Virus record (IMG/VR): IMGVR_UViG_3300025103_000071
Coordinates: 1-35,593 of that record
Strand: one strand, 5' to 3'
Source of the DNA: a virus
Taxonomy: Duplodnaviria; Caudoviricetes
Length of the DNA: 35,593 nt
Shown: piece by piece, positions 1 through 35,593 of the stretch
How positions within the stretch are numbered: position 1 is the stretch's first letter
Layout of the letters: the number at the start of each line of letters is the position of its first letter
The notes under the pieces: generated by a model
Told to the model about the DNA's origin: nothing
Database searches by the model: none
The model's input: only the letters and a program-made list of their open reading frames with translations
Program-made: the position numbers and the translations under genes

Positions 1-69
1 ATCACCAGCGGCAGCTACTCTATGAAATACTTGAGCATTTGTACTAACTCTCATTCTTGTACTTGCCAT
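1..69 (-). CDS. N-terminus of a probable virion protein, truncated by the window edge (MASTRMRVSTNAQVFHRVAAAGD...)
   Basis: ATG at 69 on the minus strand with AGGAG at 80-76; frame open to position 1; follows the structural genes. Confidence 0.65.
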   Translation of the reverse strand, partial: MASTRMRVSTNAQVFHRVAAAGD

Positions 70-81
70 TTTATTCTCCTA

Positions 82-3000
82 TTATTGTTGTTGGGCTGCT
101 TGAGCAGCAATTGTTCTATCTATCATTTTAGAATTATTTGCAATATATGAACTTACTTCATTCACAGACCATTTATAATACTTATCTGCTTCAGCTTGGT
201 AATGCTGTGCCTGCTGAGCAGTCATAGTTGTTTTTTGAGCTTGGTTACTTATATTGGCTTGAAATTTTTGTACTTCAGCTGTGTATTTTTGGAGGTCAGT
301 AGCTCTCTCAGCCTGCCATACATCAACATCAGCTTTCAAATTAGCAGTGAACTCTTGGACTTGTGTCGCTACTTGCATTTGATAATTTTGAAGATTGTTC
401 TGATATGCTTGGGCATTATTACTATTATCCGCAATCAATGCTTGCATTTTATTTTGTGCGTTTTGCAATGCGTTTGCTTGATCTTTTTGAAGATTAGACT
501 TTTTTACATCTATATCAACTTGAAGATTTTGAATATCTGCTTGCATATCATGATTAGCTTTTGCAACAGCCTCTTGAAACTCAATCTGATATCTTGCATT
601 TTCTTTGTTAAATTCATTTAATTCATTTTGAAGATCAGTCCCAAACTTTTGAATTTCTAGTGTATTCCTTTTTTGCCATTCATCACACTCAGACGAATTG
701 CCTTGTACAACCCTAGACACTTCTGCCGTATAAGAAGAAATCTCATTTTGATAATTTTGTATTTTACGAGCTTCATTAGCATCTGCTAACTGAGCTTCTT
801 GTATCTTCTCTTGAACAACAGCTTGATAAATAGCAGAGTCTTTTTGAAAAGTATTCAAAGCATTTTGCATATCACTTTGATATTGCTGTAATACTGTTTG
901 TCTATCTTCATTCCATACTTGTAAATCGCCTTTAAGATTTGCATCATACTCTTGCACTTCTTTTTGAACTTCAGATTGATAACTTTGAAGTTCACTTTGG
1001 TATTTATTAATCTTACTTGTATTATCTGCTATAATAGCTTGCATATCGTTAGCTTTATTCTGCAATGAAAGAGCTTGATCTTTTTGCAAGTTTGATTTCT
1101 TAATATCATTTTCTGAATCAGCATTCTTCATTCTTTCTTGTGATTCAACTCTTAAATTCTCAACAGCTACTTGAAGATCATGATTAGCTTTATTAAGAGC
1201 TTCTTGAAATTCCATTTGATAACGTGCATTAGTGTTATTAAAAACATTCAATTCGCTTTGAATATCTGAACTATACGTTTTTAATAAATTATCATAATCA
1301 GTTTTATATTTTTCAAAGTTTTGAATCCACTCTTCATTAGTCCACTTCTGAACAACTGCATTTGTCTCAGATTGATACGCACTTAATTCATTTTGATACT
1401 TAGTAAGCTTAGATTGATATAATTGAACGCCTTCTTGAAAATTTTGTAATGCATTATCTGAAGCAATCTTTTGGTCTTTATCTAAATTAGCTTTTCTAGT
1501 AGTATATATATGTTGTGCTTGTTGTGTTGCTTCTTGAATGTCCTTTTGAAGATTGGCATTTTCCCTTTGAAAATCCTGCTGATACTCAACATTATTTTTA
1601 TTAAATACATTCAATTCATTTTGTATATCACTTCCGTATTTTTGTAAATCTGTTTGTCTACTTGTTTGCCAAGCTCTAGTATCTCCTTCTAAATTTTGCT
1701 GATACTCTTGAACTTTTGTACTAACTTCGGCTTGGTACGCAGACAATTCATTAGAATATTTTTGAAGTTTTTGGGCATCGTCAGATGATGATAGTTGTGC
1801 ATTTTGAATTGCTTTTTGTACTGATGCTTGGTACTCTGCATTATCTCTATTAAAAGAACTAACTGCATTTTGCATATTAGCACTAAACTCACCAATTTTA
1901 GAGTCCATCTCTCTTAATTTAACACTAGCAAGCTCTACATCTTCCTCAGTATCAACATAAGTATCAACTTGAGCATAATCAGTATTTGGAGAAGGAGGCT
2001 GAACATATGTAGGTACAGTACCAAATGCTCCAATAGAACTATCTGATAAAGATGGTGGAACAGGTACTGCAATTGTAATTGATAAATCACTTATTATAGG
2101 AGCAGACTCTAATACTATTGTTGGCTTTGTGTAACTAGGAGCACTCACACTAAGGACAGACATATCAGATATATTTACAATAGGTTCAACAATATCAGAT
2201 ATACCAGTGACATCCTCATAAGTAAAACTAGGAGACTCAGGTGCTACAGGAACGCTTGGAAGATTCAAACTACCAATAGTACCTAAAGATGGTACTGAAA
2301 ATACTGGTTTAGTATAGCTTGGAGCATGAGCACTAACATCAACAATAGAAGGAGCAGATGCAGATGTAGTTACTACGCTAGATGCACTTATATCTCCTAC
2401 TGAGGCATCGCTATGACTAACAACTGTTAATGATGGTGCCACAGGAGGCGTAATAGAAATTGTTAAATTTCCTATTGTTGGTTTAGTCCCTAAAGTTGGA
2501 GATGATGGGGGTACATAATTAGGGTTAGACCCCGAAAAATCTGCTACAACTTGAGCCGAGACACTAGGCTTGATGGGAGGGCTTGGGAAAACCCAAGAAG
2601 TAGCAGGAAAACTTGTTAATGACATAACTGGCTTTGTATATGTTGGTGCGTTTGAACTAACATCTATTATTGAAGGGGCAGTTACAGTCCCTTTAAGTAT
2701 ATCCGAAACAAAAGCATCGGAATAAGTAATTTTTTCAAGTATTGGAGAAATAGGAGCTATAATGCCTATATCCAAATCTGTTATTGTTGGGGCTGAACCC
2801 AAAGTAGGAGAGACAGGAACATCAACGTCTACCCAGTCTGTAATCTTTCCACTAGCTAATTTTGTAAACTCAAGAGAAGACACTCTATAAATAATTGCAT
2901 TCCTTAAATCAGAATCATCATCTATTTTAGAATAGTCTATGTAAAATATATATCCAGCATTGGAACCATCAGTAACGGGAGCAAAATGCACAGCCCCTTG

Positions 3001-3312
3001 TTTATGATAAAATTTAGGATATTTAGATGTTGCAAATTTTAAACTCGTTGAATCAAGTACCCAATTTGCCTCTGACATTGGAATTTCTTTACAACTATAT
3101 CCGTTTCTTTGTACATCAGTAATAGAATCATTTATTGAAAATGAAATTGCACTACCATCAGTTGAAGATGATGAAACTTTTTGTGCGAATAATAATAAAT
3201 CTTTAGGTATACTAGAAACTGCAAATTTCTGAGCATCTTCTATGCTATTAGCACTTAAAGAAGATATGCCAGTAATGTCTTTTACGCTTTGAGTGATTTC
3301 AGTTAAAGCCAT
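82..3312 (-). CDS. 1076-aa virion protein, probable head-tail connector/neck-type protein carrying a large Pro-rich plus coiled-coil insertion
   Basis: Directly downstream of the capsid gene; GGAGG RBS; five Pro-rich repeats ending P.Y.KP/P.YV.P followed by five Gln-rich helical repeats; non-repetitive N- and C-terminal ends. The connector role is inferred from position only. Confidence 0.6.
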   Translation of the reverse strand: MALTEITQSVKDITGISSLSANSIEDAQKFAVSSIPKDLLLFAQKVSSSSTDGSAISFSINDSITDVQRNGYSCKEIPMSEANWVLDSTSLKFATSKYPKFYHKQGAVHFAPVTDGSNAGYIFYIDYSKIDDDSDLRNAIIYRVSSLEFTKLASGKITDWVDVDVPVSPTLGSAPTITDLDIGIIAPISPILEKITYSDAFVSDILKGTVTAPSIIDVSSNAPTYTKPVMSLTSFPATSWVFPSPPIKPSVSAQVVADFSGSNPNYVPPSSPTLGTKPTIGNLTISITPPVAPSLTVVSHSDASVGDISASSVVTTSASAPSIVDVSAHAPSYTKPVFSVPSLGTIGSLNLPSVPVAPESPSFTYEDVTGISDIVEPIVNISDMSVLSVSAPSYTKPTIVLESAPIISDLSITIAVPVPPSLSDSSIGAFGTVPTYVQPPSPNTDYAQVDTYVDTEEDVELASVKLREMDSKIGEFSANMQNAVSSFNRDNAEYQASVQKAIQNAQLSSSDDAQKLQKYSNELSAYQAEVSTKVQEYQQNLEGDTRAWQTSRQTDLQKYGSDIQNELNVFNKNNVEYQQDFQRENANLQKDIQEATQQAQHIYTTRKANLDKDQKIASDNALQNFQEGVQLYQSKLTKYQNELSAYQSETNAVVQKWTNEEWIQNFEKYKTDYDNLLKTYSSDIQSELNVFNNTNARYQMEFQEALNKANHDLQVAVENLRVESQERMKNADSENDIKKSNLQKDQALSLQNKANDMQAIIADNTSKINKYQSELQSYQSEVQKEVQEYDANLKGDLQVWNEDRQTVLQQYQSDMQNALNTFQKDSAIYQAVVQEKIQEAQLADANEARKIQNYQNEISSYTAEVSRVVQGNSSECDEWQKRNTLEIQKFGTDLQNELNEFNKENARYQIEFQEAVAKANHDMQADIQNLQVDIDVKKSNLQKDQANALQNAQNKMQALIADNSNNAQAYQNNLQNYQMQVATQVQEFTANLKADVDVWQAERATDLQKYTAEVQKFQANISNQAQKTTMTAQQAQHYQAEADKYYKWSVNEVSSYIANNSKMIDRTIAAQAAQQQ

Positions 3313-3325
3313 TTTCCCTCCGCTA

Positions 3326-3356
3326 TTGGGGGAAAGTGCAAAACTTTAACCCCCAA
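3326..3356 (-). terminator. Hairpin after the major capsid gene (weak terminator or mRNA-stabilising stem)
   Basis: TTGGGGG(3326-3332)/CCCCCAA(3350-3356) with inner AAAGT/ACTTT; no U-tract on the minus strand; abuts the next RBS. Confidence 0.5.
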
Positions 3357-3371
3357 GAACATTAAGTTATC

Positions 3372-4961
3372 TTACGCTACTTTCCAGACTGCGTGAGATT
3401 CGGGCATTTGCCATTCCATACCAGCTTCGGTAAGGATCATGTCAACCCGTTTATCTGTACCAGTGTTTTCCAAGGATTGAACACCAACATAGATCGAAGT
3501 GTCTCTAGAAACACCATTACCTGCGAGAGGACGGTATTTACAATGCTTCATATTGACACCAAGCATAGCAACTTGAGTTTGATCAAGAGCAATGTGACGA
3601 GCCACGTTCATGTCACCATAAACTGTAGAAATTCTCGTCATGTCAACTCCAAATTGCTTGCTTCTTCCAGTAGCTGCAAAGCCAGCACGACCATATGATT
3701 GACCGTCAGCTGCAGGTGAAGATGCACCGGGTTCTACCATGCCAATATTATTAGCAAAGTAACCTGACAATTTATGCAACCAGTTGTATACTGCTGTAGA
3801 GCAGAAGAACACAGTTGCTTTGGAGTCATTGTATCTAGGATCAACATAGTTGCTCAAATCATCAAGAAATGAATCTTGAGATTTACTAGCTACGTCAAGT
3901 TCAAATACATTACCATTGTTCAAGATGTAATCAACTGCACCTTGAGTCTGTGCTACAGAGTTAGCAGTATACTGCGAACCGAACAACAAGGACTGTTCAA
4001 TGTCCCATTTGTGCTCGATGAGTTTTTCACGCCAAATCCTTGCCCATTCATTTGGTTCATACTTAAGAACCGTTGCTCGGGCAGTATTTGTCATACCAAA
4101 CTCAGTACGCCATATCTGCGTTTGTCCATAACCAGTAGCGAAAGGCTGATCATTCCAAGTAGTTCCAAGGAGTGAAGAACCTTCTGCATAAGAAGTTCCA
4201 ACAACGTATGAACGCTGTGCTTCTAATGAACCAGCAATCTCTTGATCGTAAGTACGACCAACAGGAACATTACTTGCAAATGAACTATATTCACCTGAAG
4301 CTGCTCTAATTACTGAACCAGTAACAAGCTGAACACTGCGAGCAGATGAACTAACATTTTGCATAGCAAAAGTTTTATTCCCTGCTGCTGCGACGGCTGT
4401 CACTCTCAATAGAATGTAATCATCTGGTTTAGCACCATTTGCTCCACCACCAGCTGTGGAAGAAACAGGAATCTTTATGATTTGATTATCCATAAAGAAC
4501 TCAGGGGCTGTTCCAGAATCACCAACATCAATCTTGTCAGTTGCTTGTCCGAACTTGTTTTGGATGTTGCCACCACTTTTGTAATCACACGCCATATATA
4601 CTTTAAGTATATCGTCTAGAGCAATTGTTGCATCTGCTCCATATCCAGTGATTGTTGCATCGTCAAATACATCAGTAGTACTAGCCTTAATTTGACCAAC
4701 TACATATGCATAACGTCTATGAAAAGATGGTCTTCGTTCCGTAAACTTGAAACTTGGATCATCGGTAGGATTTTTAGCCACTTTTGATACAAATCTAAAA
4801 AAAGGTGATTGTGCAATCGCCAATTCTGATACCCTACTGCCAAAGTTATACTTTCTGCGAAGGACACCAGTATTTAGATCAGTACCTAATCGAGAGCCAG
4901 CTGCACCCAGAGCTTGATCGTTGATATCCCAATTGCTCAGGAATCTAGGGGTTGAGGCCAT
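3372..4961 (-). CDS. Major capsid protein (HK97 fold, SU10/DUF5309-like), 529 aa
   Basis: Position after portal and scaffold; motifs 'GQTQIWRTEFGMTNTARAT', 'EHKWDIEQSLLFG', 'DMILTEAGME' resemble this MCP family. Confidence 0.85.
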   Translation of the reverse strand: MASTPRFLSNWDINDQALGAAGSRLGTDLNTGVLRRKYNFGSRVSELAIAQSPFFRFVSKVAKNPTDDPSFKFTERRPSFHRRYAYVVGQIKASTTDVFDDATITGYGADATIALDDILKVYMACDYKSGGNIQNKFGQATDKIDVGDSGTAPEFFMDNQIIKIPVSSTAGGGANGAKPDDYILLRVTAVAAAGNKTFAMQNVSSSARSVQLVTGSVIRAASGEYSSFASNVPVGRTYDQEIAGSLEAQRSYVVGTSYAEGSSLLGTTWNDQPFATGYGQTQIWRTEFGMTNTARATVLKYEPNEWARIWREKLIEHKWDIEQSLLFGSQYTANSVAQTQGAVDYILNNGNVFELDVASKSQDSFLDDLSNYVDPRYNDSKATVFFCSTAVYNWLHKLSGYFANNIGMVEPGASSPAADGQSYGRAGFAATGRSKQFGVDMTRISTVYGDMNVARHIALDQTQVAMLGVNMKHCKYRPLAGNGVSRDTSIYVGVQSLENTGTDKRVDMILTEAGMEWQMPESHAVWKVA

Positions 4962-4972
4962 TTTCTACTCCA

Positions 4973-5848
4973 TTAGTTAAAAATATCGTCCATCCCTACT
5001 TTGAGTATTGAATCAAACACAGCATCATTCACATCACCGTCTTCTGGGTTTGTAGATTGTTCTCCGCTGGATGCAAGCGACTGAGGCTTTTGCCTGACAT
5101 TTTGCATTTGATTAGCTACTTGTTTCCTTGTTTCATTCGCAACTTTTTGGTCACGATTTTCACGATTCATCAAATAATAAATATCATCAAATGTTAATTG
5201 ACGGCTATTAGCATAATCAACAAATTTTTCCCATTGTTCATTATCAAGCTCATATTTCTCTTTGAAATCCTTCTCCATTTGAGAACGCTGTGCTTGTTCA
5301 TTTTGAACTTTGGTTTGTTTGCCAACAATACCTTTAACCCTGTCGTTTACAACAGAATTGAAAACCTTAGCAGAATCAGAATTTGGATCACTAAAAGCTT
5401 CGTCTGAGTCAAAAACGAAGTCTTCATCTAATCCCAATCTTTCCTTCATGCCTTTTGGTTGATTCTCGCCATTGATATGATCTCTGACGGTACTAATCAA
5501 ATTAGGGTCTTCTCTCATACGATCAAGTAAAGGGGCGTAAGGCTCTAGCTCCTGAAGGCGATTATTAAGTCGCTTTGCTTCACGGCTTGAATCCGAATAT
5601 CTCTTTTCTAGTCGTTCGAGTTGTGACACCTGATTGGTGTCGTTTGTCTCTTCGGCAACAGGGCTCTTATTAGAGGTTGTCTGTTCTTGAGGAGGTGGGG
5701 GTGATTCAGTGAAAGACCCGTTGACTTGTTCATCTAACTGTGCGAAAAAATCACCGGGGTCATCAATATCCCCTCCGGCTATGCCCGTTACGGCATCTTC
5801 GACAGAAACAGGGCTGTCTTGCAGGTTAGCTGCTTCTTGTTCTGGCAT
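4973..5848 (-). CDS. Capsid scaffolding protein
   Basis: Acidic, low-complexity N-terminus, coiled coil 'LEKRYSDSSREAKRLN', located between portal and MCP; AGGAG RBS. Confidence 0.75.
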   Translation of the reverse strand: MPEQEAANLQDSPVSVEDAVTGIAGGDIDDPGDFFAQLDEQVNGSFTESPPPPQEQTTSNKSPVAEETNDTNQVSQLERLEKRYSDSSREAKRLNNRLQELEPYAPLLDRMREDPNLISTVRDHINGENQPKGMKERLGLDEDFVFDSDEAFSDPNSDSAKVFNSVVNDRVKGIVGKQTKVQNEQAQRSQMEKDFKEKYELDNEQWEKFVDYANSRQLTFDDIYYLMNRENRDQKVANETRKQVANQMQNVRQKPQSLASSGEQSTNPEDGDVNDAVFDSILKVGMDDIFN

Positions 5849-5880
5849 TATATTACTCCTTTTTTGTTAATAAATGCAAA

Positions 5881-8106
5881 TTATTTTTTATTAGAAGGCT
5901 CTCTTGTTTTTTCTCTTGCTTGATCCTTCATTCTTTCACGAAGTAATTTTTGTTGTGCTTTAGTATCAAGTGTTTCTTTGGTTATTGCTTCTGAGCCTCT
6001 TTTAGTCTCGTCCCTTATACCAGATTGTATTAATTGCCTAGATAATGTTTCGATTGTGCCATCTCTATCTTTCAAAGCACCTTCTAAACTATCAACTTGA
6101 GATTTAAGTTGTGAGTATATTGATTTTCTCTTAAGAATATTTTCTTTTCCACGAACATCAGTTTCTGCAAGCATAGCAATGTCATCAATAAGCCCAGATT
6201 GATACCATCTAAAATATTCTTCAAGTAATGCCCATCTATTAACTGGTAAAGTTGAACCTGCAACAATTCTTACGTCAAATTTAGCTGATGCATAATCATT
6301 GAACATATTAATTGCCCTTCCAAGATCATTATATATAGGAACATTAATCTCTACTTGTCTTTCTTCTTGGATATGAGAAGGCTGGATTATTCTAAAAATT
6401 TTATGTGCTCGATAAGTACTCTGGGCAATTGATTGAAAACATTTACCAAGATGCTCCAATGAAGGTTCAACTATATCATTCATCCAAGCCTTTATTCTCC
6501 TTGTCCCATGCTCATCCTGTGCAAGTAATCCACGATATGTATCATGTTGTTGCCCTAAGTCACCTTGCATAGAACTATAAATACCAGACATATACTCCAT
6601 ATCCTGCTTCCCCTCTTGAACAGTAGAGAAAAAAGCTTGATTTATGCTCTGGGGTTGAACTGGCGTGGGAGGGGCAAATCCTTGTCTATATTTAAGCAAT
6701 GCACCGGGAGCAGAAGAATATTGTTCCCACTCATCTTCAGGAACAGAACCCTCTTCATAAATCCATCTTAGGTTAGAAGCCAAGTTTGCATTGTGAATCA
6801 TTAATTGATGAGCTTTATTTATCTCTTGCTGTTTACCTATAAGTGGCAGTACAGCTGACATTGGGTATGGAGTACCTGTCCACATATACGGAATAGGCAC
6901 TATTGGGTAATCAGCCATTGGCATATATGTTTCATAAAGCATAACTTCAGAACCAAGACTTACACTTACCTTAATTCGTGAATCATAAAAAGGCACAGCT
7001 TCTACAATAGTAGATGCAAACAAATCATTCTTAATTAATTCTTTATATTCTTGTTCATTTACAACTTGGTTTTCAATTTTAGTTGATTCTTCTTTTAACC
7101 TCGCCATTAATGATGTTTGTGCCTGCTCTAGTTGGTCTTCTAATTCTTTCTGTGCTTTCTCTTTTTCAATTTGACCTCTCTCTGGGATCATTTCGCCCTG
7201 CTCTACAAGCTCATCAATTTGAAGCATTTTTTCTTTTAACTGAACTTGTAATTCATTTTTAAGTTGAAGTAATTGTTCATTAACCTGCTCTTGAAGTTCC
7301 TCTAATCCTTGAGAATCTGGAGGCAATTGAATAAAAAGGTTATAAAGTTTGTACTTTTCTTTAGTATAGAATTCATAACAATCTACTACTTCATCTTCTT
7401 CTGATGTTAATGGATCGTATGCTTCTCCACCAATATCATCTGGCTGTATACTATCAGAATTGAAAGATTCTCTTTGTGAATAAAACTGACCTCCTTGGTT
7501 AGCAGAGCCATCAGCAGCATTAATTTTTTTCTTAAATTGTGGAAATAAACTAATAAGCTGAGTTTTGGGGAGGTCTTTTTTAATAATTATATAACTTGCA
7601 TCTCTAAAAAGAAAATCTCTGCTCATAGGGTCTACCCATACGTCATGAGGATCAATTCTTTTAAATACAACTTCTCCCATACCCTTATCCATATCAGGGT
7701 CTATATCAACTTGTAAGAAACCAACTCCTTTTATAAGAGCATCTTGGATAACATGAGAATATAAAGAGTTACCATTCGATAGATACCAGCAATAATCTGC
7801 AATATCAGAATGAACAGCAGCAACATCAGTATCGCTACCTTCTGCCCCCACAGCTTGCCATCTAGGATTTTTAGCCGTAGCGAAATATTTCATCATTTCT
7901 ATGACGGGCGTTATCCTGTTAATAGTAAAAGTAGGCATACCAGATTGCTCTAGCATACGTTCTTCATTTTTTGTTAGCTGGTCGTTGTGATAAAAATCAC
8001 TACACTTTTGTGAAGATGATTGCCACTTTCTCCTATAGGCGTTATCTGCCCTTTGGAAAAGTTGGTATATAACTTCCGCTCTTTGCTTATTACTTTTTCT
8101 TGGCAT
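5881..8106 (-). CDS. Portal protein (P22/SU10-like), 741 aa
   Basis: 'FYHNDQ...PTFTINRITP', 'DALIKGVGFLQV', 'QQEINK', C-terminal helical tail; position between terminase and scaffold. Confidence 0.88.
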   Translation of the reverse strand: MPRKSNKQRAEVIYQLFQRADNAYRRKWQSSSQKCSDFYHNDQLTKNEERMLEQSGMPTFTINRITPVIEMMKYFATAKNPRWQAVGAEGSDTDVAAVHSDIADYCWYLSNGNSLYSHVIQDALIKGVGFLQVDIDPDMDKGMGEVVFKRIDPHDVWVDPMSRDFLFRDASYIIIKKDLPKTQLISLFPQFKKKINAADGSANQGGQFYSQRESFNSDSIQPDDIGGEAYDPLTSEEDEVVDCYEFYTKEKYKLYNLFIQLPPDSQGLEELQEQVNEQLLQLKNELQVQLKEKMLQIDELVEQGEMIPERGQIEKEKAQKELEDQLEQAQTSLMARLKEESTKIENQVVNEQEYKELIKNDLFASTIVEAVPFYDSRIKVSVSLGSEVMLYETYMPMADYPIVPIPYMWTGTPYPMSAVLPLIGKQQEINKAHQLMIHNANLASNLRWIYEEGSVPEDEWEQYSSAPGALLKYRQGFAPPTPVQPQSINQAFFSTVQEGKQDMEYMSGIYSSMQGDLGQQHDTYRGLLAQDEHGTRRIKAWMNDIVEPSLEHLGKCFQSIAQSTYRAHKIFRIIQPSHIQEERQVEINVPIYNDLGRAINMFNDYASAKFDVRIVAGSTLPVNRWALLEEYFRWYQSGLIDDIAMLAETDVRGKENILKRKSIYSQLKSQVDSLEGALKDRDGTIETLSRQLIQSGIRDETKRGSEAITKETLDTKAQQKLLRERMKDQAREKTREPSNKK

Positions 8107-8215
8107 ATTTTCTCTTAGCCCGTTTATTCGCTGCTTTTCTAGCCGAACCGGTTTTCTTCAATCTATCACGATAAGAAGACTTACTTTCTTTTTTGTAGCG
8201 TTTTTTTGCGGGCAT
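8090..8215 (-). CDS. 41-aa very basic peptide (MPAKKRYKKESKSSYRDRLKKTGSARKAANKRAKRKYAKKK)
   Basis: Hand-translated, below ORF-track cutoff; fills the gap between the 8181-8390 ORF and the portal, overlapping both. Confidence 0.55.
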   Translation of the reverse strand: MPAKKRYKKESKSSYRDRLKKTGSARKAANKRAKRKYAKKK

Positions 8216-8390
8216 TTTTCTTTTTTCCTAATACTAAGGTTGGATGTCTTTGTCTAAAACCATTCATGTCAACAAAACTTTGCCAAGCTGACTTATTTTT
8301 ACTACTCGAACTAATATTCATACTAGATTCTGAGTCTAAAGATAGATCATCTGGTCGAATAGGGTCTATTTGAAAATCATTTTCAGCCAT
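8181..8390 (-). CDS. Hypothetical protein
   Basis: Track ORF 8181-8402; likely start is ATG at 8390 (MAENDF), coupled to the upstream stop by TAATG. Confidence 0.55.
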   Translation of the reverse strand: MAENDFQIDPIRPDDLSLDSESSMNISSSSKNKSAWQSFVDMNGFRQRHPTLVLGKKKNARKKTLQKRK

Positions 8391-8878
8391 TACATCATCC
8401 ACTTTTTAACTGCTTCAATAAAATGGGCTGGATCACCTTTTCCGCCCTCTGTATTGTAATACTTTTTCCAATATTCAGCCTGTCCCTCTATAGAACGAGG
8501 CAATTTCTTTGGGACTCTTCGATACTTGAGCCTACAATGCACAATACCAGCTGCTATATTCTTCTCTAAGATTTCTCCCCATATATCTTCTTCGTATATT
8601 TGCCAATATCTAAGATTAACAAGACTAGCCTTAGCACAATCCTTCATTAATTCAGACCTATACTTCAAATAATGTTGACAATTGTCAACTGCAGAAGCTG
8701 GCTCTACCTGCCAAAATGATCTTGCCGGCCCATCTCCCATTTGGCGTATGTATTCATATCGAGATTCTACTATACCAGTGGCTAAAACCAGCATAACAGC
8801 ATCTTTTGATGCATATTTTTCACCCATTTTGGAGCATGTATTATGTATCAGACTCCTCATTTGACTTATACTTACCAT
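8390..8878 (-). CDS. Lysozyme-like/lytic transglycosylase-fold protein (candidate endolysin)
   Basis: 'GIVESR' putative catalytic Glu followed by 'GPARSFWQVEP', and 'YWKKYYNT' at the C-terminus. Confidence 0.65.
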   Translation of the reverse strand: MVSISQMRSLIHNTCSKMGEKYASKDAVMLVLATGIVESRYEYIRQMGDGPARSFWQVEPASAVDNCQHYLKYRSELMKDCAKASLVNLRYWQIYEEDIWGEILEKNIAAGIVHCRLKYRRVPKKLPRSIEGQAEYWKKYYNTEGGKGDPAHFIEAVKKWMM

Positions 8879-8879
8879 T

Positions 8880-10436
8880 TTATGCGACTACCCAGCTTTT
8901 TGGTTGTTTTTTTGGCTTAAACCACGACTTTTTGTCCTTTTCCTGTTTAAAATTGGGTGGAAAAGTGTGTCTACATGCATAATACAATGCCTCTATAGTA
9001 TCATCGTGAGCCATTCGTGGGCCAAATGTAAGTATTTCATTAATTAAATCAAACATGTTATCTCTGACAAATATACTTCCCATACTGAACCTACCGCTAA
9101 GACCACTGTATATCCTATTCCTCTTCTGAGTCCCCCCAGGTTTTTCAGGTATTACAGCAATATCATAACGATTTAATCTCTTTCTTTCTTCATTAAGTGC
9201 TTGGAAGATAGACCTGTTCATAGCAACGTCTTCAACTGTAGCTGATACACAATGATATTTATTATAAAGTTCTATTATATAATCTACTACTCCAAGTTTT
9301 GAACCAGTATCGTATTTACTTCCAATAGTAGGGATAGACCTGTGTCTTTCATACTCAATAACATAAGCATTGTTGTTTATATCAACAGCTATTACCATCA
9401 TCACAGAATAATCAGCACCCTTAGTATCTATATCCGTAGCAGGGTCGCATCCTATAAAAGTATTTACTGGTGTTTTTGAACCATCAATAGATATATAGTT
9501 TATCCCCTCTTCATATTCAATATATCCTTCATACTTTTTAATATCACTTGACTTCCAAAGAGAATCTTCTTCACTCTGGACTTGCATAAAATATTCTTGG
9601 TAATACTTGGATGGCTGACCTGAATCATAATAGAATTTCTTCTTTTGCTCCATGATCTTTTTTGTAAAAAAACTTTCCCATAATAAATTACCATTATCAT
9701 CTAATGCTTTATATGTAACAATTTCCCATGCAAAATCTTTCTTATCCTTTATTGCTCGCTCATTAGATATAAGCAAATTATTAATAAAAGAATCATAATG
9801 AACTGGTGTTCCATTAACACGAATTCTACCAGTTTCCGGCTCAAGCGCAGGGTATACAACCGCAGTAACAAGATTCGCATTTTTAGCTCTAGCATCAGGA
9901 GTAATAGTATTTCCTTCATGTTCAAAATCATCCAGTATAATCAAGTCATATCTTTTATGAAGTTTTGCACCTCCCCTGATACCAGTAACATTACTCTTCG
10001 ATATTAGTTTACAGCCATTACTTAATTCTATATCTTCTTCTGTCCATTTCCTACCTTTTAAATGCCCAAAGAAGTATTTTATCTGCTCATTATAGTCTAA
10101 GTGATACTTAATATAATCCATATTCCCCGTAGCTAACTTCTGAGTGGCAGATACCCAGCCATAGAAAAGCATATCAGAAGGGTCACAAAATACAAAATCT
10201 TTTAAAATTGATGCTTTTGTAAGAATAGTTTTACCATGACCCCTTGGCAAAATAAAAGCAGATTGCTTTACACTCAAGTCATCAATGACATCAGCCACTT
10301 CATAATGAAACGCAGGAGTCTCAGACCTTAAAAAGTCATCTGGTAGAAAAAGCTTCCCAAATGCTATAAGGTCATTATGGGCTAATAATAGAGCTTCCTC
10401 TTCCTTGCTTACGTTCTTCTTGTTTATGTTTGCCAA
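8880..10436 (-). CDS. terL: Terminase large subunit
   Basis: Walker A 'PRGHGKT', Walker B 'LIILDD', motif III 'GTP', nuclease 'IGCDPA' and 'HDDTIEA'. Confidence 0.95.
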   Translation of the reverse strand: MANINKKNVSKEEEALLLAHNDLIAFGKLFLPDDFLRSETPAFHYEVADVIDDLSVKQSAFILPRGHGKTILTKASILKDFVFCDPSDMLFYGWVSATQKLATGNMDYIKYHLDYNEQIKYFFGHLKGRKWTEEDIELSNGCKLISKSNVTGIRGGAKLHKRYDLIILDDFEHEGNTITPDARAKNANLVTAVVYPALEPETGRIRVNGTPVHYDSFINNLLISNERAIKDKKDFAWEIVTYKALDDNGNLLWESFFTKKIMEQKKKFYYDSGQPSKYYQEYFMQVQSEEDSLWKSSDIKKYEGYIEYEEGINYISIDGSKTPVNTFIGCDPATDIDTKGADYSVMMVIAVDINNNAYVIEYERHRSIPTIGSKYDTGSKLGVVDYIIELYNKYHCVSATVEDVAMNRSIFQALNEERKRLNRYDIAVIPEKPGGTQKRNRIYSGLSGRFSMGSIFVRDNMFDLINEILTFGPRMAHDDTIEALYYACRHTFPPNFKQEKDKKSWFKPKKQPKSWVVA

Positions 10437-10602
10437 GAATAAACTCCTTTAAAGGTTTTTCTTTTTTATCCATTTCCACTAAACTGTTAAATGCCATTTC
10501 AATAGCATTCATTCTTTCAACTAGAACGCCTACAACTTGATTAATAGCCTTTATCTCTCTTATTATATCGTGCTTGGTAATGGAGTTTCGCTGCTTTCCC
10601 AT
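10375..10602 (-). CDS. Hypothetical small coiled-coil protein
   Basis: Track ORF on the operon strand, overlapping the terL start. Confidence 0.55.
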   Translation of the reverse strand: MGKQRNSITKHDIIREIKAINQVVGVLVERMNAIEMAFNSLVEMDKKEKPLKEFILGKHKQEERKQGRGSSIISP

Positions 10603-10700
10603 ATAAATCCGTGCCTTTCAGGATACTTCATAACTTTAGGGTATTGTTTAGATATACCATTTTTGTCAGGTATCCTGTGTTCTATTTTTGTTTTTTTCAT
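10563..10700 (-). CDS. 45-aa hypothetical protein (MKKTKIEHRIPDKNG...)
   Basis: Hand-translated; ATGA overlap with the phosphoesterase stop. Confidence 0.45.
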   Translation of the reverse strand: MKKTKIEHRIPDKNGISKQYPKVMKYPERHGFIWESSETPLPSTI

Positions 10701-11722
10701 TTTTTTGACCTTTTCCATGTTAAATAATCCGCCCCCTCGTACGGGTCAAATATTGTTGTAATTAATCTAGGGTCACTATCTTCATATTGTGGATCAATAA
10801 TAGTGACTGGACACATGAAAATACATTTATCATCTAGCCCCAGCTCTTTTGCATATCTATCATTTGTTTTATAACTGCCAACTTGAACAGCATGACTAAT
10901 TAATCCTGTCATTGGGTCTTTTAAAACTTGATAACCAGATACATGGATATGACCAGCAGTAAGTATATGATCTCTCCAGCCCATTTGGATAGCCTTGCTA
11001 ATCCCATGAGCAGTGTTCCACATACTATGTCCTCTGAAATTATGGCGTGCATTTAGTCTAACTTCTTTACCATTGGGAAAAATAAGATTCATTCTAACTT
11101 TATGATTACTATAATTGGTCATGCCCCTTCCAATCATCCACTCTAGTGGGTCACCTACGCCACTCCAAGCATCATGGTTGCCACCAACTAAATAAAGCCA
11201 AGGAACCATCTTTACAAAATGCTCTGTCAGTCTCCAAGATTCTTTTGCAGATGTACCCTGTTCTCCATAAAGCCTTGATAATCTGCCTACCCAATTATTC
11301 TGCATATCCCCAACATTTCCACCATACAATCCTTCTGTCTTAGAAACCAATTGTCCATGCATCAAAAGTTTAGAAATATCTGTGCCATCATCGTCTATAT
11401 GATTATCTCCAAAATGTGCAATACCAATGGGTTTATCGTCTAGTATTCTTATATCTATTAAGTGTTCAGCTTTTTCTCGCCTATTCTTAGCGTGGAATTG
11501 CTTAACACGGTGCTTGATTAAATCTTCAACATCAATATCTTCAGGAGGGAGTTCAGCTCTAACAAAAGCATATGTTTCTCTAATCCTCTGTTTCCATTTG
11601 CGAATTGTTCTTTTATGAACATTATATATCTTAGCTAATTCAGTAGGACTATTAGTTTCCATATCCGCAATAAATTCTGGAGGGATATGGTCTATATTTA
11701 TAGGGTTATTATTCTGTGGCAT
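10697..11722 (-). CDS. Calcineurin-like metallophosphoesterase with N-terminal HTH
   Basis: Five family motifs: GDNH, GD, GNHD, H, GHIH; N-terminal 'PTELAKIYNVHKRTIRKW' HTH. Confidence 0.85.
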   Translation of the reverse strand: MPQNNNPINIDHIPPEFIADMETNSPTELAKIYNVHKRTIRKWKQRIRETYAFVRAELPPEDIDVEDLIKHRVKQFHAKNRREKAEHLIDIRILDDKPIGIAHFGDNHIDDDGTDISKLLMHGQLVSKTEGLYGGNVGDMQNNWVGRLSRLYGEQGTSAKESWRLTEHFVKMVPWLYLVGGNHDAWSGVGDPLEWMIGRGMTNYSNHKVRMNLIFPNGKEVRLNARHNFRGHSMWNTAHGISKAIQMGWRDHILTAGHIHVSGYQVLKDPMTGLISHAVQVGSYKTNDRYAKELGLDDKCIFMCPVTIIDPQYEDSDPRLITTIFDPYEGADYLTWKRSKK

Positions 11723-12491
11723 TATCCAAACTCCGCTCTGGTAATTTCCTTTTTACTCCTTCTAATTGTTCTTGTGAGAAACCTTGAAATAAACCAACAA
11801 CTCCTGTCTCAACCTTCTTTACATTACCTAGAGTGCCTATAGCCTTTCCAAGTTCTTTAACTGCTTGAAGTTGAACATTCGCATCCATACCATTATCTGC
11901 AATACATTTTAGACTATGGAGTATGTACTCATGGTCTATGCCAAGTTTACTCGCCACTTCTAATGCACTAGATTCTATTTCTTTCATAACTCTCCTCTGT
12001 TTTAACAATACTATTGATTTCTTTCTAGCCTTATCATCACTTTCTTCATTAAATGCATTCATGTATGCTTTAACCGCCCCAGAACCTGCTACAATGTGTG
12101 TTGCAAATTCTTTCTCTTTATTAGTAACATTTTTACGCTCAACAACTCGCCTAGAAGGGTTTGTTATCTTTTTTGAAAAAGTGTACCTATTGCCATGCTG
12201 GTCAAAGTCAGAATCCATAAAAGTAGAATCCTTTATAAGAAATGTACCAACAACAGTCCTTACCCATCCTTTAGAATTTGTATAATTTTTCCTATCATTA
12301 GGATGCTTTATATTGTTTGATACTTTAAGCAACTGAACAATGCCTCCATCATCAGCCTCAACCCAGTCGCCCTGAGATGCAGTCTTCCAATCTGTACTAG
12401 GCTCTGGTGCCTGCTTCCCAAAATGGGAGTAATATTCATCTAAATCACTAAATACATAATGATTTATTTTTTTAATTGTTCTATAATCCAA
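11709..12491 (-). CDS. Probable terminase small subunit with N-terminal extension
   Basis: 'TNKEKEFATHIVAGSGAVKAYMNAF' resembles the TerS HTH start, followed by 'LQAVKELGKAIG'; upstream of terL. Confidence 0.6.
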   Translation of the reverse strand: MDYRTIKKINHYVFSDLDEYYSHFGKQAPEPSTDWKTASQGDWVEADDGGIVQLLKVSNNIKHPNDRKNYTNSKGWVRTVVGTFLIKDSTFMDSDFDQHGNRYTFSKKITNPSRRVVERKNVTNKEKEFATHIVAGSGAVKAYMNAFNEESDDKARKKSIVLLKQRRVMKEIESSALEVASKLGIDHEYILHSLKCIADNGMDANVQLQAVKELGKAIGTLGNVKKVETGVVGLFQGFSQEQLEGVKRKLPERSLDNATE

Positions 12492-12761
12492 TTATTTTTT
12501 CTTTCTATGTTCTTTTCGTTGTGTCTGTATGTAGATGCTGTCAATTAAATCTTGGACAGCAGTATGTATATAATAGACTTCCCCATTTATCTCTATAGGA
12601 ACAAGCCCTTTTGAAGCATTAGACAGAGCCTTCTCCATCTCACTAATAGGTTCATTTTGAAGAGGTTGTATTACGCTTGCCACTTTTTTTCTTCTTATTC
12701 TCTTTTTTAAGCTCGGCAGCCACTTCCGCTGCGAGAGCACGCTCTGCATGAATCCTATCAC
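12492..12761 (-). CDS. Hypothetical protein (true start may be ATG at 12638)
   Basis: Track ORF, stop adjacent to the next start. Confidence 0.45.
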   Translation of the reverse strand: MIGFMQSVLSQRKWLPSLKKRIRRKKVASVIQPLQNEPISEMEKALSNASKGLVPIEINGEVYYIHTAVQDLIDSIYIQTQRKEHRKKK

Positions 12762-12846
12762 GCTCTTCCTCTCTCAGTCTCTGTACACTAGCAGCACCAG
12801 TCACAGGTTCTGGTCTAGCCATATCATCACTTGTCATATATGCCAT
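12652..12846 (-). CDS. Hypothetical protein
   Basis: Track ORF with GGAG RBS. Confidence 0.55.
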   Translation of the reverse strand: MAYMTSDDMARPEPVTGAASVQRLREEERDRIHAERALAAEVAAELKKENKKKKSGKRNTTSSK

Positions 12847-13052
12847 TTCTTTACTCCCTTCTTTAATCGTTTATCTTTTACTAATTGGCATTGAACACAC
12901 AAGCCATTAGGGTAAATAAAAAACTTTTCTACAGACTTCCCACAGTTATAACAACCACTGTAAGACGATGTACTGTCTGGATTATCTTTATTGTCTTTTG
13001 TATTATTCAATTTGCCCATCCTCCCAGCCCTTGAAGGTAAGCACAAAGTCAA
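12834..13052 (-). CDS. Small Zn-finger-like protein
   Basis: CYNC...CVQC; start uncertain. Confidence 0.5.
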   Translation of the reverse strand: MTLCLPSRAGRMGKLNNTKDNKDNPDSTSSYSGCYNCGKSVEKFFIYPNGLCVQCQLVKDKRLKKGVKKWHI

Positions 13053-13212
13053 GTAATATCCAAATACTAAATGACCATGTTATTTGTAAGAAAAATTGAA
13101 GTAAAATGATGTGGGTATATACTTAACTCTGAAAGGGAAAAATCGGTTTATTGGAATCGCTTTTTACGTTAGTCGGTTTTTCGATTCCTTCACTTACAAT
13201 AACGGAGTTCAT

Positions 13213-13500
13213 ATGAAAACTATCCTTGAAACGCTTACACAGTACAGGGACATTTTAACTAACATCAATGGGAACCTTGTTCGGGTTAACTTTGACATCT
13301 CGCTTGATGTATTCACACTTGACGGTGTAGACTATCATCTCATCGTTTGGTACAAGAGAGATTGGGACAATGAAGGGGCTCTTTATGAGTCCAAGCGTTT
13401 GTTCACCACAGCTTCCTCAATTGATGCACGTTGGGACTTTCACGAGTCTATCAATGCTCAAGAAGATGACATGTATGATGCCATGTATCCAAGTGCATGA
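13213..13500 (+). CDS. Hypothetical acidic protein, first gene of the plus-strand block
   Basis: Track ORF 13111-13500; ATG at 13213 has GGAG upstream; followed by a strong hairpin. Confidence 0.65.
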   Translation: MKTILETLTQYRDILTNINGNLVRVNFDISLDVFTLDGVDYHLIVWYKRDWDNEGALYESKRLFTTASSIDARWDFHESINAQEDDMYDAMYPSA

Positions 13501-13516
13501 TCATGTAGGTTAGAAT

Positions 13517-13553
13517 GCAACAGCCCCCCTTCGGGGGGCTTGTTGTTGTTATT
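13517..13553 (+). terminator. Intrinsic terminator
   Basis: AGCCCCCC-TTC-GGGGGGCT hairpin (can form a C-UUCG-G loop) followed by TGTTGTTGTTATT. Confidence 0.8.
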
Positions 13554-13670
13554 CGTTATAAGGCTTCGTATAAGTGCAACGTTGGGACGTATAGATACAT
13601 ACTATCACATACACACACATATATCGTACATATTCAACTAACGTGGTCAGTAACATGAAAGATTTAGATT

Positions 13671-13745
13671 TAGCAAGAGATACGGGTTAAAGCCCATCGT
13701 AATTTAGGTTTCCCTGCAGGTTTCCGTTCCCTGTGTCTCTTACTA
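13671..13745 (+). ncRNA. Putative structured RNA element E1
   Basis: TAGCAAGAGATACGGG pairs with CCTGTGTCTCTTACTA: 16 positions, 1 mismatch, 2 G-U. Confidence 0.6.
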
Positions 13746-13754
13746 TAGTACCAA

Positions 13755-13872
13755 GGATGAAGTTAATATGTCATAAGGTATGGTGGTGCATACTTCCCAG
13801 ACATATTACCACGACGGGTGGCTTCCGTTCAGATAATGAAGAGATAAGCGTAAGGGGCTCTTCACTTCATCC
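13755..13872 (+). ncRNA. Putative structured RNA element E2 (multibranch)
   Basis: Closing GGATGAAGT/ACTTCATCC; inner TAATATGTC/GACATATTA, AGGTATG/CATACTT, ACGG/CCGT, TGAAGAG/CTCTTCA. Confidence 0.7.
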
Positions 13873-13895
13873 ATAATTTAAATGGAGAGTATAAC

Positions 13896-14021
13896 ATGAA
13901 TGCATTCAAGCATTACATAGTAGAAGTTATTATAACAATAATCAAGTTAATCAAGGGATATGGTTTAGAATCATTTGACTGTATCACTTACAAACAGTAC
14001 ATGGAGAATAAAGATGATTAA
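13896..14021 (+). CDS. 41-aa hypothetical protein (MNAFKHYIVEVII...)
   Basis: Hand-translated; GGAGAG RBS; stop overlaps next start region. Confidence 0.55.
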   Translation: MNAFKHYIVEVIITIIKLIKGYGLESFDCITYKQYMENKDD

Positions 14022-14160
14022 AAAAATCAAGCAGTTATTTAAAAGAGCAACACCAATAACAAAGGACAATAGACCTGACCGTTGGGTTGCTAAATATCCA
14101 GGTAATTCACATCAACGTAGAATAGCAAGACGTAAAGCAGAAAGGAGTGCAAACTCATGA
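14014..14160 (+). CDS. 48-aa basic peptide
   Basis: Track ORF 13975-14160; ATG at 14014 has GGAG RBS; 'NSHQRRIARRKAER' Arg-rich motif. Confidence 0.6.
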   Translation: MIKKIKQLFKRATPITKDNRPDRWVAKYPGNSHQRRIARRKAERSANS

Positions 14161-14393
14161 TAATATATTTAATCAATTGCACATTACATTACAATCATCA
14201 TGTAGATATAAGCTTCACAGGGTATGGGAAAGATGATGGTAAGTATGTATATGTACCAGTCACCAAGATCAGTTTAAGGGAAAAACAAGGCGGTGAAATA
14301 TATATACCTGAACAAGTTAAAGATAGTGAAGGTAATAAAATATTTAGAATCGCAATCAATCAACTTGAAAACATAACCTACATGGGTGACTAA
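14157..14393 (+). CDS. Hypothetical protein
   Basis: ATGA coupling and AGGAG RBS. Confidence 0.65.
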   Translation: MIIYLINCTLHYNHHVDISFTGYGKDDGKYVYVPVTKISLREKQGGEIYIPEQVKDSEGNKIFRIAINQLENITYMGD

Positions 14394-14394
14394 T

Positions 14395-14559
14395 ATGTCA
14401 TTTAAATGTTATAAATGTGATAAGCCTATTAAACCTAAATGGTCTGATAGGCTATTTACATATACTCATAAGTTATTATGTTATAAATGTTGGCAAGCAT
14501 CAAAGAATAAAACTAACAAAGCATTATATGATGCTAATCAAAGAATAAGAAATAATTAA
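14395..14559 (+). CDS. 54-aa Zn-finger-like protein
   Basis: Hand-translated MSFKCYKCDK...LLCYKCWQ; two CxxC. Confidence 0.6.
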   Translation: MSFKCYKCDKPIKPKWSDRLFTYTHKLLCYKCWQASKNKTNKALYDANQRIRNN

Positions 14560-14583
14560 TCGAGGACTCCGCATCCTCCAACA

Positions 14584-14643
14584 GGGGGGCAAGTCAGTAA
14601 CAGAGTGTTTAAACTAAAAGAAAGCTCTCGAGACTTGTCTCCC
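14584..14643 (+). ncRNA. Putative structured RNA element E3
   Basis: GGGGGGCAAGTC/GACTTGTCTCCC, 12 bp with 2 G-U; inner AGAG/CTCT; small GAGGA/TCCTC hairpin just upstream. Confidence 0.6.
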
Positions 14644-14666
14644 ATTACTTAACAAGGAGTATAACC

Positions 14667-14789
14667 ATGCCTAATCGTAAAGCAAAAGATCGTAAAAGAT
14701 TCAAACGTAAATTAAATGATAGTTTGAATAAATATGGTAGAACCAGAAAACAAATACAAAGCAGACTAAAGAAAGTGAAAACATCATGA
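14667..14789 (+). CDS. 40-aa very basic peptide (MPNRKAKDRKRFKRKLNDSLNKYGRTRKQ...)
   Basis: Hand-translated; AAGGAG RBS at canonical spacing. Confidence 0.7.
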   Translation: MPNRKAKDRKRFKRKLNDSLNKYGRTRKQIQSRLKKVKTS

Positions 14790-14896
14790 TAGTGCTCGGA
14801 TATATATTAGGTATAATCATGTGGCTTTGTATAGGTCATTATGTCGTTAATATAAGACATCAAAGAAGAATTAGACTGAGTTCCAAAGGTAAGTGA
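14786..14896 (+). CDS. 36-aa single-pass membrane peptide
   Basis: Hand-translated MIVLGYILGIIMWLCIGHYVVNIRHQRR...; ATGA coupling; 3' end overlaps E4. Confidence 0.5.
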   Translation: MIVLGYILGIIMWLCIGHYVVNIRHQRRIRLSSKGK

Positions 14897-15014
14897 GAAA
14901 TCTTTTGGTTCATAGAAGGGGAAACACTCATTACTCACGTTTGACCATTTAATCATAGTACTTGAAACTGACAGCTGGATTAATGGATGGTAATGAGTCT
15001 TCTAACTCAGTCTA
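14872..15014 (+). ncRNA. Putative structured RNA element E4
   Basis: Perfect 11-bp closing stem TAGACTGAGTT/AACTCAGTCTA; inner TAGAAG/CTTCTA, ACTCATTAC/GTAATGAGT, CCATTTAATC/GATTAATGG, CCAAAGG/CTTTTGG. Confidence 0.75.
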
Positions 15015-15018
15015 TAAT

Positions 15019-15117
15019 TAGCCTGTCCATATCTCCTGCGACTAACAATTATGTGGATTCATTGAAATTATTCAACACATATATGGCGTATACAGTTAAG
15101 ATTAAATGGGCAGGCTA
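15019..15117 (+). ncRNA. Putative structured RNA element E5
   Basis: TAGCCTGTCCAT/ATGGGCAGGCTA, 12 bp with 1 U-G; inner TATGTG/CACATA, TTGAA/TTCAA. Confidence 0.7.
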
Positions 15118-15120
15118 TAA

Positions 15121-15203
15121 TTGAGAGGTATGGAAGCAGTTGAAGTCTGCTATAAACGTGAGTATAAACACATTCCTACTAATACATCTAGCGAACCTCT
15201 CAA
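15121..15203 (+). ncRNA. Putative structured RNA element E6
   Basis: TTGAGAGGT/ACCTCTCAA; inner AGCAG-TTGAAGT-CTGCT. Confidence 0.65.
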
Positions 15204-15273
15204 AAAATTAATAAATAATCATCATTAACAAGCTTCGGTCAGCCGTATTGGTAAACACAGATTGGCACACATT

Positions 15274-15366
15274 CTTTTTAAGATTGCTAGGTAAGCCCAA
15301 ATTGATATATAAACCCAATTTATTAGGGTTGATGGTTATTTATTACAAGTCACCAATCTTGAAAAG
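15274..15366 (+). ncRNA. Putative structured RNA element E7 (may be part of a larger ~15235-15430 fold)
   Basis: CTTTTTAAGATTG/CAATCTTGAAAAG, 13 bp with 1 U-G; inner AACCC/GGGTT; adjacent CCACTT/AAGTGG hairpin. Confidence 0.55.
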
Positions 15367-15434
15367 GTCAACTTGGTTCCCACTTATCCAAAATGGTAAA
15401 AAAGTGGAAAAATTTATGTACTACACCGTATAAA

Positions 15435-15550
15435 ACTCTACTTTAAAGTCTATGTCCTGTGTATCTAACCGGAGTCTTGATATAAAGTACGGAGCACCTG
15501 ACGAGGTTGGAGTAGTTTGAATGATGCGAAAGATTTGCCTACGAGCATCA
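15435..15550 (+). ncRNA. Putative structured RNA element E8 (imperfect)
   Basis: ACTCTA/TGGAGT, TATC/GATA, ACCT-GACG-AGGT, TGATGC/GCATCA; pairings shorter and ambiguous. Confidence 0.35.
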
Positions 15551-15561
15551 GCATATAATAT

Positions 15562-15630
15562 TGGGAAGAGTTTGTTCTAATTTCCTGTAAAGGATTAAAA
15601 ATCAACCTTGAATAGGTTGTTCTCTTCCCA
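15562..15630 (+). ncRNA. Putative structured RNA element E9 (three-way junction)
   Basis: TGGGAAGAG/CTCTTCCCA enclosing TCC-TGTAAA-GGA and CAACC-TTGAATA-GGTTG hairpins. Confidence 0.7.
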
Positions 15631-15659
15631 TTTAACCATAATAAACAGGGAATACAATA

Positions 15660-15902
15660 ATGAGAAAACTAGCAGTAGATGAAATAATAGGTGGTCTTGT
15701 AGAAGCTTATGAAAAGTTACTTATATTATCCACAGACCCAGAAGGAAGTTGCCCAGCAGAATATCATCAAGCATTAGGTGAAGTCACAGCATTAAGATGG
15801 GTATTGGGTCAGCCAAAATGTTCAATAGATAGTACAATGCAAGAAGATGAACAACTTGTATTTGAAGAAGAACATGAATATGCTCCAAAGGAGGATGAAT
15901 AA
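15660..15902 (+). CDS. Hypothetical protein
   Basis: Track ORF; 'GEVTALRWVLG' helical hairpin; coupled to next ORF. Confidence 0.7.
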   Translation: MRKLAVDEIIGGLVEAYEKLLILSTDPEGSCPAEYHQALGEVTALRWVLGQPKCSIDSTMQEDEQLVFEEEHEYAPKEDE

Positions 15903-16141
15903 TGGGTATATATTGGACTTGTTGTTCTTGTTGTCAACAGGTTGAAGATCATCAATATGAAGGTGATGAAAGAATGTGTTTTGATTGTCTTGATGCTGGA
16001 GATTATTATGAACCAACAGAACATGATAAAATATCAAGCGGTAATAATGAAAAACCACAACTAATACTCATGGCATGGAGGAAATATTGCATGGAATCAC
16101 CAATTTTTAGAATGTTTGTTAAACTAGGATGGAGGAAATAA
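15902..16141 (+). CDS. Small Cys-rich (Zn-finger-like) protein
   Basis: CSCC...CFDC; GGAGG RBS; TAATG coupling. Confidence 0.6.
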   Translation: MGIYWTCCSCCQQVEDHQYEGDERMCFDCLDAGDYYEPTEHDKISSGNNEKPQLILMAWRKYCMESPIFRMFVKLGWRK

Positions 16142-16368
16142 TGCCAAAAATAAGAAGTATAACACATAGATATGCTGATAGCACTGTTTTAAGAACACAA
16201 ACTTGCAGATATGTATTATCTCTTGCAACAAAATGTGTTGAATTGCTTGAACATGGTTGTAGTACAACTGAATTACAAAAAATAAAAAGTGAAATCAGTT
16301 ATATAAAAAGAATGTTAAAACAAGAGTTTATCAGATCACCATCAACAAGATCAGATAACTTTCAGTAA
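16141..16368 (+). CDS. Hypothetical protein
   Basis: Track ORF 16129-16368; ATG at 16141 has GGAGG RBS and TAATG coupling. Confidence 0.6.
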   Translation: MPKIRSITHRYADSTVLRTQTCRYVLSLATKCVELLEHGCSTTELQKIKSEISYIKRMLKQEFIRSPSTRSDNFQ

Positions 16369-16377
16369 ACTTAATAT

Positions 16378-16495
16378 AGTCAACAGGGGTTCCGGAGCAT
16401 AATTCCAGAGCAGTTCTGCATGAAAGCTGTAGCGTCAGTGTCCGTTGATACTGCAAGCCCTATAACGTAGCTGTTTTGGTTGTCCCCTGTTGACT
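16378..16495 (+). ncRNA. Putative structured RNA element E10 (multibranch)
   Basis: Perfect 12-bp AGTCAACAGGGG/CCCCTGTTGACT; inner CCAGAGCAGTT/AGCTGTTTTGG (3 G-U), CTGCA/TGTAG, CAGTGTC/GATACTG. Confidence 0.75.
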
Positions 16496-16530
16496 TTAAC
16501 CCTTAATATTATTAAATTTAGGAGCATCAC

Positions 16531-17274
16531 ATGAAAAGAATACAACAAACTGACATAATTGAAAAACTATATAATTCATACTTAGAAGATCAAAAATATG
16601 TAAAGAAAGAAGGACATTTCTCGGCATCATCAGCAGGCAAATGTTATCGTGAACAATATTATATTATAAATAATTATGAGCAAGGTGATTTCGATGATAG
16701 AGTCAGAAGATTACTAAGACTTGGTACAATTGTCCATAAAGATTTTGAAACAGCTATAAATGATAAGAAAGATCAACTTGAAACAACAACTGATCTATTA
16801 ACAGAATATGAAGTTATAATACCTGAATTAAAGGTTGTGGGACACTTAGATATTGCTCTTGTTAATCATAAAGAGAAAAGAGTAGATATATATGACTTAA
16901 AGACCACTGGTGGATATAAATGGAGGTTATTATTTGGCAGAAAGCCTGATCCTAACCCAAGCTTCATGTATGAGCTACAAATAGGGACATATGCCCTTGG
17001 TTTGATGAATAAATATGATAATTATGATTATACATTAAGTCTTATATATTATAATAAAGATACAAGTGCTATGAAAGTTGTAAAGAAAGATGCTACTCAT
17101 TGGATTGATAAAGCATTAGAATACTGGACAGATTTAAATGAAACACTAGATGATATTGATAATGATAAAGATTTGATTCCTGGGGGAAGCATGGGTGTAC
17201 CTATGTATGATTGGCAGTGTAAATACTGTGGATTTAAAGAAGAATGCCCAGGAATATTCACACCAGCAAGATAA
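16531..17274 (+). CDS. PD-(D/E)XK exonuclease, Cas4/AddB-like
   Basis: 'SASSAGKC', 'GTIVH', 'GHLD', 'DLKT', 'QIGTY', C-terminal 'CKYC.....C' (four Cys, Fe-S pattern). Confidence 0.88.
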   Translation: MKRIQQTDIIEKLYNSYLEDQKYVKKEGHFSASSAGKCYREQYYIINNYEQGDFDDRVRRLLRLGTIVHKDFETAINDKKDQLETTTDLLTEYEVIIPELKVVGHLDIALVNHKEKRVDIYDLKTTGGYKWRLLFGRKPDPNPSFMYELQIGTYALGLMNKYDNYDYTLSLIYYNKDTSAMKVVKKDATHWIDKALEYWTDLNETLDDIDNDKDLIPGGSMGVPMYDWQCKYCGFKEECPGIFTPAR

Positions 17275-17285
17275 AGGAGAGACAG

Positions 17286-17918
17286 ATGGGGAATAATAAT
17301 GACCTACAAGTTGTATCTGACAATACTATTATAGTAACAGGTGCAATTCAAGAGATGTTAGTCAAAATAACTGATACTCATGAACTTGTCAGTTTAATAC
17401 CAACACCTAAAGCTTATATTAAGAAAAAGATGGGTTTAGACTATGTTGAGATAGGATACATGAAAAGAATGGCTGATGTACATTTTCCGGGTTGGACTTG
17501 GGAAATAATTAAAGGCGAAGCATTAGGCTCAGAAGCTTATGTTGTTCATGGCAGACTAAAATGGTTTGATAATGGAATATGGCGTACTGGAGACATGGTT
17601 GCAGCTCACAGAATACAAAAGAAACGAGGAACAAGTGAGTTTGTTGATGTTGGTAATGATATTAAATCAGCTAATACTGACACTATGAAGAAAGCATTCA
17701 ATATGTACTTGAATATTGCAGATGACATCTACAAAAATCAAGCTGAAGACCCTGAGTTATCAGATAAACAAAGAGATGATATTCTTGCAATAGCAATAAA
17801 TATAAGTGACGAGAAATTCAATCAAATTCAAGAATTAATAGAGAATGGTACTGTTAATACAATGAACTATAAAGGTTCAATAGCAAAGTTAAGGAGGCAA
17901 AGAGATGAAAAATCTTAA
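17286..17918 (+). CDS. Rad52/Sak-family single-strand annealing protein
   Basis: 'LDYVE...WTWEI...KSANTDTMKKAF'; adjacent to exonuclease; AAGGAG RBS before ATG 17286. Confidence 0.8.
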   Translation: MGNNNDLQVVSDNTIIVTGAIQEMLVKITDTHELVSLIPTPKAYIKKKMGLDYVEIGYMKRMADVHFPGWTWEIIKGEALGSEAYVVHGRLKWFDNGIWRTGDMVAAHRIQKKRGTSEFVDVGNDIKSANTDTMKKAFNMYLNIADDIYKNQAEDPELSDKQRDDILAIAINISDEKFNQIQELIENGTVNTMNYKGSIAKLRRQRDEKS

Positions 17919-18207
17919 TTCTCCCAGCAATAATGAAATGTTAGCTGGAGGAATGGAATACATAATAGGTCTAAATGATGGAAGAGACTTCCATGATGTG
18001 ATTTTTAAAGGAACTACTATGTATAATGGAAAACCCATGATGCGTTTTGAATTACAAGATGGTCGTGGATTAACAATAAACCCAAGTTATCACTCATTTA
18101 CATTGGAAGCGAAACAAACTTTTCCAATGCCAAGTGATTTCAATAAAACAAAACAAGAAGGAGACAATAATGGGAAAACTCACTCAATCACAAGCAGACG
18201 AGCTTAA
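17905..18207 (+). CDS. Hypothetical protein
   Basis: Track ORF with AGGAGG RBS. Confidence 0.65.
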   Translation: MKNLNSPSNNEMLAGGMEYIIGLNDGRDFHDVIFKGTTMYNGKPMMRFELQDGRGLTINPSYHSFTLEAKQTFPMPSDFNKTKQEGDNNGKTHSITSRRA

Positions 18208-18436
18208 GAAAGCAGGTATATTATCTACAAAGGTTATAAAGAACCTTCAAGATAATGATGCTATCTCTCAAGGAAGAAAATCTACCAAAAGGTATATGAA
18301 AACTTCTGACGGAGCATGGGTTTCGCCTCAATTCTACTTTGAAGGTGTGTCAAAGCACAAATATTCAAAGAAAATGAATGAATTGAAGGAAGCTGTTGAA
18401 AAAGTAATTAATAAGTTCACAACTGATCAAAAATAA
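18170..18436 (+). CDS. Hypothetical protein
   Basis: Track ORF 18134-18436; ATG 18170 has AAGGAG RBS. Confidence 0.7.
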   Translation: MGKLTQSQADELKKAGILSTKVIKNLQDNDAISQGRKSTKRYMKTSDGAWVSPQFYFEGVSKHKYSKKMNELKEAVEKVINKFTTDQK

Positions 18437-18449
18437 CAAGGAGTAAATC

Positions 18450-19025
18450 GTGAAAAAAACAAAAGCAGTATTTGACGAATCAAAAGATGGGTTTACATAT
18501 GTACCACCCGGTACATACCCCATGAATATCATTTCATTTGGTGTTAAAGACATTAATGACAGTAAAGTCTTTAATATGAAGTTTAGAGTATCAGAAGAAG
18601 TATCTAAGCTTAAAGTTGCTAAAACCATAAAAAATGGTGATGGTGGCTTTGTAACATCAAAAACAGATAATGGCGAAGATGAATTAATTTCAGCTGAATT
18701 TGTTTCTGGAATGGAATACTTCAATAAGGGTGTATGGCTTACACCTAACCCAGAAAAAGGTAAAGGATGGCAGAATCGTAAGTATTTAGAATTTTGTGAA
18801 AACATCGGAATAACCTTTGATAAGGACAAAGATGGCAATGTTCAATTGGGTGAAATTGAAGAAGAAGATGTATTAGGACTACCTTGTCTTGGTGCATTAA
18901 AAACTGATAAATTCACAAATGCTCAAGGAGAAGAAGTCTCTGTGTTGAAAGTAATGCAGGTCTTTCCTTGGGCAGATGGTACTAAATTATCCGAAGATGA
19001 ACTTGGAGATGATGTGCCATTTTAA
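18450..19025 (+). CDS. Probable single-stranded DNA-binding protein
   Basis: 'VPPGTY' N-terminal motif and acidic C-terminal tail 'EDELGDDVPF'; recombination-module context. Confidence 0.72.
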   Translation: MKKTKAVFDESKDGFTYVPPGTYPMNIISFGVKDINDSKVFNMKFRVSEEVSKLKVAKTIKNGDGGFVTSKTDNGEDELISAEFVSGMEYFNKGVWLTPNPEKGKGWQNRKYLEFCENIGITFDKDKDGNVQLGEIEEEDVLGLPCLGALKTDKFTNAQGEEVSVLKVMQVFPWADGTKLSEDELGDDVPF

Positions 19026-19058
19026 TAACCAGCTTTTAAAAAAAGGCTGACAAATGAA

Positions 19059-19094
19059 AAAAACGGGGATAGGTTGGCTCTTGTCCCCGTTTTT
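19059..19094 (+). terminator. Intrinsic terminator, possibly bidirectional
   Basis: AAAAACGGGGATAG...TTGTCCCCGTTTTT; a second hairpin CAGCTTTT/AAAGGCTG at 19030-19049. Confidence 0.8.
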
Positions 19095-19108
19095 ACTGAG
19101 AGGATATT

Positions 19109-19480
19109 ATGAATAAAGCAATATATGCATGGATTATACCCAAGGGACAAAAGAAAGAACGGAAAACATTTCTTGGTAAACACATTGGCAATACTATACA
19201 CAGAGAATTTCCATTTTCTAAAGCAGTACTATGGCAAAATAAGGAACTTAGCTTTGATAAGCGATTATTGGACTATGCACTAGAAACAAATGTAAAGTAT
19301 TTTGTTTTTAGCGATCCAGTTAAAAGAATAAGCCTTAAAGCAGGTATTAAAGCTTTACAAAATAATGGTTATGAAGAACAATATGGTGAAGGTACACAAT
19401 GGTATTTTTCAAAACAGTTAGCAAGAAAATTATCACAGCAAGAAAAGACACCTTATGTAAGTCGTGAGGTAGTTATATGA
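19109..19480 (+). CDS. Hypothetical protein
   Basis: Track ORF with AGGA RBS. Confidence 0.7.
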   Translation: MNKAIYAWIIPKGQKKERKTFLGKHIGNTIHREFPFSKAVLWQNKELSFDKRLLDYALETNVKYFVFSDPVKRISLKAGIKALQNNGYEEQYGEGTQWYFSKQLARKLSQQEKTPYVSREVVI

Positions 19481-19740
19481 AAACTTTACAACACAATGAA
19501 AAAATAGGTGTTGCTCTTACAGAAGAAGAAATGACCCTTACTATTAGAGCAATGACTGTAACACTAGCAGTTTTATCATTAATAGACAAGCTGGGATTAA
19601 CAACAGGCATTACAGGGTCTTCCCTAAAGTGGTTGGATAATCTCGAAAAGGACTACAGGAAAATATATGAAAGCTACAAAGAAAATAAAAAGGACAAATC
19701 TCTCCCTACGATACAAGAAGATTGCGAAACTTGCGACTAA
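19477..19740 (+). CDS. Hypothetical protein
   Basis: ATGA coupling, GAGG RBS. Confidence 0.65.
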   Translation: MKTLQHNEKIGVALTEEEMTLTIRAMTVTLAVLSLIDKLGLTTGITGSSLKWLDNLEKDYRKIYESYKENKKDKSLPTIQEDCETCD

Positions 19741-19975
19741 AGCATTAAATGATCAACCTGTATATAAACCACAAAAAGGATTGTCATTTCTTGAAGATGT
19801 GCCTATTGGTACTATATTTAAAACAGAAGCAATGGAGGGAGTCAAAATAAATGATTCAATTAATCCAGTTGTTTTAATATATGATGGGTCTAATACTGGT
19901 AAATACTCATTAGCAGGAAAGTGTGAAATTGAAATAATAACAATGGGGTATGTCCCTGAAGGAGAAGAAAAATGA
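19667..19975 (+). CDS. Hypothetical protein
   Basis: Track ORF on the operon strand; start uncertain. Confidence 0.55.
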   Translation: MKATKKIKRTNLSLRYKKIAKLATKALNDQPVYKPQKGLSFLEDVPIGTIFKTEAMEGVKINDSINPVVLIYDGSNTGKYSLAGKCEIEIITMGYVPEGEEK

Positions 19976-20136
19976 TAGTATTTGATATAGCAGGATGGAT
20001 AGCCAATACATTAGTTTTAGGGCTAGCAGCATTAATATGGTTAACAGTTATTTTTGGTTCTTGTATGTTGATTAGTATGGGAAAAAAAATAATTGATTCT
20101 TTTATAACAACAATAGAGAAAAGGAGAAACAAATGA
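19972..20136 (+). CDS. 54-aa membrane protein (MIVFDIAGWIANTLVLGLAALIWLTVIFG...)
   Basis: Hand-translated; AAGGAG RBS; ATGA coupling at both ends. Confidence 0.65.
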   Translation: MIVFDIAGWIANTLVLGLAALIWLTVIFGSCMLISMGKKIIDSFITTIEKRRNK

Positions 20137-20318
20137 TGAGATATTATTGGGAAGCACTATTTAGTGTAGAATATTTCCCTTACTGGGAATTCACTATGTT
20201 GATGATGCTTGTAATGTTATGTAGTATTCTATGGAGGTTGAATCGCATAGAACGCACACTGGATGATACTAATACAACTGTAAATTACCTGTTTACTAAG
20301 AAAATAGAGGAGGAATAA
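20133..20318 (+). CDS. Small membrane protein
   Basis: Hydrophobic stretch 'FTMLMMLVMLCSILW'; AAGGAG RBS. Confidence 0.65.
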   Translation: MMRYYWEALFSVEYFPYWEFTMLMMLVMLCSILWRLNRIERTLDDTNTTVNYLFTKKIEEE

Positions 20319-20319
20319 G

Positions 20320-20595
20320 ATGAGTAAAATGGGATACATACACTATCTTTGTGAAGAAGGCAACAGAAAAGAGTTAATAGAAGAACTTGGAAGTGTTGAG
20401 ATGGCAGATGGATTCTTACAAGCACATAATCAAATAAGATCAAAAAAAGATAGTAGTGCTTTTGGAAAGTTAAATGAAATAGTAGATAAAAGTTTAAAAA
20501 TAGTAAAAGAAAACATTGGTAAAGCAAAAGAAGAAAGTAAAAATGTAAAAACAGATTTGGATATGTTATTTAAAGATATAAATAGAACAAACTGA
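20320..20595 (+). CDS. Hypothetical protein
   Basis: Track ORF with GGAGG RBS. Confidence 0.7.
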   Translation: MSKMGYIHYLCEEGNRKELIEELGSVEMADGFLQAHNQIRSKKDSSAFGKLNEIVDKSLKIVKENIGKAKEESKNVKTDLDMLFKDINRTN

Positions 20596-20924
20596 TGCCT
20601 ACTCCATTTATGTGTCATTGGTGCGATAAGCCAACAATGAATGAAACTGGAATATGCATTGAATGTGAACAGAAATACGAAGAAGGCAATAAAGACATAG
20701 CAGGAACTGTAAGAGAACTTGAATCTAGAGTAAGATGGCTAGAAGATGGATTAAAAGAAATAGCGAGTGGAAGAGATGATATGAATGGAATATACATAAA
20801 ACAACAAGCTCAAGCAGTATTAGATGGAGAACCAACAACAGCTGATAAGCATAATGATGAACATAAATCACCTAATTTTCATACAATAATACAAAATATA
20901 GGCTACAGAGGAGAAGATGAGTAA
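20595..20924 (+). CDS. Zn-finger plus coiled-coil hypothetical protein
   Basis: CHWC...CIEC; TGATG coupling. Confidence 0.65.
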   Translation: MPTPFMCHWCDKPTMNETGICIECEQKYEEGNKDIAGTVRELESRVRWLEDGLKEIASGRDDMNGIYIKQQAQAVLDGEPTTADKHNDEHKSPNFHTIIQNIGYRGEDE

Positions 20925-21303
20925 TCTTAAATGTCCTTGTTGTGGATATGATTTTACAATTAGGTCTAATTATTCAAAAGATGTCATTAATCTTATAAGT
21001 GTATATGGGAAAGAAACTAAAAGTTTACTGAAAAAAGCGATGAGAGCAATATATGATAACGTAAGTAGCGATAAAGACGTATCTAGGTATTATCAATTCC
21101 TGTATGGTATAAGAAAAATTGAATCTGCTCATATTAAATATAGTGTGAGACTATTCATGGATAAAAATTATCACTTACAGGGTAAAGGATTTTCATATTT
21201 ATCTTCTATGATAAGAAATAGAAATGAAAATTATAATAATCAACTAAAAAACGAGAGGAGAAGTTATGGGAAAATCCCAAAGAAACAGCGTATCAGTGAT
21301 TGA
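20917..21303 (+). CDS. Hypothetical protein with N-terminal Zn ribbon half-site
   Basis: 'KCPCCG'; AGGAG RBS. Confidence 0.65.
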   Translation: MSNLKCPCCGYDFTIRSNYSKDVINLISVYGKETKSLLKKAMRAIYDNVSSDKDVSRYYQFLYGIRKIESAHIKYSVRLFMDKNYHLQGKGFSYLSSMIRNRNENYNNQLKNERRSYGKIPKKQRISD

Positions 21304-22069
21304 TACATTATTTCCAGTAATGGAAATACCTGCTACTTATGCTTTTAATGAAGAAGCTGGTATAGGAGATGTGAAATTAAACACAGGTTATAAGTTCATA
21401 GTAAGAGAGGACACCAATGAAGTATTAAGTTGTATGACAGATGAATACAAGTTGGTTTCAAATAAACAAGTTATTGATGAAATAGCAAAGCCATTAAAAA
21501 GTAGTGGAGCACATTTCAAAGAAGCTCAAATGTTTGGTGATGGAGCAAGAACACAATGGACTTGGTTATTTCCAGAAACAAAAGTTGATATTGGAGATGG
21601 TGATAATGTTAATCCAGAGATTACTGTCAAGAATAGTTACGATGGGAAATGGGAATTGTCATTTATGGCAGGTGCATTCAGATTAGTGTGCAGTAATGGA
21701 TTAGTAATTGGGACTATTCTTGATAGCAAAAGAAACAGACACTCAATATACAATACTAACCTTGACAAATTGTCCGAGCTGATAATGGATACTGTTAATA
21801 AGACCACTGATCTGTTTAATGAAGACTTTCCAATGTTACAATCCGTAAAAGTACATGATAAGTCTGTTCCAAATGTTGTTAAGCAATTGCCTCAGCAAGC
21901 AGTTGAACCTTTTGTTCGCTATTGTATGGGTCATAAGATTGAAAACTATTGGGATTTACTAAATGCTTTTACTTGGGTAACAAGTCATGCATTAAATCGT
22001 CAACATGAAAGTACTCATAGACTTGAAAGCAGAGTTTATCCTTTAATTAAGAATATGGCTACTGCATAA
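21266..22069 (+). CDS. DUF932/DUF945-family protein
   Basis: 'NSYDG...FRLVCSNGLV' signature; 'YKLVSN'. Confidence 0.85.
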   Translation: MGKSQRNSVSVIDTLFPVMEIPATYAFNEEAGIGDVKLNTGYKFIVREDTNEVLSCMTDEYKLVSNKQVIDEIAKPLKSSGAHFKEAQMFGDGARTQWTWLFPETKVDIGDGDNVNPEITVKNSYDGKWELSFMAGAFRLVCSNGLVIGTILDSKRNRHSIYNTNLDKLSELIMDTVNKTTDLFNEDFPMLQSVKVHDKSVPNVVKQLPQQAVEPFVRYCMGHKIENYWDLLNAFTWVTSHALNRQHESTHRLESRVYPLIKNMATA

Positions 22070-22070
22070 T

Positions 22071-22898
22071 ATGGATTCAGTCAACTGGAAAGATTGTCCA
22101 GTTATATTGCCTTATTGGGGAGGTAAAGTTCAACTTTCTAGACAGTTAGTTGGAATGATACCTCCCCACAATAGATATATAGAAGTATTTGCAGGTGGAC
22201 TTTCAATGTTTTTCAGAAAAAAGAAATGCAAACATAATGTTATTAATGATAAAGACAATGATATAGTAAACTTATATGAATCAGTTAGAACAGATTTTGA
22301 AGAATTCTCACATCACTTTAAATATTTAATCAAAAGTCGTGAATTGTTTAATAGATTTAAGGCAGTAGTAAAAAGTGATAAAAATATTAACATACCTAAT
22401 CCTAAAAGAGCAGCTGAATACTATTATATAATTAAATGTGCATTCAATAATAATTTTCATAACCCAATAAGTAAAGACCAAGAATGGAATAGTAAATTTT
22501 TAAAAGACATAGATTACTCAAAACAATACTTTGATAATGTAATGATAGAGAATTTTGACTTCAGGGAATTATTAAAGAGATACCCACCAAAACCAGATGA
22601 CTTCTGGTATCTTGACCCACCTTATATAGCAGCAACAGAACGTAAAGATTATTATTTCTTTACTTTTAATCAACAAGATCATAAGGATATGTTAGGAATA
22701 CTAAGGGCTATTGATGAAAAAGGTGGTAAATTTATGGTTTCCTATGACGATAGAAATGAAATAGAATCTCTATTAAAAGAGTTTGAAATATCAAAAGTAC
22801 AGACAAAATATGGCGGTAGACATTTTGATCCAAGTAAAGTATACAATGAATTAGTAATTACAAATTATAAACCACAAAAACAAGAAACCCTATTTTAA
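22071..22898 (+). CDS. Dam-like (D12 class) N6-adenine DNA methyltransferase
   Basis: 'YWGGK', 'EVFAGG', 'IND', 'YLDPPY'. Confidence 0.92.
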   Translation: MDSVNWKDCPVILPYWGGKVQLSRQLVGMIPPHNRYIEVFAGGLSMFFRKKKCKHNVINDKDNDIVNLYESVRTDFEEFSHHFKYLIKSRELFNRFKAVVKSDKNINIPNPKRAAEYYYIIKCAFNNNFHNPISKDQEWNSKFLKDIDYSKQYFDNVMIENFDFRELLKRYPPKPDDFWYLDPPYIAATERKDYYFFTFNQQDHKDMLGILRAIDEKGGKFMVSYDDRNEIESLLKEFEISKVQTKYGGRHFDPSKVYNELVITNYKPQKQETLF

Positions 22899-22907
22899 GG
22901 AGATAAT

Positions 22908-24260
22908 ATGCAGGGACTAAAAGACAATGCAGAACAAGTAGCTCCTCATTCAGTAGAGGCTGAAAGAGCGGTATTGGGTTCAGTATTACAAGCAGGTACA
23001 CCAATATTTGAAAAGGTTGGTGGATGGATAAGAAATACAGATGCTTTTTATTTGGATTTACATAGAAAAATATGGGATGCTTGTGTAGAATTATATAAAA
23101 TACATAATCCAATAGATATTATTACAATAAATAGTAAAATTAGAGAAACACATAAAGGAATGAGTGTTGGATATGAATTGAGTGGAATGGTAGATGATAT
23201 AGTATCAGTATCAAGAGCAGATGTTTATGCTAAAATTGTATGGGAAAAATATATACAGAGACAAATATCAAAATCGGCATATGAGCTTTATAGCATGAGT
23301 TATGATGAATATAGTGTAGTATCAGCAAGATTAGATTCACATATGAGACTAATAGGTGAATTACAGGACTTAGCACCTTCAAGAAAGCAAGATATTGCAG
23401 ATATTGTTAGTGCTGCTGTTGAGTCAATTAAAGATAAAACAAATGTAATCAGATATGGTATTCCACAATTAGATAAACCAGCTGGAGGTATGACTAGGAA
23501 AGAAATAACAGTTCTTGGTGGTCGTCCGGGTCATGGTAAAACAACACTCATGATTAATATTGTAAGAACTCTTATAGAACAAGATTACAAAGTAATGGTA
23601 TTCAATAGGGAAATGAGCAATACAGAAATGATGAATAAAATATTTGTTATGGAGGCTGATTTATTAAGTTATTCAGATTTAAGAGAAAAACATGATGAAA
23701 ATAACGAATCCATTGTTATGAAAGAAGTAAAAGGGGTTGCATCTCATGTAGATAAAAAATATAAAAAGTTACTAATGTATGATGATGTTAGAACTTTAGA
23801 TGAAAGCCTAAGAGAGTTAGGAAAAGAAAAACCAGATGTTGTTCTAGATGATTATATTCAACTTATAAAAGTAGATGGTGGATTTGATGGAAGAAGATTT
23901 GAAATAGAAAAAATAATGAATGAATATAAATGGGCTTGTAAGCGTTATGATTGTTCTGCTTTTCTATTAAGTCAATTAAATAGAGCTATAGAGATGAGAG
24001 CAGACCCAAGACCTAGAATGAGTGATTACTCAGAGAGTGGTGTAATAGAACAAACTGCAGAGACAGCATTATTCTTATGGTATGGATATAATTTTGATGA
24101 CTCAGCATATGATAAGAATGAAGCAGATGTAATAGCAGCTAAATCAAGATATGGACAAGTTGGAACGTACACTATTGGATTTAGTGGAGATAAATGTAAA
24201 TATTATAATACAGTTGAAGAAGCACAAGCAAATCAAAGAAAATCCCTACTATTGGATTGA
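22908..24260 (+). CDS. dnaB: Replicative DNA helicase DnaB
   Basis: 'PHSVEAERAVLG', Walker A 'GRPGHGKT', 'DYIQL', 'SQLNR', 'ESGVIEQTA', 'AKSRYG'. Confidence 0.95.
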   Translation: MQGLKDNAEQVAPHSVEAERAVLGSVLQAGTPIFEKVGGWIRNTDAFYLDLHRKIWDACVELYKIHNPIDIITINSKIRETHKGMSVGYELSGMVDDIVSVSRADVYAKIVWEKYIQRQISKSAYELYSMSYDEYSVVSARLDSHMRLIGELQDLAPSRKQDIADIVSAAVESIKDKTNVIRYGIPQLDKPAGGMTRKEITVLGGRPGHGKTTLMINIVRTLIEQDYKVMVFNREMSNTEMMNKIFVMEADLLSYSDLREKHDENNESIVMKEVKGVASHVDKKYKKLLMYDDVRTLDESLRELGKEKPDVVLDDYIQLIKVDGGFDGRRFEIEKIMNEYKWACKRYDCSAFLLSQLNRAIEMRADPRPRMSDYSESGVIEQTAETALFLWYGYNFDDSAYDKNEADVIAAKSRYGQVGTYTIGFSGDKCKYYNTVEEAQANQRKSLLLD

Positions 24261-24441
24261 AAAATATGCCAATGCTCAAGAAATAATGGGTATTGATATA
24301 ACTTTAAAACATAAAAGGGAAATTATAGGATATGATTGTTTAGAAGATCAACCTGTAAGAAAACTCAAACAACTGATATACGCATTGCGTTATGTCTACA
24401 AAGGCATCCGAAGGAGCGAAGCAAAAAGCGAGAGCGACTGA
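24151..24441 (+). CDS. Hypothetical protein (start uncertain)
   Basis: Track ORF overlapping the dnaB 3' end. Confidence 0.45.
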   Translation: MDKLERTLLDLVEINVNIIIQLKKHKQIKENPYYWIEKYANAQEIMGIDITLKHKREIIGYDCLEDQPVRKLKQLIYALRYVYKGIRRSEAKSESD

Positions 24442-24462
24442 GGATGCCATTAAGGGAGGAAA

Positions 24463-24663
24463 ATGAAACAATCAAATATACATCATGAAATAACTGAAGT
24501 AAGAAGTGGGGCAGACAGTTTAAACAATGTTTTATTCCAGCTTATACAAAGAATAAACGATCTTGAATACAGATTGTCTTATGTAGATAGACTTCCGTAT
24601 CCTGCACGTGATGAAAATGGTGAATTAAGATATGATACATTGGAATTAAAGGAGAAAAAATAA
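24463..24663 (+). CDS. Hypothetical small coiled-coil protein
   Basis: GGAGG RBS; TAATG coupling. Confidence 0.65.
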   Translation: MKQSNIHHEITEVRSGADSLNNVLFQLIQRINDLEYRLSYVDRLPYPARDENGELRYDTLELKEKK

Positions 24664-25175
24664 TGTCAAGTATATCCAGAATATATGTGGGTATTGACCC
24701 AGGTGCTAGTGGTGGTATTGCAGCTATAGCACACGATAAGAAAGATAAAGTCTATTTAAAAGGAATATGGGCATGGAAAGACCCCAATACAGCTTCAGAG
24801 ATAATGCATTCTTTTGGTACACAAGATAATGGTAACGTATGGGTACAGGCATTAATAGAGAATGTACACGCTTTCCCTTCAGATGGGAGAAGTAGTGCAT
24901 TCAAATTTGGAATGAATCTTGGAATGTGGAAAGGTCTACTGGCAGCGTATAACATTAGTTATACAAGCATGATTCCACAGCAATGGATGAAACAATATGG
25001 TACAGTTAAAAAAGAGAAAAAAGAGCGTAAAAATCAATTAAAGGATTGGGCTTACATAATAGGAAAAAAGCTCGATTACGATGGCAAAATAACGCTTAAA
25101 ACAGCAGATGCTTTGTTGATAGCGAATTGCCTTTCCAATAACTACCTAGACGAAGGAGAGCAAAAATGGCTCTAG
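24663..25175 (+). CDS. RuvC-like Holliday junction resolvase
   Basis: 'GIDPG..GGIA', 'IENV', 'SAFKFG', 'ADALLIA'. Confidence 0.88.
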   Translation: MSSISRIYVGIDPGASGGIAAIAHDKKDKVYLKGIWAWKDPNTASEIMHSFGTQDNGNVWVQALIENVHAFPSDGRSSAFKFGMNLGMWKGLLAAYNISYTSMIPQQWMKQYGTVKKEKKERKNQLKDWAYIIGKKLDYDGKITLKTADALLIANCLSNNYLDEGEQKWL

Positions 25176-25387
25176 ACATGAACAATGCAAATTTCCTTGA
25201 AATAAAAGGAAAATGGAAATATGGAAATGAATACATTGGAACTGATTTAACTGAAATTGATGGAGTTAATTATCTTAAAGTAATATTATATCCATTTGAA
25301 ATAACTCTTATATCATCATTTAAAAATATTGGCTTTGGCTTAAAAATATTTAAAGTAAACTTTTCATTTAACATATCCGCATTATAA
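25166..25387 (+). CDS. Hypothetical protein
   Basis: AAGGAG RBS. Confidence 0.6.
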   Translation: MALDMNNANFLEIKGKWKYGNEYIGTDLTEIDGVNYLKVILYPFEITLISSFKNIGFGLKIFKVNFSFNISAL

Positions 25388-25515
25388 TGTTAGATAGGTT
25401 TGATATTAAGTATCTAAGAGAAGAACTGGAAAAATTAAAAACTATACATCGAAGTATTAAAAGTATAGTTGAAACAATAGAAAGAATAATTAGCAGAGCT
25501 GGAAAGAAATATTAA
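25387..25515 (+). CDS. 42-aa hypothetical protein (MLDRFDIKYLREELEKL...)
   Basis: Hand-translated; TAATG coupling; stop shares TTAA with the convergent gene. Confidence 0.5.
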   Translation: MLDRFDIKYLREELEKLKTIHRSIKSIVETIERIISRAGKKY

Positions 25516-28500
25516 TCTGTAAAATTAGTGATGGAATCATATGCATCTCTAAATAGTGAACCGAAGAGGACTGGGAGGAACATGAACATTAATCTGTTCC
25601 CCCAGTCATCTCTTGCTTTTTCTTCATCTTCTTCACTAAATCCCATACCCAGCATAACAGCCCATACTACCATTCTTGCAGCTAATGCAAATACTGGATT
25701 TTCTGCGCTTCTTATGATTTTAGTTGCACCACTTGACCTTCCAATTATTTTCCACATAATAGGAGCTATTGAAGACATTACCCCAAATGTACTAGCGACA
25801 CCTCTTGACATTAAAAGACGTACAAATGCTTTAGCTTCTATATCAGTAGAATTTTCTCCAAGTGCTGTAAAAATCCTTACAAATGCATCTTTAGTATCGT
25901 AACTACTATCCATAAAGTTTGCTGCTATATTTCTATCGTGTATCATTTGGAAAAGAGTATATGATTTATATTGCATAACAGTCCTACCCATTCCTGAAAA
26001 AGCTTCACCCAACCAAACAGGAGACATCCCAAACATCATTTGATAAACTGCATCTCTAGCAACTTTTTTTGCTATTGGAGACTTGTACATACTATCATTG
26101 TAATCCCCCGTAGTAACCTTCCCAAGTAACCCCAGACTTTGAGCATGAAAAATAGCCATTAAGGCAGTTTCTGATCTCATTTGTTGCTCACCCTCAGTAA
26201 ATGTAAACAAATCTTTATTTCCTTCAGTAAACCACCATGATAATTTCCAAGTTACCATTTTTTTAAATTTATGATCTGATATTTCCCCAACAAGCCTTCT
26301 CATTCTTTTTTCTACTAAATCTCTTTTATTATTTGCTTCCTCAATAGTTAAAAGCCCCCAATAAGCATCTCTTTTATCAAGTAATTCCGTTTTTAGTTCA
26401 TCACTTAAATTGTCTGCATTGAATTCAGCACTCCATTTCTGATGTGTATCAAGTCTTTTTAATGTTTCTGTAAGTTCTCGTAAATAACTTATTTCAGCTT
26501 TTTTAAGTTTACTTTTTTCTCTAAATAACATATTTAATAAAAGATGATCAATGCTAGATTCACCATTCTTTAAAAAATTATCTTTACCTCTTCTTATAAG
26601 TGAAAACCAGTTTCTCATATTTTGACTTGGGATAGGAATAGCAGCACCACCAATCCATTTTGATACCCTATCAGAAAATGGATATAAACCAAAATCATGT
26701 CCATCTAGGTGCTCACCACTCCCAAGCATAATTTCATTAAACATACTAATCAAATTCAATACACCAGTTGCATCTACAACACTTTTCCATTTTGCTTGAG
26801 AAGTTTCAGTACCTCCATTTAATGCATTTCCAGCTTTTTTCCAAATATCAAGCCCATAATGTATGATTGGATTAAGTATCTGAGTTCTATTCCCCATAGC
26901 CCCACCCATACCTAAGAACCTACCAGAGAACAATCCGTTTATTATTAGCATCAGCTTTTCTGCACTAGCTTCATCAAATTCCCTACCAGCCCTTAAAGAT
27001 TTTGGAAACCAAGTATTCATCCATGCTGCTACTTCCTCTTGGCTAACATCCTGCCACCCTCTAAGTGTAGGTACTTTATTTATTGTATCAATATGCCCCA
27101 ATGCTAGTTTAACTCTATTTACCATGTAGTCTGTAATATCAGTAGGCATCATACTTTCAGTTTTTGATAGAGTATACATTGTTGAAACCATTTGATTAAC
27201 TAATGAATTCCTATGAAGATTTCTAAATGTTTTCTCAAGATATTCAGCATGAACATTACCATCTTTACGCCTATTAAGATTACTAGTCCATAATGATCTA
27301 TGTTCTGTATGCACAGTTGATGCTGCATCTCTTATATCTCTGCTCTGTTCACCAATGCCTCTAGAAACAAGCATTTCTAATATTTTATTAATACCATCTC
27401 TAGCAGGTTCTAATCTTTTTCTAGCCCAAGGATGTAAATCACCAGCTAATTTTTTATTTATATTTTCAACTGCATCATCCATCATATTCTCTAGTGCCTG
27501 CCTTGTAAACATGACCGGCCCATAGTTTACACCTATCTTCTGAAAATACGAATCTGATGTTGAAAGACCATATTTACCCTCATAGACAGCAGATTCAATT
27601 CCACCAAGCTTAAGTATATTATCATCTATCCAATCGGCTATTTCTCCTGCTGTATATTGTTTTTTTGTTTCAGGGTTAATCTTTCTTTTCATTTCGTTAG
27701 ATATTGTTTTTCTTAATCTAACAGAGGTTTTATCATTAGCTTTCCCAAATTTTCTTACATCTTCATATAAATCTCTATATTGTTCTCTATATTCTGCAAC
27801 TAAATCCCATAAAGTAATCCCACCTGTTCCTGCAATTGTTTTAGTTAATACAGCATCACTTGGTTGATTTTCTAAATATTGGAAAGCTCCATATGCTTTA
27901 TGTGGTTGAAATTTAATATCATTTTTTGAATTCTTTATTTTTTCTTTTATGTAATATTGTTTTGTTTCTCGACCATACTTCACTTCACCCTTACCTTGTA
28001 AATAAGAATAACTATGCTCTTTTTGAGCTTTATAAAATCCTTCTTTTAAAATATGTATATCTATATTATCTGCCTGATGAGCTACATTTTCCCATTCAGA
28101 AGTTGCATCTTTTTTCGACCTTAGTGCATAAACCTTATATGTCTCAGCCCCATTCCTAGGAGTTTCTTGCTTAACCATTAAATATTCAACTAATCCATCA
28201 GGAGAAAGTTGTATTTCAGGGTCAGCTGACTTAAATTCTGCAACAGAAAGGTCAGGAGTCTCATACTTCCCCTGCATATCAATATTCTCATTTTGAAATT
28301 CTGGAGGAGCATCTGGGTCTTTTTTATTTAAAAAGTCAGTTCTTGCCTTTCTTCTTTCGAGAGCATATGTTATGATTCTATTATCTCTTTGGCTTGTATT
28401 CTCGGTAGTTGTCGGTATAAAATATCTTGTTTGACCATGAACAATATCATTAGTAAACTCATCTCTGTATTTTTCCATTACTAAACTTTCATATAATACA

Positions 28501-29354
28501 TCATCAAATTTTTGATATTTATCACTATTGAAAATCTTTCTTCCAATATTAGAAAAGAAATTTGTTTTACCAGCATACCCTAATTTAGATTCAGGTATTG
28601 TCTTTTCTATATTTCTACCATCATCATCTTTTTGATTATCATAAGAAACACGATATTTCGTAGTCCCTTTAGTAGTTTTTATCCTTTTAAGTATAGTAAC
28701 ATTTTCTCCATCAGAATCAAATAAACCAGATATTCCATCAATGGGATTATCCAAATCTACCTGCCCACTACCAACAAGCTCCGTAAAATTTCCTTCAAAT
28801 CCCTCCTTTTGAATTTTCATTCTTTCAATATAGCTTTGGTAAGACTGAACAGTTTTATCAGTTATAGCCTGCGCTGCATCAATTAGTTTTGAAACAGTAC
28901 CAAACCTATCAGCTTTCATCATCAAAAGACCTGGAGGCATCAATGCTCTTTCCCAATTCTTCATTCTCTGGTCAGGTCTAGCCATTATTTCATCAGATTT
29001 CTTTCTAATCTTTTCAAATCTCTTATTCATACCATGTAAAGTTCTACTTGGTAATGTATCATTGCCCCTATAAATAGGATTTAGATTAAGTCTGCTAAAA
29101 TATGTAGCCCATTTACCAACCATATCCCAAGGGTCAGCTTCATAAGCAGTAGCACCACCCCACTTAAGAAAGTAATTTTTCATATTATCGTACAGAATTT
29201 TATGCATTTTATAATTACTAGCCTTCTTATTAGGTACACCTATCATATTAGATAATGCATCATTTATATTAAGTTCATAAGCTATTTGTAAAGCATTAAA
29301 ACTTTCTTCCATTTTATTCTTTACTGATACACAAGCTTTAAGTGATTTTGCCAT
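25512..29354 (-). CDS. 1280-aa probable internal virion/ejection protein
   Basis: Large, mostly helical; 'MQYKSY' and hydrophobic segments near the C-terminus; TAATG-coupled to the RNAP gene. Function inferred from context. Confidence 0.6.
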   Translation of the reverse strand: MAKSLKACVSVKNKMEESFNALQIAYELNINDALSNMIGVPNKKASNYKMHKILYDNMKNYFLKWGGATAYEADPWDMVGKWATYFSRLNLNPIYRGNDTLPSRTLHGMNKRFEKIRKKSDEIMARPDQRMKNWERALMPPGLLMMKADRFGTVSKLIDAAQAITDKTVQSYQSYIERMKIQKEGFEGNFTELVGSGQVDLDNPIDGISGLFDSDGENVTILKRIKTTKGTTKYRVSYDNQKDDDGRNIEKTIPESKLGYAGKTNFFSNIGRKIFNSDKYQKFDDVLYESLVMEKYRDEFTNDIVHGQTRYFIPTTTENTSQRDNRIITYALERRKARTDFLNKKDPDAPPEFQNENIDMQGKYETPDLSVAEFKSADPEIQLSPDGLVEYLMVKQETPRNGAETYKVYALRSKKDATSEWENVAHQADNIDIHILKEGFYKAQKEHSYSYLQGKGEVKYGRETKQYYIKEKIKNSKNDIKFQPHKAYGAFQYLENQPSDAVLTKTIAGTGGITLWDLVAEYREQYRDLYEDVRKFGKANDKTSVRLRKTISNEMKRKINPETKKQYTAGEIADWIDDNILKLGGIESAVYEGKYGLSTSDSYFQKIGVNYGPVMFTRQALENMMDDAVENINKKLAGDLHPWARKRLEPARDGINKILEMLVSRGIGEQSRDIRDAASTVHTEHRSLWTSNLNRRKDGNVHAEYLEKTFRNLHRNSLVNQMVSTMYTLSKTESMMPTDITDYMVNRVKLALGHIDTINKVPTLRGWQDVSQEEVAAWMNTWFPKSLRAGREFDEASAEKLMLIINGLFSGRFLGMGGAMGNRTQILNPIIHYGLDIWKKAGNALNGGTETSQAKWKSVVDATGVLNLISMFNEIMLGSGEHLDGHDFGLYPFSDRVSKWIGGAAIPIPSQNMRNWFSLIRRGKDNFLKNGESSIDHLLLNMLFREKSKLKKAEISYLRELTETLKRLDTHQKWSAEFNADNLSDELKTELLDKRDAYWGLLTIEEANNKRDLVEKRMRRLVGEISDHKFKKMVTWKLSWWFTEGNKDLFTFTEGEQQMRSETALMAIFHAQSLGLLGKVTTGDYNDSMYKSPIAKKVARDAVYQMMFGMSPVWLGEAFSGMGRTVMQYKSYTLFQMIHDRNIAANFMDSSYDTKDAFVRIFTALGENSTDIEAKAFVRLLMSRGVASTFGVMSSIAPIMWKIIGRSSGATKIIRSAENPVFALAARMVVWAVMLGMGFSEEDEEKARDDWGNRLMFMFLPVLFGSLFRDAYDSITNFTD

Positions 29355-32300
29355 TATTTACACTTTATGTTATTAAGCATTTGATTATTTACATTGTTAA
29401 TTTCATGTATATCCATTCCTTTTTTCCTTCTTGTTTGTTGAAGAGTCTGAGGATCAATTTTTATTTCACCTTTCTTAACATCTCTAACTTTCTCATCCCA
29501 TTTTTTAAAATATTTTCTTATTGTTGTTTTGTCTAATAATTTCATTGGTGGTATATGTAATCTGTATGCTGGTTTTCTACCTTTAACAACTACTCCCTGC
29601 AAGTAGTATAGAGTAGCAACTACTTGTTCTTCTTTTGTTAGCTTATTCCACTCCTCTATATGAAGATCAGTTAATAAAGCCATAGGCTCATTATAATCAT
29701 ATCTTAATTCTATAGCATCATAACCACCCTTAGCCAGTCCTTTTTCTTTCTCTATTTTATCTAATAAATCAAAATAATCACTAGCAAAGTTATCCATATA
29801 AGTAGTAGCATTATTTAAAGCTTTTCTATTTGCTGGACTTCTTAAATAGTCCTGCATTTCCAATGCAATATTATCAGTTGCTCTAGCATGTGCTATACGA
29901 TTTGCTGTATCTGTAAACATCATAGGCAAATCTCCATCTACCCATAACTCACCATCTTCTTTGCCCTTTCTCATATGAAGAGAAATAAGTATTTCTTCCT
30001 GTGGTGTAAGATTTTCATTTAATTTTATATACCATTTACCCTTTAGAGGTTTCTGTTTTCTTTCACTTAACTGCTTAGCTACCTTAAGACCAATCTTATG
30101 CCCAACAGTACTAATTCCCTCACCATGACTTAGCATCCTTGCCATTTCAGCCGATTTGCTAAATAACCCATATATATCATACTGTTTTTGATTTGTATTG
30201 TTTATTCCCTGCCTTACTGGGCTAAAATTCATCAAACGAAGTACTGATCTGAGAGCATTCATAGGATTTTGGATAGTATCATTAAATGCACTTTTTATAT
30301 TTTTCCTTGGGTTGCCCATCATTGATGCAACGCTATTGCCATTATTATTTTTAAATAATCTAGAGTACACAAAGTCTGGATTAATTTTTAACTGCCCAAG
30401 AAATCCAAATTTAGAATCATCTACAGCCATTTGTAGAAGAATACTTAATTCGTGTTCTTTTGTAGTACCCAAATGAAAATTAATTTTATTATCCACTATA
30501 TAGTCTTGACGAAATTTTTGATAATCATCAGCTGTATATTCTTTATTTGATTCACCATTAATAATAGAATCACCTTGTTCATATAAACCATTCCAAGCAT
30601 CTTCTGTCATAATTAAAGTATCGCCTTCCATAACTTTTATATTGACATAATCTAAAACAACCTTGTCTGTTGGTTTAAAAACTCTATATGCCATTGTTCC
30701 AAGATCAAGTTTAAACTTCTTTATACCCAGAGAGAACATAGTATTTCGTGCATTAGTAATCATTCCAATAGTTTTCTGAGCACTTGAAATTTGATTAATA
30801 ACATAGTTGACATGAGTTGAATTAGACATGTCTGTAGCACCCGTTGTATTATCAAGAATTTTTAAATTAACTGCTTTTCTTTTACGTTTCCACAGATCAC
30901 CATCTCTAAAAGTTTTAAAGGCATCAATAACTTCATTATCTGTGATAATTTCAACCATTGTTTTGTCACCATCCCAATCACCATCAAATACATTTATTAT
31001 ATCTTCTGCATTGGCAAACAGAGTCTCACCATGATCGCTTTTAACAAAACTGTGTAGTCTTCTAACAACAACACCAGTAAGTTTAGCAACAGGTTGTCTA
31101 GATAATAACAACTCAACTTTATGATGCTTCAAGTATTGGTTTAAAGCAGTTACTTTACTATCGTAACTATAATCCCAACTCTGTATAGGTTTCTTCTTCT
31201 TTTCTTTTCTTTTTTTATTAATTCCTAATATATATTTGTCTAACCAAGCTTTATCACGAATAACTAAAGCAGTCACATGATTGACGAGAGTAGAATTTTT
31301 TTGACTAATTGAAACACTTTGTTTTGGTATCTCAAGGTGTACTTTAGGTTTAAAGAATAATTGAGTTGCCTTACCCTTCTTTTTCTGACGCATTTTAAAT
31401 AATCCATGCGTAAAAATCCTTTTTTTAATCATCTCTTTCCAAAAACTAGTAGCTGCTGGATGATGAACTCCCTTACCATCTTCACCTATTGTATCTATAA
31501 TACTTTGAAATTGTGTCTGGACTTGACCATCTTGAAGTTCTTGTTTCAATTCATCTCGTAATGACTTAGGATTATTAAGAAAGCCCTGAAAAGCTTTTAA
31601 ATAGTCATTGGTTATTGAACCATAATGTTTTCTAAGGGCTTTTATAAAGGCTTTCCCACCATGCTTCTCATCATTCAATATTTCAGTATCCATAGCTAAC
31701 TCACCCCAAGTAACAGGAAAAGCAGCAGTAGTCTTAGAATGTTCTTGTGCTTGTATTATTTTTTGTGATGTCTCTGGTATTGATTGTACTGTATAAAACT
31801 CAGAGAATCTACCTGATGTCATTTTTGAAGTATGCACAGATGAAAGGTGATCAATAACCTTACCTGTTTTAACATCTATTATACTATTATTAATTCCACT
31901 ACCAGATACCCTAGCAAAAGCTTCCGTTTCTCCTTTCCTTCTAAATTCCATACCATTAAAAGCAGTCATTTGCATCATTTTAGTACCAATATAATTATCA
32001 GCAGCATAGGGATCATCAGCTTTCTCTAGGACTCTTATAACTCCCTTAACTTCATTAAGGTCTTTAATACCAGTTTTTTCTATTAGCCTCTTAAACCAAG
32101 TACCAGATGAAATCATCCAACCATCTTGATTAATTGTAATATCTACTTTTTTACCACCTACCCAAACTTCAACGTCATCATCAATAGTCATGATTGTGGA
32201 GTCTCCCATACCCCTTGGGACATATCCCTCTGTCATGTCAATTCTAAGCCTATTGTAGTAGTCCTGAATACCTAAAGGAGTAACCTCCTGCTCAGAATTC

Positions 32301-35300
32301 TGGACATCAAGGTGAGTTCCCATTAAATACTTATTACCTTTGGTATCTTTCCACCACTCATGCTTACCTATAATCTGTCTAAAATCTTCTTTTATAGATA
32401 TTGACTCACCATTTTTAGAGGTCATTCTAACGCCAACATTAGAACCACCAGTCTTTGATGCATTCATAAATTGAGCTTTATGATTTTCAGTTATATTACC
32501 ATATTCAATTTCTTTATCAAGGTATTCTATGAATTGTTTTTCTGTATAAGATGTATATTCAGGATTTACCTTAGCAAACACAAGCATCCCCTGACTTCCT
32601 GACTTAACACCAACAAAAGTAATTAAATTATTCTCGCCAGAGTTAGGATTATCAAAATCAAAAACAAATTCACCTTGCCAACTAGCAATTTGTTCAGCAT
32701 TTGCTGTCATATCTGATTTGGCAAAGTATTTTTCTTTTGTACCAAAAGTTGTTTTTTGCATAACAACATCTTCCATACTCAGTATAATAGTTCTTTCACC
32801 AAATCCTTGATCTTCCCTAAAATTAGACACAGCACTCAATGGGACTCTGTTACCACTAGCTAATTCAAATCTTTGAGTAACGACACCATTTTCATCTTTT
32901 GTCACACTTGTCATGCCTTTATATGAGAGCATAACAGCACCTTCTTGAGAAACCTGAACAGCCTCATAATGCATTCTACCACCTTGTCTTAATACTGGAT
33001 CGAATACTTCAATTTTTGAATTACTTTTATTGAAGAATTGACGAACATAGTCAGCAGGAGTATCTCTGCCATAGTTTTTTTTGAAGAATTTATCAAACTC
33101 TTTTTCAAAATTATCAAAATTGTTAACATTCTTTTTGGCTAATTCTATCATTTCCTGATAATCATCATTCATAAAATGAATACCAAGCTTACTCTCCCAA
33201 TGTGAAATCATAAATATATCACTTGGATTCCATCCATTGTCTCTATCTACAGCTTGATTCTCATACCCAGTATTAGCTAACAAAGACCTGTTGCCACCTC
33301 TTAGACTAAGTATTATCTCTCCTTCTTGGTAAAAGCGACCAGCTATTAGTTCGCCTAATTCATCTTCTTGAATCATATCAAACAAATTCTTTACTTCTAA
33401 CCAGAATTTTCTAAGCCACATTTCTACACGCTTTCTAGTAGAGCCAGTTAGTCTATTGGCATAATAGTCTCCTATATACTGAACAAGTTCCTCTTTTGAT
33501 TTAAATTTTTTAATACCTGCTTTTACTACTTTATTGTTAATAAGCATATTAACATAAGGGTGAGCATATTCATGTGGGGCTGTATCAAATGTAGCATCAG
33601 ACTTTCCCCACATAACAGCAGCACCTATCGCAGCCCCAGCTACCCTGTCACCATCAATAATTAACTTCTCAACTTCGGTTACATCTATACTAGGATACTT
33701 CTTCTTTAGTCTCTTCTTAATTTTCTCCCAAATTTTTGGAGATGTAGTTGCTTTTGGTTGTGTAGATGCTTCTTTCTGTTGTAATTCAATATTGCCAATG
33801 CTATCTGATCTTGATGCACCACTATCCTTTTTTTCGGAAACAAAAGCATCATGGAAAGCTTCTAATTCAACAGACCCTAGCTTGCCTTCTCTCTCAGCAG
33901 CCTCTATTCTTTTTAGTAGAGGAGCAACTTGTTCTTGACTTATTATACCATCCTCTACCCCAGACTCTAAAGCAAGTGTTGTTTCACCTCCCCTATTAAG
34001 AAACATTTTATGAGCATTAAGAGCAGCTTCTATAAAACGAAACTGTTCTGGAGTCATAGGAGTTTTTTGTTTAGCTTTTAATTTTTGAGTTTCAGCTTTC
34101 TTTTGTTGTAACGATTGTTCAAACCTAGCTTTAAAACCAGCCTCGTCTCTGATGTCCCCCCTAGTACCTTTTGATGTTCTATATACAAAATTCTTAGGAG
34201 CCACCACTTCTGTTTCTATCCCAAGTCGAAAAGCAGCCTTAGCGGCAGCCTCATCAAATCCAGTTTGACCACCAGTAATAACTTTACCAGTAACCTCTCG
34301 ACCACTTTCCTTTACTTTGCTAACAACCGCAGATAGCCAATGTCCTACATTTGTATCTAAATTTGACTGTCTTTGTTCTTTTTCTTTTACTGTTCCTTGG
34401 TAATTACCATGACCAGCAATATTTAAAGTGCCTCCATCAGCAAGAACATTAGCAGCATCTTGAATTTGTCTATCACTCAAAGTAATAGAAAATCTACCTT
34501 GTTCATCAACAGGTACTCTAGAGTATTTTTTAGCATACTTCCTCGTAGCACCAGAGCCTTTTTCTGTTTTAGAAAAATCAATAGTTAAATCAGCTTCTTG
34601 ACCAGTTTCTCTTGTTCTAGCAGGGTATCCGGGTTTCTTAAGTTCTCTAAATTTAATTTTGCTAGGGGTAGTAACATCAGGACTTGACACGGGTGCAGTC
34701 GTAAGAGGTTCGCCTGTTTCGTTATCAATATCTTCTGATCCAAATAAATCTTGTTGTTCACCACCTTTTTGTGCGAAATCTGCTACATTTTGAACGGGAT
34801 CACCAACACCTTCTGGAGTCTCATCTGAAATTGGAACATCTGCTAAGTCTTTAGGAATAGGTTTTCCAGTAACTTTTTCATCAGTTATTATTTCAGTAGA
34901 AGTAATAGCATCAGTTTTAAAAGCAAGATACTCTTTTTCTATTTCTTTAACTTCACCTTTACTAGTACGATATTGTTCTAAAATAAGACCATCATATCCT
35001 TTACGATAAAGAAGATTTGTAAATTTTTCTCTTCCAAAATTTGATATTATATCATATATAGGTGGAGCATAAAATTCTGAAGGTCTACCATCTGTAAATT
35101 TTTGTTCTATCATTTCAACAGGAACACCAAGCTCTTTTAAGAACTCAATTTGTTTATCAAATTTTTGTTTTAATTCTTCGGGTTCATCTAAGCGTTTATC
35201 AAACTGTTTCAAATAACTCCCCTCACCCATCAAAACAAGTGGATTTTTTAAAGTTATTTTTGATTTATAAACAAATCCTTTTACTCTTTTTCCAAAATTA

Positions 35301-35593
35301 GTTGCGTATTCTTTTGCTTTAACTATTTTTTCAGTAAAAGCTATCCCCTTACCAAAACCACCAGATTCTCGTTGCCCAGATTTTTCAACATCAAATTCTG
35401 TAAATTCATCGGGGCTACCATGATAAACTTCTATGTCTTTCATTCCCCGGGTAGTAGCAGTTTCTTTACCAGTTACTTGCTCATATATTGCTTCCTTTAA
35501 ACCCCTGATAATTGATGCTCCTGTTTGGATATTACCTTTATCATCTAATGGAACTGTTATGCCAAGAGCCCCAGCTACTTCATGTGTTAGCTT
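29354..35593 (-). CDS. Giant polyvalent virion protein containing a two-barrel (DPBB) RNA polymerase; 5'-truncated by the window
   Basis: 'LLLSRQP...FDGDWDGDKTMV' catalytic motif; ART-like 'VYHGS...GFGKGIAFT'; SLOG 'GGQTGFD'; 'HEYAH'. Frame stays open from the track start 35443 to 35593. Confidence 0.8.
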   Translation of the reverse strand, partial: KLTHEVAGALGITVPLDDKGNIQTGASIIRGLKEAIYEQVTGKETATTRGMKDIEVYHGSPDEFTEFDVEKSGQRESGGFGKGIAFTEKIVKAKEYATNFGKRVKGFVYKSKITLKNPLVLMGEGSYLKQFDKRLDEPEELKQKFDKQIEFLKELGVPVEMIEQKFTDGRPSEFYAPPIYDIISNFGREKFTNLLYRKGYDGLILEQYRTSKGEVKEIEKEYLAFKTDAITSTEIITDEKVTGKPIPKDLADVPISDETPEGVGDPVQNVADFAQKGGEQQDLFGSEDIDNETGEPLTTAPVSSPDVTTPSKIKFRELKKPGYPARTRETGQEADLTIDFSKTEKGSGATRKYAKKYSRVPVDEQGRFSITLSDRQIQDAANVLADGGTLNIAGHGNYQGTVKEKEQRQSNLDTNVGHWLSAVVSKVKESGREVTGKVITGGQTGFDEAAAKAAFRLGIETEVVAPKNFVYRTSKGTRGDIRDEAGFKARFEQSLQQKKAETQKLKAKQKTPMTPEQFRFIEAALNAHKMFLNRGGETTLALESGVEDGIISQEQVAPLLKRIEAAEREGKLGSVELEAFHDAFVSEKKDSGASRSDSIGNIELQQKEASTQPKATTSPKIWEKIKKRLKKKYPSIDVTEVEKLIIDGDRVAGAAIGAAVMWGKSDATFDTAPHEYAHPYVNMLINNKVVKAGIKKFKSKEELVQYIGDYYANRLTGSTRKRVEMWLRKFWLEVKNLFDMIQEDELGELIAGRFYQEGEIILSLRGGNRSLLANTGYENQAVDRDNGWNPSDIFMISHWESKLGIHFMNDDYQEMIELAKKNVNNFDNFEKEFDKFFKKNYGRDTPADYVRQFFNKSNSKIEVFDPVLRQGGRMHYEAVQVSQEGAVMLSYKGMTSVTKDENGVVTQRFELASGNRVPLSAVSNFREDQGFGERTIILSMEDVVMQKTTFGTKEKYFAKSDMTANAEQIASWQGEFVFDFDNPNSGENNLITFVGVKSGSQGMLVFAKVNPEYTSYTEKQFIEYLDKEIEYGNITENHKAQFMNASKTGGSNVGVRMTSKNGESISIKEDFRQIIGKHEWWKDTKGNKYLMGTHLDVQNSEQEVTPLGIQDYYNRLRIDMTEGYVPRGMGDSTIMTIDDDVEVWVGGKKVDITINQDGWMISSGTWFKRLIEKTGIKDLNEVKGVIRVLEKADDPYAADNYIGTKMMQMTAFNGMEFRRKGETEAFARVSGSGINNSIIDVKTGKVIDHLSSVHTSKMTSGRFSEFYTVQSIPETSQKIIQAQEHSKTTAAFPVTWGELAMDTEILNDEKHGGKAFIKALRKHYGSITNDYLKAFQGFLNNPKSLRDELKQELQDGQVQTQFQSIIDTIGEDGKGVHHPAATSFWKEMIKKRIFTHGLFKMRQKKKGKATQLFFKPKVHLEIPKQSVSISQKNSTLVNHVTALVIRDKAWLDKYILGINKKRKEKKKKPIQSWDYSYDSKVTALNQYLKHHKVELLLSRQPVAKLTGVVVRRLHSFVKSDHGETLFANAEDIINVFDGDWDGDKTMVEIITDNEVIDAFKTFRDGDLWKRKRKAVNLKILDNTTGATDMSNSTHVNYVINQISSAQKTIGMITNARNTMFSLGIKKFKLDLGTMAYRVFKPTDKVVLDYVNIKVMEGDTLIMTEDAWNGLYEQGDSIINGESNKEYTADDYQKFRQDYIVDNKINFHLGTTKEHELSILLQMAVDDSKFGFLGQLKINPDFVYSRLFKNNNGNSVASMMGNPRKNIKSAFNDTIQNPMNALRSVLRLMNFSPVRQGINNTNQKQYDIYGLFSKSAEMARMLSHGEGISTVGHKIGLKVAKQLSERKQKPLKGKWYIKLNENLTPQEEILISLHMRKGKEDGELWVDGDLPMMFTDTANRIAHARATDNIALEMQDYLRSPANRKALNNATTYMDNFASDYFDLLDKIEKEKGLAKGGYDAIELRYDYNEPMALLTDLHIEEWNKLTKEEQVVATLYYLQGVVVKGRKPAYRLHIPPMKLLDKTTIRKYFKKWDEKVRDVKKGEIKIDPQTLQQTRRKKGMDIHEINNVNNQMLNNIKCK

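What the first reader, a model, noticed from the sequence alone, without database searches (positions are those of the whole stretch)
292..2814. Mirror-symmetric Pro-rich and alpha-helical repeats at a constant ~1:2 length ratio: a predicted ~80-nm PPII/alpha hairpin fibre
Seen: aa 167-440 split into five Pro-rich units of 62, 41, 67, 61, 43 aa (hand counted; ending P.YTKP or P.YV.P). After a 33-aa turn ('DTYVDTEEDVEL'), aa 474-1007 split into five Gln-rich helical units of 83, 121, 131, 79, 120 aa. Paired in mirror order these give 62/120, 41/79, 67/131, 61/121, 43/83, ratios 1.93-1.98. Established: rise per residue is about 3.1 A for polyproline II and 1.5 A for alpha helix, and streptococcal antigen I/II builds a stalk from an antiparallel alpha/PPII pair. 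Inference: the chain runs out as PPII and returns as one long helix, giving a rod of about 80 nm (534 x 1.5 A) with N- and C-termini together at the virion. I do not know of this architecture being described for a phage neck protein.
Basis: partly seen in the sequence, partly recalled or inferred. Interest (0 to 1): 0.88.

Follow-up and report, generated by a model that had tools for sequence, protein, structure and literature searches.

The report
Phage adaptor grown into tail tube
A marine phage gene encodes a predicted head-to-tail adaptor with a huge insert whose proline-rich half and helical half change length together, in mirror order and about 1:2, across its relatives; twelve copies likely form a DNA-conducting tail tube about 80 nm long whose length would be set by the protein itself.

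Summary
Observation confirmed. Module spacings 42/83, 61/121, 67/131 and 41/79 sit in mirror order.
- Across 219 homologs of 236-1411 aa the two arms co-vary (r 0.97; independent contrasts r 0.94).
- Module lengths and sequence types match in mirror order, not parallel order.
- Pro-rich outbound residues cost 1.87 helix residues each; helical outbound residues cost 1.00.

New here: the N-domain plus last helix fold like podophage adaptors (T7 gp11/SU10/crAss ring). The hairpin is an insertion just before the helix that leads to the portal. A three-copy model packs the long helices side by side as a ring arc (0.56 against best control 0.01). The helix has an uncharged Gln/Asn face between the two packing faces.

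So the best reading is a 12-subunit double-walled tail tube (about 0.6), not loose whiskers (about 0.2). 'PPII' is only approximate: Pro is 14%. There is no homology to antigen I/II. Some homologs have mismatched arms, and a monomer model folds the helix back. No virion structure is known. Nearest analogues: Andhra/phi29 stems and A1002 gp37 (15-24 nm).

The parts
82..3312 (-). Whole gene, 1076 aa: adaptor body with a long hairpin insertion; directly downstream of the major capsid gene
2857..3312 (-). aa 1-152: two helices, beta-sandwich, helix 3; predicted podophage adaptor/ring body
   Evidence: homolog P0132 model; Foldseek and VIA; family member P0353 hits SU10_adaptor below cut-off
2629..2814 (-). 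Pro arm unit 1 (aa 167-228, 62 aa); mirror partner helix unit 5
2506..2628 (-). Pro arm unit 2 (aa 229-269, 41 aa, Trp type); partner helix unit 4
2305..2505 (-). Pro arm unit 3 (aa 270-336, 67 aa); partner helix unit 3
2122..2304 (-). Pro arm unit 4 (aa 337-397, 61 aa); partner helix unit 2
1993..2121 (-). Pro arm unit 5 (aa 398-440, 43 aa); partner helix unit 1
1894..1992 (-). Tip (aa 441-473): short helix and acidic turn E457-D458-x-E460; inferred docking site for the next tail part
   Evidence: motif found once in 120 of 121 proteins; invariant in a 45-row alignment; helix-turn-helix in both models
1645..1893 (-). Helix unit 1 (aa 474-556, 83 aa)
1282..1644 (-). Helix unit 2 (aa 557-677, 121 aa); predicted break near aa 608-611
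889..1281 (-). Helix unit 3 (aa 678-808, 131 aa)
652..888 (-). Helix unit 4 (aa 809-887, 79 aa)
292..651 (-). Helix unit 5 (aa 888-1007, 120 aa)
82..291 (-). aa 1008-1076: end of the long helix, continuing into the adaptor's last helix (Trp1048)
   Evidence: helix continuous to the C-terminus in the homolog model; adaptor alignments run to model residue 331-338
3372..4961 (-). Major capsid protein (context)
   Evidence: SU10_MCP E 4.7e-18
5881..8106 (-). Portal protein (context)
   Evidence: P22_portal E 7.8e-51
8880..10436 (-). Terminase large subunit (context)
   Evidence: phrog_38 E 1e-69

Best explanation
The gene encodes a predicted podophage head-to-tail adaptor with a long insertion whose proline-rich half and helical half match in mirror order at about 1:2; the insertion likely folds as an extended-chain/alpha-helix hairpin, and twelve hairpins likely close into a double-walled tail tube about 80 nm long.

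Shown: mirror co-variation of lengths and module types; a 1:1 ratio when the outbound arm is helical; a single tip motif in nearly every homolog; family length from about 200 to 1631 aa.

Predicted: the adaptor fold; an ordered non-helical, non-strand outbound arm; side-by-side packing of the long helices of neighbouring subunits.

Inferred: twelve-fold symmetry (from the family); the hairpin points away from the capsid; helices form the inner wall with a Gln/Asn-lined lumen; Pro chains lie outside on the Tyr/Trp/Phe stripe; the acidic tip docks the second ring or the nozzle; DNA and ejection proteins pass through. Length would then be set by hairpin length, with no tape-measure protein, and change by paired gain or loss of 40-67/79-131 aa modules.
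For: Co-variation:
- r 0.97 in 219 of 241 proteins. Independent contrasts r 0.94, same sign in 145 of 158.
- Mirror r 0.87 against permutation maximum 0.59; highest module ratio 2.05 in 132 pairs.
- Module types match in 112 of 120 mirrored against 55 of 114 parallel; permutation maximum 88.
- Regression on 155 distinct rows: extended residue 1.87+-0.03, helical outbound residue 1.00+-0.09, R2 0.966.

Fold:
- AF2 of 338-aa homolog P0132, pLDDT 88: arm 155-194 is coil at pLDDT 66-88, helix 208-336.
- Foldseek ranks 1-12 are all roughly 200-230-aa chains of podophage portal-tail entries, best E 6.9e-4. VIA Z 8.0-8.8, rmsd 3.7-5.1, 157-182 aligned, spanning model 1 to 329-338.

Oligomer: three copies of P0132 score 0.56, best of 3 controls 0.01. 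The mark was reached by 20 of 30 solved pairs and 1 of 23 single chains; these counts hold only roughly here, and the pass may be memory of solved adaptor rings. Runs agree in at least 57% of contacts, pLDDT at least 71. One copy is flanked on opposite faces, and helix contacts run from 264 to 317, including insert residues.

Helix faces:
- The two packing faces are 154 degrees apart; a 12-ring gives 150.
- In 1107 windows the sector between them is Gln/Asn/Ser with D/E and K/R at 2-6% each.
- Stripe period 3.62-3.64, not 3.5.

Context: no tape-measure or sheath match in 5 of 5 genomes that are 92-100% complete; a hub/muzzle-like gene is present.

Precedent: Andhra gp16, A1002 gp37, DEV gp75.
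Against: - No structure or micrograph exists.
- The complex was run on a short homolog, not the window protein. Helix residues 208-263 and the tip are not among the confident contacts.
- The monomer model of window aa 328-700 (pLDDT 76, pTM 0.56) breaks the helix at about aa 608-611, and its best matches are three-helix bundles, which suggests a fold-back.
- Adaptor Z-scores are tied with generic helical bundles at Z 8.5-8.9. The family misses the SU10_adaptor cut-off.
- 22 of 155 rows deviate by over 40 residues. P0021 lacks 42 Pro-arm residues only, P0032 lacks 120 helix residues only, and P0002 has a helix about 110 short. These could be assembly errors or tolerated mismatches; not resolved.
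- Sister-pair slope is only 1.42, median ratio 1.54 (39 of 68 pairs changed).
- Only 139 of 219 proteins had equal anchor counts, and the module tests use those. Module types and the elbow motif were defined after looking at the data.
- Controls are weak: the P22 portal barrel is 17% Gln but shows no clear Gln sector.
- The lumen face is neutral, whereas A1002's is described as negative.
- Absence of a tape-measure match is weak evidence, as such proteins diverge.
Confidence: 0.6

Rival explanations
1. The hairpin is real, but the twelve copies stay separate beyond the ring as thin whiskers or a loose skirt around a short tail, acting as spacers or sensors like the antigen I/II stalk.
For: All co-variation results fit equally. 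A weak Strep_SA_rep hit (E 0.0023) shows a similar Tyr spacing. Distal helix contacts are not named as confident. An alpha/PPII pair is a stable 155-A fibre on its own in AgI/II (review passage).
Against: The helix carries a second, aliphatic stripe and an Ala/small stripe besides the aromatic one, with a charge-free Gln sector between them. That is hard to explain for a solvent-exposed single rod. Predicted neighbour contacts extend about 35 residues into the insert. The tip is a small conserved acidic turn with no adhesin domain, present even in 200-236-aa members.
Confidence: 0.22
2. The tube exists but is segmented or only extends on infection: in the virion the helix folds back at module joints and straightens into a channel during ejection.
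For: Helix break and bundle-like matches in the tip model; a break at 257 in the short model; tail extension on attachment is known in SU10 (abstract passage).
Against: The module holding the break has the same ratio (61/121, 1.98) as unbroken modules, and no module exceeds 2.05. A permanent fold-back would use extra helix residues. There is no Pro and only 7 Gly in aa 460-1060.
Confidence: 0.1
3. The arms do not pair within one chain; the 1:2 match reflects pairing with a neighbouring subunit's arm, or a shared ruler set by another protein.
For: In a tube the Pro chain could lie in the groove between two helices; Pro-arm residues 156-164 touch a neighbour. No residue-level intrachain contact map was available to me.
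Against: Both termini belong to one domain and the tip is short, so the chain must return on itself. The monomer model gives the arm pLDDT 66-88 without neighbours. Module-type matching needs direct contact, not only a shared ruler.
Confidence: 0.05

Closest known systems
Podophage head-to-tail adaptors / ring proteins (T7 gp11, SU10 gp11, Pa223 gp63, GP4, crAss001 R1-R5; Pfam SU10_adaptor)
   Same: Predicted fold of the N-domain plus last helix; gene position after the capsid gene; a second adaptor-like ring and a hub-like gene nearby. Solved ones are dodecamers (passages).
   Different: Solved members are about 180-250 aa. Crassviruses and Pa223 lengthen the tail by stacking rings; here one subunit carries an insert of up to about 1400 aa.
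phi29/P68/Andhra lower collar (tail stem)
   Same: A hairpin inserted in a dodecameric collar protein forms the DNA tube, with a hook at the tip; 28 more residues give 40 A more tube (Andhra against P68; passages).
   Different: A beta/beta hairpin (1:1), 128 aa, 15 nm, on an all-helical collar. Here an extended/alpha hairpin (1:2), modular, 5 to about 130 nm by calculation.
Pseudomonas phage A1002 tail tube gp37
   Same: Twelve hairpin-like chains give an inner helical channel and an irregular extended outer wall (section 10 read).
   Different: A separate 318-aa protein below the nozzle, 24 nm, turn at the proximal end, outer wall of helices and loops, no repeats described. No sequence or structure comparison with gp37 was made.
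N4/DEV tail tube (gp54/gp75)
   Same: Twelve-helix tube, 63 A outer, 36 A inner, 330 A long (passages); gp54 stripe period 3.62.
   Different: A separate gene, described as single-layered, not an insert in the adaptor.
Streptococcal antigen I/II A-P stalk
   Same: Alpha-helix paired with a PPII chain through Pro-aromatic contacts, 155 A per repeat (review passage).
   Different: A monomeric cell-wall adhesin; helix first, then a globular tip, then Pro arm (recalled). Pfam hit 18.4 bits against cut-off 26. Analogy, not membership.

Membership tests
Podophage adaptor (T7 gp11/SU10/crAss ring) | Helix bundle interrupted by a beta-sandwich, closed by a C-terminal helix | tested here: met
   Predicted for homolog P0132: H-H-beta-H then last helix; adaptors align over 157-182 residues from model 1 to 329-338; Z 8.0-8.8 is middling
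Podophage adaptor (T7 gp11/SU10/crAss ring) | Sequence match to Pfam SU10_adaptor above cut-off | tested here: inconclusive
   No hit for the window protein; minimal member P0353 22 bits against 27 over residues 2-181; Atlas neighbour cluster carries the family on 10% of members
Podophage adaptor (T7 gp11/SU10/crAss ring) | Side-by-side homo-oligomeric ring | tested here: met
   Predicted only: three copies 0.56 against control 0.01, open-arc contact pattern; mark reached by 20 of 30 pairs and 1 of 23 single chains; may be memory
Podophage adaptor (T7 gp11/SU10/crAss ring) | Twelve copies bound between portal and hub in the virion | not testable with these tools
   Needs cryo-EM; which of the two rings touches the portal is open
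Podophage adaptor (T7 gp11/SU10/crAss ring) | Gene in head-neck block of a short-tailed phage | tested here: met
   Capsid gene upstream (directly or across 1-2 small genes) in 23 of 24 loci, the other starting inside the gene; no tape-measure or sheath match in 5 of 5 genomes
phi29-type lower collar / tail stem | Beta-hairpin forming a 24-stranded barrel | tested here: not met
   Return arm is helical and no strands are predicted in the insert
phi29-type lower collar / tail stem | Hairpin insert in a collar protein whose length sets tube length (works-like) | tested here: inconclusive
   Insert and matched arms shown; no virion lengths available
Antigen I/II alpha/PPII stalk | Strep_SA_rep repeats above cut-off | tested here: not met
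   18.4 bits against 26
Antigen I/II alpha/PPII stalk | PPII conformation of the Pro arm | tested here: inconclusive
   PxxP 1.99x, PxP 0.30x in 113 arms; coil in models; hydrophobic period 2.55; no torsion angles available
Antigen I/II alpha/PPII stalk | Structural match to the solved A3-P1 fibre | tested here: inconclusive
   Not listed; the model searched appears folded back, so absence excludes nothing

The most novel reading that the evidence does not exclude
A fourth way for a podophage to build a long tail. The adaptor itself grows a double-walled tube (twelve straight helices inside, twelve PPII-like chains outside) up to about 130 nm long, as long as a siphovirus tail, with no tube subunits and no tape measure. 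It is retuned by swapping mirror-paired modules at two distant places in one gene. It would be the first alpha/PPII architecture in a virion that my searches could find, and a natural modular protein nanotube with a readable pairing code.
Probability: 0.55. Interest if true: 0.92.

Novelty: new variant of a known kind. Interest (0 to 1): 0.82.

Why it matters
Tail length in long-tailed phages is set by a tape-measure protein. A 2026 paper lists three known routes to longer podophage tails: a beta-barrel stem, a separate helical tube, and stacked rings, with A1002's tube a variant. The lengths I read were 15-33 nm. This family, seen so far only in uncultured viruses, would add a route in which one adaptor gene spans about 5-130 nm, blurring the podovirus/siphovirus divide.

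It is also a rare case where fold and register can be read straight from repeat evolution, with a built-in 1:1 control. It makes direct tests possible: tail length should equal about 0.15 nm times the helix-arm length, and mirror-paired modules should bind while non-partners should not. Even as whiskers, it would be an alpha/PPII-like fibre outside streptococcal adhesins. A length-programmable 12-helix nanotube would also be useful for protein design.

Tried and rejected
- Assembly artefact: rejected. The short joints listed there have sides of 20-37 letters at 90% likeness and were treated as other organisms or repeats.
- Ordinary heptad coiled coil of the helix with itself: power at period 3.5 is 0.45 against 1.50 at 3.6.
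- Beta-strand outbound arm: no strands predicted, PxP depleted, ratio ceiling 2.05. Not fully excluded for the alternating Ile/Val stretches.
- Homology to antigen I/II: below cut-off; not among listed matches for the tip model in Foldseek (no match at E <= 0.001) or the VIA top 50.
- Cultured relatives or host: no tblastn match in 50,697 phage records; none in GTDB genomes; no PDB sequence match under E 0.1. The host is unknown.
- PHROG: no family for the window protein.
- Hairpin length against fibre gene length: rho 0.43, p 0.11, 15 loci; not supported.
- Small beta-rich gene next door: present in 30 of 31 loci with a Pro arm and 0 of 11 without, but only 2 independent pairs, and homologs lie elsewhere in two 'absent' loci; a lead only.
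- Stop read-through joining the two halves of the second ring: in frame in only 1 of 27 distinct junctions listed; rejected.
- Helical-wheel controls (P22 barrel, N4 gp54): too short to decide.
- Residue-level covariation between arms: not attempted (too few paired modules of one type).
- Earlier scan findings: none.
- Literature: nine searches listed no paper on an adaptor with a Pro/helix hairpin. The library lacks most subscription papers, the primary antigen I/II paper was not held, and no supplements were read.

Full report
Setting. The window is a 35.6-kb virus record, 63% complete. The stretch is held by marine metagenome runs. On the minus strand run terminase, a P22-like portal, a probable scaffold gene, an SU10-type major capsid gene and then the gene in question, 82-3312, 1076 aa. 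The contig ends 81 bases later. An independent study's contig covers 60-2932 without gaps.

Observation. With profile anchors (P-x-Y-x-x-P in the first arm, L-N-x-F-N-x-x-N-x-x-Y-Q in the second; motifs taken from these sequences), the spacings outward from the turn are 42/83, 61/121, 67/131 and 41/79. Internal homology offsets are mirrored as well.

Co-variation of whole arms. Two searches gave 240 homologs (the best 120 of 142 and of 158 were listed). The turn motif occurs once in 120 of the first 121 proteins. In all, 219 of 241 had all three landmarks; 21 short hits lacked one (many are truncated) and P0100 lacked the turn. Arm lengths correlate at r 0.97, slope 1.72. On a tree of the N-domain alone (218 rows, P0094 left out), contrasts give r 0.94 and slope 1.58, with the same sign in 145 of 158. 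The slope rises with the Pro content of the outbound arm: 0.74, 1.33, 1.75, 1.79, 1.81. A regression on 155 distinct rows separates the causes: 1.87+-0.03 helix residues per extended residue, 1.00+-0.09 per helical outbound residue, minus 15 per acidic elbow; R2 0.966. The 1:1 value for helical outbound segments is the control that an antiparallel hairpin predicts.

Co-variation of modules. Equal anchor counts were found in 139 of 219 proteins, and 205 were within one. The 45 distinct architectures with three or more anchors gave 132 pairs: mirror r 0.87, parallel -0.41, permutation maximum 0.59. No ratio exceeds 2.05, close to 3.1/1.5 = 2.07 (textbook rises, recalled). Low ratios are explained by looped-out elbows, found in 44 of 64 low pairs and 0 of 68 high pairs. 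Sequence types also pair up: 146 of 156 typed pairs out of 183, and in multi-module proteins 112 of 120 mirrored against 55 of 114 parallel. The types and the elbow motif were defined by eye, so these counts are in-sample.

Exceptions. 22 of 155 rows miss by more than 40 residues. P0021, P0032 and P0002 have one arm changed alone, and the sister-pair slope is only 1.42.

What carries the hairpin. The family runs from about 200-236-aa members with only a short helical hairpin to 1631 aa. AlphaFold2 of the 338-aa member P0132 (90 rows, pLDDT 88, pTM 0.78) gives helices, a beta-sandwich, helix 3, an ordered coil arm, a tip helix and one long helix to the C-terminus. Foldseek ranks 1-12 are small chains of podophage portal-tail entries: GP4, KHP30, Pa223, VP1, crAss001, SU10, A4. 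I read these chains as adaptors from entry titles and lengths; T7 gp11 and KP32 tail tubular protein A are named outright lower down. Only these chains align from the first residue to the last helix; their Z of 8.0-8.8 is tied with generic bundles. In Sf6 and DEV the adaptor's C-terminal arm inserts into the portal (passages). A helix extended at the N-terminal end of the last helix would therefore run away from the capsid (inference).

Tube or whiskers. Three copies of P0132 scored 0.56 against a best control of 0.01. The mark was reached by 20 of 30 solved pairs and 1 of 23 single chains; the counts hold only roughly for this job, and memory of solved rings may contribute. Runs agree in at least 57% of contacts, and pLDDT is at least 71. 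One copy touches the two others on opposite faces, and the long helices pack in register from 264 to 317, about 35 residues into the insert; residues 208-263 are not named. The two faces are 154 degrees apart, near the 150 of a 12-ring. Across 1107 family windows the wheel has an aromatic stripe (the anchor, by construction), an aliphatic stripe, a Gln/Asn/Ser sector almost free of charge, an Ala-rich stripe and an acidic sector. This fits a barrel with a Gln-lined lumen and the Pro chain on the outer aromatic stripe. The period of 3.62-3.64 means nearly straight helices. Against this, the monomer model of window aa 328-700 breaks the helix near 608-611 and matches three-helix bundles, and known barrels gave only weak wheel controls.

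Genome context. In 24 related loci the usual order is capsid, an optional small gene, this gene, a 118-205-aa gene, a second adaptor-like ring split into about 96 and 231 aa, then a fibre gene. Further on lie a hub/muzzle-like gene (Atlas neighbours Phage_stabilise and crAss_MUZ at 0.91, a lead) and large probable ejection proteins. Five near-complete genomes show no tape-measure or sheath match.

Mechanism. Twelve subunits would ring up below the portal, directly or under the split ring. Their hairpins would zip into a tube, and the twelve acidic tips would form the seat for the next part. For this genome about 560 insert helix residues give about 84 nm at 0.15 nm per residue, somewhat less if supercoiled. 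Paired module change probably needs two out-of-register crossovers, one in each arm; the mismatched members could be intermediates (inference). A long tube may reach through a capsule or hold cargo, as proposed for crAss001 (passages); untested.

Known or new. Papers seen: passages of PMC3707005, PMC11445570, PMC10172136, PMC9509320, bioRxiv 10.1101/2025.06.11.659172, PMC9710869, PMC9728967 and PMC9022992; passages and section 10 of PMC13730344; no supplements. The protein works like the Andhra/phi29 stem (hairpin insert sets tube length) and resembles A1002's double-layer tube. It is a probable member of the T7/SU10 adaptor fold family, and not a member of the phi29 collar or antigen I/II families. 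Nine searches listed no description of this family or architecture.

Verdict. Real and strongly constrained. Hairpin about 0.95, tube about 0.6 (0.7 with the segmented form), whiskers about 0.2. New variant of a known kind; interest 0.82.

Noticed in passing
L078:11896-12186 and the following gene; L004:10118-11062: A second adaptor-like ring is split into two genes (about 96 + 231 aa), mostly overlapping by 4 bases; in L004 both halves hit SU10_adaptor weakly. The second half ends in a conserved extended arm that could be the portal-binding arm.
   Followed up: partly
L082:9184-9678 and equivalents directly downstream of the hairpin gene: A 118-205-aa beta-rich gene follows the hairpin gene in 30 of 31 loci with a Pro arm and 0 of 11 without; candidate tube-decorating protein, but only 2 independent events.
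   Followed up: partly
P0142-P0151, P0156, P0183; P0092: Family members whose outbound arm is all helical or mixed helix/Pro, with the same tip: an alpha/alpha version of the same hairpin, and hybrids.
   Followed up: yes
Pro arms of many homologs: Recurrent 8-12-residue acidic/aromatic elbow ending D-x-D-P that loops out of register, and a 25-35-residue acidic loop next to the tip in many members; possible metal or partner binding sites on the outer wall.
   Followed up: partly
window 29354-35593 (-) and 25512-29354 (-): Very large probable ejection proteins: 2029+ aa with ART-PolyVal and cpYpsA domains and a 1280-aa protein with no family; relatives carry similar giants.
   Followed up: no
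window 22071-22898 (+): D12-class adenine methyltransferase beside a DUF932 gene and a DnaB helicase.
   Followed up: no
window 10697-11722 (-): HTH plus phosphoesterase-like gene (phrog_7339) between the terminase subunits; genes of similar size sit there in relatives.
   Followed up: no
P0021 against P0020; P0032 against P0017 and P0059; P0002 against P0001: Near-identical proteins with one arm changed alone; P0032 has the Pro-arm length of P0017 and the helix length of P0059. Recombination intermediates or chimeric assemblies.
   Followed up: partly
L082:4286-9181: Longest member seen, 1631 aa (arms 555/886), about 130 nm by calculation.
   Followed up: partly
window 13000-14000 and 25000-26000: GC skew switches sign where gene orientation flips.
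   Followed up: no

Follow-up and report, generated by a model that had tools for sequence, protein, structure and literature searches.

An array of predicted stem-closed RNA units, gained, lost and transferred whole, in the early region of a tailed-phage genome

The locus and its units

The window, meaning the whole stretch of 35,593 nucleotides analysed here (from an uncultured marine phage; Caudoviricetes; IMG/VR record IMGVR_UViG_3300025103_000071), carries in its early region a series of non-coding units, E1 to E10, set among small open reading frames (ORFs) (Table 1). The motif at the coding-strand switch is a candidate early promoter, origin or genome-end signal. Annealing-type genes and a nuclease adjoin the array; an initial protein search with the single Cas4-like nuclease sequence gave no matches. 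PADLOC matched none of the 18 small proteins, and the window ORF at 15660 was read by hand as a homologue of protein cluster 108. Promoter-like sites number 17, against 18.8 expected, and the CCGCA loop motif has 16 plus-strand versus 4 minus-strand matches (219 kb).

Table 1. Features of the early region (positions in the window)
Feature	Position	Strand	Basis or remark
Conserved motif of the phage family at the coding-strand switch	13072..13110		nhmmer matches in 10 distinct sequences; GC-skew switch near 13000
Intrinsic-terminator-like hairpin	13522..13540	+	immediately upstream of array
E1, stem-closed unit	13671..13745	+	fold, stem scan, strain comparison
E2, multibranch unit	13755..13872	+	fold and homologue copies
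Four small ORFs, no known family	13896..14559	+	between E2 and E3
Small hairpin with CCGCA loop motif	14562..14578	+	recurs adjoining or inside units in relatives
E3	14584..14643	+	covarying closing stem
Two small ORFs (40 and 36 aa)	14667..14896	+	between E3 and E4; second overlaps E4 5' arm
E4, composite	14872..15014	+	shell module E4a (core 14888-14932), E4b (14945-14986) nested within
E5, irregular hairpin shell	15019..15117	+	inner module 15053-15078
E6	15121..15203	+	23-nt 3' core invariant; stem and insert vary
E7, corrected	15209..15409	+	16-bp helix 15209-15224/15330-15345, 75-nt insert, then two more hairpins
E8, corrected	15416..15555	+	three-way-junction family, short covarying closing stem, variable insert
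E9, three-way junction	15562..15630	+	covarying closing stem, invariant junction bases
Three small ORFs, no known family	15660..16368	+	between E9 and E10
E10, 12-bp closing stem	16378..16495	+	fold and comparison
Conserved promoter-like motif	16490..16518	+	ahead of Cas4-like nuclease gene
Cas4-like PD-(D/E)XK nuclease	16531..17274	+	marker for gathering related loci

A preliminary description of the window had claimed an array of about ten stem-closed units in the early region, and this array is real, with corrections. A stem scan blind to unit boundaries (at least 8 bp, at most -12 kcal/mol, span 48-190; 300 dinucleotide shuffles) recovers 9 long-range closing stems in the 1,535 non-coding bases of the early region, whereas shuffles give a mean of 0.72 and a maximum of 3. 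At a stricter cut-off of -14 kcal/mol, these 1,535 bases hold 7 stems, as many as the other 32,063 bases together. The median stem length is 12 bp, and closing stems of 9-12 bp each were found where they had been proposed for E1-E6, E9 and E10. By contrast, E7 had been drawn at 15274-15366, which does not coincide with the conserved unit: the 5' arm so drawn falls within an insertion of 75-85 nt that is missing from other contigs, and the conserved stretch, running to about 15409, terminates in separate hairpins and not in a single closing stem. E8 starts near 15416, not at 15435, and its covarying closing stem is short, with 4-6 bp. Plus-strand fold z-scores relative to shuffles, with the boundaries as first drawn, are E1 -2.7, E2 -3.2, E3 -4.0, E4 -2.5, E5 -4.1, E6 -2.0, E7 -1.6, E8 -0.1, E9 -4.4 and E10 -4.4; E8 folds no better than shuffles with original or corrected boundaries.

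From E4 to E9, six units follow one another back to back with no credible gene in between. Unit flanks are about 80-95% A/U, and the outermost G-C pair is oriented 5'G/3'C in 163 of 190 units versus 92 of 190 in shuffles, a bias that is equal on both strands and carries no information on strand. No repeat family joins any of the units, as had been stated, and the window is without Rfam or tRNA match (Rfam models; ARAGORN 0), which agrees with the earlier remark that no known RNA family was recognisable. Mimicry of tRNA, one of the roles then suggested, finds no such agreement: ARAGORN and Rfam give 0 matches for tRNA, tmRNA or tRNA-like elements, and the stems pair to the end, without an encoded NCCA overhang. 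Searches for GOLLD (RF02032) in the window, at the gathering threshold, at E<=10 or by nhmmer with the GOLLD of locus L003, returned nothing. Six motifs were looked for among the candidate viral structured RNAs of Fremin et al. 2023 (PMC10690425; 8,495 IMG/VR candidates), with 0 matches in the readable files of that study. A coding reading of the units was rejected, as the ORFs over E2, E5 and E6 have no ribosome sites, and indels of 1, 4 and 34 nt are present in homologues.

Covariation and exchange of units

Pairing of the units as plus-strand RNA is under selection, and invariant single-stranded cores are held within freely covarying clamps. Among homologues, compensatory changes preserve the stems and the junction bases do not vary; the counts are raw and uncorrected for phylogeny. 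In the closing stem of E9, 9 of the 11 pairs are altered on both sides and 95.5% of cells are paired, a level reached by 0 of 500 shuffles and to be set against 51-61% in slid controls. Two-sided changes affect 7 of 19 pairs in E8, and E10 has one such change among 3 sequences. E1 is without covariation support, since it is carried by near-identical strains only, with no diverged homologue. Selection on plus-strand RNA had first been proposed from the window itself, where folding leaves the strand unsettled (the minus strand folds equally well for E1, E2, E4, E6 and E9); the assignment stands because of the asymmetry in relatives, where G-U outnumbers A-C by 56 to 6, against 5 to 6 when shuffled.

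The same asymmetry bears on the notion that the units are DNA hairpins or cruciforms acting as recombination or replication signals. Many stems are indeed perfect inverted repeats folding on both strands, and nuclease and annealing-type genes lie adjacent; however, the one-strand excess of G-U, GNRA loops (9 of 82, versus 2.5 +/- 1.3 of 52) and multibranch interiors make this notion very improbable.

The array behaves as a set of cassettes, in line with the cassette proposed for it: units change slots, sit inside one another, are gained or lost whole, and have passed almost unchanged between distant phages. Phages with terminases just 29-32% identical carry copies of E2, E6 and the E7 core at 95-100% identity. 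An E2 copy 97-100% identical, flanked by foreign sequence and containing a nested hairpin of 34 nt, lies in a phage with a 29% identical terminase; E6 copies 98-99% identical stand in two other phage contigs, one of them with a 29-32% identical terminase; and the E7 core is 95-98% identical in a phage whose terminase is 31% identical. The E2 pattern has 6 matches, including chance ones in L196 and L198 (GC-rich contigs) and two in near-identical strains. A single unit each is the sole DNA common to the window and contigs G001, G002 and G006 and the locus of contig G011, and the terminases of G001, G006 and G011 are 29-32% identical. One contig skips 13660-13873, that is, E1 and E2, and in a strain with 99.4% identity over 2,564 nt, an additional whole unit stands between 9-nt direct repeats.

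Nesting is seen in several units. The inner module of E3 also sits inside another family's shell in L054; merging E3 with the palindrome family of L046 was unsupported, and the two were kept separate. E4a and E4b are separate in L089, and E4a holds a different insert in L081; E4 extends with its 5' arm into the end of the 36-codon ORF (14786-14896). The E5 shell is empty in L085, and its inner module lies within an E8-family unit in L052. In E6, the 3' 23 nt do not vary among 5 sequences drawn from two phage lineages, and a T-loop-like hairpin sits in the dispensable insert. E9, present once per locus, occupies two genomic slots and is found, across 8 loci, upstream of four different protein clusters at distances of 20-496 nt.

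In relatives, the same region contains about 18 further unit families, a reading of 27 clusters from a catalogue with false members (tRNA, coding and GOLLD-like pieces), together with GOLLD RNA and tRNA-Met. The neighbourhood there includes tRNA-Met in 14 of 161 loci, PNKP-type phosphatase (13 ORFs), peptide deformylase (2) and GOLLD. Nothing among the INPHARED phages is closely related (about 25% at most for the terminase, about 29% for DnaB), and neither the non-coding region nor the L177 array has a match there. As for the host, a Roseobacter MAG contig (GTDB) and a Pelagibacterales MAG label were set aside, both being probably binned phage DNA, and the accessible part of PMC4611503 gives no host link.

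Exact-boundary transfer, nesting, gain and loss would also be expected of selfish or neutral mobile cassettes, spreading by themselves in an RNA-templated or transposon-like manner with no benefit to the phage. MITEs have conserved terminal inverted repeats, a variable interior and many copies, whereas the ends of the units covary, their cores are fixed and families are single-copy per locus as a rule, with the exception of one present three times in L156. Moreover, units lie on the early strand only, and no reverse transcriptase, transposase or integrase was found among 45 window proteins and 47 family representatives. Integron attC sites have RYYYAAC...GTTRRRY ends and occur once per gene cassette, with an integrase; here unit ends differ, units stand in tandem without genes, and no integrase matched. 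Purely selfish spread is thus considered quite improbable.

Possible action in trans and its alternatives

The preferred reading, with a probability of about 0.45, is that the units would be small RNAs freed from the early transcript at AU-rich linkers and binding host factors in trans, as decoys. They would likely be co-transcribed with early genes and separated at the linkers by host nucleases; release through endonuclease cuts, with exonucleases then trimming back to the clamp in the manner of tRNA clusters, seems probable. Trans action on a host ligand would carry somewhat more than half of the weight given to release, plus some weight for unprocessed units. Translation, RNA-surveillance or anti-phage proteins are possible targets, and spread would proceed by short-homology recombination at linkers. 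Arguments for this reading are the variable clamp with a fixed core (E9, E6, E8), a common end grammar (5'G/3'C bias, A/U flanks), the tie to no gene (E9 contexts, E4-E9 tandem), and portability along with the neighbourhood genes in relatives. Portability itself suits any element working with host machinery, in cis or in trans.

Processing by RNase P has been reported for hairpin-like substrates other than tRNA and suggested for the phage CI and C4 RNAs as well (PMC5499578). The 5'G/3'C bias and AU flanks are compatible with 5' maturation by RNase P, whose action here is a guess because there is no CCA end and no conserved T-loop; the bias may also have arisen in some other way. Nor does the processing grammar hold for every unit, since E7 and E8 have no long terminal clamp. 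Precedents for phage RNA countering defence are pseudo-ToxI (PMC3475682), phage tRNAs (PMC11555353) and Racrs (PMC10651486); the known decoys and antitoxins in Rfam show no resemblance to any unit.

The same units could instead be cis-acting elements of the transcript, such as processing sites, exonuclease barriers or antitermination signals tuning or stabilising the early mRNA and its neighbours. Every unit sits between genes of the early coding strand, several stop 20-30 nt ahead of a start codon (E2, E3 and E9 at 24-30 nt), a terminator-like hairpin precedes the array, and the 3' arm of E10 overlaps the -35 hexamer of the promoter-like motif; these endings and this overlap suit cis action as well as trans. 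Yet six consecutive units have no intervening gene, downstream genes and distances differ, and a single generic barrier would be enough, whereas some 20 unrelated families with invariant cores are found. Stems of 12 bp, the median here, are also short for RNase III. Cis action is therefore rated as rather unlikely.

Palindromic loops in some families hint at self-pairing, and the units might be self-assembling RNA blocks, small counterparts of GOLLD and ROOL that would pair with their own kind or with other units through such loops, forming dimers or larger assemblies. In one family of relatives, a palindromic hexamer stands in 6 of 7 P2 loops with four different sequences, the seventh being a wobble version (loop-shuffle chance 0.05-0.14 each); another family keeps self-complementarity over 10 nt in 4 of 4, the central dinucleotide taking three different forms. 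The E3 (inner) and E4b palindromes are kept via paired changes (2 variants each), GOLLD occurs in the same region of relatives, and palindrome covariation of this kind was the mark of bridges between molecules in OLE and GOLLD (PMC12286853). However, the families were chosen post hoc, and the excess over 181 units is small (79 versus 61.7 +/- 7.7 for at least 8 nt) or nil (206 versus 225 for at least 6 nt). E2, E6 and E9 have no palindrome and no unit aligns to GOLLD. Self-assembly is rated as unlikely.

Size, multiway junctions and invariant junction bases fit, and are typical of, self-cleaving ribozymes and metabolite aptamers, which could be riboswitch-like or possibly sponges for nucleotide alarm signals. 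Against this stand the lack of any Rfam ribozyme or riboswitch match in the window and 40 locus scans, of an expression platform and of a constant downstream gene class. The hammerhead core includes stem II and an NUH site, both missing around the hammerhead-like words of E8. New ribozymes or aptamers of this sort are accordingly improbable.

Phage counter-defence and host takeover have been studied almost wholly via proteins. Extending trans action to a wider and more tentative picture, possible but rather doubtful as a whole, marine phages would draw on a common stock of plug-in RNA aptamers, numbering dozens and equivalent at the RNA level to anti-defence protein islands. Each module would neutralise or hijack one host factor; modules would be stacked and nested as multivalent chimeras, some dimerising via palindromic loops, and single ones would move whole between unrelated phages that share a host. 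If true, portable, nestable natural small RNAs, strongly selected, would add an RNA-based layer to phage-host conflict, offer short, testable handles on the role that GOLLD and other orphan phage RNAs play in this region, and provide many new natural RNA folds tolerating inserts, useful as scaffolds. As the window units measure 60-140 nt, predictions are testable with synthetic RNA.

Comparison with known systems

The array architecture was not found described in the literature searched. PeSL cassettes of T4-type phages (PMC2839356) likewise occupy non-coding, variable early regions with modular shuffling, but they are repeated promoter-terminator motifs, whereas the units are all different, without promoter or U-tract. 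In phi14:2, a phage of another group, stable and abundant early intergenic RNAs of unassigned role (bioRxiv 10.1101/2020.03.07.982082) are a precedent for lasting RNA from such stretches. Pseudo-ToxI (PMC3475682), Racr (PMC10651486) and defence-evading tRNAs (PMC11555353) resemble the proposed portable RNA acting on a host factor. Unlike the units, for which no host template is known, they are repeats or tRNAs that imitate a known host RNA; for CRISPR arrays, Racr and pseudo-ToxI, neither a unit repeat family nor an Rfam match was found.

The C4 RNAs of P1/P7 and the CI RNA of P4 act by an antisense mechanism. They share with the units a closing stem and a similar size, and are thought to be excised by RNase P (PMC5499578). 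In contrast to them, the units have no Rfam match; complementarity to their own genome consists of scattered 11-12-nt matches only, shorter split targets being indistinguishable from chance.

GOLLD and ROOL are orphan structured phage RNAs near tRNA genes (PMC12286853, PMC12990946). The units share with them the orphan structured state and, in some families, palindromic loop covariation, and GOLLD itself is found in the same region of relatives. Whereas GOLLD is one family of 400-800 nt, the units compared here are unrelated, 60-200 nt long, and individually swapped and nested.

RNA C and RNA D of phage T4 are located in a tRNA cluster. They are small RNAs of unknown function and of the late class (PMC9697503), similar to the units as small phage RNAs without an assigned role, a small stable form being a proposal here. 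T4 has two fixed late RNAs in one phage group, whereas about ten units per genome, drawn from an exchangeable pool, lie here on the early strand.

Reality and boundaries of the array

The window, an entire 35.6-kb contig, derives from an uncultured marine tailed phage encoding a P22-like portal, an SU10-type capsid protein, terminase, DnaB, Dam and a Cas4-like nuclease. Its sequence is present in marine metagenomes; no close cultured relative was found, and passages of PMC4611503 gave no host link. The array stands at the beginning of the early block, which is coded on the plus strand; the small ORFs around it belong to no known family. A motif conserved family-wide lies at the strand switch, and an AC/AT-rich run upstream of E1 resembles the AC-rich tract following that motif in relatives. 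A polyvalent protein of 2,029 aa, likely injected, is encoded on the minus strand; it has an ADP-ribosyltransferase domain (ART-PolyVal) and matches cpYpsA.

The ten stem-closed units (E1 to E10, 13671-16495) of the preliminary description were largely borne out. A stem scan run without knowledge of their boundaries (at least 8 bp, -12 kcal/mol or lower, span 48-190) detected 9 long-range stems in the region's 1,535 non-coding bases, versus a mean of 0.72 and a maximum of 3 in 300 shuffles. At -14 kcal/mol, 7 stems remained, against 7 in the other 32 kb of the window. Three lone long-range stems outside the array are tabulated, the last two within ORFs. For eight units the predicted fold is more stable than in shuffled sequence (z -2.0 to -4.4); as first delimited, E7 was marginal and E8 no better than shuffles, and both need redrawing. 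Other contigs skip 15246-15322 or 15249-15335 within E7, which removes the 5' arm originally assigned to it, and the unit occurs without insert in contig L192 (z -3.9). E8 begins near 15416, with a short, covarying closing stem. Rfam and ARAGORN searches matched no unit and a repeat search found the units not to be repeats of one another.

Features located in the window and in related phage loci (L-numbers)
Feature	Locus	Position
E7, redrawn	window	15209-15409
E8, redrawn	window	15416-15555
Lone long-range stem	window	10619-10677
Lone long-range stem	window	21624-21726
Lone long-range stem	window	22116-22168
Strand-switch motif	window	13072-13110
AC/AT-rich run	window	13590-13640
ART-PolyVal protein	window, minus strand	29354-35443
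Unit before Cas4-like gene	window	16378-16495
Unit before Cas4-like gene	L001	7882-7951
Unit before Cas4-like gene	L045	7851-7950
Unit before Cas4-like gene	L086	7874-7942
Short GOLLD RNA	L003	3673-4077
Short GOLLD RNA	L006	6136-6571
Short GOLLD RNA	L090	5868-6288
Short GOLLD RNA	L005	5313-5699
Short GOLLD RNA	L086, L160, L068, L065, L123, L046, L110	
PNKP-type phosphatase gene	L043	5008-5647
Palindromic-loop family	L052	11244
Palindromic-loop family	L055	11155
Palindromic-loop family	L056	9273
Palindromic-loop family	L064	8770
Palindromic-loop family	L066	5394
Palindromic-loop family	L089	520
Palindromic-loop family	L153	4924
Commonest shell family	L042	10829-10888
Commonest shell family, three copies	L156	297-979
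Long unit array	L177	~2470-3410
Long unit array	L190/L192	1000-1590
Long unit array	L194	1010-1430
Long unit array	L156	130-1080

Selection on plus-strand RNA

Starting from 41 aligned homologues of the nuclease, a search gathered 160 related loci. Across 733 non-redundant non-coding segments totalling 219 kb, the lone non-Watson-Crick pair within a stem, read on the plus strand, was G-T in 56 cases and A-C in 6 (shuffle, 5 and 6). This upholds the earlier proposal that a G-U bias points to selection on plus-strand RNA, and signals acting as DNA are very improbable. GNRA loops numbered 9/82 versus 2.5/52.

Among nine E9 sequences, 9 of 11 closing pairs changed on both sides (raw count, uncorrected for relatedness) around invariant junction bases; none of 500 shuffles reached this covariation, and slid controls dropped to 51-61% paired. 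E8 (seq­uences, n=7) shows two-sided change in 7/19 pairs, likewise a raw, uncorrected count. Stems are wholly replaced or changed on two sides in E3, E6, E10 and E4a, the shell module of E4 (2-4 sequences, relatedness uncorrected). Changes are one-sided only in E5 and the E7 core, E2 variants carry indels and two loop changes, and no diverged E1 homologue was found.

A shared pool of exchanged modules

The relatives hold 372 distinct candidate units, forming 27 clusters of at least three, about 18 of which we read as real families. They share a 5' G in the outermost G-C pair (163/190 units versus 92/190 in shuffles), AU-rich flanks, a median stem of 12 bp and a median span of 78 nt. Scans of 40 loci against Rfam returned nothing beyond tRNA and GOLLD; that the units are ribozymes or metabolite aptamers appears unlikely. 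Self-assembly of the RNAs, a somewhat better but still doubtful alternative, draws on families whose palindromic loops change in sequence (6/7 loops, four hexamers), but the palindrome excess across all units is small. The family with those four hexamers, at L052 and six further loci, is a candidate kissing-loop dimer. In the commonest family, at about 20 loci besides L042, the hairpin shell, with its two bulges facing each other, stays constant and the inserts differ widely, other families' cores among them. Other phage lineages likewise contain long arrays of stem-closed units that are uncharacterised.

tRNA-Met occupies the corresponding region in 14/161 loci. GOLLD also occurs there (L003, 156 bits; three more below threshold), with ten partly redundant nhmmer matches in relatives. 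These early-region GOLLD RNAs are short (~400 nt), several under the Rfam threshold, and L019, L023 and L098 carry divergent GOLLD-like RNAs. A PNKP-type phosphatase gene (PF25109), found in L043 and 12 other loci and near tRNA-Met in several, possibly serves RNA repair; L045 and L116 have a peptide deformylase gene in the same region.

Units are gained, lost and nested. E4 consists of E4a enclosing a second module, E4b; L089 has the two apart. In L085 the shell of E5 contains nothing, and its inner module sits inside an E8-type unit in L052. In L054 the shell of a different family encloses the E3 core. The L194 copy of E2 bears an additional 34-nt hairpin. L175 (99.4% identity along 2,564 nt) contains one more unit than the window; it lies between E8 and E9, with a 9-nt direct repeat at its flanks. 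One contig skips E1 and E2 together, and metagenome contigs have loose ends where E2, E5, E6 and E7 border on their flanks. E9 lies before the nuclease block in the window and after an ssb-like gene in 5/7 other loci, preceding four different protein clusters overall; units acting in cis on their neighbours are a possible but less probable explanation. Directly 5' of the promoter-like motif that precedes the Cas4-like gene lies a slot filled by different families in different genomes.

Units also cross lineages. E6 is the sole DNA common to the window and contigs G001 (88 nt, 98.9%) and G002 (94 nt, 97.9%), lying in G001 within a different array of ~950 nt. The same holds for the E7 core in G006 (95-98%) and for E2 in a 2.4-kb locus of G011 (97-100%). 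The window's terminase shares 29-32% identity with its counterparts in G001, G006 and G011, and these contigs have replication genes of their own (Sak4, primase-helicase, Gam, RusA). Selfish elements, spreading on their own account, are improbable.

Interpretation and comparison with known systems

The closing stem, or clamp, is replaceable and the core is not, and no fixed neighbour or phage is needed; the simplest reading is that the core binds something of the host. An early transcript would deliver the units, which would be freed at linkers in the manner of tRNAs, and each RNA core would bind some host component. We give this reading of host-binding small RNAs, with its putative transcription, processing and ligand, a probability of about 0.45. 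Anti-defence genes are typically early, patchy in their distribution and recently transferred.

The array is genuine: a modular RNA system under selection, of a kind not previously described. A literature search, thin on subscription papers, found no published description of arrays of unrelated, nested and exchanged RNA units, and single units may be among the unannotated structured-RNA candidates in the alignment supplements of PMC10690425. The comparison literature comprises GOLLD and ROOL (PMC12286853, PMC12990946), T4 rnaC and rnaD (PMC9697503), RNase P, C4 and CI (PMC5499578), phage RNA decoys and defence-evading tRNAs (PMC3475682, PMC11555353), PeSL (PMC2839356) and the early intergenic RNAs of phi14:2 (bioRxiv 2020.03.07.982082).
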